DNA from: Verrucomicrobiota bacterium
GTDB taxonomy: Bacteria; Verrucomicrobiota; Verrucomicrobiia; Limisphaerales; J093
DNA length: 64,000 nucleotides
Direction: 5' to 3'
NCBI GenBank assembly: GCA_040766265.1
Contig: JAXGQW010000015.1
Location: forward strand, 14,711-78,710
How positions within the stretch are numbered: the first letter of the stretch is position 1; every line of letters begins with the position of its first letter. A program made the position numbers and the translations under genes. The notes below the pieces were generated by a model. That model had not been told where the DNA came from and ran no database searches. It saw only the letters and a program-made list of their open reading frames with translations. Shown here one piece after another: positions 1-64,000 of this stretch.

Positions 1-1442
1 GTTTGTTTCTTTCTCTTTGGTGTGGGGGTTGTCTGATTCTGCTGTTGGATCGATCCGGACGCGGCGCCGTCCGGGTCGCGCCAGACGATCTGTCCGGCGA
101 CGATTGTGGCGAGCGCCTTGCCCTTCATCGGCCAGCCGTAGAACGGGCTGTTGCAGGATTTGCTGGCCGTGTCTTCGCGGCGGAACTCCCACTCGACATC
201 CGGATCGAAGACGGTGACGTCGCCGTCGCTGCCCGGTTTGAGCGACGCTTTACCGGTCAGTTTCAACAATCGGGCCGGGCCGGTTGTGAATCGCGCGATG
301 AGGTCGCTCAGGGTGAGGCGTTTGGCGTGGTAAAGCTGCATCAGGGCCAGCGCCAGCTCGGTCTCGAGGCCAGTGATGCCGAAGGGGGCGTAGTCGAACT
401 CGACGTCCTTTTCGTAGTTGCAGTGCGGCGCATGGTCACTCGAGATCACCTCGATGGTGCCGTCGGCCAGCGCTTCGAGCAGCGCCTCGCGGTCCGCCGC
501 CGAGCGGACTGGCGGGTTCATTTTGACGTGTGTGTCGTAGGCCGGCCAGAAGGGGAGGGCGGTCGAGGACTTGCCCGAGACGAGCACGGCCTGGCCGTCC
601 TTGCGCCAGAACTCCTCGCTCCCGGCGAGGGCCGCGTCCGTGAGCGTGAAGTGGTGCGGACACGCCTCGCCGGAGACGGGCAGGCCCTGTTCCCTGGCCT
701 TGCGCAGGAGGCGGACGCTGCCGGCGCTGCTGATGTGCTGGCAATGGACGCGCGCGCCCGTGCGTTCGGCCAGCAGGATATTGCGGGCCACGATCAACTC
801 CTCTCCGGCGGCCGGCCAGCCGCGCAGGCCGAGCATGGCGCTGTAATAGCCTTCGTGGGCGACGGCGTCGGTGACGATCGAGTAGTCCTGGCAATGGTCC
901 ATCACCAGCAGGTCGAACATGGTCGAGTATTCGAGGGCGCGGCGCATCAATTCGTTGTTCTGAATGCAGTGTCCGTCATCGGTGACGGCGACCACCCCGG
1001 CACGTTTGAGCGAGCCCATCGGGCCCAGTTCCTCGCCGGCCAGCCCTTTGCTGATGGCGCCGGCCACATACACGTTGACACGGCCTTCGCTGGCGACGCG
1101 TTCATGGACCAGGGCGACTGTGCTGGGGCTATCGATGGGCGGCACCGTGTTGGGCATGCAGACCACCGACGCGAATCCGCCCTTGGCCGCGGCGGCCGTG
1201 CCGGTGGCGATGGTCTCCTTGCTGCTCTGCCCCGGCTCGCGCAGATGCACATGCAGATCGATGAGCCCGGGGCAGACGATTCTGCCGGTGGCGTCGAAGC
1301 GCTCGGCGCCGGGCGGCGCCTGGGCGGCGGCATCCGCGCCAAGAGCTGCCACTTCGCCGTCCCGGATCAGAATGTCGGTGACTGCGTCCAGGCCCTGGCT
1401 GGGATCGATCACGCGACCTTGAAGCAGGAGCAGCGAGTTCAT
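1..1442 (-). CDS. pyrC: dihydroorotase (class I), 3' end outside the window
   Basis: Not in the ORF track because no stop is reached before position 1. My reverse-complement translation from ATG 1442-1440 gives MNSLLLLQGRVIDPSQGLDAVTDILIRDGEVAALG...GRIVCPGLIDLHVHLREPGQSSKETIATGTAAAAKGGFASVVCMPNT...HCQHISS...EVISSDHAPH. DLHVHLREPG and SDHAPH are the metal-ligand motifs of dihydroorotase. The 503-aa + ORF 3..1514 is its antisense shadow. Confidence 0.9.
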   Translation of the reverse strand, partial: MNSLLLLQGRVIDPSQGLDAVTDILIRDGEVAALGADAAAQAPPGAERFDATGRIVCPGLIDLHVHLREPGQSSKETIATGTAAAAKGGFASVVCMPNTVPPIDSPSTVALVHERVASEGRVNVYVAGAISKGLAGEELGPMGSLKRAGVVAVTDDGHCIQNNELMRRALEYSTMFDLLVMDHCQDYSIVTDAVAHEGYYSAMLGLRGWPAAGEELIVARNILLAERTGARVHCQHISSAGSVRLLRKAREQGLPVSGEACPHHFTLTDAALAGSEEFWRKDGQAVLVSGKSSTALPFWPAYDTHVKMNPPVRSAADREALLEALADGTIEVISSDHAPHCNYEKDVEFDYAPFGITGLETELALALMQLYHAKRLTLSDLIARFTTGPARLLKLTGKASLKPGSDGDVTVFDPDVEWEFRREDTASKSCNSPFYGWPMKGKALATIVAGQIVWRDPDGAASGSIQQQNQTTPTPKRKKQ

Positions 1443-1504
1443 CGGGCGGAGCTTATACGCTCCCGAATTGACAACGCAAGCGCGGCCGGTATGCTCGGGC
1501 TGTT

Positions 1505-1578
<74 letters not shown>

Positions 1579-1586
1579 ATCCTCGC

Positions 1587-2372
1587 ATGAAACCTGAGAC
1601 CGTCCTCATCACCGGCGCGTCGTCGGGAATTGGCCTCGAACTCGCCCGATGTTTCGCCGCCGAGAGGAGCCGGCTCGTGCTGGTGGCGCGCCGAGGTGAG
1701 GCCCTCGAATCCCTGGCCGCCCAGTTGCGTCAGGCCACCGGCATCGAGGCCGTGGTCCTCGTCGCCGACCTGGCGCGTCCCGAGGCGGCCGCGCGGGTCT
1801 TCAGCCAGATCGAGCGCGACGGGCTCGAAGTGGACGTACTCGTCAACAACGCCGGGTTCGGCGCGCAAGGTCTCTTTGCCCAACTGCCCCTCGATCGGCA
1901 GCTCGAGATGGTCCAGCTCAACGTCACGACCCTGACCCACCTGACCCGGCTCTTCCTGCCCGGCATGATCGCGCGGCAGCGCGGCGGGATTCTCAATGTC
2001 GCCTCGACCGCGGCCTTCCAGCCCGGCCCGCACATGGCCGTGTACTACGCGTCCAAGGCCTTCGTCCTCTCGTTCAGCGAAGCGCTGTCGGAGGAATTGT
2101 CCGGAACGGGAGTGACCGTCACGGCGCTTTGTCCGGGGCCGACCGCGACCGGGTTTGGCGAGGCGGCACGAATGCGAAGAACGCCCCTGTTCGGGTTGCT
2201 TACGATGTCGGCATCGAGCGTGGCGAAGGCCGGGCACCGCGGGTTTCGGCGCAATCGGGCTTTGGTGATTCCCGGGGTGCGGAACCGGCTGTTGACTTTT
2301 TCCGTGCGGCTCGCGCCGCGCTGGTTGTCACGCAGGATTGTTGGCGCGATGAACAAGCCGAGCGAGACGTGA
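1587..2372 (+). CDS. short-chain dehydrogenase/reductase (SDR) family oxidoreductase
   Basis: MKPETVLITGASSGIGLELA (TGxxxGIG cofactor motif), NNAG, and catalytic YYASK. The track start at GTG 1551 lies inside the tRNA T-arm, so the in-frame ATG at 1587 is preferred. Confidence 0.9.
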   Translation: MKPETVLITGASSGIGLELARCFAAERSRLVLVARRGEALESLAAQLRQATGIEAVVLVADLARPEAAARVFSQIERDGLEVDVLVNNAGFGAQGLFAQLPLDRQLEMVQLNVTTLTHLTRLFLPGMIARQRGGILNVASTAAFQPGPHMAVYYASKAFVLSFSEALSEELSGTGVTVTALCPGPTATGFGEAARMRRTPLFGLLTMSASSVAKAGHRGFRRNRALVIPGVRNRLLTFSVRLAPRWLSRRIVGAMNKPSET

Positions 2373-2490
2373 GGTCATGCACTTTCGTGGCGAGCCAATT
2401 GGCGGCAAGTGAATGACAATTTCGGCAAAGCGCGTTCGGGCCGGCGCGCTAAGCTCGCGGCTGTTGCGTCTGGGACCCGGATGACGGTTC

Positions 2491-2515
2491 TGTCCGTGTT
2501 GTCGAACCACGGACA
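2491..2515. promoter_or_regulatory. 8-bp inverted repeat TGTCCGTG-N9-CACGGACA just upstream of hoxE
   Basis: Perfect inverted repeat read directly, ending 26 nt before the hoxE ATG at 2541. It could be an operator or a 5'-UTR hairpin. No known consensus recognised. Confidence 0.25.
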
Positions 2516-2540
2516 CGTCCCGCACGCGGCGTTTTCTCTT

Positions 2541-3074
2541 ATGGAAACAACTGTGACGGCGCGGAGTGAAGCGCCCCCCCGCAAGCCGCTCGAACACCCG
2601 AGCGGGGACAAACGTTTCAAGATGCTGGAGGTGTTCATCAAGCGCCTGCAGCACCGGCAGGACACGTTGATTGAAGTGCTGCACAAGGCGCAGGAGCTGT
2701 TCGGTTTTCTCGATAACGACCTGTTGATCTATGTGGCGCAGCAACTGCGCCTGCCGCCCAGCCGCGTGTTTGGCGTGGCGACGTTTTATCACTACTTCAC
2801 CCTCAAGCCGAAGGGCGCGCACACCTGTGTGGTCTGCATGGGAACGGCCTGCTATGTGAAAGGGGCCGATCGGGTCCTGGCGGCGATCGAGCAACATGCC
2901 GGGATCAAGGCTGGCGAGACGACATCCGACAACCAGTTGTCGCTGCTGACGGCGCGCTGCATCGGGGCGTGCGGGATCGCCCCGGCCGTGGTGTACGATG
3001 GCGCGGTGACGGCGCGGCAGAGCCCGGAAGACGCGCTTCAACGCGTGAAAGGATGGACCAATGGATCTCGCTGA
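2541..3074 (+). CDS. hoxE: bidirectional [NiFe] hydrogenase diaphorase subunit HoxE (NuoE-like 2Fe-2S)
   Basis: NuoE-family pattern ...[31 protein letters not shown]...[14 protein letters not shown] with four Cys. Start placed at ATG 2541 (METTVTAR); the track used upstream GTG 2409. Overlaps hoxF by 14 nt. Confidence 0.85.
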
Positions 3075-4710
3075 TCTGCTGGAAATCAAGGAGAAGGAAC
3101 TGCGGACGCGCAAGCCGATCCGGCTGCGGTGCTGTCTGGCGGCGGGCTGCATGTCGTCCAATGGCCAGGCGGTCAAAGAGAGTCTCGACAAAGCGGTGCA
3201 GGAGGCGGGGTTGGCGGACGAGGTGGAGGTGCGGGGGGTTGGCTGCATGCGATTGTGTTGCGAGGGGCCGCTGGTGGCAGTGGATCCGGCCGGCATCCTC
3301 TATCAGAAGGTCGCCCCGGAAGATTCGGCGTCGATCGTCGCCGCCCTGAAAGGGGGCGAGACCCAAGTCAAGCGGGGCGATCTGAACCATCCGTTTTTCA
3401 CCAAGCAGATGTCGATCGTGCTCGAGAACAGCGGTGAAATCGATCCCGAGAGGATCGAATCGTACATTGCCGCCGACGGCTACCAGGCGCTCAACGACGC
3501 TCTGGTGGAGATGGAGCCGAAAGAGGTGATCGACGCGATCCTGAAGAGCGGGTTGCGCGGGCGAGGCGGGGCGGGCTACCCCACGGGACTGAAGTGGGCC
3601 ACCGTGGCCAAGATGCAGAGCCCCAAGAAGTATGTGATCTGCAATGCGGACGAGGGCGATCCGGGAGCGTTCATGGATCGAAGCGTCCTCGAAAGCGATC
3701 CCCACCGCCTGCTCGAAGGCATGGCCATCGCCGCCTATGCCGTCGGCGCCGACCAGGGTTTCATCTATGTCCGGGCCGAGTATCCGCTGGCCATCAGCCG
3801 GCTGCAGACGGCCATCAAACAGGCCAAACAGCATGGGTTGCTGGGCAGTGGCGTGCTCGAAGCCGCGTTCACATTCAACGTCGAAATCCGGATTGGCGCC
3901 GGGGCTTTCGTCTGCGGCGAGGAGACAGCCCTGATGGCGTCGATCGAGGGCGAGCGGGGCACACCCCGGCCCCGTCCGCCGTTCCCGGCGGAGCGCGGCT
4001 TGTATGCCAGTCCGACGCTGATCAACAACGTCGAGACATTCGCCAACGTGCCGTCGATCGTCCGGAAAGGGGCGGACTGGTTTGCGGGCATCGGGACTGA
4101 AAAGAGCAAAGGCACCAAGGTGTTTGCTCTGGCGGGCAAGATCACCAACACCGGTCTGATCGAGGTGCCCATGGGCACGTCGCTGCGCACGATTGTCGAG
4201 GAGATGGGGGCGGGCGCGCCCGACGGCAATCAGGTGAAGGCGGTCCAGACGGGCGGCCCATCCGGCGGCTGTGTGCCGGCGTCCGAGTTGGACACGCCGG
4301 TGGATTACGAGTCGCTGCAGCAACTGGGATCGATCATGGGATCGGGAGGCATGATCGTCATGGATCAGACCACGAACATGGTCGACGTGGCGCGCTTCTT
4401 CATGGACTTCTGCATGGACGAATCGTGCGGCAAGTGCATCCCGTGCCGGGCCGGCACGGTGCAGTTGCACGCTCTCCTGGACCGCATTCTGCGCCGTCAG
4501 GCCACGGCCCGCGACCTGGGACTGCTCGAAGAACTCTGCGACCTGGTGAAGCACACAAGCCTGTGCGGCCTGGGCCAGACGGCGCCCAACCCGGTGCTGA
4601 GCACGCTGCGCTTTTTCAGGAACGAGTATCTCGAATTACTGCAACCCGAGATCGGCGCGCCGGCCGGTCCCGGCAACGCTCCCAAGCCCGACGCGAATCC
4701 GGCGCGTTGA
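3061..4710 (+). CDS. hoxF: hydrogenase diaphorase subunit HoxF (NuoF-like, NAD(P)H/FMN-binding)
   Basis: [43 protein letters not shown] and [12 protein letters not shown] are NuoF/HoxF signatures. Has an N-terminal thioredoxin-like Cys cluster. Confidence 0.93.
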
Positions 4711-4766
4711 ATCCCGAAGAGGCGCGCCGTGTGGAACGATTAGGTTGAGCAACGGGAAATCGCATT

Positions 4767-5483
4767 ATGCCTGTCAGAACACTCACGATTGATGGCAAAC
4801 CGGTCAGCGCGGTCGAGGGCCAGACCGTGCTGGACGCGGCGCAAGACGCGGGGATTTCCATCCCGACGCTCTGTCACCTGGATGGGGTGTCGGATGTCGG
4901 CGCCTGCCGGCTTTGTTTGGTCGAGGTCACCGGCGTGTCGCGGCTTCTGCCCGCCTGCGTCACCAAGGTGACCGATGGGATGGAGGTGCGGACGGAGAGC
5001 GAGCGGCTGAAGCGGTATCGCCGGATGATTCTCGAACTGCTCTTTGCCGAACGCAATCACGTCTGCGCCGTCTGCGTGTCCAACGGGCGCTGCGAACTGC
5101 AGAACCTGGCGGTCGCGCAGGGGATGGACCATGTGCGATTCGCCTACCGGTTTCCGCCGTACGAGGTCGACATCACGCATCGGATGTTCGGCATGGATCA
5201 CAACCGGTGCGTGCTTTGCAGCCGGTGTGTCCGGGTGTGCTGGTTCATCGAGGGCGCCGCGACCAAGAACGTGGCTGGCCGCGGCGCGGGCGCGCGCATT
5301 ATCACCGATCTGAGTCAACCGTGGGGGGAATCGGAGACGTGCACCTCCTGCGGCAAGTGCGTTCAGGCGTGTCCCACGGGGGCCAAATTTCACAAAGGTT
5401 CGACGGTGGCGGAGATGGAACGGGATCGCTCGCGCCTTGAGTTCATCGTCACCGCACGGGAGAAGAAGCAATGGATCGTCTGA
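4767..5483 (+). CDS. hoxU: hydrogenase diaphorase subunit HoxU (NuoG N-terminal-like Fe-S protein)
   Basis: [37 protein letters not shown]...CRLCLVEV (2Fe-2S ferredoxin-type) followed by multiple CxxCxxC 4Fe-4S motifs. Confidence 0.9.
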
Positions 5484-6013
5484 CTTTCGCGACTGTCTGG
5501 CTGGGCGGCTGTTCCGGCTGCCACATGTCGTTTCTGGACCTCGACGAATGGCTGGTCGACCTCGCCGACATGGTCGAGGTTGTCTACAGCCCGATCGTCG
5601 ATCGCAAAGAGTATCCGGAGAACGTGGCGGTTTGCCTCATCGAAGGAGCCGTGGCGAACGAGGACAACCTCGAACAGGTGAAGCTGATCCGCGCCCGGAC
5701 CCGCCTGCTTGTCTCGTTCGGGGATTGTGCCGTCACGGGGAACGTGACGGCCATGCGCAATCCGCTCCGCACGGCGGAGCCGGTGTTGCAGCGGGCCTAT
5801 CTCGACACTGCGAACCTGCGTCCGCGCATTCCCCAGGCCCGGGGCATTGTGCCGCCGCTGCTCGACCAGGTGCTCCCGGTGCACGAGGTGGTGCCCGTGG
5901 ACTTCTTCCTGCCGGGGTGTCCGCCTCCGGCGGACCGCATTCGCACCCTGCTCCGGGACGTCATCGCCGGCAAGGGATCCCTTTTGTCGGGCGAGAACAT
6001 CCGCTTCGGCTGA
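5471..6013 (+). CDS. hoxY: [NiFe] hydrogenase small subunit HoxY
   Basis: [26 protein letters not shown]... and FFLPGCPP are typical of group 3d small subunits. Overlaps hoxU by 13 nt. Confidence 0.9.
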
Positions 6014-6047
6014 TGGGGCGCACGCTTCACCGTCACGTTTTCCTCCT

Positions 6048-7469
<1,422 letters not shown>

Positions 7470-7474
7470 GAATC

Positions 7475-7612
7475 TTAGCGAGGCTTCGTCTCAGACCTCC
7501 GAGGCTTGTGAACGACTCGTGGCCGCTGGGTGGCAACCACGATCACCGGCACCCGACGCCTCGCTAAACGGCGCCGCTGCGCGGCGCAAAAACTTGACTC
7601 ATTCGGTACAGA
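7475..7612 (+). repeat. palindromic unit D (93 bp, TTAGCGAGGC...GCCTCGCTAA) plus 45-bp unit G (GC hairpin + AAAAACTTGACTCAT)
   Basis: About 85-90% identical by eye to 26426..26566. The D part (7475..7567) also occurs inverted at 45850..45942. The termini of D are 13/14-bp inverted repeats. Confidence 0.8.
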
Positions 7613-7755
7613 TTCTGGAAAGGAAGTCACTCTTGGCACCGGACCGCGGGAAGCCCTGTGCAACATTCGCGGCGGGGATGGCCCGTCGCGTTGCATGAGA
7701 AGGCGGTTTTCTGCCGTTCTTTTTCTACTCGAAATCCCGGCTGCGGCATTCCACC

Positions 7756-9171
7756 ATGCCGCTCATGACAACACGTTCGCTTCCTCCCGGTCTTTCCCGC
7801 CGCCAGTTCCTCACGATTGCCGCCGGCGCGCTCGCCGCGCCCACGATCATTCCCGCCAGCGCCCTGGGCGCCGATGGCGCTGTCGCGCCGTCCGAGCGCA
7901 TCACGCTGGGCGCCATCGGCTGGGGCATGCAGGGTCCCGGCAACACGGGCGCATTCATGAATCAGAAGGACTGCCAGGTTGTTGCCGCCTGCGATTTGGA
8001 CAAGAACCACCTGGCTTCGGCGGTCAACGCGATCAACCGGAAGTATGGCAATCAGGACTGCAAGGCCTACCACGATTATCGCGAACTGATGGCCCGAAAA
8101 GACATCGACACGGTCATGCTCGCCGTGCCCGACACGTGGCACGCGCTGACCGCGGTGGCCGCCGCCGAAAGCGGCAAGGACATTTACGGCGAGAAACCGC
8201 TGGCCCGGACCATTGCCGAGCAGCAGGCCATCGTGCGCGCGGTTCAGAAGCACGGGCGCATTTGGCAGACCGGGTCATGGCAACGGTCAGTCGAGAACTT
8301 CCACAAAGCGGTCGAGATCGTGCAGAACGGCCTGATCGGCAAGGTCACGCGCGTCGAAGTCGGGCTGCCCGCCGGGCATCATGACTTCGCCGGCACGGCC
8401 CCGGAACTGCTCAAGAAACTCGAAGGGGTTGCCGGCGCGCCGAGAAACCTCGCCCGACTGACTCCCGCCGTCCCGGGTTGGGACGCCGCGGTGTCGACGC
8501 CTCCGCCTGAACTCGACTACGAGACATGGCTCGGTCCCTCGCAGATGGAACCGTACGTCAAGACGCGCGTCCACATGAACTGGCGTTGGAACTACAACGT
8601 CGGAGGGGGACAATTGCTCGATTGGATCGGACATCACTGTGATATCGCGCATTGGGGGTTGGGTTTCGACAACACCGGCCCGGTCGAGGTTGAAGGGCAG
8701 GGGGAGTTTCCGGCCAAGGACGCCGTCTGGAACACCTGCACCAGGTACCGCATCACATGCACCTATGCCGAGGGTGTGACCATGATCATTGCCGGCGGAC
8801 ATGGCGACATCCGCGGCGGCACGAAGTGGATCGGGACCGATGGTTGGGTCTGGGTCGATCGCGGCGGCTTCGACTGCTCGAACGAGGACCTCAAGGACAT
8901 CTCCCGGCTGCCGGAGAGCCTCCGCAAGGTCAAGGCCTATCACTCGCGCGACCACCAGCGGAATTTCCTCGACTGCGTCAAGTCCCGGAAGCCGACCATC
9001 ACGCCTGTCGAAGCCGCGCACCGCTCGGCCATTCCGGGTCATCTGGGCCTGATCACGATGCTTGTCGGACGCAAGGTCAAGTGGGATCCGAAGACCGAGG
9101 TCATCGTTGGAGACGCCGAGGCCACGAAGCTTCTCAGCCGCGAATATCGCCCGCCTTACAGGCTGGCGTGA
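7756..9171 (+). CDS. Gfo/Idh/MocA family oxidoreductase with Tat signal
   Basis: Twin-arginine signal LSRRQFLTIAAGALAAP. Rossmann N-terminus ITLGAIGWGMQG and the GEKP motif (DIYGEKPLA). Confidence 0.9.
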   Translation: MPLMTTRSLPPGLSRRQFLTIAAGALAAPTIIPASALGADGAVAPSERITLGAIGWGMQGPGNTGAFMNQKDCQVVAACDLDKNHLASAVNAINRKYGNQDCKAYHDYRELMARKDIDTVMLAVPDTWHALTAVAAAESGKDIYGEKPLARTIAEQQAIVRAVQKHGRIWQTGSWQRSVENFHKAVEIVQNGLIGKVTRVEVGLPAGHHDFAGTAPELLKKLEGVAGAPRNLARLTPAVPGWDAAVSTPPPELDYETWLGPSQMEPYVKTRVHMNWRWNYNVGGGQLLDWIGHHCDIAHWGLGFDNTGPVEVEGQGEFPAKDAVWNTCTRYRITCTYAEGVTMIIAGGHGDIRGGTKWIGTDGWVWVDRGGFDCSNEDLKDISRLPESLRKVKAYHSRDHQRNFLDCVKSRKPTITPVEAAHRSAIPGHLGLITMLVGRKVKWDPKTEVIVGDAEATKLLSREYRPPYRLA

Positions 9172-9191
9172 TCGCATAGGCCGGAAGACCG

Positions 9192-10130
9192 TCAGGCCAT
9201 CTTCTCGAAGACACGGCGGGCGTACTCGGCACTGCGCCGATGAGCCTCGACGGGATCGAGCGTCTTGGGCGTGCCGGCCTCGACGGCAATCTCGAGGACG
9301 ATGTGGGGTTTGACCTTCTTGCGGATGAGCGCCGCCGACAGCGCTTCGTAATCGATGTCGCCGGGGCCGAACGTTTCGGACCAGACGCCCTCTTGCGACT
9401 GGCGCAGGTGGACCTCGCTGATCCGATCGCCGTAGAGTTCGATCACGTCGAAGAGCGCGACCTGGGAGTTGCCGGCGCCGCGATACATCCAGTGGGCGTC
9501 GAGGCAGAGCGTGACATGGCGCGGATCGGTTCCGGCCAGCATGTGATGGAACTCGCGCGCGGCCATGCGCAGCTCGATGTCGTGGTAATGATAGGCGAGC
9601 GTGATTTTGAGTGCGTCGAGTTCCTTGCCCAATCGGTTCATGGCCGCGGCCTGGGTGCGCAGTTGGTCATCGGTCTTGTTCTCGGGCCCCCCCCAGCGGA
9701 GCGGGTTGGGGTTGGTGACGATGATCCGGGTGCCGAACGGTTTCACGGCACGGGCCGTCGCCAGGATTTGCTCGATGCTGCGGTCCGCTTCGGCGGGCTC
9801 ATGCAGACTGCTGTTGACATAGACCGATCGCATCTCGAGCCCGTGCTTCTTGAGCAAGGGGAGCAGCGTCCTGAGGTCTTCGGTGCCCCCAACACCCGGT
9901 TCAAATCCATTGAGGCCGCTCGCCGCCACGTCCTTCAAACCCCCGTCCAGCGAGCCGGCAAAGTTGCGCCCCTCACGCTGGTAAAACACCTGCCAGGAAT
10001 AGGCGTTGGTGGCCAGGTGAAGCTTGTCCCCACGGGCCGCGCGGGCCGGCGACGGAAGGGCCAGCGCCGCTGCGCCAGCCAACGCGGTGTGTTGCAGAAA
10101 GGTCCGACGCGACAGCGATTGGGTTTGCAT
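9192..10130 (-). CDS. sugar phosphate isomerase/epimerase (xylose isomerase-like TIM barrel), Tat signal
   Basis: MQTQSLSRRTFLQHTALAGAAALALP, then TIM-barrel family pattern (LHLATNAYSW..., ITLAYHYHDIE, VHLRQS). ATG 10130 preferred over the track start 10217. Confidence 0.85.
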   Translation of the reverse strand: MQTQSLSRRTFLQHTALAGAAALALPSPARAARGDKLHLATNAYSWQVFYQREGRNFAGSLDGGLKDVAASGLNGFEPGVGGTEDLRTLLPLLKKHGLEMRSVYVNSSLHEPAEADRSIEQILATARAVKPFGTRIIVTNPNPLRWGGPENKTDDQLRTQAAAMNRLGKELDALKITLAYHYHDIELRMAAREFHHMLAGTDPRHVTLCLDAHWMYRGAGNSQVALFDVIELYGDRISEVHLRQSQEGVWSETFGPGDIDYEALSAALIRKKVKPHIVLEIAVEAGTPKTLDPVEAHRRSAEYARRVFEKMA

Positions 10131-10444
10131 GAGCCCATTCAAGCATGCCGAGGCTGACGCGGCAATCCTTGGCAAGACTTTCCGCAGACCCTTTCGCAGA
10201 CCCGCGATTTCCCTCAAGTAAACAGTTTGGGGCCCACGAAATGGGGCCGGCCGCGGCTCGATCCGAATGCGAAGATTCAGCCGTGCGGGTCAGGCCGTCC
10301 TGTGTGTCCAGGCCCTCGACTGCGGGAAGATCGCCCGACTGCAGGTGCAGGCCGGAACCGTTGTGCTTGACGAGGACGGTCAGGGGTTCGGCGAGAGAGA
10401 CTGGGTTTGAAAGGGCGGGTGTCTCGTGGCGGTCTGTGGGGGCC

Positions 10445-11506
10445 TCAATGTTGAGCAGGGGACGCCTCAGCGGGCGCTCCCGCAGACTGAGCGTACGGCG
10501 GCACGGTGATGCGCTGGCCGAGCACGATGCAGTTAAAGAGTGCGCGGCTGACCTGATAGCGCGTGAGGAACCGGTTACTTCCGGGGGCTTCCTCGTGAGT
10601 GACGACCACCTGTTGGTCCACGTCAAAGATGCGCACCATGAGGGTCTGGTGTTGCCAGACTGCCGGATTGGCCAGGTCGATGTCTGAGGCAAAATGGAAC
10701 AGTTTGTGGCCTGACTCCCAGAAGACCCAAGTGTCGTTCGCCACAGGCGAGCGCGGCGCTAAATTCACGATTTGCTCCCCCGCGGGCGCGTTGGTGGAGA
10801 GCAGGCCTTCCTTGGCCGCCTGTTCGCGGAGGGCCGCCCGCAGACGCTCGACCAGAGCGGCTTCCGGATAATCGCGCTGGTTTCGTGTGCGGAACAAGTA
10901 GTCCATGAGATCCGCCATCTGCACGGCGACGACGGTGGAGTGCTGGGAAGCCCGGACCGGCAGACGGCCCCGGGTGACCTGCGTGATTTTGAAGTTCTGG
11001 CTTTTGACCTCGGTGCCCAATTCCTCGATCGTGTAGTCGGCCTTCTTGACTCTGACTTGGAGGTTCAACTGCGGCAGGAGGATTTCGCCGAACACACTGC
11101 GGTCCCCGGCATCGAGCTGGGGCGCGAGGCGGCGCACCCAGAACACGAACTGCTTGGCGCTGACGATCCGTTCCACTTCGGATTCGTCCAGGTGCCAGCG
11201 GTAAAGGTAGCGGACGACCTCGTAAAGATAGGCGGGTTCCACCAGCGCTGGCGGGGTGTCGAGCGCACTCTGGCTTGAAAGGCTGGATCCAGTCCGGCAA
11301 GCCGACAGCAGTCCCACCCCCGCGAGAAGCAGCACCACGGCGGTCACTCGCCTGCAACCTGCCCAGGCGGACCGCCGAATTCCACGCGGGTCTGGCTCGC
11401 AAGGGACGCGGGAGCGCCGCGCGACCTCGCAGGGTCGGGCACTCCGAAGCCGGCTCAGGCCGGACGAAAAGCACAACAAGGAACAGCCGGATCGCCTCGG
11501 TCTCAT
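10445..11506 (-). CDS. hypothetical lipoprotein
   Basis: Long ORF with lipobox-like LLLAGVGLLSAC after an Arg-rich N-terminus. ATGA overlap with the upstream gene at 11503-11506. No family recognised. Confidence 0.6.
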   Translation of the reverse strand: MRPRRSGCSLLCFSSGLSRLRSARPCEVARRSRVPCEPDPRGIRRSAWAGCRRVTAVVLLLAGVGLLSACRTGSSLSSQSALDTPPALVEPAYLYEVVRYLYRWHLDESEVERIVSAKQFVFWVRRLAPQLDAGDRSVFGEILLPQLNLQVRVKKADYTIEELGTEVKSQNFKITQVTRGRLPVRASQHSTVVAVQMADLMDYLFRTRNQRDYPEAALVERLRAALREQAAKEGLLSTNAPAGEQIVNLAPRSPVANDTWVFWESGHKLFHFASDIDLANPAVWQHQTLMVRIFDVDQQVVVTHEEAPGSNRFLTRYQVSRALFNCIVLGQRITVPPYAQSAGAPAEASPAQH

Positions 11507-12210
11507 TTGGGTGTCTTTCTTAGAGTGAAGAAGCGGTTGCCGCCCAGAGATCCCTCCGCGGTGGGAGGAATCGAGACAAAGTTACCGCCAGGGTGATAGG
11601 ATCCCACATCGGTCATCCAGGAGTAGGCGCGTCCGGTGACTTCGATCTGATTGACTCGTTTGAGCCCCGCGTAACGGTCCGCCCCCTCGATGCCCTCTTT
11701 GATATAGGCGCGCGCCAAACCCTGGGCGTAGTTGAGCAACCCCGCGAACCGTCCGGGCTTGCTTCCGCTGTTGGCGATCTTGAGCAAATAGTTCAATCGC
11801 TCCTCAACACGCGGGGCGGTGACGAAACGTCCTTGTGCATCCCGATAGAATCCTTCGCACTGGCGGCGTTCGCCGGTGCCCGTGATGACATCAATGATGT
11901 TTGTCGTGCGCATGCCGGCGACGTGCTGCTGCGCATAGCCCTTGGGAATAAGATGCGTGCGCGCGTGCAACACCCAGAGGATTTGCAGCATGGCAGCTTG
12001 GGAAGTGGCCTCGCTTTCGTAAGCGCGTTCGCCAGGAAAAGCCACCTCGTTAATGAGCAACCGGGCCAAGTAGCCGCTCGTGCTGTCGGGCGGGTCCACT
12101 CGGGCGAACGGCGCCGAAGTCTGCGCCCGCGCGGTGGCGAGGCAGAGCAATAGCAGCAGGAGGAGGCGATTCGAGCCGTGAATCCCGGTCGCAATGCAAG
12201 TGTGTTTCAT
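11503..12210 (-). CDS. hypothetical secreted protein
   Basis: MKHTCIATGIHGSNRLLLLLLLCLATARAQ signal peptide. ATG 12210 chosen over the track start 12285. Translationally coupled to 10445..11506. Confidence 0.6.
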   Translation of the reverse strand: MKHTCIATGIHGSNRLLLLLLLCLATARAQTSAPFARVDPPDSTSGYLARLLINEVAFPGERAYESEATSQAAMLQILWVLHARTHLIPKGYAQQHVAGMRTTNIIDVITGTGERRQCEGFYRDAQGRFVTAPRVEERLNYLLKIANSGSKPGRFAGLLNYAQGLARAYIKEGIEGADRYAGLKRVNQIEVTGRAYSWMTDVGSYHPGGNFVSIPPTAEGSLGGNRFFTLRKTPK

Positions 12211-12915
12211 GTGGGACGGAACGGGGTTGTGCGCGGTAGGTGAAGCCGGAGACGGCGGGGGCTTCGCGCCAGGGAACGATGTCATCGGGCGTGTCCAGGG
12301 CGGTGTCGATCCAGCGACGCCGGTGTGAGGCCGCGGAGGTGTGGAGGGTGGGGAGCTCGAATTCGAGCGGCTCCCAGTAGGTGTTGAGGATCAGGTGCAT
12401 CGGGAGTCGCTCCGGACGGAGTTCAACCGCGAGCGCCAGGCTGTGGGAGTCGTCGCTCCAATCCGGATGGTGGAGACGGACACCGTGCCAGGCCTTCGTC
12501 GCTCCCTGGATGAGTTGGTTGAGGCTGAGTCGCTGGTGTTCGTGCTCGGTGGCGCGCAACAAGCGCCGGGCCATGAGCAACTTCACGAAGCGATGCAGGT
12601 GGGCGTGCTTCTGGAGCAACGTCCAATCGGACCAGCTCACTTGATTATCCTGGCAGTAGGCATTGTTGTTGCCACCCTGGGTGCGGCGGACTTCGTCGCC
12701 CATCACAAGCATCGGCACCCCCAGCGACAGGAGTGTGACCGTGAGAAAGTCCTTCACCTGTCGATTGCGCAGGCGCTCGACAGCCGGGTCGTCGCTGGGA
12801 CCTTCGATGCCGCAGTTCCAGCTCCGGCTGTCGTTGGCGCCGTCGCGGTTCTGCTCGCTGTTGGCTTCGTTGTGTTTGTCGTTATAGGAGACGAGGTCGT
12901 TGAGGCCCGGTTCAT
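12050..12915 (-). pseudogene. glgX: glycogen debranching enzyme GlgX, C-terminal ~40% only (5'-truncated)
   Basis: In-frame translation ...GLNDLVSYNDKHNEANSEQNRDGANDSRSWNCGIEGPSDDPAVERLRNRQVKDFLTVTLLSLGVPMLVMGDEVRRTQGGNNNAYCQDNQVSWSDW... matches the conserved GlgX C-terminal half. Similarity stops abruptly near 12915. The catalytic N-terminal ~430 aa is absent from the window. Confidence 0.8.
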
Positions 12916-12944
12916 CGGATCGGAGGCGACAAGGCTAAATGTGT

Positions 12945-13019
12945 GCTAACCCGCATATTTCACACCCCGTCGGTACACATGGCGGTCAGACTTCGCGAGA
13001 GGACTGCTATGCGGGTTAG
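12945..13019 (+). repeat. palindromic unit A (75 bp, GCTAACCCGCATA...TATGCGGGTTAG)
   Basis: Near-identical to 61585..61659 and similar to 45615..45687. Has a 12-bp perfect terminal stem. Confidence 0.8.
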
Positions 13020-13022
13020 AAA

Positions 13023-14910
13023 CGGAACTTCCATTAAGATCTGATGCCGGAATCGTGGTTTCGGCCTTATTTTTCAAGGGGTTTACGCACGTGGTTGATT
13101 TTCTTGCGCGTGCCTACGGTGACTTGTGCTTCGGGCACCGTCGCGGGGAGAACCAACTTCAGTGCCTGGAGCAGTTGCTGCTGGCGGGCACTGGGTTCGG
13201 GCACCTGGCGCGCCACGACCTTGCCGCTGCCCGAGTGAACCAGTTCCATGACGCAGAGCTGTTCGAGTTGGCGCAAGCCTTCTTCCACCGTGACTTCCAG
13301 CGACCACCAGGCTTGCTCCAAATGACGGCGCACTTTTAAGGCCAGCATCGCTGTCAAGGCGTGGGCTTGGGTGTTGTCTTCAGTGCAGACAAACCACGGT
13401 CGCATTTCCAGGTGCCCGGTCTTGAGGGTGCGGAAATCCCGCTCCACCAGGGCCAGGTCTTTGTACCGGTCATGGATCGTTTGCGCGTCGGCCGCCGCCG
13501 TTTTGAGATCCGTCTCGACCACATAGCAACCATCCAACTGCGCGGCGGCTTGCAGCGCCGCAGCGTCGAGGGTCAAGACCAACCGTTGTTGGCTGACGCT
13601 CAGTTTGAGCCAGTCCTGCACCTTGAAACTCGCCAGCCGGGCGGCCAAGTGTCGGTGCTGGGTGGCGACCTTGGCGCGCGGGTGCTCATCCAGATAGGTG
13701 TTGGCTTTCTTGAGGGCGGCTTCCAGCGCCTGTTGTTTCTCTTCGCGAGCCCGTTGGACTTCGGCTTGCCGGACGGGGTTGCGACGCAACACAAAACGCC
13801 GCCCGTCTTCGCCGAGCACCTCGTGGACTTTCTCCTCGAACAACTCCAGTTGGAGCACCTTGTCTGCCAGAAGCTTCTGGATCTGCGGCTTGGTCAGGGC
13901 GGTGAGGAAATGAAACTGCGCCTTCTGCGCGGCCGCTTTCTGGTCGGTGCGAATCATGCCCCGGTCGCCCACCAGGGTGACGCCCGTGCAGCCCAGCTCC
14001 TTTTTGATCTTATGGACTTGTTGGCCGAAGGTTTTGAGATCGCTGGTGTTGCCGCGATAAACCTGGATCGAGACGGGCTCCCCTTGGCTGTCGGTCAAGA
14101 GGCCGACGACGACCTGTTTCTTGCCCTCCTTGTGGTCCCGATTATAGCCCCAAGCCGCCAAGGCGTTGGAGTCGCCCTCCAAATAGCTGCTGGTCACATC
14201 GTAGAGAAAGAGTTGGTCCTTGGGAGGCGCGGGCCGAGCGTGCCACAGGCGCCGTTCGATCACGGCGTGACGGCCTTCGAGCCAGGCGCCGTTGGCATAG
14301 AGATCGTCTTCGGTGAAAGCGCGCTTCCAGCCCAAGAGCGCGGCGGCCGCACAGTGGGTGGCCAAACGGACCATGGCCAGCAAGGAGGGGCCGGGGCGCA
14401 GCACGCGGGCCACAACCTGCCAATAGCTCAACTGGGCCTGGCGCGTGACCCCGAGGGCTTTCTTAATCCCCAGGCGCTGGGCCACTTGGTCGATGGTCCA
14501 GAGCGCACCCATGCTGGGGCCTTGACGCAGTCGCAACGAGCCCTCGGAGGTGTCGGCCAGTTTGGCCAGTGAGTCAGCGGGTTGGGCGAGGGCGCGGCGG
14601 ACGGCGTCCAGGACATGGGCTGGCAGGTGGGTCAAGACGGCGAGGGTCTTGGACTTGACGGAGGAGCCGACGCGAAAAGACTCGCGCAAGAGGATCGATG
14701 TGTAGGCCTTGCCCTGCTTGCCTTTGGAGACGACTTCGGCAATGAACATGCCTACACCATATACCTTTATTGATCATTGTCAATATAATTATTCTAGAAG
14801 TATGTGAATAATAACCTGCCTACATGTGGCACAAAGTTGAAGGTGCATGAAACCCGCGTCAGATCGAGGCCCAATGAAGGTTTAGGGCCAAAAACTCACT
14901 GGAATCTCCG
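13023..14910 (-). mobile_element. IS1634-family insertion sequence (1888 bp) flanked by 6-bp direct repeat TAGAAA
   Basis: Imperfect terminal inverted repeats CGGAACTTCCATTAAG (13023-13038) and CGGAGATTCCAGTGAG (reverse complement of 14895-14910), 12/16 matching. TAGAAA at 13017-13022 and 14911-14916. The flanks reconstitute the A|B junction seen uninterrupted at 61655-61670. An AT-rich 5' region (14750-14900) contrasts with the GC-rich host. Confidence 0.8.
13067..14749 (-). CDS. IS1634-family (IS4-like DDE) transposase
   Basis: 560-aa intact ORF. N-terminus [43 protein letters not shown] resembles IS1634-family transposases. Has ...[10 protein letters not shown]... around a DDE Asp. Confidence 0.88.
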
Positions 14911-14917
14911 TAGAAAA

Positions 14918-15040
14918 GCAAAACCGCGCCCCGTTCGAGAGATAGAGAACTGCAGCACACTGTTCCCATCGCAAGGCGCCTTCAGGACCGGCAGGATGGC
15001 CCCGGGTCCCTTTCTGGGCGCGGTTTTGCCACAGCCCGGA
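14918..15040 (+). repeat. palindromic unit B (112 bp, GCAAAACCGCGCC...GGCGCGGTTTTGC) plus stub of unit C
   Basis: 13-bp perfect terminal stem. Homologous to 45692..45803 and 61664..61775, and inverted at 34873..34984 and 36506..36618. Confidence 0.8.
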
Positions 15041-16475
15041 CCGCCGGCTCTTCCCCTATGCGTAGGAATTCGAGCCGGTGGTTGGCGTCCGGGTTGCGGG
15101 TGGACGGACCGGCGACCAGCAGGGCGACGCGGCCTGGCACTTGGTGCTCGCGCAGCCAGTTCCGGGCGAACTCGCGCCAGCTCTCCGGACTCTCCGTCAA
15201 GTGCACGGCGTGGACCCCATAGGAGAAGGCCAACCCCTGGCAAACGGCGGGATCGCCGCTCAGGGCGACGAGCCAGACGGCCGGATTGAAGCGCGAGATC
15301 ATGCGGGCGGTCGTGCCAGTATGGGTCGGCACGAAAACTGCCGCGCAGGGGACCGTGTCCAACGCATTCTCGACGACCAAGGCGATGCCCTCGGCGGCGC
15401 TGGCAGGCTGACGCCGGCCGCCCATGGCCCGGAGATCGCTCCGCCGCGTGGCCGGGCAATGGGCCTCAGTGTAGGCGGCGATCTTCGCCAGCATGGCGAC
15501 GGCTTCCTCGGGGTATTTGCCCATGGCGGACTCGGACGAGAGCATGATGCAGTCGGTGCCGTCGAGGATGGCGTTGGCGACGTCGGTAGCCTCGGCGCGT
15601 GTCGGGAGGCGGCTGGTTACCATGGACTCGAGCATTTGGGTGGCGGTGATGACCGGTTTGCCAGCCAGGCTCGCCTGGGCGATGAGTCGCTTCTGCAAGA
15701 TGGCCATCTCCTCGATGGGCACTTCGACCCCGAGATCGCCTCGCGCCAGCATGATCCCGTCAGTGACCCGGAGGATCTCCTCGAAGTGGCGGAGCGCGTC
15801 TGCCCGCTCGATCTTTGCGATGACGAAGGGGTGTTTGCCGATGGCGTCAGCGGCAGCGCGCACAGCCTGCACATCAGCGGCGGTTTCGACAAACGACTGG
15901 CTGACCGCGTCGACCCCGTTGGTGAGGGCGAACTCGAGGCAGGCCCGGTCATGATCGGTGAAGGCGCTGATGCCCAGGTCGATCCCCGGGAGATTCAGGC
16001 CCTTCTTGGAACGTAACTCACCGCCGACCACGACTTGGCAGTGCACGTCGCGTCCCGTGACGCGCTCGACCACGAGTTGCACGAGGCCGTCGTTGAGGAA
16101 GAGTTGGTCGCCCGGCTTCACGACCTGCGGCAATCGGGCGAAGCTCATCGACGCGCGCTGCGGGTTCCCGACGACGTCTTCACTCGTCAACGTGAAGCGG
16201 TCGCCGGCCTGCAGTTGGATCGCTTCCGGTTCCAGCTTGCCGATACGCATCTTGGGGCCGGGCAGGTCGGCCATGATGGCCACACGCCGCCCCGTCGCCG
16301 TTTCCGCGGCGCGGATGCGGGCAATGCGTTCAGCGTGGCCGGCGAAGTCGCCGTGCGAGAAGTTGAGCCGTGCGACATTCAGGCCCGCGCGAATGAGCCG
16401 CTCGAGCATGTCCGGCGATTCCGAGGCCGGCCCGATGGTGGCGACGATCTTGGTTTTGTTTGGGGGCAGGGTCAT
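14982..16475 (-). CDS. pyk: pyruvate kinase
   Basis: MTLPPNKTKIVATIGPASESPDMLERLIRAGLNVARLNFSHG..., MADLPGPKMRIG and MLSSESAMGKYP. ATG 16475 is preferred; the track start 16631 adds 52 non-homologous residues. The last ~18 codons and the stop lie inside repeat unit B. Confidence 0.93.
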   Translation of the reverse strand: MTLPPNKTKIVATIGPASESPDMLERLIRAGLNVARLNFSHGDFAGHAERIARIRAAETATGRRVAIMADLPGPKMRIGKLEPEAIQLQAGDRFTLTSEDVVGNPQRASMSFARLPQVVKPGDQLFLNDGLVQLVVERVTGRDVHCQVVVGGELRSKKGLNLPGIDLGISAFTDHDRACLEFALTNGVDAVSQSFVETAADVQAVRAAADAIGKHPFVIAKIERADALRHFEEILRVTDGIMLARGDLGVEVPIEEMAILQKRLIAQASLAGKPVITATQMLESMVTSRLPTRAEATDVANAILDGTDCIMLSSESAMGKYPEEAVAMLAKIAAYTEAHCPATRRSDLRAMGGRRQPASAAEGIALVVENALDTVPCAAVFVPTHTGTTARMISRFNPAVWLVALSGDPAVCQGLAFSYGVHAVHLTESPESWREFARNWLREHQVPGRVALLVAGPSTRNPDANHRLEFLRIGEEPAVRAVAKPRPERDPGPSCRS

Positions 16476-16536
16476 AGCGGATGAAGTGACTGGACAGTCC
16501 GCAGGACGAATGGAAGTGCCGCCTCGACCCGTGCCT

Positions 16537-16555
16537 CTCCCCATCCGATGGGGAG
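16537..16555. repeat. short GC hairpin CTCCCCAT-CCG-ATGGGGAG
   Basis: Perfect 8-bp stem read directly. A related hairpin, CCTCTCCC-GCT-GGGAGAGG, is at 61959..61977. Confidence 0.5.
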
Positions 16556-16722
16556 AAGGTGCCCCCGCGGATGCAGGGGAAGGGAAAGGCGCAGCATATC
16601 CCACAGACTGCGGCATGGAAGAGGTTTCCATGTTCGTGGTTTCAAGAGAGAACCGAACCTTCCACGTAGGGTTTTGTCGCTCGCCAGCGCTTGGAGGTTG
16701 GCGACGGTGGTCGTGAGGGTCG

Positions 16723-16917
16723 TCATGATGGGCGCTGGCCCTGGCGCAGTTCCGTCTCGGCTTTCAACCAGTGTTCGACGTCGCGACCTTCGGGCCGGCC
16801 TTCCTGTTCCCAGGTGGCGTGTGCCGCAGCCGCGATGTCCTCGCGAGTGGGCTCGCTCATGGGAGCGGGAAAGGCCTTCGATGCCGGTCGTTGCTTTGTG
16901 GTTTTGGTCTTCTTCAT
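16723..16917 (-). CDS. DUF2934 family small protein
   Basis: MKKTKTTKQRPASKAFPAPMSEPTREDIAAAAHATWEQEGRPEGRDVEHWLKAETELRQ. The W-E-x-x-G-R-P-x-G-R-D-x-E-x-W-L-x-A-E pattern is characteristic of DUF2934. ATG 16917 lies within track ORF 16723..17139. Confidence 0.7.
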   Translation of the reverse strand: MKKTKTTKQRPASKAFPAPMSEPTREDIAAAAHATWEQEGRPEGRDVEHWLKAETELRQGQRPS

Positions 16918-16943
16918 GGGTGTCTCTTTACAGGTTTGCGTGG

Positions 16944-18206
16944 TTACTCGAATCGTTCGGGCTGGCCCGTGGACGCCAGCACGGCACTCCAGGCGAAGCC
17001 GCCCGGGTCCATCGCCTTCTTTCGGCTGGTGAGCAGTTCGATGGGGATGTGAATGAACCGATCGTGCATGTAACCGATCACCAGGCCGGTCTTGCCTGCC
17101 ATGGCCGCATGCACTGCGAAGCGGGCAAACAGATCGCACAGGATCGCGTCCTCGGAGTTGGCCGGGCTGCTGCGGATCAGATAGCTCGGATCGAAGTAGC
17201 GCATGACCACCGGTATCTGCCTGGCCTGGAAGTGAGCCTCGATCTGTCGGCGCAAGAACGGGCCAATGTCCTCGAGCTTGACGTTCCCCGATGCGTCCCG
17301 CTCGTTGGACAAAGCTTGCAGCAAGTCCTGCCCTGCTCCTTCGGCGACGACCACGACCGCATGCCCGCGTTGGCGAATCCGCTCCTCGAGGGCGGCGAGA
17401 AACCCGCCCGGCCCCTCGAGTCTGAAAGGCACCTCCGGCACCAGGGTGAAGTTCACGTCCTGGCTGGCGACCGTGGCTCCCGCGGCGATGAAGCCGGCGT
17501 GACGGCCCATCAGTTTGACGAGGGCAATCCCGTTCTCGACACTGCGCGCTTCCGTATGCGCTCGATGGAGCACTTGGGCCGCCTCCTGAACGGCGGTGAG
17601 ATAGCCGAACGTCCGCGTCACGAAGGGCACGTCGTTGTCCACCGTCTTGGGAATGCCGACCACGGCGAGAGCATGGCCCCGCCGGCGGGCTTCTTGGAAC
17701 AGCTCGTTGCCGCCGCGTTGCGTGCCGTCGCCCCCGATGGTGAAGAGGATATCGACACCGCGGCGGATAAGATGTTCCACGGCGATGCCGACGTCCACCG
17801 GGCCGCGCGAGGTGCCGAGGACTGTGCCACCCTCTTTGTGGATATCATCGACGAACTCGTGCGTCAGCGCGATAGGCTCGGGGCTGCGGGCGGGGTCGAG
17901 CCCTTGGTAACCGCCCCGGAAGCCCAGCACCTCCTTCACACCGTAGGCATGTTGGAGTGCGAAGAAAAGCGATCGAATGACATTGTTCAAACCCGGGCAC
18001 AGACCGCCGCAGGTCACAATGCCGGCCCGCGTCCGGGGCGGATCGAAGAAAAGCCGGGCGCGGGGGCCAGCCAGTTCGAAAAGCAGTTCGGAACCTGGCT
18101 GCGTCCGTGGGTCGCGCACGAACTGCTCCGGCACCCGGAGGGCGTCATCGACCGTGCGGCGGATGGGTGAGGGGAAACGCGGCTCCCCGAGGTCAGTAAT
18201 GTTCAT
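16944..18206 (-). CDS. pfkA: ATP-dependent 6-phosphofructokinase
   Basis: GIVTCGGLCPGLNNVIRS, FTIGGDGTQRG (GGDG suggests ATP- rather than PPi-dependent), IPKTVDNDV and MGRHAGFIA. Confidence 0.93.
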   Translation of the reverse strand: MNITDLGEPRFPSPIRRTVDDALRVPEQFVRDPRTQPGSELLFELAGPRARLFFDPPRTRAGIVTCGGLCPGLNNVIRSLFFALQHAYGVKEVLGFRGGYQGLDPARSPEPIALTHEFVDDIHKEGGTVLGTSRGPVDVGIAVEHLIRRGVDILFTIGGDGTQRGGNELFQEARRRGHALAVVGIPKTVDNDVPFVTRTFGYLTAVQEAAQVLHRAHTEARSVENGIALVKLMGRHAGFIAAGATVASQDVNFTLVPEVPFRLEGPGGFLAALEERIRQRGHAVVVVAEGAGQDLLQALSNERDASGNVKLEDIGPFLRRQIEAHFQARQIPVVMRYFDPSYLIRSSPANSEDAILCDLFARFAVHAAMAGKTGLVIGYMHDRFIHIPIELLTSRKKAMDPGGFAWSAVLASTGQPERFE

Positions 18207-18252
18207 GGTTCTGACATCTTGATTGTCTCGCCCGTCTTGGGCAGGCAGCAGT

Positions 18253-19125
18253 TCAGAAATCGACGCTTAGCGCAACAACCAGCGTAGGCTCGCTTTCGTC
18301 CGGGTTGAAAACGCAGGTTGTCAGGCTGGCGGCTCGATAGGCGAATCCCAGCAACAGGCCGCGCTGGAGGTCACGGTCCGAATCGTAAAGCCGCGTCCGT
18401 TGCGTCACCAGGCCGAATCGCAACCATTCAACCGGCGCGAGGGTGAGCTCGGACCAGTTGTAGAAGAAGCTCGCCGATGTGTCGGCAGTGTCGATCACAT
18501 ATTCGCCTTCACTGTGCAGTTCAAGCTTCCACCAGCTCAAGGACCCTCTGTAACCGGGAGCGATGCCGGTCGTGTTGCCGAAGACGCCCCCGAGCATGGG
18601 GGTCAACTCCCAGGTCAGTGTGTTTCCCCCGCCAAGATTGTAGCCCACCCACGCCGAGCCAGTCTCGAGATCTTCGTAATTGTAGCGCGCCTCCAGGTGC
18701 AGCCAGTCGCGGTCGGCTGCGAAGGTCGGCTGCACGTATTCGCGGTCGTCAGGAACGAAATAGGCATAGAGCGAGGCGGAAAACGACCAATCCCCTCCTT
18801 CTTTCGCTTCGTTGCTCACCGCCGATGTCTGGGATGCCCCCGGGGGCGAGGCGTCTGCCGTCTGGCCCCGGGCGGCCAGGGCGGCAAGCCCCACGAGCAC
18901 GGTGGCTGCCGCACGTAAGCCGTTCTCTCCGAAAAGGGCCCTATGGACCGCGGAGCACACGAAGCGCACGATAGGGGAACGAAATCCGAGGAGCGAGGCT
19001 GCCACCCGGAAGGCGGGAAACACTTGTTCCGCAGGAGGCTTTTTTGCCTGCCTTTTGCTGTGTTCCGCGGCGTTGGTTGTCGGGTGGAGTTGCATAGCCG
19101 TGGGAGGGTTCAAGGCCGCGCCCAC
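18253..19125 (-). CDS. hypothetical outer-membrane beta-barrel-like protein (start uncertain)
   Basis: Alternating hydrophobic/aromatic pattern, Gly/Tyr-rich strands, C-terminal ...LVVALSVDF ending in Phe. Signal-like LRAAATVLVGLAALAARGQ. No family recognised. Confidence 0.5.
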   Translation of the reverse strand: MGAALNPPTAMQLHPTTNAAEHSKRQAKKPPAEQVFPAFRVAASLLGFRSPIVRFVCSAVHRALFGENGLRAAATVLVGLAALAARGQTADASPPGASQTSAVSNEAKEGGDWSFSASLYAYFVPDDREYVQPTFAADRDWLHLEARYNYEDLETGSAWVGYNLGGGNTLTWELTPMLGGVFGNTTGIAPGYRGSLSWWKLELHSEGEYVIDTADTSASFFYNWSELTLAPVEWLRFGLVTQRTRLYDSDRDLQRGLLLGFAYRAASLTTCVFNPDESEPTLVVALSVDF

Positions 19126-19219
19126 GAACTGCCGGCGAGCCTAGCGTCATCGCCGATGCCATGGAAATCGAGGTTCACCGAGGCAAATGGATGCAGGGAT
19201 CGACATGGGCCTCTCTCCT

Positions 19220-19876
19220 TCAACCCCCCAGCGCGATGGTGAGGGCGACGAGCAAGCCGCCCAACCCAACCATCGAAAGGCCGACCAGCCAAGGTGACCG
19301 TCCCACGCAGCGGCCATAGGCAAAACCGGCCAGGAACAGCATGGCGATGGCGATTGCGTTGGAACCGCGCATGGCCAGCGGGGCGCTCTGCAAGAAGATG
19401 AACGGCACCGCCACGGGAAAAGTGGACAAGAACACGAGGAGGAACACGCCCAGAGCTCCCCGCCAATCGCTCCAACTCAGCCGCGGGTGCGGTGGCGGCT
19501 CAGGCAGTTGGTTCATTCGTTGGCGTATCCTCTCGAGGTCCGTTGCGTCAAGCACGGCAGCAAGGGCCGAAGGGACGGCGTCCGCGATCAGCCGATGCGC
19601 CGTTTCCGGATCAGCCTGACGCACGGCGCGCAGAGTGGCGATGTCGCTCGCTTTTTCCGCCAGACATCCCATGAGATAGAACACGCCGTCGATGATCCCC
19701 CAGGCCAGATTGCAGCCGAGGGCACCGATGAGCATTGTGCGCACGTCGTCCCGGCCCGCCTCGGCGACGCTCAGCGAGCCGGTGAAGGTGAGGACCATGA
19801 TCAGTCCGAACAGGACTTCGGAGATGCGTTCGTTCGGCTCGAGGACCCGTTTAGAGGTTGTGATCGGTTCGTTCAT
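19220..19876 (-). CDS. integral membrane protein, tentatively VIT1/CCC1-like
   Basis: MNEPITTSKRVLEPNERISEVLFGLIMVLTFTGSLSV... with several TM segments. The family call is from memory of similar annotated proteins and is tentative. ATG 19876 preferred over the track start 20005. Confidence 0.55.
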   Translation of the reverse strand: MNEPITTSKRVLEPNERISEVLFGLIMVLTFTGSLSVAEAGRDDVRTMLIGALGCNLAWGIIDGVFYLMGCLAEKASDIATLRAVRQADPETAHRLIADAVPSALAAVLDATDLERIRQRMNQLPEPPPHPRLSWSDWRGALGVFLLVFLSTFPVAVPFIFLQSAPLAMRGSNAIAIAMLFLAGFAYGRCVGRSPWLVGLSMVGLGGLLVALTIALGG

Positions 19877-19923
19877 CGTCAGCGGCTTGGATGGGTGGGG
19901 CAGTGGGTGACGGGGGCGCTGCT

Positions 19924-21018
19924 TCACTGGGACCGCGGCGGCAGGAGGTAAAGCGTCAGGGCGAAGATCGAATAGACCATCAGCAACAACACCCCGACGA
20001 ACCACGCCGAACGTCCGCTGTTCGTGACGAGGGACGCGGTGAGTGTGGCGATGAGAATCATCACCACCGCGCCCGGCCAGAACTGCAAATCCATCGGTGT
20101 GGGGCCGATGACATAGCTGAGCAGCACCAGCACCGGCGCGACGAACAGCGCGATTTGCGAGGCGCTCCCCAAAGCGATGCCCACGCTCAGGTCGAGCCGG
20201 TTCTTGCGCGCGCCGGAAAACGCCGAAGCCATTTCCGCCGCGGCCCCCACCAACGCCACAACGATGAAACCGACGAACGCGGGCGTCATCCCGAAGACCT
20301 CCGCCGCCTTCTGCACCGACTCGACGAAGACTTCGCTCACCAGCGCCACCAGCACGGTCACGCCCCCCAGCGTGACCAACGCCAGACCCAACGGCCAGGG
20401 CAACTCCTCGCTCTCTCCCCCTTCCACGCTGGCGAACAGTTCCCGGTGGGTCTTGAGGGAGAACACCATGCCCAGCCCGTACGACACGATAAGCAGGAAC
20501 GCCAAACCGACACTCAACGTCTGTGTGAACCTCGCCCCGGGGGCGGAATCAGCCTGGGAGACGGCCGAGGGAATCAACAGCGCGATCGTGGCCACGAAGA
20601 GCAGCCCCGCCTGCATGCGGGCTCCAACACGGTTGTATTCTTGCAGGTGGTGCTTCAGGCCGCCCAGGAGGAACGACGCGCCCAGCATGAACAGGGTGTT
20701 GGTGACAATCGCGCCGGCGATCGAGGCTTTCACCAGCAAATACTCCCCCGCGCGCAACGCCGCCAACGCAATCACGAGTTCGGTCAGGTTGCCCAGCGTC
20801 GCGTTGAGCAGTCCGCCAACAGCATCGCCTGTCTTGGCCGCCACTGACTCGGTCGCATGACTCAGGAGCGCAGCCAGAGGCACGATGGCCAAGACGGACA
20901 AGACGAAGAGCAGGGTGTGCGCGGCCGGCCTGAGCCGATGCGCGGCGAAAACCAGCGGCACAAACGCCAACAGCCAGAGCAGGGGGTTGTGACGGATTTC
21001 TTTGAGTAAGTGGGACAC
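19924..21018 (-). CDS. Ca2+/H+ exchanger (CaCA family)
   Basis: Two alpha-repeat motifs (GNLTELVIALAAL and a second GAAAEMASA region) and about 11 TM segments. GTG 21018 chosen because the upstream part of the track ORF overlaps the preceding gene. Confidence 0.85.
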   Translation of the reverse strand: MSHLLKEIRHNPLLWLLAFVPLVFAAHRLRPAAHTLLFVLSVLAIVPLAALLSHATESVAAKTGDAVGGLLNATLGNLTELVIALAALRAGEYLLVKASIAGAIVTNTLFMLGASFLLGGLKHHLQEYNRVGARMQAGLLFVATIALLIPSAVSQADSAPGARFTQTLSVGLAFLLIVSYGLGMVFSLKTHRELFASVEGGESEELPWPLGLALVTLGGVTVLVALVSEVFVESVQKAAEVFGMTPAFVGFIVVALVGAAAEMASAFSGARKNRLDLSVGIALGSASQIALFVAPVLVLLSYVIGPTPMDLQFWPGAVVMILIATLTASLVTNSGRSAWFVGVLLLMVYSIFALTLYLLPPRSQ

Positions 21019-21034
21019 GGGGCTGGATTTCCTT

Positions 21035-21541
21035 TTACCGGAAGTAGTAGGTGAGGATGAGGTTGACCTGGAAGTCCTTCTCGCCCGAGTCAAACGAGCG
21101 CTTGATCGAGAGCGCGAAGCCAAGCGGCGTCCGGTCCAGTTGTTTGGCAACCACCAGCTTGGCTGAATGCGTCACGTAGTCGTCGTTCTCGAAGTCCACC
21201 TTGATCTCGTACTGTGGGATCACGGCCCACTGGTGAGGCAACAGGAATGTGGCCGGAAAGTACGTCTCCAGATAATGCCGCGGCGGGGCGTCCCGCAACT
21301 CGGCCAGAGATTGGTTGTATTCGGCCGAGGGGCTCAGCGTGAGCCAGCGGGTCGCATCCCAGGCGAAGGCGGCGAACTCCTGAAGCCGCCAGTCGTCGTC
21401 GCTCAGGCCCTCCTCCCCCGTCGGGGTGCGCAGTTCCAAACCTACGGCCGCTCGGCACGGTGCACTGAGGGGAAAGGCGGTGCCGGTCGCCACTTTCAGG
21501 TCACCGAATCCGCGCTCGTCAGAATCGTTGGCGCTTCTCAT
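21035..21541 (-). CDS. hypothetical protein, possibly a short or truncated outer-membrane transport-type beta-barrel
   Basis: C-terminal ...KDFQVNLILTYYFR and alternating pattern. No signal peptide at the N-terminus and only 30 nt to the upstream SulP gene. Confidence 0.45.
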   Translation of the reverse strand: MRSANDSDERGFGDLKVATGTAFPLSAPCRAAVGLELRTPTGEEGLSDDDWRLQEFAAFAWDATRWLTLSPSAEYNQSLAELRDAPPRHYLETYFPATFLLPHQWAVIPQYEIKVDFENDDYVTHSAKLVVAKQLDRTPLGFALSIKRSFDSGEKDFQVNLILTYYFR

Positions 21542-21571
21542 GGTGCGTGTTTGCTCGGCAGGTCAATCGGG

Positions 21572-23242
21572 TCAACGCACTTCCCCCTGGAAGGCCTCCA
21601 CGGCGTCCGCGACGGTGGTGAATCGGTTCACGCCGCCCAAACGCGCATCCACTCCTTCCGTGCGCAGTCGGTCACGCACGGAGGAGCGTGCATCGACCAC
21701 TTGCAGACGGACTCCGGCCATTTCGAGTTCGGCGGCCATCCCCGCGAGGGCATGGGCACTCTGCATGTCCACGTACGGAGCGGCGGAAAGGTCCAGCACC
21801 ACCAACCGGGGCGAGGTCCCCTCAATCCGGACGCGCTGCCGGACGGTGTCACACACATGCTCGATGTTGAAGTACATGAGGCTGGCTTCCGGCCGGAAGA
21901 CGAGCACGCCGGGAATCAGTTCGTTGTCCGGATGCCGCTCGCGGTCCGAGAATCGCCGTGTGCCCGGGACGCGTCCGAGCAGCGCCACACCGGGGCGGGA
22001 AGCGCGCCGGATCAGCAGCACGAGGGAGATGATCGCGCCGATCAGGACGCCCTTCAGCAGGCCAAAGCACAAGACGCCCAGGAACGCCCCGCTCGCCACG
22101 ATGTGCTCGGTCGGGTTGGTGCGCCGGAGATGGCGGAGCGCGGACACCTGGAACAAGCCCGTGACCGCCACCAGCACAATGGCCGCCAGCACCGGTTGGG
22201 GGAGGTAACGCAGCATGCCCGAGAGAAACAGGACGACCACCAGTATGATCAACGAGGCGACCAAGCCCGAAAGCGGCGTGCGCGCGCCGCCGCTTTCATT
22301 CACCAGCGATTGCGACATGCCGCCACTGACAGGAAAGCCCCCGCCCAACGCCGCCGCCGCGTTCGCCCCAGCGAGCGCCAGAAATTCCTGGTTGGCGTCC
22401 AGCCGGCCCCCGTGTTTGGCCACGAACATGCGGCCGATGGCGGCCGTTTCCACGGCGCCGAGAAGAAAGCACGCCAGCGCCAGCGGCAGGAGGTCGTTCA
22501 GGTCGGACCATCGGATGTTGGGCAGACCGATCGGCGGCAGACCTTGCGGCACCTCGCCCAGCAGTTTCACCCCGTGTCGACCCAGATCGGTGTAAGCAGC
22601 GACGGCGATACTCCCGACGACGACAAACAAGGCCACCGGCCGGTTCTTGAGGTACACTTTGCCCAGGACCAGTAACGCCAATGCGACAAGACCAAGAACC
22701 AAGGAGGCAGCGCTGGTTTCGTCGAGATGCGAGAGGAAGCTGCCGGTTCGCTCCCAGAAACTGCCGTGGCCGCCTTTGAAACCAAAGAGCTTCGGCAACT
22801 GTGTGCTGGCCAGAAACAGCGCCACGCCGCACTTGAACCCGACCATCACACTCTCAGAGATGAAGTTGACGATGGAACCCGCTTTAGCCGCCCATGCCAC
22901 CAACGCGATCGCCGCCGTGAGCAGCGCCGTCCCTGCGGCGAGAGCGCCCAGGCGCGCCACATCGCCTCCGGCCCACTCCCCCAGCGATGCCCCCGCCAAC
23001 AGCGAGATGGCCGAGGTGACCGTGATCGCCGTGTGGCGCGAGCTGCAGAACAACCAGAAAACCAGGCCGGAGCAGAGGCAGGCATACAGCCCTGCCTGCG
23101 CCGGCAGGTTGGCCAGCGAGGCGTCCGCGATGCCCGCGGGCAGCAGATACGCGGCCAGCGTGAGGCCGGCCACGACATCGCCTCGCAGCCAGTTCTTGTC
23201 ATACGTGCGGAGCCACGTGATGGCTGGGAGTGGGATGGGCAT
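21572..23242 (-). CDS. SulP family inorganic anion transporter with C-terminal STAS domain
   Basis: MPIPLPAITWLRTYDKNWLRGDVVAGLTLAAYLLPAGIADASLA... (SulP N-terminal signature). C-terminal STAS-like LVVLDLSAAPYVDMQSAHAL. Confidence 0.92.
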   Translation of the reverse strand: MPIPLPAITWLRTYDKNWLRGDVVAGLTLAAYLLPAGIADASLANLPAQAGLYACLCSGLVFWLFCSSRHTAITVTSAISLLAGASLGEWAGGDVARLGALAAGTALLTAAIALVAWAAKAGSIVNFISESVMVGFKCGVALFLASTQLPKLFGFKGGHGSFWERTGSFLSHLDETSAASLVLGLVALALLVLGKVYLKNRPVALFVVVGSIAVAAYTDLGRHGVKLLGEVPQGLPPIGLPNIRWSDLNDLLPLALACFLLGAVETAAIGRMFVAKHGGRLDANQEFLALAGANAAAALGGGFPVSGGMSQSLVNESGGARTPLSGLVASLIILVVVLFLSGMLRYLPQPVLAAIVLVAVTGLFQVSALRHLRRTNPTEHIVASGAFLGVLCFGLLKGVLIGAIISLVLLIRRASRPGVALLGRVPGTRRFSDRERHPDNELIPGVLVFRPEASLMYFNIEHVCDTVRQRVRIEGTSPRLVVLDLSAAPYVDMQSAHALAGMAAELEMAGVRLQVVDARSSVRDRLRTEGVDARLGGVNRFTTVADAVEAFQGEVR

Positions 23243-23400
23243 GAGGCGGGTGGTCAGGTTGAGTTCCAGGAGGTCCCCTCCGAAATCTGGATTGTCCTCC
23301 CATCAGCGACTCGAGAAGATCGTTCCTCCGAGCGTCGGCCGCGGCTCCGCCGCGCTGCATGTTCCGCGGTTGGCACTGCTCGGTCTTTCACGATGGCGCC

Positions 23401-24264
23401 TCAGCCCAGCATCGAGCCGACCGGCAGGTTGGCCACCGGACAGCGCGCCTGACGCAAGACGCGTTCCGAGGTGGTCCCCCGCAGACCGTCCAGGAATCCG
23501 TCCGGACCGTCCGTCGTCATCACGATCAGGTCGGCGGCAAGTTCGGCGCCTGCGGCCAGAATGGTTTCCACCGGATCGCCATCCCGTGCGACCCGATTCC
23601 AGGTCCAGCCCGTTCCCTCCGGCAGCTTCACCGAGGGCATTTCGCTGGCCGGCCCAACATGAAGCAAAGTGACTGTGCCCTCGGACAGGCGCAGGTTGCG
23701 CACAATCCGCGTCGCAGCTTCCACTGCAGGCTGCGGTCGCGGTTTCGTCGTCACGGGGATGAGGATATTCCGAAGCGACACGGAGCCATCCGCCTGTGAG
23801 ACGAAGCCTGCCGCACCGTGCGGGATAAAGAGCGTCATCTGGTTCGCGCCGCGCGCGATCGGTTCGCCCACTGATTTCCCGAACCAACGCATCCGACCCT
23901 GGTGTTGGCGCACCGCCAAGACGACCAGGTCGGCCGGGTGCTCGGCCAGAAAACCGAGGGAGGCCTGGACCGGGTCCTTGGCGGCGGCGATGACTTTTTG
24001 CACCTCAAGCCCGAGGTTTCCGACCGCGCTCTTGGGGCTGCCCGGCGGGATAAGGTGCCAACGTTCGAGCGTGTCGCGCACCCCAGGAAAATCGCTCCAG
24101 TCAGCGCTCGCCTCCGCCGCCACATGCAGCATGGACAGCCTGGCTTTGGTCACAAGCGCGATTTTGAGTGCGTGGGCGAAGGCGACTTCGCTTGCCGCAG
24201 AGAAGTCCGACGGATGAAAAATGGACTCGATGCGGAATCCTGTGAGCGGATCGGTGAGGTTCAT
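23401..24264 (-). CDS. universal stress protein, tandem Usp domains
   Basis: Two Usp repeats (IFHPSDFSAASEVAFAHAL...LHV and ILIPVTTKP...LLHV). C-terminal G-x2-G-x9-G-S/T-like GFLDGLRGTTSERVLR. Confidence 0.85.
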   Translation of the reverse strand: MNLTDPLTGFRIESIFHPSDFSAASEVAFAHALKIALVTKARLSMLHVAAEASADWSDFPGVRDTLERWHLIPPGSPKSAVGNLGLEVQKVIAAAKDPVQASLGFLAEHPADLVVLAVRQHQGRMRWFGKSVGEPIARGANQMTLFIPHGAAGFVSQADGSVSLRNILIPVTTKPRPQPAVEAATRIVRNLRLSEGTVTLLHVGPASEMPSVKLPEGTGWTWNRVARDGDPVETILAAGAELAADLIVMTTDGPDGFLDGLRGTTSERVLRQARCPVANLPVGSMLG

Positions 24265-24301
24265 TCCAAGGGTTTGGCAGGTTGTTGTTCTTTGAGACGA
24301 G

Positions 24302-24496
24302 TTATGAAGAGATACAAGTCGGTCGCAGCCGGGCGCTAATCGCTGACCCCAGACCGCGCACGATCAGGTCCACGGCATCCTTCGGGGTGTCTGTGATGCG
24401 GCCGAAGCCAATCTCATCCTGTGCGAAGATGCTTTGATTGAGTTTCTCGATGGAGAGAATGGCCGACAGCTCGTGGGGGAGAATGATGATCCTCAT
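24302..24496 (-). CDS. small hypothetical protein (64 aa)
   Basis: ATGA start/stop overlap with the upstream Hint-domain gene (24493-24496) argues for a real, coupled cistron. No confident family. Confidence 0.4.
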   Translation of the reverse strand: MRIIILPHELSAILSIEKLNQSIFAQDEIGFGRITDTPKDAVDLIVRGLGSAISARLRPTCISS

Positions 24497-25053
24497 CGGT
24501 CACTGTCCTGGTTGCCGCGGCGCATCGCCCTGCCCGGGATCGCGGCGGCGTTCATCTCATCGATCATGCTGTTCACTGGGACGCCCTGAATACGGTAGCC
24601 GGCATCCTCCGTCAGCAGGTCGTAGGAGCGATTCACACCGCGACGGGAGGCAAGGCCGGTGACCCTCCGACCAGCGATGGTCTGGCCGATCTGGATGTCG
24701 CAGGCCCGAATCCCGCTCAGGCGGTGCATGCCGCAAAGGTCCACCGCCGCGCCGTCGGCAAAAGTGAGCCGAAGGAAAACCGTCCGGGGATTCTCCAGGT
24801 ACGAGTGCTTTTGCAGGACCAGCACGGGCCTGCCTGAGAAGCCGATCACGGCGTCGCCCGCCTCCAACTTCTCGATGGGCCGCGGTCCGGCGGGTGTATC
24901 CACCTGCGTGGCCTCAGGAAGGCAGGCGAAGTACAGCTTGACTCCCGCGTAGGGCATCGCCGCTCCGACCAGCGGGCCGATCATTCCGCAACCGCAGAGA
25001 CCGGCCGCCACCAGGCAGAGGGCGAGCAGCAGAAGTGGCGATGTCCGTTTCAC
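24493..25053 (-). CDS. lipoprotein consisting almost entirely of a Hint / bacterial intein-like (BIL) domain
   Basis: Lipobox LLLALCLVAAGLCGCG, then about 20 aa. Then C-LPEATQVDTPAGPRPIEKLEAGDAVIG (Hint block A starting with Cys) ... SYDLLTEDAGYRIQGVPVN-S (C-terminal Hint blocks ending Asn, then Ser). GTG 25053 chosen; upstream sequence is repeat unit E. Confidence 0.7.
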   Translation of the reverse strand: MKRTSPLLLLALCLVAAGLCGCGMIGPLVGAAMPYAGVKLYFACLPEATQVDTPAGPRPIEKLEAGDAVIGFSGRPVLVLQKHSYLENPRTVFLRLTFADGAAVDLCGMHRLSGIRACDIQIGQTIAGRRVTGLASRRGVNRSYDLLTEDAGYRIQGVPVNSMIDEMNAAAIPGRAMRRGNQDSDR

Positions 25054-25067
25054 GATCGGTTTGCTTT

Positions 25068-25143
25068 GCCAGCACGCACGAGCGCACCTCTCGATGACAT
25101 CAGCTCCGCGTTCTTCAGGAGTTGGCGAGAAATGCGCGCGCGA
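25068..25143 (+). repeat. degenerate palindromic unit E
   Basis: ...CGAGCGCACCTCTCGATGACATCAGCTCCGCGTTCTTCAGGAGTTGGCGAGAAATGCGCGCG aligns with 55211..55286 and 34988..35062. The terminal stem is eroded. Confidence 0.6.
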
Positions 25144-25294
25144 GGGCGCGACGGCAGACCACTCGACCTGTCGCCCACGCATCCCGAGATTCGAGGATTC
25201 CAGGCACAATCGCAACGAGGAACGGCGGTCATTCGCGCGAAATCGTCCAAGTGTGGTTTCATGTTCGGTTGTTGCTCAAGGTTGCGAACTGAAC

Positions 25295-25606
25295 TCAGCG
25301 ACCGCGCCCGCCCCCGCGCCCCCCAAAGCTCCGCCCGCCTCCGCCGCCAAAGCCTCCGCTCCGGCTGGCGGAGCTCCGACTACTGAAGTCGCGGGCGCTG
25401 GCGCCACCGCTCATGCCACTGAAAGCGCTGCTGCGGGATGCCGTCGAGGGCGCCGATCGGCTGACCGACGGGCTGGCGGAGGGTCGCGAGACGTTGGCCG
25501 CCCGGGACGCACTGGAACGGTTGACCGCCGGCGAAGCGGTCGGCCGACTGGCGGACGGGGTGCCGGTGCTCGGCCTCGGGGCGATCGCACCCGTCGATGT
25601 GCACAT
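25295..25606 (-). CDS. possible Ser/Arg/Gly-rich low-complexity protein (frame uncertain)
   Basis: ORF ending ...SGGFGGGGGRSFGGRGGGRGR. An overlapping 80-aa ORF (25380..25622) has equal or higher GC3. Coding status is unresolved. Confidence 0.3.
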   Translation of the reverse strand: MCTSTGAIAPRPSTGTPSASRPTASPAVNRSSASRAANVSRPSASPSVSRSAPSTASRSSAFSGMSGGASARDFSSRSSASRSGGFGGGGGRSFGGRGGGRGR

Positions 25607-25637
25607 GGCAGTCAGGCTTCACGAGAGGTCAGTTCGG

Positions 25638-26348
25638 TCACGGCGTGATGCTCAGGTCGCGCAAGATGTCGTCCACCGCCGCTTGGATGTTGGCCGCCCG
25701 CGCGTCGGCGGAGGGATTGCGGAGCACGGGACGCGTGGCGTACCCGCGTTTGAGCAGCTTGAAGCTCCTTGCGTCGATGACGTCGATGACGAGTGTGCCG
25801 GCCTCGAAGTAATTCGGGTTCTTGCTCCCGGTATAGGCGGCGTGCGCCTTGTCCACCAGTTTGTCCGGGTCCTCGCTGTTGGCCAGGTAGTCACTGACCG
25901 ACACGATCGAGGCGTTGTTGCCGACGACAAGCAAGTAGCCCACCGTGACATCGCCGCCCGCATCCGCCTTCGCGATGCCCCGCTTGCTCAGGTTTGTCGT
26001 GATGGCCTCTTGAATCATGGTATGGACCGGCCTCCAGCGAGCCGCGGGAGGACTGGCAGGGTTGACTAAGCTGAAGGTGCGCGCGGGGATCGGCCCGCGG
26101 TCAACCTTGGCCGGGGTCGAGGAACAGCCCGCCAGCACAATCGCCAACCCGGCGCTGGCCAGGCTCGCCCGGAACCTGGTCGCCGCGGATGTGAGTCCGC
26201 GCCATTTCGCTCCGCCTGGGCCCGAGGCCTGAGCCGACGCGCCTGTCCGGCCCCGGCAAAGCGAGGCGGGCATCCGTCGGCGGCTGCAGGATTCAGAGTT
26301 GCGAATCGCCCCTGAGAAGAGCGGGCGACATTTTGGATGTGTTTTCAT
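25638..26348 (-). CDS. DUF4136-like lipoprotein
   Basis: Lipobox LAIVLAGCSS. C-terminal GTLVIDVIDARSFKLLKRGYA resembles the DUF4136 signature. Start is ATG 26348 or 26273; the track start 26540 lies in repeat D. Confidence 0.65.
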   Translation of the reverse strand: MKTHPKCRPLFSGAIRNSESCSRRRMPASLCRGRTGASAQASGPGGAKWRGLTSAATRFRASLASAGLAIVLAGCSSTPAKVDRGPIPARTFSLVNPASPPAARWRPVHTMIQEAITTNLSKRGIAKADAGGDVTVGYLLVVGNNASIVSVSDYLANSEDPDKLVDKAHAAYTGSKNPNYFEAGTLVIDVIDARSFKLLKRGYATRPVLRNPSADARAANIQAAVDDILRDLSITP

Positions 26349-26425
26349 AGACTGGATTCCGGGTGAGGTCAGGTTTACAGGGATACGCATTGATGGAATC
26401 TGTTCAGTGTGCTCTGGTTCCAGCG

Positions 26426-26566
26426 TTAGCGAGGCTTCGCATGAGACCAAAGAGGCGTGTGAACAACTCGTGGCCGCTGGGAGGCAACCACGATCAGCGG
26501 CGACCGACGCCTCGCTAAGTGGCGCCGCTGCGCGGCGCAAAAACTTGACTCATTTGCCACAGATTT
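26426..26566 (+). repeat. palindromic unit D plus unit G (second copy)
   Basis: See 7475..7612. Same orientation, same D-G order. Confidence 0.8.
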
Positions 26567-26619
26567 CATCGGGGAGTAACTCTAGGGTGACTTCCTTTTC
26601 ACAATTTGTACTGAATGAG

Positions 26620-27138
26620 TCAGTTGGTTTTGATCACCGTGCCCAACGCGGGCATATCGGCGGCGATGTTCAAATCGATGAACAGCGCCATCTGGTGCTC
26701 AACCTGAAGGAATTGCGCTGCCCGAGCCGGGGACACCGCCTTGGCTATTCTCTTGTGGTACTTCCTCCAGAGATCAAGGCGGGCTTGGACGTTCTTCAGC
26801 CATCGCTGGGCAATCGAGTTCGCGGCGTCATCCTCAAGGGTGCCGTTGGCGCAGCGATCGTGAAACTCGCGCAGCAGGGCGATCTTCTGGTTGGCGACTT
26901 GGGCCAAGTCCTGTTCGTACCGGCGATAGATCGGCCAGAACTTCTCGGCTTCCGGGCCGGTCATCTGCAGGGCTTCGTTCAATACGCGAATCTTGAAGGC
27001 GTTCACATCCGAACGCAGGTTCTCGATCGCGGCGCGCAAGTCGTCGGGGACATCGCGAGCCGCGGTTTGGGCAAGACTCGTCGCGCCGGCGAACGCGAGT
27101 CCGACGGCGAGGAGCAGGGACTGAAAACTGGTCTTCAT
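26620..27138 (-). CDS. hypothetical periplasmic helical protein
   Basis: MKTSFQSLLLAVGLAFAGATSLAQ signal peptide. Helical, Spy/CpxP-like composition. No confident family. Confidence 0.55.
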   Translation of the reverse strand: MKTSFQSLLLAVGLAFAGATSLAQTAARDVPDDLRAAIENLRSDVNAFKIRVLNEALQMTGPEAEKFWPIYRRYEQDLAQVANQKIALLREFHDRCANGTLEDDAANSIAQRWLKNVQARLDLWRKYHKRIAKAVSPARAAQFLQVEHQMALFIDLNIAADMPALGTVIKTN

Positions 27139-27182
27139 AGACGTGGGATCTTGGTGATGGAGATTGTGGCGGGACATGGTTG

Positions 27183-27884
27183 CTAGTTGAGTTTCGAGTC
27201 CTTCCAGTACTTGGTTCCTTGCACCGTGGCCTGCAGCGACAGACCACTTTCTGTGAACTGATAGATCTCCATACCGCCTGAGGTGCTCACGGCGGCGACG
27301 GTACCGTCTCGAGTGGAACGGCCGGCGCGGGCATCGGTCGTGGCTCCCGCCGTGACGGTGCCTTCCTTGAAGTCGACGTTGGCCTTGGCACCGCCCTCGA
27401 GCGACATGCCGGTGTCCTTGTACTTGGCGGATGCATCGCCCTTGCCGCCGAACTGCCAGCCTTGCTCGACGAACTGCTGCATCACCTTCGGGTCGTTGAA
27501 CACGAAGACAACCCGCAGGTCTTTGATGCCCAAACCAACGCCACCGCCGAGGGACGCCACGGACATGAAGGTGTCCTTCCCGCTTTTGTTGTCTCTCAGG
27601 ACCCCGTACCCGCGGCCCGAGGCGAGCAGGAACAGGTTCATATCCGTCTGTTTGAATGTGGCGTAGCCGGCGGCCTTGGCGAGGCGGTCTTTCAACTCCG
27701 GCTTGGTCTTATAGAGTTCGGCCAGCATTTCGTCACGCTGTTGCCGGACTGCTTGACGCTTCTCCTCGGGACTGCCGCCTCGAGGGCCGAACAGGGCGGC
27801 GTTGGAGGCTGGCGGCAGCAACATGGCGGCACAGCCCAGGAATGCCAGTCCCCAGCGGCAGCTTAGATGTGCAAACGTCTTCAT
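27183..27884 (-). CDS. SYLF (Ysc84-like, DUF500) domain protein with signal peptide
   Basis: GYGVLRDNKSGKDTFMSVASLGGGVGLGIKDLRVVFVFNDPKVMQQF...FGGKGDAS resembles the lipid-binding SYLF domain pattern. Confidence 0.65.
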   Translation of the reverse strand: MKTFAHLSCRWGLAFLGCAAMLLPPASNAALFGPRGGSPEEKRQAVRQQRDEMLAELYKTKPELKDRLAKAAGYATFKQTDMNLFLLASGRGYGVLRDNKSGKDTFMSVASLGGGVGLGIKDLRVVFVFNDPKVMQQFVEQGWQFGGKGDASAKYKDTGMSLEGGAKANVDFKEGTVTAGATTDARAGRSTRDGTVAAVSTSGGMEIYQFTESGLSLQATVQGTKYWKDSKLN

Positions 27885-28043
27885 ACGAGCATCAACGTCA
27901 TTGTTCTGTATTCTGTCTCCGTGCCATCAACCGACCGCGGTCATCTCGCAGGTGCGGTAGCGGCAAATCTGCCGGAATCCCGAGATTCGCGCTCAGTTCA
28001 GTTGGTTCGCCACTTTGTTGAGCAGGGACCAGTACGGTGCTCC

Positions 28044-28853
28044 TCAGTACTTCTCCGGCACGGACGCTCGGCCCTTGAGCGAGGCCTGGTCATCGTAGGC
28101 CCCTTTCATCGAACGGTTCGGTAGCTTCACCTTCTCACGCGGCGGCTTCTTGCAGGGGATCAAGCTCAGGATGTGACAAATACAGTTGAGTCGGGCGCGC
28201 TTCTTGTCGTCCGAACGCAGGATGTACCACGGCGCCCATTTGGTGTCCGTCGCCTTGAGCATGAGGTCCCGGGCGCGAGAGTACTCGAACCACTTGCTGC
28301 GCGAGGGAAGGTCCATCGGGCTGAGTTTCCACTGACGCAGCGGGTCATCCATCCGGGCCTCGAAGCGTCGTTTTTGTTCCTTGTTGCTGACTTCGAGCCA
28401 GATTTTGATGAGTTGGATACCTCCATTGACGATGTACTTTTCAATTTCCGGGCACAGTTCGAGAAAGCGGCGATGCTGTTCTTTAGTGCAGAACCCCATC
28501 ACCCATTCGACGCCGGCGCGGTTATACCAACTGCGGTCGAAGATGACGACCTCGCCCGCCGCCGGGAAATGCTGCATGTAACGCTGGAAGTACATCTGGG
28601 TCTTCTCCCGGTCCGACGGCGCGGGGAGCGCCACCAGTCGAAAGACGCGCGGGCTGAGGCGCTCGGTGATGGCCTTGATGGTGCCCCCTTTGCCGGCGGC
28701 GTCGCGGCCCTCGAACACGATGATGACGCGCAGTCCCTTGAATTTCACCCACTCCTGCAGTCGGCACAACTTGGCTTGGAGTTGGCGCAGCTCTTTCTCG
28801 TACTTCTTGGTCTTCATCTTCCCGGCAGGGCCGGCTTTGGGTTGTCTGCTCAT
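28044..28853 (-). CDS. ppk2: polyphosphate kinase 2
   Basis: VIIVFEGRDAAGKGGTIKAITERLSPRVFRLVALPAPSDREKTQMYFQRYMQHFPAAGEVVIFDRSWYNRAGVE matches the PPK2 Walker A and lid motifs. Confidence 0.92.
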   Translation of the reverse strand: MSRQPKAGPAGKMKTKKYEKELRQLQAKLCRLQEWVKFKGLRVIIVFEGRDAAGKGGTIKAITERLSPRVFRLVALPAPSDREKTQMYFQRYMQHFPAAGEVVIFDRSWYNRAGVEWVMGFCTKEQHRRFLELCPEIEKYIVNGGIQLIKIWLEVSNKEQKRRFEARMDDPLRQWKLSPMDLPSRSKWFEYSRARDLMLKATDTKWAPWYILRSDDKKRARLNCICHILSLIPCKKPPREKVKLPNRSMKGAYDDQASLKGRASVPEKY

Positions 28854-28879
28854 GATCAGGACCTGTCACTCGGGACTCG

Positions 28880-30331
28880 TCAGTTTTGAACCACCGTGTT
28901 CTCGGTCTGCCAACCGCCCCCCAGGGAACGGTAAAGGGAAACGACACTGAGCAGTTCGTTGAGCCGGGCCTGGGCTAAAGTCAACTCGGCACTAAACAAC
29001 TCCTGCTCGTTGTAGAGCACTTCGAGGTAACTGGTGACACCGCCTTCATAACGGACGTTCGCCAGTTCGGCTGCGTTCCGGTTGGCCTGTGTGTTCTCTT
29101 CCTGGCGCGCGCGGAATTCCCGCGTGCGTTGGTAGGCGATGAGGCTATCCGACACCTCGCGGAACGAGTTCTGCACGGTCTTCTGGTAATGGGCGAGCGC
29201 TTCCTGGAACGCCGCCTTCGCCAACTTCAGATTGCCTTTCAGGGCGCCGCCGGTGAACAACGGCATTGTCACGGCCGGGCCAAACTGCCAGGTCTGGGAG
29301 CCGCTCTTGAACAGATCGGACAGCGCCACCGACTGGAAGCCGTAGAGACCGGTGAGCGTTATCTTCGGGAAGAAAGCAGCCTTGGCTTGGCCAATGTCGG
29401 CGTTGGCGGCAATGAGTTGGTGTTCTGCGGCGCAGATGTCAGGCCGTCGCCCAATCAGGTCCGAGGGCAATCCGGGCGGCACGGTGGCATCGAGCCGCTG
29501 CCGCACGAAGCCTTCGCCGCGCTCGAGTAGCCCGGGATTCCGACCCAGGAGGATACACAGCTCGTTCTCCTGCTGTTCAATGCGTCGGTGGGTATCGGCA
29601 ATCGCCGCCTCGGCGGTGGCGGCCAGCACCTGCGCCTGATACACGTCCTGCATCGAGGAGACCCCGCCTTCCTGGCGTGCCTGCGTGAGGGCCATCGAGT
29701 TGGTGCGCACCGCATAAGTGCGCTCGGAGATCTCCAGTTCATAGTCCAATTCCAGCAAGCTCAAGTAAGCCGTCGCGACCTGGGCAACCAGCGTCTGTCG
29801 CACCGTCTGCTGCGCCGCCTCGGTGGCGAGGAGTTGGGCGCGAGCAGCCTCGTTTGCGCGGCGGATGCGGCCCCAAAGGTCCACCTCGTACCCCGCCATC
29901 GTCCCGTAAACACTGCCGTACTGTTTTTGCGGGTCGACGCCGGGCGGGATGGCGGAAGGACCATTCTCGGAGGCGCGAGTCGTGGCCCAGTCCGCGCCAA
30001 CTCCCACAGTCGGGAAGAACTGAGAACGCGTGACACGCGCCAGCGCCTCGGCCTGCAGCACGCGGGCGGCGGCGATCTGCACATCCCAATTGTGAGTGAG
30101 AGCTTCCGCGATATAGGCCTGGAGTTGCGGATCAGCCAGGACCTGCCACCAGCCCAGGTTGCCCAGCGAGGCAGTGGCGGCCAAGTCGTTCGTATCCGTC
30201 GCCGAAGCCCGGAACGCAGCCGGCGTGTTCAGGGCCGGGCGTTGGTAGTCTGGCCCAACCGCGCAGCCAAAGAAGAGAAGCGCTGCCAGACACAAGGCGA
30301 CACTGATGTCGCATTTCATTGCTGTTTTCAT
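28880..30331 (-). CDS. RND efflux outer membrane factor lipoprotein (NodT family)
   Basis: Lipobox LLFFGCAVGPDYQRP (canonical NodT N-terminus). Two coiled/barrel repeats. Start overlaps the RND stop by 1 nt (TGATG). Confidence 0.9.
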   Translation of the reverse strand: MKTAMKCDISVALCLAALLFFGCAVGPDYQRPALNTPAAFRASATDTNDLAATASLGNLGWWQVLADPQLQAYIAEALTHNWDVQIAAARVLQAEALARVTRSQFFPTVGVGADWATTRASENGPSAIPPGVDPQKQYGSVYGTMAGYEVDLWGRIRRANEAARAQLLATEAAQQTVRQTLVAQVATAYLSLLELDYELEISERTYAVRTNSMALTQARQEGGVSSMQDVYQAQVLAATAEAAIADTHRRIEQQENELCILLGRNPGLLERGEGFVRQRLDATVPPGLPSDLIGRRPDICAAEHQLIAANADIGQAKAAFFPKITLTGLYGFQSVALSDLFKSGSQTWQFGPAVTMPLFTGGALKGNLKLAKAAFQEALAHYQKTVQNSFREVSDSLIAYQRTREFRARQEENTQANRNAAELANVRYEGGVTSYLEVLYNEQELFSAELTLAQARLNELLSVVSLYRSLGGGWQTENTVVQN

Positions 30332-33300
30332 CAGTACGTCCCTTCAGGTTTGCTGGGTGGCGCCGGAGCGGCAGAATCGCTCGCGGGCAGCAACGATCCG
30401 GCGCCTGCGGCAGTCTCCAAGTCGCGCGAGCTGGACTTCACGGGTTGCTTCCTGCCAACGCGCTCGACCATCCGCTGCACAAACACATAGCAGACCGGGA
30501 TGATGAACAGACCCAGGGCTGTTGCGATCGTCATGCCAAAGACCACGCCGGTTCCCATCGTGCTGCGGGCGGCGGCGCCCGAACCCGTCGCCAGCATCAG
30601 CGGCACGCAGCCGAGAATGAAGGCGAAGGAGGTCATCAGGATCGGACGCAAACGGAGTCTTGATCCCTGGACCGCGGCCTCGAGGATTTCGACCCCTTCC
30701 TCGCGTTTCATCTTAGCGAACTCGACGATCAGGATGGCGTTCTTGGCCGCCAACCCGATGAGCATGACCAGGCCGATTTGCGCATAGACATTGAGATCGA
30801 ACTGCCGCGCCAACATGCCAACAAACGTCCCGAGCACGACCGTCGGCGTCGCCAGCAGCACCGCGAAGGGCAGGCCCCAGCTCTCATACTGCGCCGCGAG
30901 CAACAAGAACACGAACAGCACCGCCATGCCGAAGATGATCGGCGCCTGGCCCTCGGACTTCTTTTCCTGGAGGGTCAGGCCGGACCACTCATAGTCGGTG
31001 TCGCTCGGCATGGTCTTCATGACTTCCTCGATGGCCTTGATGGCTTGTCCGGAACTGTAGCCCGGCGCGGGCGCGCCCAACATTTCCGCCGCGTTGTAGA
31101 GGTTGAAGCGCGTGACGAAATTCGGACCGGACATCTTGCTGACCTTGACGAGCGTGCTGAGCGGCACCATCTGGGCGTCACTATTCCGGACATAGAACTG
31201 ACCGATGTCCTCCGGGTTGTTGGTAAACTCCGGTTCAGCCTGGAGGAACACCTTATAGACCCGTCCGAAGCGGATGAAGTCGTTCACGTAGAGCCCGCTC
31301 AAGTAGGTTTGGAGCGTCGCGAAGACGTTGTCCACCGTCACGCCGAGCGTGCGCGCCTTTTCGCGGTCCAGTTCGACCTTCACCTGGGGCGTCGCCGGAC
31401 TGAAGGTGGTACTGAGGCGACTGATTTCCGGACGTTGGGACACCGCTCGGGTGAGCTGCTCGACGTAGCCGGCGAGTTGCTGGATGCTGCCGCCGGAGCG
31501 GTCCTGCAACTGCAGAGTGAAGCCGGAGACGTTGCCATAGCCGGGCAACGGTGGGGGGCCGAAGGCGAAGACGCGCGCGCCTGGAATCGCGTAGAACTTC
31601 CGGTTCCATTCGCGCGCGAGGGCGCTGGCGTGCAAGGCGGGCGCCTTGCGCTCCTCCCACGGTTCGAGCCCGATGAACATGAGCGCGGCGTTGGGCACGT
31701 TGAGGGAGTTCAGAATGTTCATGCCGGCGAGGCCGACGGCGGACCGGACGCCGTGGGTCGTTCCCACGATCGTCTCCACCTGCTTGAGCACCGCATCCGA
31801 GCGTTGCAGGGAGGCCCCCTCCGGCAACTCGACGGCGACGAACAGGTAACCCTTGTCCTCGTCCGGAATGAATCCGCCCGGCACGAATTTGCTGATGATC
31901 CCTATCCCAACGACCACGGCGACCAGGAGCAGCATCGAACGGGCGGCTTTCCGGGCCAAGCCGCCGACGACGTTCCCATAGCTGGTGCTCAGCCAATCGA
32001 AGAACCGGTTGAATCCCTTGAAGAACGCCGCGATCGGCCCGCGCCCAGGCGTGGGTTTCTTGAGCAGCAGCGCGGACAGCGCGGGGCTCAGCGTCAACGC
32101 GTTAACGACCGAGAAGATTACGGCCACGGCGATCGTGAGCGCGAACTGGCTGTAGAGCTGGCCGGTCACGCCGCCCATGAACGCCACCGGCACGAATACG
32201 GCGCAGAGCACGAGCCCGATGGCAACGACCGGGCCGGACACCTCCTTCATCGCCTGCCGCGTGGCCTCGACGGGCGTCTTGCCGTGCTCGAGGTGATGCT
32301 GCACCGCTTCGACGACGACGATGGCGTCGTCCACCACAATGCCGATGGCGAGCACGAGGCCGAACATCGTGAGCACGTTCACGCTGAAGCCCAGCACCGG
32401 GAACATGATGAAGGCCCCCAACAGCGACACCGGAACCGTGCACATCGGGATAATCGTCGCGCGGAAACTCTGCAGAAACACGTAGACCACGATCAGCACC
32501 AGCACCACCGCCTCGAAGAGCGTGTGGACGATCTCCTCCATCGAAGCCTCGATGGGCAGCGTGGAATCGAGCGTGACATCGTATTCCATGTCGGGCGGGA
32601 ACCGCTGTTGCGCCTCCTTGAGGATCTTCTTCACGTCCTTCGCCGTCTGGATGGCGTTGGCGCCGGGGGCCAAGTAAATGCCGATCGCGCCCGCCGGGGA
32701 GGCGCTCGCCGGCGGTTTGGTGAGCCGCGCCTTCAGATCGTAGGTCTGCGCCCCCAGTTCCACGCGCGCCACGTCCCTGATTTTTACCTGCGAGCCGTCG
32801 GTGCCGGAACGGATGATGATCTCCTCGAACTCCTTGGGGTCTTTCAGCAAACCGAGAGCGCGAACGTTGAATTGGCCTTCCTGACCGGGCGGCGCGGGTT
32901 CGGCGCCGATGCGGCCGGCAGGCGCCTGGGCGTTCTGTTCCTTGATGGCGTTCTGGATGTCCTGGGGCGTGATGCCCAGCGAGGCCAGACGGTCGGGCCG
33001 CAGCCAGACGCGCATCGAGTAGTCCTGAGCGGTGAAGTTCTTGACGTCACCCACGCCCTTCACCCGCTTGATGGCATCCACCAGATTGATGTCGCAGTAG
33101 TTCCCCAGGAAGACCGCGTCATAGGTCCCCTCGGGTGAACTGAGCGCGACGACCATCAGAATGTCCGGACTGGAGCGATTCACCACCACGCCCTCCCGTT
33201 TGACCGCGTCGGGCAACTGCGCCTCCGCCTGGCCGACGCGGTTCTGGGTGTTCACCTGCATGATGTCCACGTCCGTGCCCACGTCGAAGTACACGTTGAG

Positions 33301-33567
33301 CGTCAGCTTGCCGTCGTTCGCGTTAAACGACTGGAGGTAGAGCAGTTTGTCCACCCCGTTGACCTTCGACTCGATGGGCGTGGCGACAGACTCCATGACC
33401 GCCTCGGCGGCGGCGCCGCGATAGGTCGTCGTCACCTGGATCATCGTCGGGCTGACCGGCGGATATTCGGAGATCGGCAGCCGTCCGAGGGTGATCAAAC
33501 CAACGATGACCGTCAGGATGGCGATCACCATCGCGACGATGGGACGTCGAATGAAGAACTCGGCCAT
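30331..33567 (-). CDS. RND multidrug efflux permease (HAE1/AcrB family)
   Basis: MAEFFIRRPIVAMVIAILTVIVG..., 1078 aa, 12-TM architecture with two large periplasmic loops. Confidence 0.95.
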   Translation of the reverse strand: MAEFFIRRPIVAMVIAILTVIVGLITLGRLPISEYPPVSPTMIQVTTTYRGAAAEAVMESVATPIESKVNGVDKLLYLQSFNANDGKLTLNVYFDVGTDVDIMQVNTQNRVGQAEAQLPDAVKREGVVVNRSSPDILMVVALSSPEGTYDAVFLGNYCDINLVDAIKRVKGVGDVKNFTAQDYSMRVWLRPDRLASLGITPQDIQNAIKEQNAQAPAGRIGAEPAPPGQEGQFNVRALGLLKDPKEFEEIIIRSGTDGSQVKIRDVARVELGAQTYDLKARLTKPPASASPAGAIGIYLAPGANAIQTAKDVKKILKEAQQRFPPDMEYDVTLDSTLPIEASMEEIVHTLFEAVVLVLIVVYVFLQSFRATIIPMCTVPVSLLGAFIMFPVLGFSVNVLTMFGLVLAIGIVVDDAIVVVEAVQHHLEHGKTPVEATRQAMKEVSGPVVAIGLVLCAVFVPVAFMGGVTGQLYSQFALTIAVAVIFSVVNALTLSPALSALLLKKPTPGRGPIAAFFKGFNRFFDWLSTSYGNVVGGLARKAARSMLLLVAVVVGIGIISKFVPGGFIPDEDKGYLFVAVELPEGASLQRSDAVLKQVETIVGTTHGVRSAVGLAGMNILNSLNVPNAALMFIGLEPWEERKAPALHASALAREWNRKFYAIPGARVFAFGPPPLPGYGNVSGFTLQLQDRSGGSIQQLAGYVEQLTRAVSQRPEISRLSTTFSPATPQVKVELDREKARTLGVTVDNVFATLQTYLSGLYVNDFIRFGRVYKVFLQAEPEFTNNPEDIGQFYVRNSDAQMVPLSTLVKVSKMSGPNFVTRFNLYNAAEMLGAPAPGYSSGQAIKAIEEVMKTMPSDTDYEWSGLTLQEKKSEGQAPIIFGMAVLFVFLLLAAQYESWGLPFAVLLATPTVVLGTFVGMLARQFDLNVYAQIGLVMLIGLAAKNAILIVEFAKMKREEGVEILEAAVQGSRLRLRPILMTSFAFILGCVPLMLATGSGAAARSTMGTGVVFGMTIATALGLFIIPVCYVFVQRMVERVGRKQPVKSSSRDLETAAGAGSLLPASDSAAPAPPSKPEGTY

Positions 33568-33571
33568 ACGG

Positions 33572-34783
33572 TTACTCCTTGCCGCGTTTGGCTTCGCCCT
33601 CTTTGGCAGCCTGGCCCGGCGCGTGTGGGACTTCGGCGGACGCAGCGGCTGCGGTCGCGGTCGCGGCCATTTCGGCGGCCGTGAAGGGCTTGACCTCGGC
33701 GCCTTCGCGAACCTTCTGCAAGCCTTCGACCACGATACGCTCGCCGGCCTTGAGGCCTTCCAGAATCAACAAACTGCCGCCGATCTGTCGGCTCACAGTG
33801 ACCGGGCGCTGCCCGGCCTTGTTGTCCGAACCGATGACCCACACGAAGTTCTTCCCCTGCAACTCAGCCACTGCCCGCTCGGGGACGAGAATCGAATTCT
33901 CACGGACGCCAAGATCCACGCGGATACGACCGAACATGCCCGGGCGCAGGACTTTCCGCAACGTCTCGCCCAGCTTGACGTCCGGATTGGTAAACTCGGC
34001 GCGCACGCGGAACGTGCCGGTCTTGACATCCACCGCGCGATCGATGAACACGAACTTGCCTGTGTCCGGATGCGCCGAGCCGTCGGCCAGGATGAGCGTG
34101 ACTGGCATGTCCTTCAACCGCTTGCCCGTGCGGCGCACCTCGGCTTCCGCTCTGAGATAGTCCACCTCGCTGACGCTGCAGTAAAACCAGATCGGGTCCA
34201 GCACCGAGATCGTGGCCATCAAGGTCGGTTGCCCTTTGCCGACCAACTCACCGATGGACACCTGCTTGGCGCCGATCAGCCCGGCGATTGGTGCGCGGAT
34301 GTCGCAGTAGCTCAGGTCCAGTTCGGCTGAGCTCACGCGGGCCTGGGCGGAGACCAGTGACGCCTTGCCGACGTCGACTGCGGCGAGCGCGTTGTCCAGG
34401 TCCTGCTGCGGCACCGCCTTCTTCTCGGCCAGCGGCTTGAGGCGCGCCACGTCCGCTTCGTTCTTCTTCAAAGCCGCCTCAGCCTCGCCGAGCATGCCCT
34501 TGGCGGCCTTGAGCCGTTCCTGGTAAGGCTTGTCATCGAGCTTGAAGAGGGGATCGCCCTTCTTCACGTCCGTGCCCTCGGTGAAGAGCATCTGATCCAC
34601 AAAACCCTCGACGCGCGCCCGGATTTCGACGTTCTGCGGCGAGTCCAATTGCCCGATGAACTCGGTGCTCAACGGCACGTTCGTGGGGGCGAGATCCATC
34701 ACAACGACCCCGGGCGGCGGCAAGGTTGGGGGCGGCGCTTTCCGACAGCCGCAAACAACCAACGTCGCCGCCGCGATCAGCAA
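33572..34783 (-). CDS. RND efflux periplasmic adaptor (MFP) lipoprotein, start uncertain
   Basis: LLIAAATLVVCGC lipobox, EFIGQLDSPQNVEIRARVEGFV, barrel-sandwich hybrid pattern. There is no ATG or GTG between the lipobox and the repeat array; TTG 34783 is the nearest start. The track ORF runs to 35083 through repeat units C-B-E. Confidence 0.85.
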   Translation of the reverse strand: MLIAAATLVVCGCRKAPPPTLPPPGVVVMDLAPTNVPLSTEFIGQLDSPQNVEIRARVEGFVDQMLFTEGTDVKKGDPLFKLDDKPYQERLKAAKGMLGEAEAALKKNEADVARLKPLAEKKAVPQQDLDNALAAVDVGKASLVSAQARVSSAELDLSYCDIRAPIAGLIGAKQVSIGELVGKGQPTLMATISVLDPIWFYCSVSEVDYLRAEAEVRRTGKRLKDMPVTLILADGSAHPDTGKFVFIDRAVDVKTGTFRVRAEFTNPDVKLGETLRKVLRPGMFGRIRVDLGVRENSILVPERAVAELQGKNFVWVIGSDNKAGQRPVTVSRQIGGSLLILEGLKAGERIVVEGLQKVREGAEVKPFTAAEMAATATAAAASAEVPHAPGQAAKEGEAKRGKE

Positions 34784-34822
34784 AGCGAGTCTCTCGGCGA
34801 CCCGGGTCCGCGGCCCACTCCC

Positions 34823-35062
34823 TAGCCCGGATTTCTCAATACCGCGAAGATGACAAAGAAATCCGGGCTGTGGCAAAACCGGGCCGGGACAGTGGAAAAT
34901 CAGGGTCTGGTCGCGCAGGAGAACGCAGTCGCAAACCGACACCCCGTTGCCTTTGTCCCTCCCTCCAGCCCGGCGCGGTTTTGCTTCGCTAGCGCGCATG
35001 AGCGCACTTTTCGACAACATCAGCTCCGCGTTCTTCAGAAGTTGGTGAGAAATGCGCGCTAG
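34823..35062. repeat. palindromic mosaic C - B(inverted) - E
   Basis: C 34823..34870 (TAGCCCGGATTTCT...AGAAATCCGGGCTG), B 34873..34984, E 34988..35062 (GCTAGCGCGCAT...ATGCGCGCTAG). Confidence 0.8.
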
Positions 35063-35114
35063 GTAGTTCCTCAGGTTCTTCATATCATTGACGTGACCTT
35101 CGGTTTGATGGCCC

Positions 35115-35573
35115 TCATTCTTTCCCGCGACAGGGGCAACTGGGCGCTACGGTGGGGCGGTGCGGTTTGACCAGGTTTCCTGTCGACCGCTCCGGCCCCA
35201 GGCAGCCAACCGTACAACGACCGAGTTGTACTCTGCCAAGCCAATCCTCGTCAAACATCGAGTCGGAGCCATGTTGAATGCGGCCGCTACGCAGCACGCG
35301 GCACTGTTCCGAGGTCAAGCGCACGATCGTTCGGAGGTGTCCGGATTGAGCAGCTTGGGCACCAAGCGTCGCTCCCAGGACCGTGCCAGCCAGACGCGGA
35401 ATTCCCAGTTTCCGGGTCTTCGCGGGCGAGAGATCCGTGACCAGCACCGCCGCGATCAGCGCGTAAAGCGGATGGGGAAGTCGCAAGAGCTGAGCGACGG
35501 TGACCGCCAGACCCGCCGCCACCGCCGCCCGGAGCGGCAATTGCAGAGCAGCCAGGGAGCTGAGACGATTCAT
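35115..35573 (-). CDS. FUSC/ArAE-like membrane protein fragment (only the first ~75 aa look homologous)
   Basis: LPLRAAVAAGLAVTVAQLLRLPHPLYALIAAVLVTDLSPAKTRKLGIPRLAGTVLGATLGA resembles FUSC-family N-termini. The remainder is not membrane-like. ATGA overlap with the upstream TRIC gene. Confidence 0.45.
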   Translation of the reverse strand: MNRLSSLAALQLPLRAAVAAGLAVTVAQLLRLPHPLYALIAAVLVTDLSPAKTRKLGIPRLAGTVLGATLGAQAAQSGHLRTIVRLTSEQCRVLRSGRIQHGSDSMFDEDWLGRVQLGRCTVGCLGPERSTGNLVKPHRPTVAPSCPCRGKE

Positions 35574-36343
35574 GCCTTGGGTCCAAGGGGTGTTGGGGCC
35601 GGCGGCTTAACTGCCTCGTCCATGGCGGCTTTTGACGCAGATTCGCTCCACAGGGAAGGCGACACCCAGTTGTACTGGATCGCGAGCATCCGCAACACGA
35701 AGGTGACAAGAATGGAGAGCAGGGCGGCAGGGGTTGCCTCCATCTCGATGCGCACGACCAGGAAAGCGAACAGCAGGCAGCCGGCAAACGCCGCCAGAAC
35801 GTAGAACTGGCCCGGCTTAAAGAGCAACGGCTCATCCCTCACCAGGACGTCCCGCAACAAGCTCCCGCCTGACGCGTTGATCACGCCCACGAGCACGGCC
35901 GCCGCGGTGCTCAGGCCAGCCTGCAAGGACTTCTGGACTCCCACGACCGCGTAGGCGCCCAGCCCCAAGGCATCGAGACAGGCGATGACTTGGTTGAGAC
36001 GCGAGACTCGGGACAGGAAGTATTCAATGCGCACCCCCCGCGAGTCGAACCAGGCGATCATCCTGAACCAGAGTATCAGCCGGGGGCGGAATAGCAGAGC
36101 GCAGCACCCGGCCAACACGATCATCAGCATGTAGCGTGAATCCGACGTGACCGCGGGCGGGCCCTGTTGGATGAAGAGGCCATCGCGTATCAAGCCCCCG
36201 CCGACACCTGTGACAAAGGTCAGCGCAAACAACCCGATCACATCGTATTCGCGTTTCAACGCGGCCAACGCGCCGGTCAGGCCAAAGAACAGGGTGGCGG
36301 CCAGATCGATCTGGATTGGCAAGTTGAATTGGCTGGCAGGCAT
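35570..36343 (-). CDS. trimeric intracellular cation channel (TRIC/UPF0126, YadS-like) family protein
   Basis: Two internal repeats with the Gly-rich motifs FVTGVGGGLIRD and VINASGGSLLRD. 7-TM pattern. Confidence 0.85.
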   Translation of the reverse strand: MPASQFNLPIQIDLAATLFFGLTGALAALKREYDVIGLFALTFVTGVGGGLIRDGLFIQQGPPAVTSDSRYMLMIVLAGCCALLFRPRLILWFRMIAWFDSRGVRIEYFLSRVSRLNQVIACLDALGLGAYAVVGVQKSLQAGLSTAAAVLVGVINASGGSLLRDVLVRDEPLLFKPGQFYVLAAFAGCLLFAFLVVRIEMEATPAALLSILVTFVLRMLAIQYNWVSPSLWSESASKAAMDEAVKPPAPTPLGPKA

Positions 36344-36456
36344 GAGGCAGATTCGACTTCAAGGAAGCGCGGCTTTGTCGGTCCGTTCAGATCGCATCCA
36401 TCTTGCGCAGCTTCGCTGACACGTCCACCGCCGACGTTCGAAAAGAAGGGCTGGCC

Positions 36457-36695
36457 AACCCGGATTTCTCGCCACTTGAAGGAGTAATCTGAAATCCGGG
36501 CTGTGGCAAAACCGCGCCCAGAGCGGGGAAAGCAACGATTCCGTGCGTCGGGATCGTGCTCGCCCAGCAGAACATTCTGTGGCTTTTCGTTCTCTCATCG
36601 GTCGGGGCGCGGTTTTGCTCTCTTAGCCTGCATTTGTACTTCTCCTGTGTGCTCCGGCTTCGCGTTGTCCAAAAGTGGTGAGAAATGCAGGCTAA
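36457..36695. repeat. palindromic mosaic C - B(inverted) - E
   Basis: C 36457..36503, B 36506..36618, E 36623..36695 (TTAGCCTGCATTT...AAATGCAGGCTAA, 13-14 bp perfect stem). Ends 5 nt from the porin stop codon. Confidence 0.8.
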
Positions 36696-36700
36696 GAGGT

Positions 36701-38185
36701 TCATCGCACCAGCTTGTACTGGAAGCTGACTTGGACGCGGTGATCGTCACCGCTGTTGCCGTTTTGGGCCTCTTTGAGTCCGTACAGATACTCCAGGCCC
36801 ACATAGAAGTTCTTCGTGGGGGCCCAAATGAGGTTGGCCTGGGTGTAATGGGTCTGCTCGTAGGCCAAGTCTCCCTGTTCCGGCCGGCCGTCCAGCCTGA
36901 CGTAGCCATAACTGACGGTCGACCGCCATTTCTCGCTCCATTGGTGGCGGTAACCAATCATCGCTCCCCAGGCGGTGAGCAGGTGCAGGTTGCCGAAAGC
37001 GTCGACGACGCCGGCGCTGCCACTGGGAAGGTCCTGGATGTAGCGGCCGATGCCTTCGCCGTAGGTGAAACTGCCCACCAGATTGTCCGCGCCGAACGTC
37101 TTCAGCATGCCGGAAAGGTTCAATCCCCACCCCACTCCGGAGTCGTCGGCCCCACCGCTGGCGTCGAACGAGAGGCTGCGCACGACACCCCCGAGTTGGA
37201 CATGGCCGACCTTGCCCTCCCACCGCCAGTTGCCGGCGAAATCCGGCATCGTGTTGCGCCCGTCGGCGCCCTCAGGAAGGTTGCTCAAATCGCTCTTGGG
37301 CTGTTCGATGGCGAGCGCCGTGTACATCGCTTGCGCCTTGAGCGGAATGGTGTAGCGCAGTTCCGGCTGACGCAGCACTGGCAGCACGCCGGGGCCCTCG
37401 AAATCCAGTGTGTCCGGAAACACGTCCGGATCGTAGAAGGTGCTCCACGTCTGGCCGACTGTGACGTTTGCCACCTGGCCGTAGAAATGTCGCAGCCGAT
37501 AATCCATGGAAGGTTCCGTGTTGTTACCGAAGAAGTCGTTCTCGTAGTAGATCTTCAGGGAGCCGATCGGGGTCGGCGAACGCAGTTCCAGATTCAGGCG
37601 GGTTTGCTTGGCGTGCATGGCAAAGTGCTCATCCTTGCCATAGTCTGTTTCGCCTTCGACCGGAATCTTGGACGTGATGAACATGTTTGGGTTCCCCACC
37701 TTGGAGGAATCGACGATGGCGTCGAGCTTGGCGTAGCCGCCCAACTTGACCCAGGTCTTGGTGCCAAACAGTTGCATGAAACCCTGATAGCTCGGATCGA
37801 GCGGGGCGTTGCCGGGACGAGGAGCGCTGAGATCGTCTTCCTTGATCGTGTCCTGGTAGGGAATCTGCGTGGTGTCATCCGCCAATTCATCGCCGGGAGG
37901 CGGAACCTTCGGCTTCAGGTCAGCGCCCGGTTGTGTCGAAGGTAAGATCCCGACGGGCACCGGCTCTTGGGGCACGGGCTGCACGGGGGGAGGAGCAGGC
38001 TTTGGTTGCTTCTCCAGGTCAGCGATTCGGCGATTCAGTTCCTGGATGGTCTGTTCCATCGCATTCACCATCGACTTGAGTTTCTCCAATTCGCTGGCGT
38101 CCTGCCCATGAACCATCCCGGTCGGACCAGCCGCCAGGACGCTCCCAGCCAAGACAAGGGTTCTCACGAATGAGTTCGTTATCAT
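36701..38185 (-). CDS. outer membrane porin with N-terminal coiled coil (DcaP-like)
   Basis: Signal peptide, coiled coil ASELEKLKSMVNAMEQTIQELNRRIADLEKQ, Pro-rich linker, then a ~380-aa beta-barrel-like region. Confidence 0.65.
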   Translation of the reverse strand: MITNSFVRTLVLAGSVLAAGPTGMVHGQDASELEKLKSMVNAMEQTIQELNRRIADLEKQPKPAPPPVQPVPQEPVPVGILPSTQPGADLKPKVPPPGDELADDTTQIPYQDTIKEDDLSAPRPGNAPLDPSYQGFMQLFGTKTWVKLGGYAKLDAIVDSSKVGNPNMFITSKIPVEGETDYGKDEHFAMHAKQTRLNLELRSPTPIGSLKIYYENDFFGNNTEPSMDYRLRHFYGQVANVTVGQTWSTFYDPDVFPDTLDFEGPGVLPVLRQPELRYTIPLKAQAMYTALAIEQPKSDLSNLPEGADGRNTMPDFAGNWRWEGKVGHVQLGGVVRSLSFDASGGADDSGVGWGLNLSGMLKTFGADNLVGSFTYGEGIGRYIQDLPSGSAGVVDAFGNLHLLTAWGAMIGYRHQWSEKWRSTVSYGYVRLDGRPEQGDLAYEQTHYTQANLIWAPTKNFYVGLEYLYGLKEAQNGNSGDDHRVQVSFQYKLVR

Positions 38186-38276
38186 AGGCGACTTCTGGTG
38201 ATGTGTTGAGTTGTTCGTTGTGTGATTGATAGGATGACTGGACTTCGATCGACTTGCGTGCGTGGTTCTTCCTGGT

Positions 38277-39977
38277 TCAACCCCACCGTGACATCAATAG
38301 GACGATGACCGATCCCCAAGTGGTTAATAACACGTGGCCCACCGGCACCGCGCCGGTGTAGCCCAACACCGCGATGGAACTGCCGGACTTCTCCTGCACC
38401 GCCGCAAGCCCTGGGGTGAAGGTCTGCGCGCCGGATAATGCGCCCAGGATCAGCAGCGGATTGGCCTTCAACACGTAGCGCCCGAAATAGAGCCCCGCAA
38501 TCTGGGGCACCAGAGTCACGAACACGCCGCCCACCAGCAGACCGAGACCCGCCTCGCGGACGGCGGGCAGAAACTCCGGTCCCGCCCCCAGACCGACCAT
38601 CGCGACAAAGCCGGACAGACCGAGAGACTGCATGAACGCCACCGCGCCGTCTGGCACGCGACCGAGAAGAGGGCGCATCGAGCGGATGTAGCCGGTCACC
38701 ACGCCGGCGAGCAACGTGCCGACACTGGTGCCCAAGAAGATCTTCGTGTTGCCGACCGGCAGAAAGATCGTGGCGCCGAGCGTTGCTCCCAGGAAAATGG
38801 CCAAACCGACGGCGACGAAGTCCGTGGTGTCCATGGGGCGCACGATCGTGCCGAGGCGCTTCGCGACCCGCTCGATGGCCGACTCGGTGCCAACCACACT
38901 CAGCACGTCGCCGCGTTCGAGGACCGTCCTGGCTCCAATCGGAATCTCCTGCGTGCCACGGGTGATCTTGCGCAGGAACACGCTGTGGACCGCGTCATCG
39001 CGGGCAATCTCCTGCAGCGGAGGTCCGACGAATTCCTTGTTGCTGACGAAGACGTCGAAAGAGGCGATGGGGACGTCGAGCAACTCGCGGTCGTCTACCT
39101 CGGCGGCCCTTTCCCCCAGCACGCCAACCAGCACCTCCCGTCGGCCGCTGACCGCCAGCAGGTCGCCGGCCTGGAGCACTGTGTCCGGCTTCGGGCTGAG
39201 CAGTTCCGTGCCGCGCCGGATGCGCTGCACAAACAGCCGCGCACCGGGCACGAGTCTCTCGGCGTTGGCCACCTCCTTGCCGACCGCGGGAGCCGCCGGG
39301 TCCAACCGGTAAGCGCGCACCTCGAACGGTTGCCACGCGGAGGCGATGCCCGCTTTCGTGCGCACGACACCGTATTCCGCCTCGACCTTGTCGGCCTCGG
39401 CCCGAAGGTCGATGCCCAACAGCTTCGGTCCCAACGTGCCACAGACATAAATGACGCCGAACGCGCCGAACACATAACAGAGCGCGTCCGCCACCGCGAC
39501 GTGGCTGATCAGTTTCTGCTTGGTCTCGTCCGGAATGTTCGTGAGCGCCTGGATGGCCTCACTGGCGGTGCCGATGGCAGGCGATTCGGTCAGCGCCCCT
39601 GAGACGAGGCCGCCGGCAAAGCCGAGGTCCAGCTTCAGGACGCTGGCCACCACCCACGCGGTGACCAGACCGGCGACCGGCACGAAGGCCCCGAGGACAC
39701 CGAACCGCCAGCCTTGGCCTTTCATGGCCTTGAAGAACTTCGGCCCGACCGAGTAGCCGATGCCGAACATGAACAGGAGAAACACGACCGATTTGGCCAT
39801 GGGAGCGACCGGCACCTTCACGAGGGCGCCGATCAGGATACCTGCAAGCAGCGAGCCGGTCGCCCCACCCAAGCTGAACCCGCGGAACTTCAGGTTCCCG
39901 ATCGCATAACCGAGTCCGAGCGCGAGATAGACCGCCAACTCGGGGTTCTTGGTGAACAGTTGGGTGAGCCAGGGCAT
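38277..39977 (-). CDS. AAE (aspartate:alanine exchanger, YidE/YbjL) family transporter, paralog 1
   Basis: MPWLTQLFTKNPELAVYLALGLGYAIGNLKFRGFSLG..., two TM bundles flanking two TrkA-C/RCK_C domains. ATG 39977 is in frame within the track ORF. Confidence 0.85.
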   Translation of the reverse strand: MPWLTQLFTKNPELAVYLALGLGYAIGNLKFRGFSLGGATGSLLAGILIGALVKVPVAPMAKSVVFLLFMFGIGYSVGPKFFKAMKGQGWRFGVLGAFVPVAGLVTAWVVASVLKLDLGFAGGLVSGALTESPAIGTASEAIQALTNIPDETKQKLISHVAVADALCYVFGAFGVIYVCGTLGPKLLGIDLRAEADKVEAEYGVVRTKAGIASAWQPFEVRAYRLDPAAPAVGKEVANAERLVPGARLFVQRIRRGTELLSPKPDTVLQAGDLLAVSGRREVLVGVLGERAAEVDDRELLDVPIASFDVFVSNKEFVGPPLQEIARDDAVHSVFLRKITRGTQEIPIGARTVLERGDVLSVVGTESAIERVAKRLGTIVRPMDTTDFVAVGLAIFLGATLGATIFLPVGNTKIFLGTSVGTLLAGVVTGYIRSMRPLLGRVPDGAVAFMQSLGLSGFVAMVGLGAGPEFLPAVREAGLGLLVGGVFVTLVPQIAGLYFGRYVLKANPLLILGALSGAQTFTPGLAAVQEKSGSSIAVLGYTGAVPVGHVLLTTWGSVIVLLMSRWG

Positions 39978-39987
39978 AATCAGATCA

Positions 39988-41688
39988 TCACTTCGAGAGC
40001 ACCATCGCGAAGTAGCCAAAAACCGTCAGCAGCACCCCGGACACGGCATACCCCACGGGGAAGCCCACCCACGGAACACTGCTCTGGATTTCCTTGGCCG
40101 CCTCCCGGCACGGGCCCGAGTGCGAACGCGCGCCAGCGACACCGCCCATGAGCACGGCCGGGTTGATCTTCATCAGGTGGCAGCCGATGGCCCAAGTGAG
40201 AATGGGCGGGATCGTGCTGGCGATGAAGCCCGCCAGGAAGATAAACAGCGCGATCTTTCCTGTCAGTTGGGCCAACAACGTAGCGCCCGCATTGATGCCG
40301 ACAATCGCGATGAACGTCACCAAGCCCAGGTCTTCGAGGACATTCCGGGCCGCGTTGGGCGTGCTGCCGAAGAAGCGCAGCCGCGAAACAATGGACGAGA
40401 CGAAGATGCCCGACAGCAGCAGACCGCCAGCATTGCCGAGGCCGACGGAGAAACTGCCAATCGGCACGTTGATCTGCCCGATGAGGAGGCCGGCGACCAT
40501 GCCGACGGACAAGGTCAAAAGGTCCGTGGCCGTGCTCGGTCGCGCGACCCTGCCGAGTCTCTCGACCACCTTGTTAACCGCCGCCTTGAGGCCCACCACA
40601 AACAAGACGTCGAAGCGCTTGAGCTGCGTGTCCGCCCCGACGGGCATGGGCACGCCGCCCCGCTCCAATTTCACGACCTGCAATTGTCCGGCAAAATCCT
40701 CGCTGCGGAATTCCCTCAGCGCTCGGCCTTCCACGGCCTTCTCGGTGATCAGTATCTCGGCCTGATCGAGCGGGATGCTCAGTGCCGTTGCATCCGGCAC
40801 CTCGGGTCCCAGCAGGCCCATGTTCGAGGTTAAGTCCTCGACTTTGCCCGCCAACGCCACGATATCTCCCTTTTCCAGGCGCAGCCCGGCGTCGGCGCCG
40901 AGCGACTCACGCGCACGGACCACGTTCAGCACGCGGTATTGGGGGTAGCTGCTGCGCAACTGGGCAATGGTCTTGCCCGCCGAAGCCGGATTCTCGAGCC
41001 GGTAGGCGCGGAGCCCCACCGGCCGGTAGCCGATGAGACCGGCGTCGTCTACGTTGGCAACGCCGTGGGCCTGTTCATATTCCTTGGCTGCCTTCTTCGC
41101 GTCCAGGCCCCACCAGCGCGGCAGGTATTTGCAGATCAGAATGATCCCAACCGTGCCCCAGATATAGGTCACACCGTAGCCGAGCGCGATCATGGCCGAC
41201 ACCGCCTCGGCAGTGCTGCCGGCGGGAACCTTGTAGGCGCCCTGCGTCACCGCCATCTCCGCCGTGCCAATGGCGGCGGACATCGTTTGCGAGCCGGCGA
41301 GAATGCCGCCTGCCGCACCAGGGGGCAGGCCGAAGAGCCTCGCCCCGAGCACCACGAGCACCAGGCCCAGCACGCTGCATATGACTGCCAGAATTGTGAA
41401 CTTTAACCCGTCTTTCTTCAGGCTGTTGAAGAACGAAGGGCCGACGCGCAAACCGACCCCATACATGAACAAGTAGTAGAAGAGCGACTTGGCGAAGTTA
41501 TCGAGTTGGAGCTTCACGCCATAGGTCGAGGCCCACGTCGCCAGCGCGCAGCCGACGACGACTGCTGCGGCAACCATGCCCAACCCGTAGCCTTTAATGT
41601 TGAACTTCCCCACATACACGGCCAGCCCGATCGTGAAGAACAGGAGGATGTAGGGGTTCGCTTTGAGGAATTCGAAGAATGCTTGCAT
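39988..41688 (-). CDS. AAE (YidE/YbjL) family transporter, paralog 2
   Basis: MQAFFEFLKANPYILLFFTIGLAVYVGKFNIKGYGLG..., same architecture as paralog 1. ATG 41688 is in frame within the track ORF. Confidence 0.85.
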   Translation of the reverse strand: MQAFFEFLKANPYILLFFTIGLAVYVGKFNIKGYGLGMVAAAVVVGCALATWASTYGVKLQLDNFAKSLFYYLFMYGVGLRVGPSFFNSLKKDGLKFTILAVICSVLGLVLVVLGARLFGLPPGAAGGILAGSQTMSAAIGTAEMAVTQGAYKVPAGSTAEAVSAMIALGYGVTYIWGTVGIILICKYLPRWWGLDAKKAAKEYEQAHGVANVDDAGLIGYRPVGLRAYRLENPASAGKTIAQLRSSYPQYRVLNVVRARESLGADAGLRLEKGDIVALAGKVEDLTSNMGLLGPEVPDATALSIPLDQAEILITEKAVEGRALREFRSEDFAGQLQVVKLERGGVPMPVGADTQLKRFDVLFVVGLKAAVNKVVERLGRVARPSTATDLLTLSVGMVAGLLIGQINVPIGSFSVGLGNAGGLLLSGIFVSSIVSRLRFFGSTPNAARNVLEDLGLVTFIAIVGINAGATLLAQLTGKIALFIFLAGFIASTIPPILTWAIGCHLMKINPAVLMGGVAGARSHSGPCREAAKEIQSSVPWVGFPVGYAVSGVLLTVFGYFAMVLSK

Positions 41689-42000
41689 GAGAGGGGACCT
41701 TTCGTGATTAGGGTGATAGGCGCCATGAACCTGCCGTAGCCGCCGACGTGAGTCGGCGCTGATCTCGGTCTTCCGCGGAGCGAATTGGCGCGGACTCATC
41801 CCGCGACGGCGGGACGGCTACGGACCCACGGTTCATGGGGAGGGAAAACGGTCTGCGGGCCGCGCATGGTGACCATGTATCCGTGTCGGAGGGACAAGCT
41901 TCGCGAGTCCCTGGCTGGAGGCTGTCCCGGTTCGCGATCGGGGCCTCGTGTAACTCGGCCCTCCGAGAAGGGATTTTCATGGGGGGGAGTGACCGACTGT

Positions 42001-44772
42001 TTACCTGACGGCTTTCTTTCCGCCGGGGCCGCGTAGTATCTCGGGCTTGATGAGTTTCAAACCCTGGGCCGCGTGGTAGCCGTGGATCTCCTTCACATCG
42101 AGCTTGCGCATGAAGGTGATCGTGTCTTCCGTGATGACCTGGCCTGGCACCATGATGGGAAAGCCGGGCGGATACGGAATGACGAAGTTGGCCGACACCA
42201 TTTCCGGTCCCTTTTTGAGCCGATCGTCCACCTCCTTGCTGGCCAGCTTGAGGAACTCGCAATTGGCCTCATCGTAGGCCATGAAGAAGGCGGGCCGCAT
42301 GTGCCCTTCGTTACTGGCCGCTTTCGGCTGGTCACGGAAGGCGTCGTGAAACCGGCTGAAGTTGGGCAGGTCGGGCACGTCCGTCATCAGCGACTTGACT
42401 CTGGCGTCAAACGCAGTGCGGCCGCCTTGGGCGAGGTTCTGGTCGATCTCGCGCGACAGATCAACCAGTGCTTTGATCAGCAGGGCGGCGTCGCTGTGCG
42501 TGTTGTTGATGTTCGTCTGCACCAGCACGCTATTGCGCGACGTCTTGTTGATCTGGATGTCGAACCGGTCCGCCAGCAGCCCTTTGAACTGGGTGCCGTC
42601 AAAGCCGGCGGCGCCGCAGACCAGGGTGAGCCGCGTGGGGTCGAGCGCGAACTCATCGTCGTCCCAGGCCTTGACGACATCGGTCCAGGTGGAATAGGGC
42701 GGGCCGTAGTCCTTCAATCCGGAGGCGCGGAACTCGGCCGGAATCATGTCCTCCGGCGTGGCCACTCGGAAGTACTTCGAGACGAGCGGATGCGAGTTCA
42801 CCGCGCGGCGGATTCGCAACGCAATGTCGGTCATGCGCAAGGTCAGGCCGTAGCCTTCCAGCTCCATTTGGCGGCGCGCCACGTCCAGTGACGCGATCAA
42901 CTGCAGGTTGGGCGAGGTGGACGTGTGAGCGAAGAATGCTTCTTCGAATGGACCCTCGACCTGGTGGAAGTCTTCGTCCCAAATCAGCATCATTGAACCC
43001 TGCCGGAATGCCGACATGGACTTGTGGGTCGAGTTGGTCTGGTACACCCGGATGCGGACCTTCTCGGGATCGGGCAACAGGTGCAGGTCCAGCAGCTTCG
43101 GGTTCTTGGGATCGAGTTTTCCCACTTTTGACGCCCAGGACTTGTACTCCTCGCGGTAGGCCGGATCATGGTAGCGCTCGGTCAAGGCGGCGGCAGCGCC
43201 CATCGCCGTCCGGCGTCGATGGAGCGGGTTGAAGCGCGCGAACCCAAACCAAGCCTCGTCCCAGAGAAAAACCAGATCGGGTTTGATCGCCAGGCACTCC
43301 TCCATCAGCCGCCGCGGATTGTACATGTGCCCGTCGAAGGTGCAGTTCGTCATGTCAATGACCTTGACGCGGTCCAGCTTGCCACCGGCCATACAGTCGA
43401 ACAGCGCCTTCTTGATCGTCCGCAGCGGCACGCCGCCGTACATCGAGTACTGGGTGAGCGGAAACGCCTCGACGTAGAACGGCTGAGCCCCGCTCAACAC
43501 CATCCCGTAGTGGTGCGACTTGTGACAGTTGCGATCCACGATCACGATGTCGCCCGGCTTGCACACCGCCTGCACGACAATCTTGTTCGATGTCGAGGTG
43601 CCGTTGGTTCCGAGGTAGGCGCGCTTCGCCCCGAACGCGCGCGCGGCCATCTCCTGGGCCTTCTTGATGTTGCCCGTCGGCTCGAGCAGGCTGTCGAGTC
43701 CGCCGGTGGTGGCTGAGGATTCGGCAAAGAAGATGTTGGTGCCGTAGAACTGACCGAAGTCCCGGATCCAGTTCGACCGGAACACGGACTTTCCACGGGC
43801 GATCGGCAGGGCATGGAAAGTGCCGATGGGGCGCTGGGCGTATTTCTTCAGGTTGTCGAAGTACGGGGTCTCAAAGCGGTCTTTGACGCCGTCGAGGATG
43901 GACAGGTGAATCTCCATCGGCTCTTCGATGTGATGAAACACCCGCCGCACGGACGCGAGGGCGTCGCTGCCAGCCAGAGCTTCCGCCGTTCGATCGGAGA
44001 GCAGATAGATGTCCAGTTCGGGCCGGCACCTCTTGATTGCCTTCGCCAACACCGTGGCCAGCGCCCCAGGTTCGATCGCCGTTTGGTCCGTCGGCAGATA
44101 GCGCGCGAGAAACGCCTGCAGGTCCGGCATCTCGAGGCGCGACCGGTACTGAAATCCGTCGATGAGAACCACAGCCTGGAGGCTCTCATTGACCAACACC
44201 GCAAGAGCGGCGTCCTCGAAGCTGCCCGCCTGAACCACCTCGTACTGGAAAGGGTCTTCGGGTCGTCGCAGGCGCTTCAGATCGGCTCTGCCCCGCTCCC
44301 AGGTGGCCGGGTCGGTCGGGGTGACAATCAGCACATCGAAGCTCGGCTTCGGCGTTTCGCCCGCTTCCACATCGGGAGGCAGTGCCGATTCGAGCGGGCG
44401 GATGGCGCTCTCTGTCGCCGCATCCCAAGCCGCTTCCCCCCGCCGGTAGTCGCCCGAAAGCAGCGCGCCGGAGACTTTTTGCACGAGACGCACGAAGGTC
44501 GCGGCATCCCGCTGCGCGATAGCCTCACCGATGGCGGTGAGCAGACGCGGACCTGGGTAGGCCCAGCATTGCTCCAAGCGGATGATGACCTCCAAGAGTC
44601 TTGCGGCCTCGGACCGCAAGTCTTCCGCCTGGGCCCCCTGAGCCGTCGCCCACCCTCGGCTCAGCGCATGCAACTCGCGCCATTGGTCCGTCCGGTTCAC
44701 CGCCGCGGCCAAGATCGGGGTCAGCGTCTGGTTCTGAGGTTTGATCGAGTCTGCTCTTTCATTTGTTTTCAT
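42001..44772 (-). CDS. large PLP-dependent Orn/Lys/Arg decarboxylase family (OKR_DC_1) enzyme, 923 aa
   Basis: FHALPIARGKSVFRSNWIRDFGQFYGTNIFFAESSATTGGLDSLLEPTGNIKKAQEMAARAFGA...STSNKIVVQAVCKPGDIVIVDRNCHKSHHYG...TNSTHKSMSAFRQGS (PLP-Lys motif S-x-H-K). Has a ~330-aa N-terminal extension containing a wing/receiver-like segment. Confidence 0.9.
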   Translation of the reverse strand: MKTNERADSIKPQNQTLTPILAAAVNRTDQWRELHALSRGWATAQGAQAEDLRSEAARLLEVIIRLEQCWAYPGPRLLTAIGEAIAQRDAATFVRLVQKVSGALLSGDYRRGEAAWDAATESAIRPLESALPPDVEAGETPKPSFDVLIVTPTDPATWERGRADLKRLRRPEDPFQYEVVQAGSFEDAALAVLVNESLQAVVLIDGFQYRSRLEMPDLQAFLARYLPTDQTAIEPGALATVLAKAIKRCRPELDIYLLSDRTAEALAGSDALASVRRVFHHIEEPMEIHLSILDGVKDRFETPYFDNLKKYAQRPIGTFHALPIARGKSVFRSNWIRDFGQFYGTNIFFAESSATTGGLDSLLEPTGNIKKAQEMAARAFGAKRAYLGTNGTSTSNKIVVQAVCKPGDIVIVDRNCHKSHHYGMVLSGAQPFYVEAFPLTQYSMYGGVPLRTIKKALFDCMAGGKLDRVKVIDMTNCTFDGHMYNPRRLMEECLAIKPDLVFLWDEAWFGFARFNPLHRRRTAMGAAAALTERYHDPAYREEYKSWASKVGKLDPKNPKLLDLHLLPDPEKVRIRVYQTNSTHKSMSAFRQGSMMLIWDEDFHQVEGPFEEAFFAHTSTSPNLQLIASLDVARRQMELEGYGLTLRMTDIALRIRRAVNSHPLVSKYFRVATPEDMIPAEFRASGLKDYGPPYSTWTDVVKAWDDDEFALDPTRLTLVCGAAGFDGTQFKGLLADRFDIQINKTSRNSVLVQTNINNTHSDAALLIKALVDLSREIDQNLAQGGRTAFDARVKSLMTDVPDLPNFSRFHDAFRDQPKAASNEGHMRPAFFMAYDEANCEFLKLASKEVDDRLKKGPEMVSANFVIPYPPGFPIMVPGQVITEDTITFMRKLDVKEIHGYHAAQGLKLIKPEILRGPGGKKAVR

Positions 44773-44903
44773 GGTGTCGAATTAGTTCTTTCCTGTTGGA
44801 GTGTCGGGCTGTCCCGGGACGCGCTCATGGCCGGGGCGCGGACGGAGGGTCCGCATCGGGATTCTCGGCAAGCCACGCTCATGCCTTTGCCAGTTCGGAG
44901 GGC

Positions 44904-45353
44904 TCATTCGTCATTGGTGTGACTGCCACTGCCTCGCGTGATCGCGTGAGGCGCGGTAGGCTTTTGACAGGCCGGCCGCTGCCCAGCCAGAAGTGCATCG
45001 ACGGCGGGTAACAGGTCCGTCGCCATGGCGCGTTTGAGGACGAATGCATCCGCGCCGGCCTGGAGGGCGGCCTCCCGCACGCTCGGTTCGTCGTGGACGC
45101 TCAGCGCCATGATCTTGAGATCCGGGCACATTGCCCGGAGTTGCTCCAACCACCGGAGGGACTCGCCACGGGCCAGGGAAAGGTCCACGACCGCCAGGGT
45201 CGGTCGCAGCCGCCGCGCAGTTTCAAACAGGGAATGCTCGTCCGCCACCATCACGACGGCCTCGGAGACGGTGTCCAGCAATGACCGCAGGCCTTCGGTC
45301 AAACCGTGGTGTCGGTCCGCTAACAGCACGCACTTGATTCGCTCGACGCTCAT
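44904..45353 (-). CDS. stand-alone response-regulator receiver domain protein
   Basis: MSVERIKCVLLADRHHGLTEGL...LAVVDLSLARG...IMALSVHDE...AFVLKRA. The acidic pair is D-R instead of D-D. The phospho-acceptor Asp, Ser and Lys positions are retained. Confidence 0.8.
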   Translation of the reverse strand: MSVERIKCVLLADRHHGLTEGLRSLLDTVSEAVVMVADEHSLFETARRLRPTLAVVDLSLARGESLRWLEQLRAMCPDLKIMALSVHDEPSVREAALQAGADAFVLKRAMATDLLPAVDALLAGQRPACQKPTAPHAITRGSGSHTNDE

Positions 45354-45614
45354 TCCCGTCCGATCTGTCTGCCGAGTACGCTGGGTGCCGCAGGGCAACA
45401 CAACGCTCGACAGACAGCAGACTGCTCTCGATGCGATTCGCTGTGACCTCGGAAAAGTACGGGGTTGCCCCCTGAAGAACTACGAGGGGCCCCGAAGAAC
45501 ACCCCAAGTCGAAGGCGAATACGGCATCTGCCGAACTACAGCCTCTGGTCCCTTGTCGGACAACAGCCAGCTACGTGTTGTCATTCCCGCTCGAGCCCCG
45601 CGCAGCGGGACCGC

Positions 45615-45942
45615 TTAGCCCGCATAGTTCACACCCCGATGGTGCACGGGCACTCAGACTTCGCAAGAGGACTGCTATGCGGGCTAGAGAAGCAAAACCG
45701 CGCCAGGATCGAGAGATCGAGAACTGAAACACACTGTTCCCATGAGAGACCATTCTCAGGACCGACAGAATGCTGCCGGTTCCATTTCTGGGCGCGGTTT
45801 TGCCAGAGCCCGGATGTCAGACTCCGCGAAGCTTTGTGAAACATCCGGGTTAGCGAGGCGTCGGGTGCCGGTCATCGTGGTGGCCCCCCAACGTGGACGA
45901 GTCGTTTACAGGCCTCGCCAGTCTGCGGCGAAGCCTCGCTAA
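45615..45942. repeat. palindromic mosaic A - B - C - D(inverted)
   Basis: A 45615..45687, B 45692..45803, C 45806..45850, D 45850..45942. Adjacent units abut or share terminal nucleotides. Confidence 0.85.
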
Positions 45943-46577
45943 ATCTCAACGAAGCCGTGCTTGATGGCGAAGTGAAGCAACTCAGCGCTGTTGTGCAGGC
46001 CGAGCGCCTCCATCATCTGGTACTTGTGGAACTCCACTGTGCGGGTGGAGATTTGCAGTTTGTCGGCCACTTGTTTGGCGGAGCCTCCCTCAGCCAAAAG
46101 TTGCAGAATCTCCCGCTGACGCGGTGTTAACTTGGCCACCGGGTCCGTGATTCCCCGCGGCTCGTCCCGAATGGCGCGGAGCACTTCCCCAGCCAGGGAC
46201 GGGGTGATGTAGGTCTGTCCGTTCAGAGCCGCGCGAATGGCAGTGATCAGCTCAGCCGGGGCCGAATGCTTCAGCACAAATCCCAGGGCGCCAGCTTCCA
46301 GCGCGCGTCGGGCGTAGGCTACCTCTCGGTGCATCGTCAGGAAGACCACCTTCACATGCGGATTGTCTGCCTTCAACTGCGCCAGAGCGTCGATGCCGTT
46401 GAGGAGCGGCATGGTGACGTCCGCGACGATGACATCCGGGTTGATCTTCTTGGCGGTGTCGACGAGGGCGCGGCCATCCTCCACCACTTCCACGAGCTCG
46501 AAATCGTGGCTCAGCAGGCTCCTCAAACCCTCGGCCACCATGCGGTGATCGTCGGCGAGCAAGACACGTGGCTTCAT
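45939..46577 (-). CDS. NarL/FixJ (LuxR-type HTH) response regulator
   Basis: MKPRVLLADDHRMVAEGL..., VIVADVTMP, and C-terminal LTPRQREILQLLAEGGSAKQVADKLQISTRTVEFHK. The TAG stop lies within the terminal TTAGC of repeat unit D. Confidence 0.92.
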   Translation of the reverse strand: MKPRVLLADDHRMVAEGLRSLLSHDFELVEVVEDGRALVDTAKKINPDVIVADVTMPLLNGIDALAQLKADNPHVKVVFLTMHREVAYARRALEAGALGFVLKHSAPAELITAIRAALNGQTYITPSLAGEVLRAIRDEPRGITDPVAKLTPRQREILQLLAEGGSAKQVADKLQISTRTVEFHKYQMMEALGLHNSAELLHFAIKHGFVEI

Positions 46578-46639
46578 AAGCAAAGGCTAAAGGCGAGGGG
46601 TGAAAGACGATCGGCGAGGACTCATGGCTTGGCTAGCCT

Positions 46640-49474
46640 TCACCCTTCAGGCTTTCCCGCCGCCACCCACGCCATGACGGTTGTGCCCTGGCCAGGCGCG
46701 CTCTCGATCTCGAGTTCGCCGCCAATCAACTGAACTCGTTCACGCATGCTCGCCAAACCGAGGCTGGGGTGATCGCGTTGGGCGACCCGATTAAAGCCGC
46801 AGCCATCATCCTGCACTGCCAATTGCAGCCCCCCATCCAGACCGTGCAGCGCGATCTTCACGACGCTGGCGTGGGCGTGGCGCACGACATTTCGTAACGC
46901 TTCCTGGACAACCCGGAACACGCAGAGCGCCGCCTCGGGCGAAAGCGATTCGGGGACATCCCGCACCGTGACTTCGATGGGGAGGGAATGGTGGTGTTGG
47001 AAGCGCTCGGCTTCCGCTTTGATTGCCGCCGCGACGCCAAGGTCCTCGATGATCGAAGGGTGCAGCCGATACGAGAGGGCGTGCACATCCTCGCTTAACC
47101 GGATCAGTTCCTCGCGCACTGATCGAGCCGTTTCCCTGGGCGGCGGCCCTGAAGTCCCGGTCTCGGCTCGCCCGACATCGATGGCCAAGCGCGCCAGGCG
47201 CTGCGTGATGTCGTCGTGCAATTCGCGGGCCAGTCGTGAGCGCTCTTCTTCCTGCGTGCGGATCAGGCGTGCGCTGAACGCACGCAGCGCCTCCTGGTCC
47301 CGCTTCCGCTCCGTCACGTCACGCACAATGGCCCACATCGCCTCGGGTCGGCCGGACTCATCGCGGATGAGAAACGTGCGCAACTCCACCGGGAACACGG
47401 CCCCGTCCTTGCGCCGATACTCCTTCTCGTAGACGTCCGAGTATCCGCGAGTCAGGACCTGGTCGCGAATGATGCCAGCCTCCGTCGTTTGCCATCGTTC
47501 GGGCGTCAAGTCCGGGTACGTGAGCCGGCGCAGTTCTTCGTCCGAATAACCCAACATTTCCTTGAAAACGCCGTTGAAGTCGCGGATCCGCCCGGTCATA
47601 TCAACGCTCACAAACGCCTCCCGCATGCTCTCATGCAGAGTTCGGTAGCGCCGTTCGCTCTCGCGCAAACTCTGATCCGCCTGCTGCCGCTCCAGAGCAT
47701 TGGCGAAGATCTGGGCGACCAGTTGCAGGTGCTGCACGAGCGTGTGCGTCCACTCGCGGTTCGCCTGGGTGTCGTTGAAGGCAAGGAGTCCGATGGGTGG
47801 CCGGCCGCCGATCGACAACGGGAGATGCAATACCGTCTTGAGGCCGAAATGGCGCCACACCTCCAAATCGCGGGCCGCCTCCGCCGGCACTTCGTTCATG
47901 GACAAGGCCACAACTCGGCCAGCCTTGAGCTGCCGCAGCGCCCAGGGAAAGTGCTCTCGGGCCTCGAACCGTTCGGGAGTTGCTGGACCGGGGAAGCGCC
48001 GGTAGATGTGCGTCATGACCAGGGTTTCCGAATCGTCAGGCGCCCATTGCCAGAGCGTGGATATATCCAATCCGAGACACTCGCAGACCCGGCGTTGGGC
48101 GTCCTCGATCATGCGGCCAATTTGGCCGGAAGGCATGTTCACAAACCTCGACGACAGATCAGCGATCAGCGCCGCCACCGCCTCCCCTTGGCGGCGTTTG
48201 GCCCGATTCATCAGCAAGCCGACGATCAACGCGGCTTGCATGGCGGCAAACAGGGTCCCTCCGGAAACCAGCCACCAATAACGCTCCCAAAGGCCGGGCT
48301 CGCGGAAACGCACAACGCTGCCGGCGGGCAACCGCGCCTCGCTGATGCCCCAGCGGCGGAGTTCCCGCCAGTCGAATTGCGGGGGACCCGGCTCCTGCGG
48401 AGGGGGCCGAATGCTGTCCGGGGCCTCTCCGTGAAGGATGCGCGCCGCAACCCTCGCCGTGCTCCGGCTCAGCGCCCCGATGTCCATGACCGGTCCGCCC
48501 ACGATTCCCCGACCCAGTTGGGTATCATGGAGACCGAACAAAGGCGCACTGGCGACATCATGCAAGTGGGTCAAGACGCTTTCCTGCCAGAGAGGAACAC
48601 CATCCACATCCACGACCAGAAGCGGGCAGAAGATCGCGGAGCGTGGGGGAAGCGTCCCGCAGCGTTTGAGTATTTCCGGAAAGGGGAGATCGTTCAGCCA
48701 CAGGAAGCCGACTTGATTGGTGAAGCCATGAGAGACGCGCTGGATTTCGCTGAGCCAGAATCTCTCGAGCGGGCTGTTGCCAATCACCACCGCGATATTC
48801 GTGGTCTGAGGGAGCAGATCGACGATGTTCTGGAGCATCCAGGACGGTCTATTCCGTACCAGCGCTGCGGTGTCCTGAGTCGTCAGCACGGTTTGTTGGA
48901 CATGCCGCTCGTCGGTCGCGGCAATCAGCATTGGCGTGTTTGGGAACAGCGCTTGCCTATGACCTTGGGCAAACCGGGTCGCCGGCCCACCAATCGGCAC
49001 CACCAAGTCCAACCGCCGTCCGGAGAACAGGGCCAGCAAATAGTCCACCAACGGTTCTTCCTGTATTGTGTCGCCGGAACGAGCGGACTCGATGGACACC
49101 TCGAAAAGGTCCAGCGGCTCGGGCGATCGACTGACCAGTTCCGCGCGGAAGATCCCCGAGAAGGCGTTGAAGGGGGGAAAGTCGCGGTCAAACGAGTGGA
49201 TCAGCAGCACCCGCCTCGGTTCGGCTGCGGTCGCGCTCACGATCGCCAACGCCAGCGTCAACCATCCGAAAAGCGCGTGAAGGTTCGCTCGCACGCAGGA
49301 CACTCGCCCGTGCCTCTTGCCTCCGCTGATCACTGTTTGCCAGGCGCGGGCTCGCGGCGCGATGATACCCGAAAACGCTGCTCCCGACGTTGTCCGGCCC
49401 CTGGTCTGAGTGACACGGACGCAACAGACGCCAACCACGCTGTTCGTCGGACGAATCGTAGACGAGACGTTCAT
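46640..49474 (-). CDS. hybrid-architecture sensor histidine kinase (periplasmic solute-binding-like domain, TM, GAF, PAS, HisKA_3, HATPase_c)
   Basis: RRVLLIHSFDRDFPPFNAF... (ABC substrate-binding-like sensor), PAS (ERRYRTLHESMREAFVSVD), EEERSRLARELHDDITQRLA (HisKA_3 H-box), GGELEIESAPGQGTTVMAWV. The exact start is uncertain. Confidence 0.9.
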   Translation of the reverse strand: MNVSSTIRPTNSVVGVCCVRVTQTRGRTTSGAAFSGIIAPRARAWQTVISGGKRHGRVSCVRANLHALFGWLTLALAIVSATAAEPRRVLLIHSFDRDFPPFNAFSGIFRAELVSRSPEPLDLFEVSIESARSGDTIQEEPLVDYLLALFSGRRLDLVVPIGGPATRFAQGHRQALFPNTPMLIAATDERHVQQTVLTTQDTAALVRNRPSWMLQNIVDLLPQTTNIAVVIGNSPLERFWLSEIQRVSHGFTNQVGFLWLNDLPFPEILKRCGTLPPRSAIFCPLLVVDVDGVPLWQESVLTHLHDVASAPLFGLHDTQLGRGIVGGPVMDIGALSRSTARVAARILHGEAPDSIRPPPQEPGPPQFDWRELRRWGISEARLPAGSVVRFREPGLWERYWWLVSGGTLFAAMQAALIVGLLMNRAKRRQGEAVAALIADLSSRFVNMPSGQIGRMIEDAQRRVCECLGLDISTLWQWAPDDSETLVMTHIYRRFPGPATPERFEAREHFPWALRQLKAGRVVALSMNEVPAEAARDLEVWRHFGLKTVLHLPLSIGGRPPIGLLAFNDTQANREWTHTLVQHLQLVAQIFANALERQQADQSLRESERRYRTLHESMREAFVSVDMTGRIRDFNGVFKEMLGYSDEELRRLTYPDLTPERWQTTEAGIIRDQVLTRGYSDVYEKEYRRKDGAVFPVELRTFLIRDESGRPEAMWAIVRDVTERKRDQEALRAFSARLIRTQEEERSRLARELHDDITQRLARLAIDVGRAETGTSGPPPRETARSVREELIRLSEDVHALSYRLHPSIIEDLGVAAAIKAEAERFQHHHSLPIEVTVRDVPESLSPEAALCVFRVVQEALRNVVRHAHASVVKIALHGLDGGLQLAVQDDGCGFNRVAQRDHPSLGLASMRERVQLIGGELEIESAPGQGTTVMAWVAAGKPEG

Positions 49475-49650
49475 TGCCCGTGGCGGCCACGGCCCATCCT
49501 CTCAGGGCCCCGCTGGATGAAACCCCGCTCGGCGTCCTCCTCCCGCAACCAATTCGGGAGTTGACTCAAGAGCAAGAGTCCTCGACTGGCGCCAACCGGC
49601 GCGGACTGGCCTGCTAACGTTGGTGCTGACTGTGGACAAGACGAAGACGG

Positions 49651-52600
49651 TCATTTGATTTCTTTGACCGTGACCAAGCCGACGTCGATGTATTGGCCAC
49701 CGTCGGTCTGGCGGCAGTGGACGGCGATGGTGTTGGGGCCTGTTGTGAGGGCAGCCTTCGCCTGGGGCGTGAGCGGCGCGGTTTCGTAGGCCGTCGTGTA
49801 GCCGGAGAGTTGGAGCGCCAGCACGCCGTTGAGATAGACCTCGGCATCCTCGTCATGGTGGATGAAGAACTGCACGTCCTGGCCGGCGATGTCCGGCAGC
49901 GTGAACTGGCGTCGCAGCCAAATGTTCGGGCTGTTCCACTCGGTCCGCACCCGGGCGCCCGGGGTGCCGCGCGTGCCGAATCCGCTCTGTCCCTGCTTCC
50001 AGGCGGAATCGTCGAAGTCCGGTTTCTCCCAATCTTGTCCCGGACGTGATGTTGTATAGCGCCACGGCTGGCCCGTCCGCTCGCCGGTTGGCACGGCTTC
50101 CGTCACAATGGGCGCCTTGGGCATGGGCGCCCAGTTGGAGGCCTTGGTTGTGTCGCGTCGGGCATGTTTTCTCCAGACGGCATTGTCGTGGAGCATCTGG
50201 GCGAACACGCCGCCGATCACGGGGCGGGCGGTGAAGCCGACCTTGCGCGCCGTTTTCGTCTGGTACCAGTCGGTGAGAGGCGAGCGATCCGGCGTTTCGT
50301 TCATGAAGAGGAAAACCGGGTCGGTCAGAGCCTCGAAGTCGGCGCGGTTCTGGGTGAGCGTCGCGGTCCAGGTGATCCAATCGAGCTTGGTATAGGTCTG
50401 ACGATTATCGAGCGGCAGACCGTAGCGATTCTGGATCTTCTTGTAGAAGTCCATTTCCTTGCGCATGACCTCGGCTGGGAACAGGTCGAGGCCGAGGATG
50501 CGGTCCCACATGAGATTGTACTTCTGGCTCCAGGTGCCGGGACGATCGAATGCGAGCCGGAACTTCTCGCCGTCGTCGGCCTCCTTGACCCAGCGCGCCG
50601 CGAACTCCTTGGCCAGCTTCAGGTATTCGCCGGCCTTGGCGTTGTCGCCGCGGGCCGCGCAGAGCTTGGCGAAGGCACCCAAGCCACAGATGGCCTTGGC
50701 GCTGAGATTGACGTTGTGGGCGAGATGTCCGGCAAAATCATCGGTGCAGAGTTGGTTCTCCGGATCGAAGCCCTTGTCTTTGAGGTAGGCGGCCCAACGT
50801 TCGAGTTGGGGCCAGTAGAGATCGGCGAAGTCGGCGTTGCCCTCCATCTGGGCGACGGCGCCGAAGAGCAGGAGCAGGTTGCCGCTCTCCTCGACCGGCA
50901 TCTGATTGTTCTCGCCCCGCTCGCCGTCGCCGTACACCTGACCGTTGGCGTGCGGGTAGGTGCCGATGTCGTGCGGCGCAAAGGGGAACTTCCAGCGCTC
51001 GCTCGCCGCGTAATTCATGAACGGCACGAGGAACGACTTCGCCAGCGACGGCCCGAAGAGCAAGAACTGCGGGGACATCGGGTAGAAGACATCCGAAGTG
51101 CCGATGCAGCCATTCGAGTGGTTTTCTTTGCTGAATTGCAGCGGCTGGCCATTGGCGTCGGCCACGAATTTGCCAGCGGCAAAGCACTGGCGATAGGCGA
51201 GCGCGCACAGCTTCGCGTACTTCTCGCCGCCGGCGCGTTCGAGATCGGCCATCAATTCCTTGTCGAAACTGTCGCATTGGGCGGCGAGGGTCTCGAATTC
51301 CCGGTTGGCGGCCTGCAGCAGGTCGGACGCTTCCCAGCCGTTCCGCCGCCAATACGGCCGCAGATTCTTCTTCATGTACTGAATCGAGAAGAGGTCGTCG
51401 TAAGCAAGAATGAGGCGCTCGGCGTCGCCTTCGGTCCCGACGCCGCGCAGCCGGAAAGTCATGGCGGCCACGGGCTGGTCGTCGTTGGCGGGGCGCGGTT
51501 GGCGCGCATCCATGGCCTCGGGGAGTGACCCGCTCCGCACGAAGGCGGCGCGCGTCGCCGAGGCCGGGGCGACGACGGCCTGCTGAACGCGTCCGGAGTC
51601 CGCCGCGGTGTACAGGTAACCCCAGTCAATGCGGAGGTCGTCGCCTTTCTTGGCCAGGACGGGCTGGTCCTTCGAGCCGACCTTGAGCGCGACGAGAGGA
51701 CCGAACGTCTCCTTTGACCAAACCACGGCCTGGGCCGGGTCGTTGACCGTCAATTCGGCGGAGGCGTCGAAGTAGATTGCGACGTCGTGCTTCCGGCCAT
51801 CGAGCGATTTGACGCCCCAGACCAGGTACGTGACCGGGCGTGAGAGCACGTCGATGTTGTGCGGCAGCGCGGGGGTGAGGAACATCAGCACAAGCTCGGC
51901 GCCGCCGCCCCGGAATGTGTAGGCGGTGCGCGTCGGCAGGACCGCCAGGTCGACCTGATCGAGTGCAGGCACGCCGGCGGGGCTTGCGCCCATGACCCGG
52001 TACGGCTTGCCATCGATCCGGATCAAGCTGGTGAGCCGATGCGGCTTGCCGGTCCAGTGGGTCGTGTCCTCATCCGTCAGCCGATCGGCGGGGGACCAGA
52101 TGCTGAAGTAAGGGTCGCAGGCGACAAGGGGCGTGGCTGGCGGGACCAGGGCGGACCCTTGGGCGCGGCGCGGCGGCGGCGGCGTGTAGACCGTCAGGTT
52201 CGCGGCGCGGATGGCGGCTTCGTCGAGTTTCACGACGGCACGGTCGTAGGTCATGAGGCCGTTGACCTCGATCTCGACATCGGTGGTTTGGGTATAGACG
52301 GCGGCGGCGAGGCCCGGCTCGCCTGTCAGCGGGCGGAGTTTGCGGATGAGGGCGATGTAGGCATCAGTGAGATCATCGGAGTTCTTGTAGCTGCGGTAAC
52401 CCCAGTTCTTTTCGTCCTGCCAGGTGTGTCCCTTAAGCGGGAGGCCCAGGCCGCCGAACTCGCCCAGGACACCGGCGCGCTTCTCCTCGATTCGCGGCGC
52501 GGCTGGGCCGGGGTAGCTGTGGATGTCCATGACGTCGCCGACCTTGCGATCCGTCCAGCCGCTGGCGTTGTTGACGAGGCGGGTTGGATCCCAGGACCTG

Positions 52601-54006
52601 ATCAGATCGACGATGCGGGGTGTATCCCATTGGCCCCAACCTTCGTTGTAGGGCACCCACATGACGATGCTCGGGTGGTTGTAGAATCCGTCGACGAGCG
52701 CCTTGAGTTCGGTTTCGAAGTTGCGAGCCGACTCGGGCGAGCGGGTGATGTCGGGATCCGATCCGCCGATGTACTTGTCGCCGCTGGGCATGTCCTGCCA
52801 GACGAGGAGGCCGAGTCGATCGCACCAGTAGTACCAGCGCGCCGGCTCGATCTTGACGTGTTTGCGGGCCATGTTGAACCCGAGCCGTTTCGTCATCTCG
52901 ATGTCGTAGCGCAACGCCTCATCCGTCGGCGCGGTGTACAATCCATCGGGCCAGAATCCCTGATCGAGCGGGCCGAACTGGAACAACGGCTTGTTGTTGA
53001 GACCGAGTCGGAGCGTGCCGTTGGCGTCCTTGACCAGCGAGGTCTTGCGCATTCCGAAGTAGGACTCGACCTGGTCGGTCGTGGTGCCGTTGTGCGATAC
53101 GGTGAGCTTGAGCCCGTAGAGAAAGGGCGTGTCCGGTGTCCAGAGGCGGGCATCTTTCACCTCGAGTTCGAGGCTCGGCGCCAGCGGGCCCGCGGCGGCG
53201 CGGTTTTTTTCTCCGATCGCGCCGCTGGCGACGGTCTGGGCGCCATCCTGGATTTCCGCCTTCACCGACACGTCGCCCGTGCCGCCCACGAGCTTGAAGT
53301 CAAGCCGGACCGCGCCGGCATCGACATCGGGAGTGATCCGGACCGCATCGAGATGGGTGGCGGCCACCGGCTCGATCCAGACCGTCTGCCAGATCCCGCT
53401 GGTGGGCGTGTACCAGATGCCGTGCGGATTGCGGATCTGTTTGCCGCGCGGCTGGTAACCGGCGTCGGTCGGGTCCCAGACCGCAACGACGATTTCCTGC
53501 TCCGCGCCCGGTTTGAGGGCGGAGGTCATGTCGAACTTGAACGCGTCGTATCCGCCGCGATGGCGCCCCAGTTCCTGGCCGTTGACCCACACGGTTGCTT
53601 CCCAATCCACGGCGCCAAAGTGGAGCAGCGCCTGCTTGCCTTTCCAGGCGTCGGGCACCTGGAACGTCCGGCGATACCAGAGCCGCTGATTCTCGCCCAG
53701 GCGCTTCATAACGCCCGAGAGCGCCGATTCGAGCGGATAGGGGACGAGGATCTGGCCGTCCCATACGGCGGGTCGCGATGCGTCTTTGTCGACAATCGCA
53801 TAGTCCCAGAGGCCGTTGAGATTGAGCCAATCCGCGCGTTTCAACTGCGGGCGGGGGTATTCCGGCAAAGCGTTTTGGGGCGACACATCCTTGGCCCAGC
53901 GCGTCATCAAAGGGCCGCGCGCTGGCTGCCAATCGGCGGCGTGCGGTGTGATCAGGCCGGCCAGGGAACCGAGTGTGAGCAGAAACACAGTGGCGAGCTT
54001 TATCAT
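49651..54006 (-). CDS. 1451-aa secreted fusion: GH2 glycosidase, glutaminase-like DUF5127/DUF4965/DUF1793 module, C-terminal beta-sandwich
   Basis: Signal MIKLATVFLLTLGSLAGLITPHA. GH2 N-terminus (EYPRPQLKRADWLNLNGLWDY..., WYRRTF, GGYDAFKFD). Middle LVACDPYFSIWSPADRLTDEDTTHWTGKPHRLTSLIRIDGKPYRVMG (DUF5127/4965 pattern). C-terminal galactose-binding-like DWEKPDFDDSAWKQG. ATG 54006 is in frame within the track ORF. Confidence 0.85.
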   Translation of the reverse strand: MIKLATVFLLTLGSLAGLITPHAADWQPARGPLMTRWAKDVSPQNALPEYPRPQLKRADWLNLNGLWDYAIVDKDASRPAVWDGQILVPYPLESALSGVMKRLGENQRLWYRRTFQVPDAWKGKQALLHFGAVDWEATVWVNGQELGRHRGGYDAFKFDMTSALKPGAEQEIVVAVWDPTDAGYQPRGKQIRNPHGIWYTPTSGIWQTVWIEPVAATHLDAVRITPDVDAGAVRLDFKLVGGTGDVSVKAEIQDGAQTVASGAIGEKNRAAAGPLAPSLELEVKDARLWTPDTPFLYGLKLTVSHNGTTTDQVESYFGMRKTSLVKDANGTLRLGLNNKPLFQFGPLDQGFWPDGLYTAPTDEALRYDIEMTKRLGFNMARKHVKIEPARWYYWCDRLGLLVWQDMPSGDKYIGGSDPDITRSPESARNFETELKALVDGFYNHPSIVMWVPYNEGWGQWDTPRIVDLIRSWDPTRLVNNASGWTDRKVGDVMDIHSYPGPAAPRIEEKRAGVLGEFGGLGLPLKGHTWQDEKNWGYRSYKNSDDLTDAYIALIRKLRPLTGEPGLAAAVYTQTTDVEIEVNGLMTYDRAVVKLDEAAIRAANLTVYTPPPPRRAQGSALVPPATPLVACDPYFSIWSPADRLTDEDTTHWTGKPHRLTSLIRIDGKPYRVMGASPAGVPALDQVDLAVLPTRTAYTFRGGGAELVLMFLTPALPHNIDVLSRPVTYLVWGVKSLDGRKHDVAIYFDASAELTVNDPAQAVVWSKETFGPLVALKVGSKDQPVLAKKGDDLRIDWGYLYTAADSGRVQQAVVAPASATRAAFVRSGSLPEAMDARQPRPANDDQPVAAMTFRLRGVGTEGDAERLILAYDDLFSIQYMKKNLRPYWRRNGWEASDLLQAANREFETLAAQCDSFDKELMADLERAGGEKYAKLCALAYRQCFAAGKFVADANGQPLQFSKENHSNGCIGTSDVFYPMSPQFLLFGPSLAKSFLVPFMNYAASERWKFPFAPHDIGTYPHANGQVYGDGERGENNQMPVEESGNLLLLFGAVAQMEGNADFADLYWPQLERWAAYLKDKGFDPENQLCTDDFAGHLAHNVNLSAKAICGLGAFAKLCAARGDNAKAGEYLKLAKEFAARWVKEADDGEKFRLAFDRPGTWSQKYNLMWDRILGLDLFPAEVMRKEMDFYKKIQNRYGLPLDNRQTYTKLDWITWTATLTQNRADFEALTDPVFLFMNETPDRSPLTDWYQTKTARKVGFTARPVIGGVFAQMLHDNAVWRKHARRDTTKASNWAPMPKAPIVTEAVPTGERTGQPWRYTTSRPGQDWEKPDFDDSAWKQGQSGFGTRGTPGARVRTEWNSPNIWLRRQFTLPDIAGQDVQFFIHHDEDAEVYLNGVLALQLSGYTTAYETAPLTPQAKAALTTGPNTIAVHCRQTDGGQYIDVGLVTVKEIK

Positions 54007-54055
54007 GGGCGCAGTTTCGCTTTGGCGGGGGCGTTCGTCGAGCGCGAATCCACTG

Positions 54056-54087
54056 CCCCCGCAGGGTTGTTCCCCCGCAGGGTTGTT
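54056..54087. repeat. perfect tandem duplication of the 16-mer CCCCCGCAGGGTTGTT
   Basis: Read directly: copies at 54056-54071 and 54072-54087, in the 121-bp divergent intergenic region between the GH2 fusion and the GT4 gene. Confidence 0.9.
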
Positions 54088-54127
54088 CTTGCCGGGGAAC
54101 GGCTTTCTGGCGCACCGTGTCGCGCCG

Positions 54128-55240
54128 ATGCGGTTTCTGATGTTGAATTGGCGGGATCCGAAAAACCCGCTGGCGGGGGGTGCCGAGCGCGTCACTGCCG
54201 GATACCTTTCCGCATTGAAGCAGCGCGGGCACGAGGTGTTCTGGTTTGCCAACCATTTCCCCGGCGCGGCCATCGAGGAAACCGTCGAGGGCATCCCGGT
54301 CGTGCGGGGAGGCGGCAAGGGGAGTTCGGTTCTGGCCGCCCGGCGATGGTATCGGCGGCAGCGTCCGTTTGACCTGGTGATCGACCAGCATCACGGGATT
54401 CCGTGGTACGCGCCGTGGTGGTCGCGCACGCGGTGTGTGGCGTACATTCACGAGGTGCTGGGGCCGATCTGGGACGTGTTCTACAACTGGCCCTGGTCGG
54501 CCATCGGCAAGTGGCAGGAACGTCGGACGCTCTGGCTCTACCGGAATGTGCAATTCTGGACGGCCTCGGCCTCGACAAAGACCATTCTGTCCGAGATCGG
54601 CGTTCGGCACGTTCAGCTCATTCCCTACGGCGTCCATACGACAGCCATCCCGGAACTCGAATCGAAACCGATCGAGCAACCTGTGCGCCTGGTCATGGTG
54701 TCACGGCTCGCACCGAATAAACGGGTCGACCATGGCATTCGGGCTTTGCGATGCCTGGCCGACCGGGGCATCCGAGCGACGCTGAATATCGTGGGGGCGG
54801 GCGACATGGAACCGGCGTTGCGGGCTCTGACCTCGGAGTTGAGCGTGGGCGGGCTAGTGCGTTTTTCAGGGCCGCTGTCCGAAGCGGCGAAGGATGCTGC
54901 GTTGCGAGAGGCTCATTTGCTCTTGCACGCTTCACTGCGCGAGGGGTGGGGGCTGAATATCATCGAAGCCAACGCCATGGGCACACCCGCCGTCGTCTAT
55001 CCTGTCGCCGGGCTGATCGAGGCCACGGTGCAGGATCAGACGGGGCGCGTGGCGGACTCGGAATGCCCGGAGGCACTCGCGGATGCCGTGCAGCGGTGCG
55101 TCGAAGCGCCGGCGGATTATCAACGGTATCGCCGTTGCGCGTGGGAGCGGGCCAAGACCTTTCACTGGAGCCAAGTGCTGCCAAGGGCATGCGATTGGCT
55201 CGAGGCACGGGCTAACGCGCATGAGTGCACCTCTCGATGA
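54128..55240 (+). CDS. glycosyltransferase family 4 (GT-B)
   Basis: MRFLMLNWRDPKNPLAGGAERV... and the EX7E region REGWGLNIIEANAMGTPAVVY. The last 9 codons (ANAHECTSR) and the stop are encoded by repeat unit E. Confidence 0.88.
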   Translation: MRFLMLNWRDPKNPLAGGAERVTAGYLSALKQRGHEVFWFANHFPGAAIEETVEGIPVVRGGGKGSSVLAARRWYRRQRPFDLVIDQHHGIPWYAPWWSRTRCVAYIHEVLGPIWDVFYNWPWSAIGKWQERRTLWLYRNVQFWTASASTKTILSEIGVRHVQLIPYGVHTTAIPELESKPIEQPVRLVMVSRLAPNKRVDHGIRALRCLADRGIRATLNIVGAGDMEPALRALTSELSVGGLVRFSGPLSEAAKDAALREAHLLLHASLREGWGLNIIEANAMGTPAVVYPVAGLIEATVQDQTGRVADSECPEALADAVQRCVEAPADYQRYRRCAWERAKTFHWSQVLPRACDWLEARANAHECTSR

Positions 55241-55355
55241 CATCGGCTCCGCGTTCTTCAGAAGTTGAAGAGAAATGCGCGTTAGCCCGCATTTCTCACC
55301 AACTTTTGACGTCATCTGACCGGTCACCGTCACATTTCACCTGAAATGCGGGCTC
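55211..55355 (+). repeat. palindromic units E (55211..55286) and A-prime (55282..55355), sharing TTAGC
   Basis: E: GCTAACGCGCAT...ATGCGCGTTAGC (12-bp perfect stem). A-prime: TTAGCCCGCATTTC...GAAATGCGGGCT. Confidence 0.8.
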
Positions 55356-55356
55356 A

Positions 55357-56440
<1,084 letters not shown>

Positions 56441-56551
56441 CTACTAGAGCTTTGCACGCGCACGGGCAAGCTTGGTCCCGAAGAGAGAGCGTGCGCCATG
56501 GCCCTACTAGAGCGAATCGCATCGATGCTGGGTGGCTTGGGCTCGCGCTGA
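56441..56551 (+). pseudogene. C-terminal remnant of a four-helix-bundle (23S rRNA IVS / Avd-like) protein gene, apparent 3' exon of the intron
   Basis: LLELCTRTGKLGPEERACAMALLERIASMLGGLGSR* fits the family C-terminus pattern (..LL.l...lgyl..ee...l...leei.kML.GLi.sl) recalled from memory. No upstream exon is present. Confidence 0.45.
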
Positions 56552-56571
56552 TCGAACAGAGCCTGCCGGAC

Positions 56572-56602
56572 GATGAAGTGTGCGATGAAGTGTGCGATGA
56601 AG
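56572..56602. repeat. 12-bp tandem repeat GATGAAGTGTGC x2.6
   Basis: Read directly. Confidence 0.8.
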
Positions 56603-56733
56603 ATCCTGCAACCACATCGACAAGCATCGAGAATGTCCAAACTCTTGGCGCGGACTCACGTCCGCGGCTACGCAACCACGATTCATGGGCAGCGCTGACA
56701 TTTAAGGGTTCGATGCGCACGGCCATGAACCAG

Positions 56734-56866
56734 AAACGTGCAACGCTCAACGCTCAACGTGCAACGCTCAACGCTCAACGTTCAACGCTCAACGCTCAAC
56801 GCTCAACGCTCAACGCTCAACGTTCAACGTGCAACGCTCAACGCTCAACGTTCAACGTTGAACACT
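56734..56866. repeat. heptanucleotide tandem array, ~19 units of CAACGCT (variants CAACGTT, CAACGTG)
   Basis: Read directly: 17 clean units from 56741 to 56859 plus degenerate flanking units. It ends in the 14-bp perfect palindrome GTTCAACGTTGAAC (56850-56863). Lies 99 nt upstream of the ATG at 56965. Confidence 0.95.
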
Positions 56867-56964
56867 CCTCACTCTCCACTCCATTCTTTGCTCGCGGTTG
56901 ACGGGCGCACGGCAAGTGTGGAATTCTCGGTCGATCGAAGCTCAACTGGAAAGGGGCAAAGACT

Positions 56965-57810
56965 GTGGACATCAAACGAGCGGTCATCACGGCTGCCGGC
57001 CCGGAGCAGCGGATGCTGCCGCTGCAGACGCTGATGGATCGGGACGGTGTGCAGAAGACGGCGCTGGGCATCCTGATCGAGGAGGTGCTCGCCGCGGGCA
57101 TCCAGGAGATCGGCGTCGTCGTGTGTCCGGGCGACCAGGGGGCGTATCGCGCGGCGGGCGGGGCGCCGGGCACCCGCCTGCACTTTCTCGAACAGTCTGA
57201 ACCGCGCGGGTACGGACACGCTGTCGCCTGCGCGCGCGACTTCACCGGGCGCGATCCGTTCCTGCTTCTTGTGTGCGACCATTTGTACGTGAGCCGCTCC
57301 GTCAAACCGTGCGCGCAACAATTGGTCGAGGTCGCTCGAGCCGAAGGCTGCTCGGTCTCCGCCGTGCAGGCAACGCACGAGAGCAAGCTCCCGTACTATG
57401 GGGCGGTCGGCGGACGCTTGGCCGACACGCGTCCGGGTCTGTACAAGATCGACACGGTGATCGAGAAGCCGACGCCGACCGAGGCGGAACAGAAGCTTGT
57501 GGTGCCGGGGCTGCGGTCGGGTCATTACCTCTGTTTCTTTGGCCTGCACGTCCTGACGGCCGGGGCGATGGCGCTCCTGACCGGCCTGGTCGATGCGGCC
57601 GCTCCCGACCAGAGAGTGACGCTCTCGGCGGCGTTGTCGGCACTGGCCGGATGCGAGCGCTATTTGGCCTGTGAACTCGAGGGGCGGCGGTTCGATGTCG
57701 GGGCGAAGTACGGTTTGTTGATGGCCCAGTTCGCGTTGGCGCTCGAAGGCGAGGACCGCGACGAGGTCCTGGCTGGGTTGATCGAGCTTCTTGCCTTGCG
57801 CCGTCAGTAA
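56965..57810 (+). CDS. GalU-type sugar-1-phosphate nucleotidyltransferase with non-canonical signature motif
   Basis: [17 protein letters not shown] (canonical is AAGLGTRFLP), [43 protein letters not shown]. Colinear with UTP-glucose-1-phosphate uridylyltransferases. Confidence 0.8.
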
Positions 57811-57814
57811 AGCC

Positions 57815-60800
57815 ATGTCCAGCCGCCTCATCCCCATGATCCTGTCGGACGATCCGTCCGTGCGGGACCGTCCGCTCGATGCGTGCTGCGCGGGGGCGTC
57901 GTTGAGCGAGTTGCTTGGGGAATGTGCCGCCCTCGAAGCCTTTCGCAGGCAGAGCGAGAGCCTGTACGCCCGGGTGCGGGCGCTGTTCTTCCTGTACGCC
58001 ATTCACCGATTCCATCTGCCGCGGAAGCAGGGAATCGCCGATCGCGGTCTGATTCCGTTCGACGGCTACGAGCATCTTCTGCAGAGGCGCTTCGAGGAGG
58101 CGATCGCTTCCTTCCTCCAGGCCCAGGCCTCGAGCGGGCCGAGCGACGCCGTTTCGAGCGCCCTCGCCGTGGCCTATCATCGCCTCGCCTTCCAGACCCT
58201 GGCCGACCAGGTCCGCCGCAGCGTGCGGTCGGTGCGGGGCAACCAGTGGATGTTCCGCATGGGCCATCCCGAGGACCAGCCGCTGCGCATCCGCCCCGAG
58301 TTGCTCCGTCGCCGCGGTGCGTCCGAGCCGTATCCCGTGTTGCGCGAGCGCACGCCGGTGCGCATGGACCTGTCGCATTGCGGCTGGAGCGACATCTTCT
58401 TCCTGGGGATGGATTATCCCGAGGGTGCGCGGGTCCTGAATGTCTCGATCGACCTGGGGGTGCGCGGACGCGATGCCGCGACGCGTCCGCCGGTCGAGGC
58501 GTACTTGAGGGTTTTAGACGAGCCGGTGTTGCGGCTGACGAGCATCGACCTGGGAGCGACGGTGGACATCACGAATCTGGTCGAGGTGTTCGATTTTGCC
58601 CGGGACTACCTGGGCCTGCTCAAGGCGGCCGTGATTGCGGCGGGGATCGTGCCGCCCGGGCTGGAAGGGTCGGGGCAGAGCCTCGAGCACTTGCTGCATC
58701 GGATTGTCGCTCCCGCGCGCGGACTCGAGATCGTGAGCAACGTCAACGGGATTCCGAAAGGCTCGCGTCTGGCCGTTTCGACGACCCTGCTGGCTTCGTT
58801 GATCGCCGTCTGCATGCGGGCGACAGGCCAGGCGGCTTCCCTGACCGGCTCACTCGAAGAGTCGGAGCGCCGGCTGGTGGCCGCGCGGGCGATTCTGGGC
58901 GAATGGCTGGGCGGTTCTGGCGGCGGGTGGCAGGATTCGGGCGGTGTCTGGCCGGGGATCAAGCTGATCGAGGGGGTGCGGGCCGGCGAGGGCGACCTCG
59001 AGTACGGGATCAGCCGGGGGCGTTTGCTGCCCAACCACCGCATTCTTGGCGCCGACGATGCGCCGCCTGTGGCGCGACAGCGGCTCCAGGAAAGCCTCGT
59101 CCTGGTCCATGGCGGCATGGCGCAGAACGTCGGGCCCATTCTCGAAATGGTGACCGAGAAATACCTGCTGCGGTCGGCCACGGAATGGGCCGGACGCCAG
59201 GCGGCGCTGGGCATTCTGGACGAGATCCTGACGGCGCTGCGCGAGGGCGATCTCGCCGCGATCGGGGGGGCTACAACCCGCAACTTCCAGGGCCCCATCC
59301 AGGCCATTATCCCCTGGGCCACCAACTACTACACGGAGACCCTCATCGCGCGGGTCCGGGCCGAGTTCGGCGACGCGTTCTGGGGGTTCTGGATGCTGGG
59401 AGGGATGTCGGGGGGCGGAATGGGGTTCATCTTCTCGCCCGCGGCCCATCGGCGCGCGCAGACGCGCCTGCAGTCGATCATGGCGACGGCGAAACAGGAA
59501 CTCGAACACGCCCTTCCGTTTGCGATGGAGCCGGTGGTGTACGATTTTGCGATCAACGAGCGGGGCACCTGGGCCGAGCTGTGGGTTGGAAGCGATGCGC
59601 TGCTGCCCGCAGGCTACTACGGCCTGACCGTTCCCGCGCTGCTCAAGAACGAACTCGACGCGCTTGTCCCCGTCCGTCGCGCCGAGCTCGATGCCTTGGC
59701 CGAGGCGTGTCGCGGCAACCCCGACTATTCAGGGCTGGCGCATCAGTTGATCGAACGGCTCATCCCGCGCCTGCGTCCGGCAGCGGCGGGCGAGGAGCGC
59801 CTGCCTGACCTGCTGTCCAGGCACGGCTTCGATCCGATCCACCACGAACAGATTCGGGCCGATCTGCGCAGCGCGCGGATTGGCTTGGCGCAAAACCGTC
59901 TGCCCGCCAACACGGAGATTCAGGATGTCCGCGCCGAAGACGTGTGCGACGCAACCGACCCCCTTGGGTCGGAGCTTCGGGCTGCTGGCGAGGAGATGCT
60001 GGCGCGCGGAGCGGTGGCCGTCGTGAGCCTGGCGGCCGGCACCGCCAGCCGCTGGACCCAGGGAGCGGGAGTGGTCAAGGCATTGCATCCGTACTGCCGG
60101 TTGGGCGGAGCGCATCGGACCTTCATCGAAACGCATCTGGCCAAGAGCCGCCGCACGAGTCGCGCGTGCGGCGCCTGGCTGCCGCACGTGTTCACGACGA
60201 GTTACCTGACGCACGAGCCCATCGAGGCACTCCTTGCCCGCCAGCAGCGATACGGCTACGAAGGGCCGCTGCTTCTGTCCCCGGGCCGGGCGGTCGGTTT
60301 GCGGCTTGTCCCGATGGTTCGGGACCTCCAATTCGCCTGGGAAGAGATGCCCCAGCAGCGGCTTGACGAACAGGCCCAGAAGGTCCGCGACAGCCTGCGG
60401 GCGGCCCTGATCCGGTGGGCCGAGAGTGCCGGCGAAGGAAGCGACTACACCGACAACGCGCCCGCGCAGTGCCTGCATCCGGTCGGGCATTGGTACGAAG
60501 TCGCCAACCTGCTGCGCAACGGGACGCTGCGGCGCCTGTTGGCCGAGCGACCGAATCTCAAGCACCTCTTGCTCCATAACATCGACACCCTGGGGGCCGG
60601 GGTCGATCCGGCCTTGCTCGGCCTGCACGCGACGCGCGGGGGCTGCCTCTCCTTCGAGGTGATCGCCCGCCGGTTGGAAGACCGGGGCGGAGGTATGGCT
60701 CGAGTCAACGATCGCATTCGGTTGGTCGAGGGCCTGGCCATGCCGCGCGAGGAGGACGAGTTCCGCCTCACCTACTACAACACTCTGACCACCTGGATCG

Positions 60801-61144
60801 ACATCGACCGGCTCCTGGCGGCGTTCAAGCTGTCGCGCGGCCACCTGGATCAGACCGAGAGGATCACCGCCGCGGTCCGCGATATGGCCGCCCGGCTGCC
60901 GACGTATGTCACGCTCAAGGAAGTCAAGAAACGCTGGGGCCACGGACAGGAAGACGTCTTCCCGGTCGCCCAGTTCGAGAAGCTTTGGGGCGACATGACG
61001 GCCCTGCCCGAGGTGGACTGCCGGTTCTTCGTCGTCCCGCGCCAGCGCGGCCAGCAGCTCAAGGATCCGGCTCAACTGGACGGCTGGTTGCGCGACGGTT
61101 CCGCCGCATACGTCGAGAGCCTGTGCGATTGGGGCGCCGCGTGA
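57815..61144 (+). CDS. 1110-aa multidomain protein: unknown N-terminal region, GHMP-kinase-like domain (fucokinase/HddA subgroup), UDPGP-type pyrophosphorylase-like domain
   Basis: [22 protein letters not shown] (degenerate GHMP motif II), [32 protein letters not shown] (motif III-like). C-terminal [15 protein letters not shown] and [19 protein letters not shown] resemble UDP-glucose pyrophosphorylase (PF01704-type) motifs. ATG 57815 is 5 nt after the upstream stop. Confidence 0.8.
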
Positions 61145-61412
61145 ATCGGCCTCGCCCCGCTTCGCGCCTTGCAGCGCCTGTCGGTTTCCGGCATCCTCGC
61201 GACTGATGTCACACCCCTGCACTCAGGCGATGCACGAATCCCCCGTTCGGTTTTGTCTTCCGACCGGGCTGCGCCCTCACCATCGTCCGGTCCCCGCCGG
61301 TTGAGCGGGATCTGGTCTTAACAAACCGCTCGCGCCCACGACTCTCCACACATGGCCCGCACCAAGTCCAACACCGCCGACAAGTCCGCCGCTAACCTGA
61401 AGGGGCTGGGGT

Positions 61413-61589
61413 ATGCCTGACAAAAGCAACCAAGGGACAAAAAGGACTCCAAGGGACGAAAGCCCGCTTCCGTCCCCCGAGTCCCCTCCGTCTCTTCCCG
61501 AGGGCGCGGGCTTCATCCCGCCCCACGGCGGCTACCAAAACCTGCTGAGAGAGGGCGGCCTGCGCGAGCGCATGACCCGCGCCCGCTAA
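61413..61589 (+). pseudogene. internally deleted four-helix-bundle-suffix-domain gene remnant (58 codons; below the track threshold)
   Basis: My translation: MPDKSNQGTKRTPRDESPLPSPESPPSLPEGAGFIPPHGGYQNLL|REGGLRERMTRAR*. The N-terminal GFIPPHGGY..L and C-terminal EGG.RER..R.R motifs of that family are joined directly, so about 150 central codons are missing. The stop TAA is the TAA of GCTAAC of repeat unit A. Confidence 0.55.
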
Positions 61590-61826
61590 CCCGCATATCT
61601 CACACCCCGTCTGTGCACATGGCAGTCAGACTTCGCAAGAGGACTGCTATGCGGGTTAGAAGAGCAAAACCGCGCCAGGCCTGAACGATGGAGAAATGCA
61701 TCAGACTGTTTCCATCGCAGAACACCTTCAGAACCGACACGAGGCTCTTGGTTTCCTTTCTGGGCGCGGTTTTGCCACAGCCCGGATATGAAACTCCGCG
61801 AAGCCTCATGACATATCCGGGCTAAG
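61585..61826 (+). repeat. palindromic mosaic A - B - C
   Basis: A 61585..61659, B 61664..61775, C 61778..61826 (GCCCGGATAT...ATATCCGGGC). Confidence 0.85.
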
Positions 61827-62104
61827 AGAGAGGAGGCGCCACATGACCACCACTGAGGGGCCTCCAAAGACTCCCAGGACAGAATGCCGCACGTCCTTTG
61901 CGTCGCTTCTGTCCCTGCCGTCCCTTTCCAAAACAGGCCGCGCCGAATTCGCGGCACTCCTCTCCCGCTGGGAGAGGCCGGGTGAGGGTGCTTGCATGTC
62001 CGCGAAGCTGGCGTGTCGCTGATTGACTGCGGGCCATGCGGATGCTGATTTTCTTGTGTCCGGCGGGGTGTGCCTTCATGCTCCCGGCCCGTTTGGATGC
62101 AGGT

Positions 62105-64000
62105 ATGAATGACCACCCCGGAAACGAACCGTCTGTCACACTCGAATTGGCGCGGGACCACAATCTCACGGACGACGAGTACGAACGGATCCAGCGCGTC
62201 CTGGGGCGCGTTCCCACCTACACCGAGCTGGGGATCTTCTCGGTGATGTGGAGCGAGCATTGCTCGTACAAGAACACCCGGCCCCTGCTCCGCACGCTGC
62301 CAACCCGCGGGTCTGGGATCCTGGTCGGCGCCGGCGAGGAGAACGCGGGGATCATCGACATTGGGGACGGATTGGCGATCGCCTTCAAGATTGAGTCGCA
62401 CAACCATCCCAGCGCGGTCGAGCCGTTTCAGGGCGCCGCCACCGGGGTCGGAGGCATCATCCGCGACATTTTTACGATGGGCGCCCGGCCGGTCTGCGCC
62501 ATGGATTCGCTCCGGTTCGGCGAACTCTCGGAACCGGAGGTGCGCCGTCTCTTCCGCGGCGTGGTTGCCGGCATTGCGCATTACGGGAACTGCTTCGGGA
62601 TTCCGACCGTTGCCGGCGAGATCTACTTCGACAAATCGTACGAGGGCAATCCGCTGGTGAACGTTTTCTGCCTGGGCTGCGCCACGAGCAGATCGCCCGC
62701 GGACGCGCCAGCGGGGTGGGCAACCCGGTGTTCTATGTCGGACCCGCCACGGGCCGGGACGGTTTGGCCGGGGCGGCGTTTGCGTCGCAAGACCTGACCG
62801 AGGAATCGGCCGAACAGCAGCGGGGCGCAGGTGGGCGATCCGTTCATGGAGAAGCTGGTTTGCGAGGCCTGTCTCGAGTTGCTGGCGACCGGCGCGGTGG
62901 CCGGGATCCAGGACATGGGCGCGGCGGGGGCTGACCTGCTCGACGTGCGAGACGGCCGCCCGCGCGGGCACGGGCATCGAGATCGAACTGGCCAAGGTCC
63001 CTCAGCGCGCCCCGAACATGACGCCGTACGAGATCATGCTGAGCGAATCGCAGGAGCGCATGCTGATCATCGTGCGGCAGGGTCGCGACGCCGAGGTGAA
63101 GCGCATTTTCGACAAGTGGGATTTGCCCTGGGCGGAGATCGGGACGGTCACCGACACCGGGCGCATGGTGGTCCGGTGGCACGGGCAGGTTGTGGCCGAC
63201 ATCCCGGCACGACAGATCGCCGACGAATCGCCCGTGTACGAGCGCGAGGCCCTCGAGGCCCCGTACATCGAGTCCGTGCGCGCTTTCACGCTCGATGGCA
63301 TCCCGGACACCGCGGATCCGCTGCCGCAACTGGTCTCGCTGCTGTCGTGGCCGACCATCGCGTCCAAGAACTGGGTCTATCGCCAGTACGATCACATGGT
63401 CCGGGACGGCTCGGTCGTTTGCCCGGGCAGCGACGCCGCGGTGATCCGGATCAAGGCCGACTCGGTCCCGCCGCTGCCGGCCGATTCCGGCGGCGCGGGC
63501 CGGTTCCAGCCGCCTGCAAGCTTGAGAAGTTGGTCGCCCTGACCGTCGACTGCAATGGGACCTATGTCTTCCTCGATCCGTATGAGGGTGGCAAGATTGC
63601 CGTGGCGGAGGCGGCGCGCAACCTGGCGTGTTCCGGGGCGCGTCCGTTGGGAGTGACCGATAACCTGAATGCGGCCAATCCGCACGACCCGGGGTTGTTC
63701 TGGCAACTGCGCGAGAGCGTCCGTGGAGTCGGCGATGCGTGCCGCATCTTCCAAACTCCAATCACCGGCGGCAATTGCAGCCTGTACAACCAGGTCCCGG
63801 ACGGACCCGTGGACCCGACCCCGACCATCGCGATGGTGGGGTTGATCGATCAGCCGGAGCACATCACCACGCAGTGGTTCAAGGACGAGGACGACGCGGT
63901 CATTCTGTTGGGAGAGCCGTGCGATGCCGCCGATTCGCTGCAAGGGTTGGGCGGCAGCGCCTTTCTTCAGGTCGCGCATGGCCGGAAGAACGGACGTCCG
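62105..64000 (+). pseudogene. purL: phosphoribosylformylglycinamidine synthase subunit PurL with at least 4 frame disruptions; 3' end outside the window
   Basis: Homology runs through four frames. Segment 1: [13 protein letters not shown]...ESHNHPS...NVFCLG. Shift near 62676-62683. Segment 2: [29 protein letters not shown]...EQQRGA. Shift near 62826-62830. Segment 3: [10 protein letters not shown]...IQDMGAAG. Shift at the G-run 62926-62930 (one extra G). Segment 4: [20 protein letters not shown]...MLSESQERML...VIRIK. Shift between about 63460 and 63517. Segment 5: KLVALTVDCNGTYVFLDPYEGGKIAVAEAARNLACSGARPLGVTDNLN... to the window end. Confidence 0.85.

Follow-up and report, generated by a model that had tools for sequence, protein, structure and literature searches.

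Matched arm changes in palindromic units of an uncultured Verrucomicrobiota genome follow subfamilies of MITE-like elements

Why do the two arms of a short palindromic repeat stay complementary while the sequence between them drifts? The question is raised by a 64,000-nt stretch of a Verrucomicrobiota genome (the window, C57:14711-78710; the genome comprises 5.54 Mb in 191 contigs with 64% G+C), for which the original prediction was that compensatory base changes keep the terminal stems of repeat units A, C and E perfect, implying selection for, or templated maintenance of, a DNA or RNA hairpin. All of the stem sequences quoted for the three units are found in the window. In the unit E copy at 34989, the opening 11 bases (CTAGCGCGCAT) and the closing 11 (ATGCGCGCTAG) are exact reverse complements of each other and enclose a non-palindromic interior of 52 nt. 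The window contains the following copies, with unit C at 45806, 61778, 34823 and 36457.

12946..13019, + strand: solo unit A, arms CTAACCCGCATA / TATGCGGGTTAG, one of 210 genomic copies
25067..25140, + strand: decayed unit E copy, CCAGCACGCAC...ATGCGCGCGCG, with several single-arm mismatches
34824..35061, + strand: 238-bp composite mobile block of three hairpins, namely unit C (arms 34824-34835 / 34858-34869), a B-like hairpin (arms 34873-34885 / 34972-34984) and unit E
34989..35062, + strand: unit E copy of subfamily E1, 74 nt, read in the sequence, one of 74 genomic copies; arms 34989-34999 / 35052-35062 (CTAG+CGCGCAT / ATGCGCG+CTAG)
36445..36682, + strand: second 238-bp composite, read in the sequence, of unit C, a B-like hairpin and then E2'; terminal unit E variant TTAGCCTGCAT...ATGCAGGCTAA at about 36623-36695
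45615..45851, + strand: A-B-C composite of the other subfamily with the direct repeat TTAG...TTAG on either side; unit A TTAGCCCGCATA / TATGCGGGCTAG at 45615-45688
55212..55285, + strand: unit E copy, arms CTAACGCGCAT / ATGCGCGTTAG, in which pair 4 is A-T, not G-C
61586..61823, + strand: A-B-C composite with the direct repeat CTAA...CTAA on either side; unit A at 61586-61659, with arms as in the copy at 12946

The palindromic units are MITE-like mobile elements

A genome-wide nhmmer search gave the following copy numbers: unit A, 210; unit B, 120; unit C, 103; unit E, 74. Units A and E are 74 nt long, unit C 46 nt and unit B 112 nt, and an ordered A-B-C block of about 238 bp is present at about 70-110 loci. 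The arm type TA-R-C-N-N-G-S-AT occurs 317 times in each orientation, and in 128 of the 173 hairpins built from such arms (11-13 bp) the TA-to-TA length is exactly 72 nt. Units are found in both orientations, and neither they nor the blocks hold an ORF specific to them.

Mobility is seen in eight comparisons of filled and empty sites at six loci in sister genomes, together with two skips in metagenome strains, one of them at a seventh locus. The block at 34824-35061 is absent in sister genome G002, where the site reads CCCTCGGTAG between flanks that are 95% identical, and in two metagenome runs the contigs pass directly from 34823 to 35062, with 238 bases missing. The contigs of these runs, X2 and X5, also lack the 238 bases of the neighbouring block at 36445-36682. 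Beyond 34824-35061, five more loci are empty in one or two sister genomes; the composite at 61586..61823 is absent in G005, with CCAA at the site, and the one at 45615..45851 is absent in G002, with TTTG at the site. None of the empty sites (L002, L011, L012, L013, L014, L016 and L020) has an intact TA (CTCG, CCAA, TTTG, CTGAG, CCAG and CCAC), likely because intact YTAR sites are quickly occupied. For solo units, the outer CT and AG already exist at the empty sites. Presence thus differs among close strains, and the 238-bp blocks of three units would move as a single piece. What emerges is a MITE system of uncultured Verrucomicrobiota that is modular and very active and that reshapes intergenic regions.

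The family is new and belongs to an ordinary class of element. Like bacterial MITEs that DDE insertion sequences move in trans (Correia/NEMIS, RUP and those with IS5-type YTAR insertion), the units are short, gene-less and high-copy, have terminal inverted repeats resembling those of an autonomous element, are present or absent from strain to strain and are stacked as mosaics. They differ from such MITEs in being very small (74 nt), with a length that is fixed across families with unrelated interiors, in the inverted rather than direct 4-mers that flank solo units, in ends that are only about 80-90% like those of the candidate partner, and in a partner transposase that is poorly characterised, with weak IS1380 and PF01609 similarity.

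The genome contains 1,187 CTAG sites against 18,302 expected. YTAR tetranucleotides are among its five rarest, with CTAG, TTAA, TTAG and CTAA the rarest after TATA, and the MITE system probably drives the 15-fold CTAG depletion. Ends of repeat units make up a large share of the genomic CTAG sites.

The insertion at C115:25164 converts a TGA stop codon to TAA. At C132:39636 and C132:17619 (L088, L094), this genome and sister genome G001 have different elements at the same intergenic sites, with 19-23 interior differences plus indels between flanks that are 92-99% identical, which points to site re-use or turnover. In the window, the longest ORF (503 aa, minus strand, 33572-35083) spans unit E and the entire 238-bp insertion, and the actual start of the gene has to be downstream of the inserted block, near 34750.

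Arm covariation is a property of subfamilies

In alignments of unique sequences, 93.7% of the cells in the closing stem of unit E are paired against 87.6 ± 0.6% after shuffling, and 40 cells have double changes against 11.5 ± 2.5, a number reached in 0 of 500 shuffles. Slid controls score at most 0.054, compared with 0.202 for the true register. The stem of unit A has 32 double-change cells against 13.2 (0 of 500 shuffles), of which one pair gives 28, and the 13-bp stem of unit B has no covariation at any pair. Since the covariation exceeds chance, some constraint on complementarity exists.

Two common Watson-Crick states are found only at A pair 4 (A-T 102, G-C 71), E pair 1 (C-G 63, T-A 6), E pair 6 (G-C 43, C-G 21), E pair 7 (C-G 55, T-A 15), C pair 9 (T-A 84, C-G 13) and C pair 10 (G-C 59, A-T 37). 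Of the copies with the variant base at these six pairs, 71/84, 6/6, 21/22, 15/15, 13/14 and 37/41, respectively, have the complementary base on the other arm. The pair states follow the interior sequence and therefore define subfamilies: on full-sequence trees they need 1-9 changes each, compared with 8-63 when labels are shuffled, with at least nine state switches for A pair 4. The E1-type interior is combined with A-T at pair 4 in the unit E copy at 55212 alone, and the other A-T copy (C24:47012) differs in both stem and interior. The claim that each change on one arm is matched on the other therefore holds genome-wide to the extent that covariation exceeds chance, but it is confined to the six pairs that define subfamilies. 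Nearly all of the signal comes from these pairs, which is largely the outcome that the original prediction had named as its own refutation, a few subfamilies copied whole. The stems are perfect in the quoted copies, but across the genome about 6% of stem cells in the unit E and unit A alignments of unique sequences hold non-standard pairs, 29 of the 173 hairpins have unlike arms (the arm types are identical in 144) and, over all copies of unit A, 4-34% depart from the commonest Watson-Crick pair, depending on the pair. More generally, inverted-repeat arms of mobile elements covary through whole-unit copying, and 'compensatory' changes in genomic palindromes need to be read with this in mind.

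Resident copies decay by unpaired mutations. Within tight clusters, the ratio of single-arm changes to compensated doubles is 60:4 for A, 16:3 for E, 53:2 for C and 20:0 for B, so that single-arm mismatches exceed compensated doubles by more than 10 to 1 (about 15-fold). Scattered doubles were compared with a null built from site-specific change frequencies and a per-copy age, with observed and expected numbers of 25 and 32.4 for A, 6 and 4.7 for E, 1 and 3.9 for C, and 0 and 3.6 for B. A 2.6- to 10-fold excess of scattered doubles, obtained by comparing partner with non-partner columns, was removed by this null. The non-partner control misleads because partner columns have a common hot change, given that identical mutations arising on the respective strands of the two arms are complementary by default, and because old copies inflate doubles; such copies yield chance doubles unless site-specific rates and copy age are modelled.

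Twelve orthologous pairs between this genome and four sisters, from which the two G001 sites at C132:39636 and C132:17619 were left out as replaced elements, contain 6 changes in 192 core-stem positions, 0 of them compensated, compared with 45/600 in interiors and 76/~1,440 in flanks. Continuing templated or selective maintenance in resident copies, as originally proposed, is thus not supported, as the doubles match the site-and-age null and the orthologs have single-arm changes only. The orthologous stems change about half as fast as the interiors (p = 0.029), and private substitutions within clusters amount to 0.0093 per site in stems and 0.0137 in interiors (p = 0.015). Since stems change more slowly than interiors, some post-insertion constraint or correction may act on them. 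Within-cluster singleton counts were used in place of whole-family counts of singleton variant types per column, which saturate in variable interiors and are misleading for B and E.

RNA-level structure would be another reason for arms to match. The units could encode structured RNAs, mRNA 3'-end stabilisers or terminators whose hairpin is selected at the RNA level, an explanation that we consider highly improbable. Copies do occur at gene ends and in intergenic regions that are transcribed, stems are about twofold more conserved than interiors, and the one metatranscriptome that holds the organism, as unstranded contigs, has units from other loci within longer RNA contigs. The inner helix of unit A had been singled out for a G-U-compatible change, and G.T is indeed frequent at one of its pairs (A-T 31, G.T 29 and G-C 5 among 68 unique sequences), but the neighbouring pair is broken in 32 of the 68, which constitute subfamily 2, the second largest. 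Double changes in the inner helices of A number 18 against 6.0, with slid controls nearly as high, and this signal is weak and subfamily-bound. There is no overall G.U bias (89 G.T versus 106 A.C mismatches in core pairs), and no covariation is seen in a plausible helix inside unit E, where the columns do not differ from shuffled ones. RNAalifold predicted zero consensus pairs for 63 unit E sequences, and named structures were therefore counted instead. The units match nothing in Rfam at gathering and E-value thresholds except for one chance miRNA hit. No T-run follows the stems, both orientations occur, and close strains differ in which copies they have. The RNA-level structure that had been suggested is therefore not supported. 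RNA contigs identical to the window span 33600-34759.

Compensatory changes in mobile hairpin repeats are already known, from REPINs, in which they occur across the hairpin (PMC3116915), and from bcr1, a mobile repeat in the Bacillus cereus group that has target duplications as well as compensatory base-pair changes (reviewed in PMC3184786). In contrast to the present units, for which an RNA-type signal was not found, bcr1 is about 155 bp long and transcribed, and its compensation is read at the RNA level.

Junction tetranucleotides and candidate mobilising elements

The A and E examples in the original prediction (TAAC/GTTA versus TAGC/GCTA) concern the base beside TA, which lies inside the YTAR junction. 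The 4-mers flanking A-B-C blocks are direct (CTAA..CTAA, TTAG..TTAG, TTAA..TTAA) in 15 of 20 non-palindromic cases and inverted in 0, and the left and right 4-mers are equal in 29 of 44 composites. YTAR insertion with a 4-bp duplication is known for IS5 (PMC5009759), and the composite blocks show the same arrangement; as direct repeats of an IS5-like duplication, their 4-mers are therefore target-derived. Nevertheless, in 27/30 and 36/44 copies the last of the four bases on the left is complementary to a base inside the element, at a distance of 66 nt. The internal partner sits at the other foot of terminal hairpin A, and one block subfamily holds both states (G-C 14, A-T 6, mismatched 5). Solo units have inverted 4-mers (CTAA..TTAG) in 22 cases versus 2 direct; a plain duplication of 4 bp would not produce these, and only a duplication of TA beside element ends A...T or G...C is compatible with them. 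The direct 4-mers of composites and the inverted ones of solo units could not be attributed to one common duplication length.

Given these junctions, mobilisation may depend on intrastrand pairing that reaches into the target, although we think this unlikely. Targets may be picked by pairing with an internal guide, similar to IS200/IS605 but with an apparent duplication and DDE-like ends, or the hairpin foot may be rewritten by template switching soon after insertion. If either reading is true, the property that is kept would be hairpin pairing and not protein recognition of two like ends. Target-internal base pairing, if real, would extend guide-like target choice beyond HUH transposons.

A broader role for replication template switching, in which quasi-palindrome correction between arms keeps the stems, and above all the junction 4-mers, complementary without selection, is quite doubtful. 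Such correction is well established, both in E. coli and in yeast (PMC7202029), and it would account for the CTAA...TTAG flanks of solo units, for composites in which the left 4-mer differs from the right but pairs internally (CTAA/TTAG/CTAG, 3 copies) and for the frequent matched flips of pair 4 inside one composite subfamily. However, compensated doubles are not above the neutral null at any other pair, the 12 orthologous pairs contain no compensated change, and 4-34% of unit A copies, depending on the stem pair, still have mismatches. The state of pair 4 is also strongly tied to the interior subfamily, which suggests inheritance.

The tetranucleotides also bear on a third explanation, that the units belong with REPINs or IS200/IS605 as single-stranded-DNA elements and are moved by one of the genome's Y1 (HUH) transposase-like proteins, with the flanking 4-mer read by an internal guide and complementarity selected since the substrate is a folded strand. 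We regard this as unlikely. REPINs (REP doublets), which have RAYT transposases, are hairpins of about 70-110 nt in hundreds of copies whose arms are more conserved than the spacer, and the units resemble them in these features, in the 74-nt size with a fixed TA-to-TA length and in having compensatory changes. In IS200/IS605, a flanking tetranucleotide is complementary to an internal one at the foot of a hairpin, as the target-derived fourth base is here. The genome has 14 Y1_Tnp (PF01797) matches, but arms flank 0 of the 11 Y1-gene loci examined, and a RAYT or IS200 association was rejected on this ground; unlike REPINs, the units have apparent target duplications and DDE-like ends and flank no RAYT-type gene that we could find. 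Furthermore, IS200/IS605 makes no target duplication and has subterminal hairpins at the ends of a longer element, whereas the 4-mer here is apparently duplicated on both sides, the outer CT and AG of solo units pre-exist at empty sites, and the ends are like those of a DDE-type element. The hairpin units have no relation to another multicopy element, a Y1_Tnp-like gene of about 1.1 kb in five near-identical copies with a weak match of 26.5-27.1 bits (L054-L058, at C117:48130, C118:25227, C137:99158, C152:20708 and C46:29194), which have a common upstream AT-rich box, AGATAAAGTGACAGGTTCTTAATTATTGACAT.

Judged by its ends, the likely mobilising partner is a 1.84-kb autonomous element of the DDE type at C166:11951-13787 with a 588-aa transposase ORF (C166:11990-13753) and inverted-repeat ends CTAG|CCTGGATTTCCACG. 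These ends are similar, not identical, to those of unit C (CCCGGATTTCTCA) and unit E (CGCGCATTTCTCAC), with about 14 of 16 bases matching unit C, fewer matching A and E, and about 80-90% likeness overall. CTAG|CCTGGATTTCCACGGA stands at both ends of 18 metagenome-contig copies (two exact protein sequences) and of the genome's own copy, whereas the search for autonomous copies ending in CCCGCAT or CGCGCAT gave none. The transposase family has more than 8,000 relatives, mostly on contigs of about 2 kb. Contigs of this size are typical of multicopy elements that are dropped by assemblers and binning. The 588-aa protein scores 27.7 bits against the IS1380 model NF033539, short of the cut-off of 180, and has no significant Pfam match; a few relatives have a precomputed PF01609 hit.

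A paralogue with 48-52% protein identity and a length of about 2.09 kb is present at C109:9795-11384 (L052) and in sister genome G003 (C24, L048). In both genomes its two ends are unlike each other, CCTCGATTCCCA versus CCTGAATTCCCA (CCTCGAT versus CCTGAAT; also read as CCTCGATTCCCATG versus CCTGAATTCCCACG), with CTAG beside both. The composites likewise amplify despite unlike ends, GCAT-type on the left (CCCGCAT...) and GGAT-type on the right (...ATCCGGG). The transposase hence seems tolerant of unlike ends.

Two other known systems were considered and rejected. The genome has at least seven IS630-family genes, but the arm motif is not at the ends of four such loci (L059-L062) and the composite repeats are 4 bp, not the 2 bp of an IS630 / Tc1-mariner parent. 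Integron attC sites have RYYYAAC ... GTTRRRY core sites and an imperfect stem with extrahelical bases, and they lie at cassette boundaries. Only a minority of copies, those with CTAAC...GTTAG, resemble such cores, many being CTAGC...GCTAG, and the stems are perfect and the units abut without cassettes.

Descent, mobilisation and other repeats

Taken together, we consider it probable that the units are gene-less elements of the MITE kind in which the arms match through subfamily descent and complementarity is needed, or restored, at mobilisation. The 'terminal stems' would then consist of the inverted repeats at the two termini, together with the YTAR tetranucleotide where the element joins its target. 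Paired arm differences would have arisen a handful of times, in lineages that later amplified, and each subfamily would carry a matched pair because the differences preceded amplification. After insertion, copies would decay mostly through single-arm mismatches. Complementarity appears to matter at amplification, given that all six amplified variants are compensated though single-arm variants are about 15 times commoner, and we infer that it is required or restored at the mobilisation step. The only amplified mismatches seen in an unsystematic look were an innermost-pair C.T group of at least 4 copies and, in the junction 4-mer, T.G in 26 and G.T in 16 copies. A 74-bp element may need to form a hairpin or cruciform for its ends to meet, and such a step is plausible for elements this short since the transposase seems to accept ends that differ. 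No function of an RNA or of the resident locus appears to depend on the complementarity.

Of the original interpretation, a constraint on complementarity beyond chance stands, but RNA structure and continuing maintenance in resident copies are not supported. Counting against descent with a requirement at mobilisation are the only partly matching ends of the candidate partner, a transposase far below the IS1380 cut-off, stems that change more slowly than interiors, the nine or more switches at A pair 4 and the inverted 4-mers of solo units.

Other repeats are present in the same DNA. Further abundant hairpin families with different arms are represented by CGCCCCGGTG (151 perfect pairs), AGCGAGGCGC (35) and TAGAATCCTT (30). 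In the window, 56331-56444 and 56714-56895 match the group II intron catalytic domain in Rfam (51.8 bits), and some 25 tandem units of a 7-nt repeat, AACGCTC/AACGTGC, follow about 270 nt downstream of this match.

Follow-up and report, generated by a model that had tools for sequence, protein, structure and literature searches.

A long-form OKR-fold decarboxylase and its AAE exchanger partners: a probable glutamate/GABA exchange operon in a wastewater Verrucomicrobium

Rv2531c of M. tuberculosis, a long-form PLP decarboxylase, was identified in 2026 as an L-glutamate decarboxylase (PMC13506015). It decarboxylates L-Glu but not Lys, Orn or Arg, and its knockout loses 84% of GABA, the sole amino-acid product altered (PMC13506015). 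The Toxoplasma "lysine decarboxylase" is also a GAD (PMC5189940, PMC6208699), and Toxoplasma sequences fall within the Rv2531c similarity cluster (PMC13506015), so that the conversion of Glu to GABA has been shown for two relatives of the enzyme described here (PMC13506015, PMC5189940, PMC6208699). Rv2531c has a K0.5 for glutamate of ~0.5 M with cooperativity, and acts in a cytoplasmic GABA shunt without an AAE partner. For an OKR-fold decarboxylase paired with an AAE exchanger, a literature search found no describing paper, which bears out the sequence-only reading that the pairing was not known to be characterised.

The window analysed here, 64,000 nt of one contig from a wastewater Verrucomicrobium, carries such a pair within a predicted operon on the minus strand. 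A long-form (four-domain) PLP decarboxylase of the Rv2531c family (42001..44772, 923 aa) is followed by a clade-A AAE (AspT-family) exchanger, AAE_A (39988..41688), a clade-B AAE exchanger, AAE_B (38277..39977), and a DcaP-type outer-membrane porin (36701..38185). The sequence-only reading had named these four as co-directional, and each lies where it was placed. Beyond them, the module reaches further downstream to a TRIC-family channel gene (35570..36343, minus strand). Upstream, and again on the minus strand, are a stand-alone receiver-domain protein directly before the decarboxylase (44904..45353; Response_reg, 1e-13), a LuxR/GerE-type response regulator (45939..46583; Response_reg and GerE by Pfam) and a sensor histidine kinase of 944 aa (46640..49474; Pfam and hydropathy), in agreement with the two-component system and lone receiver proposed earlier.

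The two AAE genes are indeed 10 nt apart (TGA, then tgatctgatt, then ATG), but they are not a recent duplication, since they share only ~30% identity and belong to different old clades. The 91-nt gap between AAE_B and the porin was read directly in the sequence. The gap between the decarboxylase and AAE_A does measure 312 nt (41689..42000), and most of it consists of copies of the genome's dispersed repeat: positions ~16-139 and 155-283 recur at >60 places by blastn against the own genome. Only L001 shares this spacer (98%), the corresponding gap being 41-66 nt in L003, L004, L033 and L037, and it has no Rfam match and no terminator-like site. It is a secondary insertion, not an ancestral leader. 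A dispersed repeat block also occupies the interval between porin and TRIC gene (36457..36695), where repeat-type metatranscriptome contigs match; a 105-aa ORF over this block (36387-36704) has no Pfam or NCBIfam match and is probably spurious. A MITE-like mosaic of dispersed palindromic repeats lies between regulator and receiver (45615..45942), with the pile-up of metatranscriptome contigs expected for a multi-copy repeat. Metatranscriptome contigs give thin support for the decarboxylase gene, matching 42340-42791 at 100%, and for the kinase gene; for neither AAE gene was any found.

The decarboxylase matches PF01276 (OKR_DC_1) at 1e-68 from residue 302, together with PF03711, and over residues 9-909 it matches Rv2531c (PDB 9N0N/9N0O) with an E value of 3e-225 and ~50% identity (phmmer). 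It keeps the active-site residues named for Rv2531c: H417/K418, the PLP-Lys, the Arg in SAFRQGS, the Thr in HTSTSPN and the Asn in INKTS. The Rv2531c residues for glutamate recognition and catalysis H405, K406, K570, R576, T606, S607 and N731 are invariant in 74 relatives; the position of R718 is Lys in the window's enzyme and in all but one of the 74. By sequence, then, the window's enzyme is a probable L-glutamate decarboxylase. Its assignment as a Lys/Orn/Arg enzyme is made very unlikely by the full-length Rv2531c match and by scores 5-8 times under cut-off for the LdcC, CadA, AdiA and SpeF models. Because the family acts on glutamate and not on basic amino acids, an anion-type AAE and an anion porin fit it better than an APC antiporter would.

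AAE-linked decarboxylases form one clade in the tree (support 100). Of its 66 informative loci, spread over many phyla, ~64 have an AAE as the next gene downstream. The pair was found in Verrucomicrobiota, Lysobacterales, Acetobacterales, Hyphomicrobiales, Rokubacteria, Myxococcota, Binatia and others. Among 201 genomes of the Lysobacter family, 15 have the decarboxylase and the same 15 have a clade-A AAE, always adjacent at gaps of 36-84 nt, while none of the 186 genomes without the decarboxylase has one. Look-ups starting from the AAE found the decarboxylase upstream in 3/3. The unlinked, Rv2531c-like clade has other neighbours: an ATP-grasp enzyme, a C45 peptidase and a class III aminotransferase. 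Linked and unlinked clades differ at 22 fixed positions, some near active-site motifs (TFDGH versus TFDGV/I, YQTN versus YATH), and these substitutions could reflect a shift in specificity. Conservation of the synteny had been set beforehand as the point on which the module might fail, and the decarboxylase-AAE pair proved to be kept across many phyla. In PVC genomes, where the sequence-only reading had suggested a check of conservation, the cassette is present, but it is rare and patchy and not a PVC trait. The operon is accessory and spread horizontally.

Both exchangers have two Asp-Al_Ex and two TrkA_C domains (Pfam). Against the AspT equivalog TIGR03802, AAE_A scores 402 bits, below the cut-off of 547, and AAE_B 555 bits, just above it; clade B gives 555-567 bits and clade C 629-698. 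Every one of the tree's 37 clade-A members belongs to a decarboxylase cassette, and 36 are flagged as the gene immediately behind the decarboxylase. The pocket signature of AAE_A is Q129 M131 R495 S496 H497 S498 G499, and we consider this strictly co-inherited partner of the decarboxylase a probable glutamate:GABA antiporter. AAE_B, with E131, an invariant D163 and V524 in its pocket, would be an accessory second carrier. Clade B recurs as second AAE in Verrucomicrobial, Lysobacterales, Acetobacterales and Binatia cassettes and is also found after AsdA elsewhere. The own genome has no AAE genes beyond these two. In the decarboxylase tree, the partner types A and C have been exchanged at least 7 times, and AsdA, the aspartate decarboxylase, invariably has a clade-C neighbour, so that the transporter pocket does not separate Glu from Asp.

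The porin matches PF19577 (DcaP) at 3e-16 and the "DcaP-like protein" of PDB 6EUS at 1e-13. Besides a signal peptide and a Pro-rich linker it has a heptad-like stretch near the N-terminus, in keeping with its earlier description as a coiled-coil porin. DcaP-type porins of 58-83% identity follow AAE_B in L002-L004, L006, L033 and L037, and in L164-L167 and Lysobacterales loci an OprD-family porin takes this place in otherwise identical cassettes; a porin has thus been recruited repeatedly, from two unrelated families. DcaP presumably prefers dicarboxylates. The TRIC gene (PF03458, 6e-33) matches the prokaryotic TRIC structures 5WUC, 5H35, 5H36 and 5WTR at 3e-18 to 4e-15, and follows the porin in L002, L003, L033 and L037 or AAE_B directly in L166 and L167. 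Two transmembrane segments of the kinase (~residues 65-85 and 402-422, by hydropathy) enclose a ~315-aa periplasmic domain with a weak ABC_sub_bind match (E 0.044, below cut-off), and GAF, PAS, HisKA_3 and HATPase_c domains follow towards the C-terminus (Pfam). The kinase is kept upstream of the cassette in L001-L004, L033 and L037, the regulator has copies of 68-98% identity in Verrucomicrobial relatives, the receiver directly precedes the decarboxylase in L001-L004, L033, L044 and L166, and in L166 the whole trio precedes the cassette. Homologues of the kinase's periplasmic part adjoin aspT-asdA on S. meliloti pSymA (L163, E 8e-20) and occur in 4/80 AsdA loci. The regulator trio and the TRIC gene, its conserved last gene, belong to the Verrucomicrobial version of the cassette.

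A decarboxylation/antiport module across both membranes, as the sequence-only reading had proposed, is the best explanation of the pair synteny, of the 15/15 against 0/186 distribution and of the repeated porin recruitment. We put the probability at about 60% that it couples the decarboxylation of an acidic amino acid to exchange, with L-glutamate and GABA as the most likely pair. The DcaP-type porin, an anion pore, would let anionic glutamate across the outer membrane. The clade-A AAE would bring glutamate(1-) into the cytoplasm and release neutral GABA, much as AspT electrogenically swaps Asp(1-) for Ala(0). The decarboxylase would convert glutamate to GABA and CO2, consuming one cytoplasmic proton per turnover. 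The net effect would be an alkalinised cytoplasm and an inside-negative potential, serving acid protection and/or a proton-motive force. AAE_B, given its acidic pocket (E131, D163), may carry another substrate or work in another direction. In E. coli, ClC is the electrical shunt for the Gad and Adi systems; speculatively, the TRIC cation channel may serve likewise. From their conserved position, the kinase with its ligand-binding-like periplasmic domain, the LuxR regulator and the lone receiver probably control the operon. Several gene neighbourhoods, and the DcaP type of the porin, hint at the same substrate: GltS, a glutamate-specific symporter (TIGR00210, over cut-off), follows the AAE in four loci (L048, L051, L053 and L057), a GltP-type SDF/SBP fusion lies within the Binatia cassette, and in G352 an AAE whose pocket has Q129/R495 begins 55 nt after a canonical GAD (TIGR01788, 650 bits). 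The own genome, which is 81% complete so that these absences are provisional, has no canonical GAD, no AsdA and no equivalog-level GabT, which makes export of GABA likelier than its consumption.

The main rival, which we judge unlikely, keeps the same architecture and energetics with L-aspartate as the substrate: the alpha-carboxyl would be removed to give beta-alanine, and the AAE would swap Asp(1-) for beta-alanine(0). By their TIGR03802 scores in clades B and C, the AAE partners are homologues of AspT, and in ~27 of 34 soil loci the decarboxylase lies directly before a canonical AspT-AsdA pair, where, on the other hand, a second aspartate decarboxylase would be redundant. The interchange of partner types A and C, the latter AsdA's neighbour, also suits aspartate, as do the linked clade's own substitutions near the active site, yet no change is seen at Arg576 or the other named residues. 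The text of the Rv2531c paper does not contain the word aspartate, its in vitro screen being Lys, Orn, Arg and Glu only; both experimentally studied family members nevertheless make GABA from glutamate, and GABA alone among amino-acid products changed in the Rv2531c knockout. The recurrence of GltS in clade-A cassettes and the pairing of a canonical GAD with the same pocket type likewise argue for glutamate.

Cytoplasmic glutamate/GABA metabolism with no precursor/product cycle (a GABA shunt, or a means of controlling osmotic state or glutamate overflow) seems improbable to us. The AAE proteins would here be independent SucE-type exporters or uniporters for succinate, glutamate or GABA. Some members of the AAE family, SucE for one, export and do not exchange, simple antiport needs no two different AAE genes per enzyme, and Rv2531c, with its very high K0.5 and cooperativity, acts in a shunt. 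Against this, the decarboxylase is strictly co-inherited with and adjacent to one AAE clade, the recurrent porins, sometimes with GltS or SDF uptake carriers, suggest an external substrate supply, a GabT equivalog was not found in the 81% complete genome, and the Rv2531c-like clade without AAE genes has quite different neighbours. A classical Lys/Orn/Arg module for acid resistance or polyamines, with an AAE in place of the APC antiporter, is hardly credible even though Pfam assigns the catalytic core to OKR_DC_1 and LdcC, CadA and AdiA are the top NCBIfam names: the scores for these models, 196, 176 and 170 bits, fall below their cut-offs (968, 1056 and 1167), the closest characterised relative is inactive on Lys, Orn and Arg, an Arg follows the PLP-Lys where LdcI and AdiA have Ser, and both the carriers and the porin that accompany the enzyme are of anion type. 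Glutamate exchange itself has points against it, namely the kinetics and shunt role of Rv2531c with no AAE partner, the 22 fixed positions of the linked clade, the AspT-AsdA embedding in soil loci, the A/C partner swaps and the thin metatranscriptome support.

Among known systems, CadA-CadB, AdiA-AdiC and SpeF-PotE share the catalytic fold (OKR_DC_1) and the principle of an operon that joins an enzyme to its exchanger, but they take basic substrates with an APC partner, whereas the window's module would take an acidic substrate class with an AAE partner. The window's enzyme also has an extra N-terminal domain, and the Rv2531c type forms a tetramer or dimer as opposed to the decamer of the CadA/AdiA/SpeF kind (PMC13506015, PMC12329521). 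With GadB-GadC (E. coli AR2) the operon probably shares its chemistry, Glu to GABA with one proton, and precursor/product exchange, and the co-encoded ion channel could act as ClC does there; GadB is however a group II decarboxylase (PF00282) and GadC an APC carrier, with no homology to the fold-type I OKR enzyme and AAE of the window. The porin matches DcaP of Acinetobacter baumannii (6EUS) in family, structure and N-terminal coiled-coil-like segment, and the last gene matches prokaryotic TRIC channels (5H35, 5H36, 5WTR, 5WUC); the literature search found no description of either inside a decarboxylase-exchanger operon.

AspT-AspD (AsdA) of Tetragenococcus halophilus (8XW5, 8Y1X; PMC12462496) has the same transporter family and domain plan and the predicted logic of anionic precursor in, neutral product out, electrogenically. 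The binding residues T130, S132, Y167 and L431 are conserved. The hairpin-2 tip of AAE_A, below the AspT equivalog cut-off, reads R-S-H-S-G versus D-T-L-S-A in AspT, the AspD enzyme is an aminotransferase-fold AsdA and not an OKR-fold alpha-decarboxylase, and only the window has two different AAE genes, a porin and a channel. Rv2531c (PDB 9N0N/9N0O/9N0P; PMC13506015, PMC12329521), the "cloaked" L-glutamate decarboxylase, has the same four-domain architecture as the window's enzyme, with an N-terminal helical domain, a receiver-like wing, a PLP core and a C-terminal domain. Unlike Rv2531c and its nearest relatives, which have no AAE, porin or TRIC neighbours, the window's decarboxylase belongs to a separate, well-supported AAE-linked clade with its own clade-specific fixed residues, and in place of a cytoplasmic shunt its physiology is probably exchange-coupled.

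The cassette lies on the minus strand. ORF listing and family scans uphold the four co-directional genes proposed in the sequence-only reading, with a two-component system and a stand-alone receiver upstream on the same strand. The farthest upstream gene encodes a histidine kinase (46640-49474), and is followed by genes for a LuxR/GerE response regulator (45939-46583), a receiver-only protein (44904-45353), a 923-aa OKR-fold decarboxylase (42001-44772), the two AAE (AspT-family) transporters AAE_A (39988-41688) and AAE_B (38277-39977), a DcaP-type porin (36701-38185) and, farthest downstream, a TRIC-family channel (35570-36343), all minus. The gaps are also as claimed: 312 nt separate the decarboxylase from AAE_A, AAE_B begins 10 nt past the AAE_A stop, and the porin begins 91 nt past AAE_B.

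Residues 9-909 of the decarboxylase form a single continuous alignment with residues 5-897 of the 9N0N chain, and the structures 9N0N and 9N0O are matched at E 3e-225. LdcI, AdiA and SpeC structures match the core only, at E 1e-51 or weaker. The Pfam core begins at residue 302, behind the extra N-terminal domain that precedes the receiver-like wing in the four-domain long form. Both structures are of Rv2531c from Mycobacterium tuberculosis, 9N0O being the PLP-loaded enzyme (PMC13506015, 2026 PNAS); a cryo-EM paper also describes Rv2531c (PMC12329521). This long four-domain enzyme decarboxylates L-glutamate, does not act on lysine, ornithine or arginine, supplies most cellular GABA, requires Mg2+, and shows strong cooperativity and a very high K0.5 (PMC13506015). 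Its similarity cluster takes in Toxoplasma and Plasmodium sequences (PMC13506015), and work on the Toxoplasma 'lysine decarboxylase', another long-form member, describes it as a glutamate decarboxylase (PMC5189940, PMC6208699).

We aligned the window protein with 73 relatives and Rv2531c at the active-site residues named for the latter, H405, K406, R576, T606, R718 and N731, with T606/S607 coming from the partner protomer (PMC13506015). The PLP-binding lysine (S-T-H-K), the H405-K406 pair, T606/S607, R576 and N731 are invariant across the 74 relatives, window included, while R718 is lysine in the window and all but one relative, a conservative change. At positions where LdcI and AdiA have other residues, the window enzyme thus keeps the positively charged pocket for the substrate side chain that R576, R718 and N731 form in Rv2531c. 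On family-specific NCBIfam models for Lys, Orn and Arg decarboxylases it scores 138-196 bits against cut-offs of 794-1310, the LdcC, CadA, AdiA and SpeF scores falling five- to eight-fold under cut-off. A basic-amino-acid (Lys/Orn/Arg) decarboxylase was rejected in view of these scores, the active-site residues and the Rv2531c data. Because homology and residues are of the Rv2531c type and the LdcC, CadA, AdiA and SpeF scores are so low, the evidence points to a predicted acidic substrate, glutamate first.

AAE_A and AAE_B each have two Asp-Al_Ex repeats with two TrkA_C domains between them in about 560 aa, the plan of the AAE family (TC 2.A.81), and both align over their full length to AspT structures. 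A tree of 86 AAE proteins drawn from the fetched loci contains clades A and C, clade B, to which the window's second AAE gene belongs, and the smaller clades C' and D. All 37 clade-A members lie within decarboxylase cassettes, 36 of them flagged directly after the decarboxylase; clade C also stands directly after it, in Alphaproteobacteria, Rokubacteria and Chromatiales. Along the decarboxylase tree at least seven switches of partner between A and C can be counted, which makes either type look able to stand in for the other beside the enzyme. Against the Asp:Ala antiporter equivalog TIGR03802 (NCBIfam cut-off 546.95 bits), AAE_A scores 402.6 bits, under the cut-off, as do all tested clade-A members at about 400. 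AAE_B lies marginally over it at 555.3 bits; clades B, C' and D span 555-659 and clade C 629-698. When the AspT binding residues of the 2025 structure paper (PMC12462496) are mapped onto the alignment, Q129 and R495 are common to clades A and C; in the other clades position 129 is L/F and position 495 is Q/G/M/D. The hairpin-2 tip R-S-H-S-G is clade A's own, and the clade-B pocket has an acidic E131 and an invariant D163. Over 2000 metagenome proteins belong to clade A, the source-named ones called only 'transporter' or 'putative transport protein'.

By several independent tests, the pairing of this decarboxylase with an AAE transporter exceeds chance. In 80 loci fetched decarboxylase-first from species-representative genomes, a same-strand AAE gene nearly always comes immediately after any decarboxylase that shares 58% identity or more with that of the window, with two loci, L008 and L029, as the only informative exceptions. 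In the decarboxylase tree the AAE-linked enzymes group in a single clade (support 100). Twelve decarboxylases at 45-50% identity fall outside it, as does Rv2531c, and none of the twelve has an AAE neighbour. Among 201 genomes of the family of Lysobacter niastensis, 15 have a clade-A AAE (76-80% identical) and the same 15 have the decarboxylase; in each of them the two genes are neighbours, 36-84 nt apart, and the remaining 186 genomes lack both. AAE-first look-ups in other collections placed the decarboxylase immediately upstream in three of three cases. Our own genome (GCA_040766265.1) has no AAE genes besides AAE_A and AAE_B. Plasmid carriage of clade A was not found, the closest plasmid AAE match being 34% identical.

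The AAE-unlinked decarboxylases (loci L061, L064, L066-L068, L071, L073 and L076) are at least as distant from the window enzyme as Rv2531c is. An ATP-grasp protein of the 'biotin carboxylase-like' type (NF005096, 755 bits) and a C45/AAT-family peptidase are encoded downstream of unlinked enzymes, in many cases together with a class III aminotransferase; this looks like a different, possibly biosynthetic, context. Elsewhere (L072, L077, L063, L070, L079 and L167) the decarboxylase is split into two to three frames, and in L072, from the complete genome of Pseudoxanthomonas sp. NC8, both AAE genes are split too; these are either decaying cassettes or indel-rich assemblies.

Synteny across PVC genomes had been put forward as a check by the sequence-only reading. 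Adjacency of decarboxylase and AAE is clearly conserved in related loci across many phyla; within PVC genomes carriers of the cassette are few and scattered. They make up four of the six genomes of the genus, our own included, and two of the 19 others in the family, with none among 16 from elsewhere in the order, and 400 genomes of the phylum gave only one other match, at 45% identity. Lysobacterales decarboxylases are 67-76% identical to the window's, and closer still are those of a MAG labelled Thermodesulfobacteriota (L005, 81%) and a proteobacterial MAG (L006, 79%). Such patchy presence with high-identity relatives in distant phyla is what an accessory cassette gained by horizontal transfer would show, as opposed to a PVC trait. 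Wastewater, activated sludge and anaerobic digesters are the sources of the DNA runs in which the sequence occurs.

The serious rival to glutamate is that the substrate is aspartate and the product beta-alanine. True AsdA, the aspartate 4-decarboxylase that partners AspT (778-781 bits), stands after the clade-C gene in nine fetched loci, ordered decarboxylase-AAE-AsdA(-AAE). An AsdA-first metagenome scan gave 34 loci with enough upstream DNA, about 27 of which hold the triad of long decarboxylase, AAE and AsdA; six or so of the AsdA-first loci have clade C and AsdA without the long enzyme. Clade C, with its essentially invariant pocket, adjoins AsdA in every AsdA locus with a readable full-length AAE, and one could argue that this neighbourhood favours aspartate. 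Against this, other neighbours argue for glutamate. In four cassettes, three with clade A and one with clade C, the AAE is followed by GltS, a symporter specific for glutamate and identified at equivalog level, and the Binatia cassette holds a GltP-type carrier in which an SDF part and an amino-acid-binding domain are fused. In G352, a genome of another Verrucomicrobiota family and the one such case found among 401 genomes of the phylum, an AAE of 629 aa begins 55 nt after a canonical GAD (TIGR01788, 650 bits), and its pocket is exactly that of clade C (L168:3569-6908, G352:C9). This AAE would probably receive the NCBIfam name aspartate-alanine antiporter.

We considered the AAE pocket as a discriminator between the two substrates and rejected it. 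The Q129/R495 pocket accompanies AsdA, canonical GAD and the long decarboxylase alike, and therefore has no power to tell aspartate from glutamate; carriers with this pocket may accept both acidic amino acids. It is homology to two characterised GADs that tips the balance, making glutamate the favoured substrate prediction over aspartate. In our own genome, which is 81% complete, no AsdA scores over cut-off (best 35 bits vs 435), canonical GAD (TIGR01788) has no match and no GabT equivalog is over cut-off, which fits GABA as the exported end product. The genome's single PF00282 decarboxylase (C22:10033-11154) has, in place of a Gad-type motif, an NPHKW motif, which we take to be aromatic-amino-acid-decarboxylase-like. 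Across soil and other metagenome contigs (L083-L162, e.g. L083:2434-10339), the arrangement of long decarboxylase, clade-C AAE and AsdA, often with a second AAE, is common.

The porin matches PF19577 (DcaP) at 59.8 bits (cut-off 27) over profile positions 66-408 of 410, and the DcaP-like structure 6EUS at E 1e-13. Its N-terminus consists of a signal peptide, a heptad-like stretch ELEKLKSMVNAMEQTIQELNRRIADLEKQ and a Pro-rich linker, in line with the putative coiled coil of the sequence-only reading. A DcaP-type porin follows AAE_B in six relatives. In L166 and L167, close relatives found via AAE_A, an OprD-family porin lies between both AAE genes instead; OprD-family porins also occur after the AAE genes in Binatia (L164) and between A and B in Lysobacterales, and Acetobacterales have a DcaP-like gene upstream. 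The exchange of one porin family for another at the same place is good evidence for a functional need for an outer-membrane channel. The last gene of the window cassette matches prokaryotic TRIC structures, and a TRIC gene likewise closes the cassette in L002, L003, L033, L037, L166 and L167.

The kinase has two membrane segments flanking a periplasmic domain of about 315 aa, whose sole match is ABC_sub_bind, below threshold. The trio of kinase, regulator and receiver stands upstream of the cassette in the Verrucomicrobial loci and L166, and a homologue of the periplasmic domain occurs with regulator and receiver in four AsdA loci; the trio seems to travel with AAE-decarboxylase systems. L166 also has a Y1-type transposase-like gene (4149-4919, weak PF01797 match) between its receiver and decarboxylase genes. 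On pSymA of S. meliloti, a homologue of the kinase periplasmic domain (L163:3388-6276; 22% identity, E 8e-20) lies upstream of aspT-asdA, accompanied by a LuxR-type regulator and a lone receiver. We set pSymA aside as a model locus, as it has aspT-asdA and the related sensor trio but not the long decarboxylase.

Dispersed palindromic repeats occupy three gaps of this one predicted operon: 41689-42000 between decarboxylase and AAE_A, a mosaic at 45615-45942 between the regulator and receiver genes, and a second block at 36457-36695 between porin and TRIC genes. An ORF at 36387-36704 has no family match and overlies repeat, and was taken as spurious. Both halves of the 312-nt spacer recur at more than 60 other places in our own genome (blastn). 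Only L001, a relative at 98% identity, shares the spacer; in the others the gap measures 41-66 nt, and the repeats widen it here from about 45 to 312 nt. Built of repeats, missing in close relatives and without an Rfam match (even at E 0.1) or a terminator-like site, the spacer was rejected as a leader, riboswitch or attenuator, and we read it as a secondary repeat insertion. Two anaerobic-digester metatranscriptomes hold short contigs that match parts of the decarboxylase gene (42340-42791) and of the kinase gene at 100%, and none that falls on the AAE genes. This thin coverage lends weak support to in situ transcription of the enzyme gene.

If the module works on glutamate, the outer-membrane porin would supply the anion, AAE_A would bring glutamate in and take GABA out, decarboxylation would consume protons, and the exchange would generate potential. 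AAE_B would have a role distinct from that of AAE_A, and the two-component system would control the operon. More speculatively, the TRIC channel could serve as an electrical shunt, much as ClC does in E. coli acid resistance. Gene content, family membership, active-site conservation, strict co-inheritance and porin replacement are supported at the level of sequence and comparison. Glutamate decarboxylation by the long form (PMC13506015) and electrogenic exchange by AspT (PMC12462496) are carried over from relatives.

Taken together, our results raise the possibility, which we place slightly short of even odds (about 0.45), that in environmental diderms long-form (Rv2531c-type) glutamate decarboxylases are not mainly GABA-shunt enzymes but form the catalytic half of an envelope-spanning system that has been transferred widely and gone unrecognised. 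Its other parts would be a recruited anion porin (DcaP/OprD); an AAE subfamily of its own, clade A, which would serve as glutamate:GABA antiporter and could be replaced by the Q129/R495 'AspT' type; another AAE, with an acidic pocket; and, in Verrucomicrobia, a TRIC shunt. Many proteins auto-named 'aspartate-alanine antiporters' would then be general acidic-amino-acid/neutral-amine exchangers. If the module is real, it would add a further decarboxylase/carrier pairing, from an enzyme family whose substrate was recognised only in 2026, give most Rv2531c-family members a first physiological context and the large AAE clade A a testable function, and make outer-membrane pores, perhaps also a cation channel, integral to such cycles in diderms. 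That the automatic name 'aspartate-alanine antiporter' reaches carriers adjoining glutamate decarboxylases is a warning.

Decarboxylation-antiport cycles are a textbook route to acid survival and to energy without respiration. The known cycles join an OKR- or GadB-type enzyme to an APC carrier, or AsdA to AspT, and to our knowledge the AAE family has a single well-studied member. The cycle itself is thus textbook, while the parts and their combination are undescribed. The Rv2531c papers (PMC13506015, PMC12329521) make no mention of transporters or gene neighbourhoods, and in the literature on AspT/AAE with decarboxylases or GABA we found nothing on a long decarboxylase-AAE pairing; the view that an OKR-fold enzyme with an AAE partner is uncharacterised agrees with this. 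AspT is encoded beside AsdA, whereas our genome has no AsdA over cut-off and AAE_A falls below the AspT equivalog cut-off. CadA/CadB, AdiA/AdiC and SpeF/PotE each combine a family-level enzyme with an APC antiporter, whereas the window has an AAE partner and an enzyme below those cut-offs; the nine minus-strand genes at 35570-49474, scanned against Pfam, gave no APC-family match. GadB/GadC couples a group II PLP decarboxylase (PF00282/TIGR01788) to the APC antiporter GadC, and the window module would be functionally similar to that system without being a member of it.

Follow-up and report, generated by a model that had tools for sequence, protein, structure and literature searches.

The mosaic of palindromic units considered here lies at positions 45615-45942 of the window (by which we mean the whole 64,000-nucleotide stretch of DNA that was analysed, with a G+C content of 63.6%), at the 3' end of a response-regulator gene that is read from the minus strand. 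It is comprised of three units, A, B and C, that form the body of one MITE (referred to below as ABC), and of a fourth unit, D, that follows in inverted orientation. Further copies of these units, together with a unit G and members of a second family, H, are present elsewhere in the window. The features are as follows.

45615..45618, plus strand: left copy of the 4-bp duplication of the focal ABC, TTAG, which is seen again after the element at 45850-45853
45619..45849 (search extent 45606-45857), plus strand: body of the focal ABC MITE, 231 bp, with ends that match IS1380-family inverted repeats
45619-45683, plus strand: focal unit A, with the internal tetranucleotide CTAG (45684-45687) and then the linker AGAA after it
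45692-45803, plus strand: focal unit B, followed by the linker CAGA
45808-45849, plus strand: focal unit C
Ends of the focal ABC in comparison with the IS inverted repeats: left CCCGCATAGTTCAC, IRR-like; right GTGAAACATCCGGG, IRL-like
45850..45942, minus strand: 93-nt palindromic D unit, TTAGCGAGGC...GCCTCGCTAA, inverted here
45850-45853: terminal TTAG of the focal D, which doubles as the right copy of the ABC duplication
45939-45942: far end of the focal D, CTAA, containing the TAG stop codon of a minus-strand LuxR-type response-regulator gene (45939-46583)
61586..61825 (search extent 61578-61833), plus strand: ABC MITE of the A1 subfamily, with a CTAA...CTAA duplication and the internal tetranucleotide TTAG
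34821..35063 (search extent 34815-35072), minus strand: ABC MITE of the A3 subfamily (earlier 'C-B-E'), with a CTAG...CTAG duplication
36455..36700 (search extent 36451-36705), minus strand: ABC MITE of the A2 subfamily (earlier 'C-B-E'), with the internal tetranucleotide CTAA, flanked by TTAG on the A side and a degenerate TTGG on the C side; it begins 5 nt past the stop codon of the gene at 36701-38185
12945..13021, plus strand: A unit of an ABC MITE that is split by an IS
13022..14910, minus strand: IS1634-family IS of 1889 bp, with a 560-aa transposase at 13067-14749, inserted at the junction of A and B; it is bounded by inverted repeats of its own and by duplicated TAGAA (13017-13021 and 14911-14915), and is unrelated to the MITE
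14916..15040 (search extent 14911-15040), plus strand: B unit and truncated C stub of the split MITE, into which the 3' end of a pyruvate kinase ORF (14982-16631, minus strand) reads
25060..25142 (search extent 25060-25139), minus strand: solo A unit of the A3/E type, with degenerate ends
55211..55286, minus strand: solo A unit of the A3/E type, CTAA...TTAG
55287..55375, plus strand: truncated H-family element, with an A' unit, B' deleted and the first ~16 nt of C' left, adjoining a 5'-truncated group II intron
7475..7636 (D at 7475-7567), plus strand: uninterrupted D-G composite, ...GCCTCG CTAA A GGCGCCGC..., the empty-site reference for the nested ABC
26426..26632 (D-G to 26586, D at 26426-26518), plus strand: uninterrupted D-G composite, then a partial inverted G

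All of the unit loci reported in a preliminary description of this window were recovered at the same positions by blastn self-comparison, a repeat search and nhmmer profiles of the units. Its main observation, viz. that a dispersed and modular family of palindromic units lies between genes or at gene ends, with neighbouring units abutting and sharing nucleotides, is borne out by these results, each stack junction sharing exactly one YTAR tetranucleotide. Its statements that no mobilising gene is present within the window and that the IS inside the split copy at 12945-15040 is of the IS1634 family were likewise confirmed. The inventory of units has changed in several respects. Alignment of the four long copies indicates that A and E, which had been listed as distinct, are diverged subfamilies of one unit, and the arrangement given as C, inverted B and E is A-B-C read on the minus strand. 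The unit named A prime, at 55287-55375, belongs to the second family, H. The nucleotides AGC and GCT that were noted at the unit ends are real, and they represent the flanking YTAR (CTAG/CTAA/TTAG) together with the first base of the inverted repeat. Of the fixed orders in which the units had been described, that of A-B-C is upheld, whereas D, G and solo A may flank ABC on the left or the right and in either orientation; what had been taken as a grammar of independent units is instead one element with nested insertions.

The 21-nt junction of B and C (CGGTTTTGCCASAGCCCGGAT) occurs five times in the window when up to three mismatches are allowed (four exact copies and one with a single mismatch), as compared with no occurrence in 100 shuffles. 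The preliminary description had proposed a comparison with other genomes, and in a species-representative genome collection this junction was detected at 81 or more loci, all of the listed matches being in Verrucomicrobiota MAGs and from at least six assemblies. These loci are from other genomes, that of the window itself being absent from among them, and the MAGs that bear the MITE are CAWJWM01, CAYPUR01, JAKLFY01, DAOOQY01, MWFF01, and JAKQDD01. In view of the presence of at least 81 loci in six or more MAGs, including one long-contig assembly, and of the result with the shuffled sequences, a chance origin is ruled out, as are two explanations that had been raised earlier, namely that the units are confined to this window or that they are an artefact of assembly. 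The hairpin repeats are thus real and lineage-wide.

The A (or E), B and C units together constitute a single non-autonomous transposon, or MITE, of 229-233 bp. In the window and the 81 loci, 41 of the arrangements were plain composites of A, B and C, and about 10 more had D or G attached to them; the fixed order of the three units is due to their being parts of one element of 229-233 nt. The preliminary description had allowed that the units might prove to be pieces of a MITE whose structure is set by a transposase, and for A/E-B-C this is in effect what was found. The terminal inverted repeats (TIRs) of this element are imperfect and about 20 nt in length, CC[C/T]GCATTTCTCACCAC being the repeat at the A end and CCCGGATTTCTCACCAC that at the C end; they agree on average at some 16 of 24 terminal positions and covary by subfamily. 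The suggestion that B is an independent insertion into an A-C precursor was rejected, as the A-C forms without a full B still carry its 3' arm and are internal deletions. We have also rejected the IS within 12945-15040 as a parent of which ABC would be a deletion derivative, based upon its own inverted repeats, its TAGAA duplication and its placement in the IS1634 family.

In the structural plan of ABC, inner inverted copies of the element's own ends form the A and C hairpins, and B is a central hairpin with an invariant 13-bp stem. The predicted fold of the focal copy consists of three separate hairpins and is more stable than those of shuffled sequences (z = -4.7). The basal stems are about 95% Watson-Crick across 60-80 copies and include the compensatory types CCCGCAT/ATGCGGG, CCTGCAT/ATGCAGG, and GCGCGCAT/ATGCGCGC; the loop interiors show no common fold across the subfamilies. 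The same three-hairpin plan is seen in family H, which has a body of about 277 bp with every stem altered in a compensatory fashion, and which is flanked by TTAG...TTAG in all three of its copies. The four ABC copies of the window are only 57-78% identical and are thus old. Copies in the MAG CAWJWM are up to 96-97% identical, a level of similarity that suggests more recent activity of the element in that genome.

The generation of a 4-bp target-site duplication by ABC is demonstrated by several observations. The flanking tetranucleotides were identical in 22 of 36 copies, whereas the mean in permutations was 10.1 (P<1e-4), with 17 non-palindromic direct repeats (CTAA, CTAT, TTAG) and none of the inverted type, and the sequence beyond the tetranucleotides differs between copies. 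The target is YTAR, which in these copies is represented by CTAG, CTAA/TTAG and occasionally CTAT. Filled and empty sites could also be compared. Five copies of the uninterrupted D-G composite read ...GCCTCG CTAA nGGCGCCGC..., and the loci L073 and L022 contain a nested insertion in the same sequence (...GCCTCG CTAA [231-nt ABC] CTAA gGGCGCCGC). In one orthologous pair, the locus L052 is empty (TTTCTAG-AGTCC) and L024 is filled (TTCCCAG-[stack]...CCGGGCTAG-AGTCC), the whole stack lying at a single CTAG. Additionally, the syntenic relative L100 has a spacer of about 15-25 nt where the window has the ABC copy at 36455. No unit is present in 956 kb of loci from related lineages that are orthologous. 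None was seen in the RND pump region of 80 orthologous metagenome loci, which at 69-89% amino acid identity are too diverged for empty sites to be read at the level of single bases; among these relatives the usable evidence is the length of the L100 spacer. Neither L016/L057 nor the site at 55211 was retained as a clean insertion, these being rearrangements or truncations.

The manner in which the stacks are built can be related to the distribution of the target. There are 719 YTAR sites in 618 kb, i.e., about one per 860 bp, and this tetranucleotide is found at the borders of ABC copies, D and G. The abutting stacks are thus explained by YTAR being rare in a 64% G+C genome, yet present at the borders of existing elements. 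A new copy of ABC would insert at a YTAR bordering an earlier element, or inside one, and insertion at a shared YTAR would leave an abutting stack with one common tetranucleotide. The focal mosaic reads GACCGC-TTAG-[ABC 45619-45849]-TTAG-CGAGGC...(D inverted)...GCCTCG-CTAA, and its layout, with TTAG on both sides of ABC, indicates that the target of the ABC insertion was the terminal TTAG of an older, inverted D. As YTAR contains TAG or TAA, element ends often coincide with stop codons, and 33 of 144 YTAR-bounded mosaic ends were observed to form the stop codon of a long ORF, as compared with 7% of all YTAR sites. The neighbouring genes were convergent in 14 cases, divergent in 14 and tandem in 29, a ratio (~1:1:2) such as random intergenic insertion gives. 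Relative to tandem flanking genes there is a mild orientation bias (20 copies in the same and 9 in the opposite direction).

When IMG/VR was scanned for the end sequence of the MITE, contigs were obtained in which GGTGAGAAATCCGGG-CTAG is found and, about 120 nt inward, a 453-aa ORF. The protein that it encodes (L165:1-1362) matches Pfam DDE_Tnp_1_4 with an E value of 5e-155 and NCBIfam NF033539 (transpos_IS1380) with 414 bits against a cutoff of 180, and by these profile matches it is a transposase of the IS1380 family; thousands of relatives at 77-93% identity are present in metagenomes. Complete copies of this IS are 1673-1682 bp in length, with IRL CCCGGATTTCTCACCAGG and IRR (reverse complement) CCCG(G/C)ATTTCTCACCAGG. 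Its ends are of the type CCCG(G/C)ATTTCTCAC. Two of the complete copies read CTAG-CCCGAATTTCTCAC...CATGCGGG-CTAG (L170) and TTAG-CCCGGATATT...ATATGCGGG-TTAG (L168). Nearly all of the IS ends adjoin YTAR: in 26 copies, with 25 readable flanks on each side, the left flanks were CTAG (14), TTAG (6), CTAA (2) and TTAA (1), and the right flanks CTAG (14), TTAG (6) and CTAA (4). Copies in short contigs have exchanged left and right flanks with one another, probably as a result of chimeric assembly; hence, the evidence for paired duplications of the IS comes from five copies in long contigs, with CTAG..CTAG in L170/L171 and L172, TTAG..TTAG in L168 and one mismatch in each of L169 and L167.

The C end of the MITE is 100% identical to both IRL and IRR over 16 nt. 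The homology between the MITE and the IS is confined to the terminal 14-18 nt, and ABC is thus no simple deletion derivative of the recovered IS copies. By these alignments, the ends of the MITE and the class of its flanking tetranucleotide are shown to be the same as those of an IS1380-family IS. The IS copies with matching ends were recovered from metagenome contigs and from IMG/VR, and the single host label among them, by cluster name, is Candidatus Acidoferrum (an acidobacterium). No tblastn match to an IS1380-type transposase was detected in the window and 554 kb of MITE-bearing MAG loci, a sample of about 2% of those genomes. From the shared ends and target we infer that an IS1380-type transposase, present or formerly present in the same cell and acting in trans, moved the MITEs. 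Overall, it is likely that the mosaics are MITEs with IS1380-type ends that stack upon themselves at YTAR sites, with the transposase presumably supplied in trans. Counted against this model are the conserved inner arms of the hairpins and the invariant 13-bp stem of B, which are kept in two diverged families and exceed the needs of a plain MITE.

It is improbable that the MITEs were moved by some other DDE family with a TA-centred target, either an IS630/Tc1-like one (with a CTAG target and duplication of TA) or one of the IS5 group (with YTAR and a 4-bp duplication). YTAR is the classical target of IS5, and the flanks of ABC read C-TA-G or C-TA-A, but the ends of ABC start with CC, as is typical of the IS1380 family, and not with the GG or GA of IS5 ends. 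The flanks of D (T-TA-G...C-TA-A) would suit a TA duplication in a TTAA site, and a duplication of TA only was also prompted by the arrangement C-TA-R...Y-TA-G in A. For ABC such a duplication is rejected by the direct non-palindromic 4-bp repeats, as it leaves unaccounted for the identical fourth position at both ends (CTAA..CTAA in 14 copies, and CTAT..CTAT); all four positions are duplicated, including the variable fourth base (CTAA in 14 copies, CTAT and TTAG). The lack of an IS1380 transposase in the host sample (the window and 554 kb) favours another DDE family. Against this, the terminal ~16-18 nt of ABC are identical to the inverted repeats of the IS1380-family IS, and no IS5 or IS630 element with ABC-type ends (CCCGGATTTCTCAC) was met.

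The reading of the mosaics as BIME- or REP-like, which was adopted in the preliminary description, would imply that hairpins of this kind were spread by a HUH tyrosine transposase (RAYT, TIRYT, or IS200/IS605-type), acting on single-stranded DNA and recognising a hairpin together with its flanking tetranucleotide. Each unit does form a hairpin in which the basal stem is conserved (~95% Watson-Crick), the loops vary and a conserved tetranucleotide stands at the foot. The stems undergo compensatory changes both between subfamilies and between ABC and H, D lacks a direct duplication, and REPs abound in other Verrucomicrobia (Opitutus terrae; PMC3733652). However, REPs are defined as imperfect palindromes of 20-40 nt that are tagged by GTAG or CGTC (PMC3733652), whereas the units here are 47-116 nt in length and their tag is YTAR. 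Further, ABC has TIRs of ~20 nt and makes a true 4-bp duplication, including the non-palindromic CTAA, CTAT and TTAG, as is demonstrated by a nested insertion, whereas HUH elements make none. Its ends and flank class are those of a DDE IS of the IS1380 family, contrary to a HUH reading, and no Y1 transposase was present among the 21 window ORFs that were scanned. An origin by means of a HUH transposase is therefore very improbable.

Equally improbable is that the repeats are a multicopy structured RNA or cis-regulatory module (a 3'-UTR stabiliser, a terminator or an sRNA), with the hairpins selected on the transcript and mobility secondary, for although two diverged families preserve the three-hairpin plan with compensatory stem changes, the ABC fold is stabler than its shuffles, a mild orientation bias (20:9) relative to tandem genes is seen and many copies directly follow stop codons, there was no match in Rfam 15 (best E 0.62 on the mosaic, only a tRNA and a group II intron domain V reaching the threshold in the window), the loop interiors lack a common fold, G.U pairs are about as frequent as A.C in the stems (11/8, 13/6 and 17/11, near-symmetric) and thus give no single-strand (RNA) signature, the gene context of ~1:1:2 is that of random placement, the hairpins have no U-tract, and the absence of the family from the 956 kb of orthologous loci of related lineages argues against a conserved regulatory feature.

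The model of MITEs with IS1380-type ends pertains to ABC. The D unit is 93 nt in length, and 13 of its 18 copies are flanked by TTAG...CTAA, i.e., by inverted and not direct tetranucleotides, variants including CTAG-CGAGGCGCC...; the G unit consists of a GC hairpin and AAAAACTTGACTCAT. The ends of D and G gave no match to the ends of IS1380-type IS. As the flanks of D are inverted and an IS1380-like end is lacking, the IS1380 model does not cover D or G, and these are separate YTAR-bounded element families. Scans of viral contigs with the termini of D identified no parent for it, the sole lead being L193, and the matches to phage genes that were obtained in these scans were rejected as chance hits.

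Another characteristic of ABC is that its target duplication and an internal tetranucleotide (I4), situated at the base of the inner arm of A's hairpin, are reverse complements of each other. When I4 is TTAG, the flanks are CTAA..CTAA in 14 of 16 copies; when it is CTAG they are mostly CTAG..CTAG, and when it is CTAA they are TTAG. In family H, TTAG..TTAG is found with an I4 of approximately CTAA. The association between I4 and the right-hand duplication, which are 230 nt apart, has a Fisher p=6e-5, and the covariation has an orientation bias of 15:1 (p=5e-4). Different states of I4 and of the duplication coexist within one genome and one subfamily. It is conceivable, though rather unlikely, that the MITE specifies, or inherits, its own 4-bp target and the orientation of its insertion. 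IS1380 has been described as an outgroup, or prokaryotic relative, of piggyBac (PMC10813416). By a piggyBac-like route, the excised element would keep its 4-nt flank as an overhang and the duplication would become 'heritable'; alternatively or additionally, the donor may need a paired end hairpin that includes the flank. If true, the choice of target would be partly set by the DNA and not by the protein alone, and if the relationship is mechanistic, the I4 covariation would allow a piggyBac-like mechanism in bacteria to be read out from natural sequences.

The layout YTAR-CCC...GGG-YTAR that is observed here parallels that of piggyBac, viz. TTAA-CCC...GGG-TTAA. Like the IS1380 family (IS1380, IS1247, ISEcp1), whose members are of ~1.67 kb with inverted repeats of ~16 bp and short direct repeats (PMC3281130), the IS recovered here is of ~1.67 kb, encodes one 453-aa DDE_Tnp_1_4 transposase, and has inverted repeats of ~16-18 bp starting with CC(C) and short direct repeats. 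It differs from reported IS1380 members such as IS1247, with their 5-bp repeats (PMC3281130), in that this clade makes 4-bp YTAR repeats, and, unlike the family, the window contains a non-autonomous derivative only and no transposase. A number of bacterial MITEs are moved in trans by DDE IS, including Correia/NEMIS of Neisseria, RUP of S. pneumoniae (by IS630-Spn1), Nezha of cyanobacteria, and the TIMEs with Tn3-family transposases (PMC4133298). ABC resembles these in being small (~230 bp, i.e., below 600 bp), non-coding and multicopy, in having TIRs that match the inverted repeats of an autonomous IS, and in making a duplication that agrees in length and tetranucleotide class with that of the long-contig IS copies; insertion polymorphism, nesting, intergenic sites and the provision of stop codons to neighbouring genes are also shared. 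It is unlike them in that its partner is an IS1380-family element with homology limited to the inverted repeats, in its inner inverted end copies and the B hairpin with its 13-bp stem, a plan that is shared with H, and in the covariation of its duplication with an internal tetranucleotide.

The mosaics have in common with REP/BIME/REPIN sequences and their RAYTs that they are dispersed extragenic palindromes in abutting arrays, with a tetranucleotide at the hairpin foot and compensatory stem changes, but the units are two to four times longer, lack GTAG/CGTC, are associated with a 4-bp duplication and the ends of a DDE IS, and no RAYT was seen in the window ORFs. ABC is also reminiscent of the BOX elements of Streptococcus pneumoniae (boxA-boxB-boxC), where three modules are likewise present in a fixed order, the outer ones can pair and the middle one is sometimes lost. 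The two are unrelated in sequence, and BOX is without an identified transposase or a defined duplication, whereas the ends and the duplication of ABC point to a specific IS family.

No earlier description of IS1380-associated MITEs was found in the literature searched, and ABC is thus an ordinary kind of element, a MITE, but of a type for which no previous account was found there. Repeats of this kind break short-read assemblies: many of the loci end at a repeat, and in short contigs the parent IS has chimeric flanks. By the present results IS1380, a bacterial family related to piggyBac, joins those IS families that are known to have MITE derivatives, and the results provide a testable account of how about 3% of this window, and many intergenic regions of an uncultured lineage of Verrucomicrobiota, came to be filled with stacked hairpins.

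In the window, a copy of a MITE is interrupted exactly at the junction of its hairpin units A and B, which is the insertion point of the following element:

13022-14910: complete IS1634-family IS of 1889 bp, encoding a 560-aa transposase (NF033559, 276 bits)

The inverted repeats of this IS (ACGGAACTTCCATTAAG and the reverse complement of CGGAGATTCCAGTGAG) are its own, as is its 5-bp duplication, TAGAA. MITE sequence is also found within a coding region, that of pyruvate kinase (window 14982-16631, minus strand), whose ORF runs about 50 residues beyond its PK_C domain. As the last approximately 19 codons of this ORF and its stop lie inside a B unit and a truncated C stub (relevant stretch, window 14982-15141), the present C-terminus of the protein seems to have been supplied by the MITE. 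A lone 39-nt fragment (window 25590-25628), 87% identical to the loop of an A1-type unit (61606-61642), was observed within an apparent high-GC3 ORF (25380-25622, minus strand).

A truncated copy of H, a second MITE family, adjoins a group II intron:

55381-56444: group II intron, 5'-truncated
56331-56444: domain V of a group II intron (Rfam, 51.8 bits)

The reverse transcriptase ORF of this intron is frameshifted and is present as two fragments (55381-55830 and 55605-56300), which start at position 34 of RVT_1 and include a GIIM domain. About 270 nt downstream of the domain V hit, the 7-nt units AACGCTC, AACGTGC, and AACGTTC form a tandem array (window 56714-56895) with super-periods of 21 and 14 nt.

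In the palindromic G unit (window 7568-7636 and 26519-26586), a GC hairpin precedes the conserved AAAAACTTGACTCAT (a -35-like TTGACT). Another palindromic unit, bounded by the tetranucleotide YTAR, is present in a separate locus (L039, approximately 5100-5230) as TTAG-AATCCTTG...AAACTTGACT...CAAGGATT-CTAG; the motif AAACTTGACT is common to both units, and they may be mobile promoter modules. For the 93-nt unit D, a 24-nt match to its terminal repeat (TTAG followed by CGAGGCTTCGCCTCAGACC) was found in an IMG/VR locus (IMGVR_UViG_3300001605_000097, L193, 3648-3751). Beyond this match, the sequence is unrelated to D and includes the 3' end of a gene that reads inward, where the locus ends; the match may mark the end of the autonomous parent of D.

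In the short metagenome contigs carrying an IS1380-type IS (L173-L192), one left flank was paired with several right flanks, and one right flank with several left flanks (e.g., L173, L179, and L180). The assemblies across this repeat are probably chimeric, and duplications inferred from the two flanks of such a contig are therefore not reliable.

In two closely related MAGs, one locus has a solo A unit (L016, 5370-5560), whereas the other (L057, 2223-4045) contains the remnant of an A unit together with B-C and the gene for a 571-aa membrane protein, a difference that is probably due to a deletion via recombination between MITE copies. A copy of the three-unit MITE ABC (L053, 1230-1471), which has on its left an A3-type arm with CTAG, an inner arm of A2-type (TTAG), and CTAA on its right, looks like a recombinant of two MITE copies; if so, a rearrangement between two insertion sites is implied.
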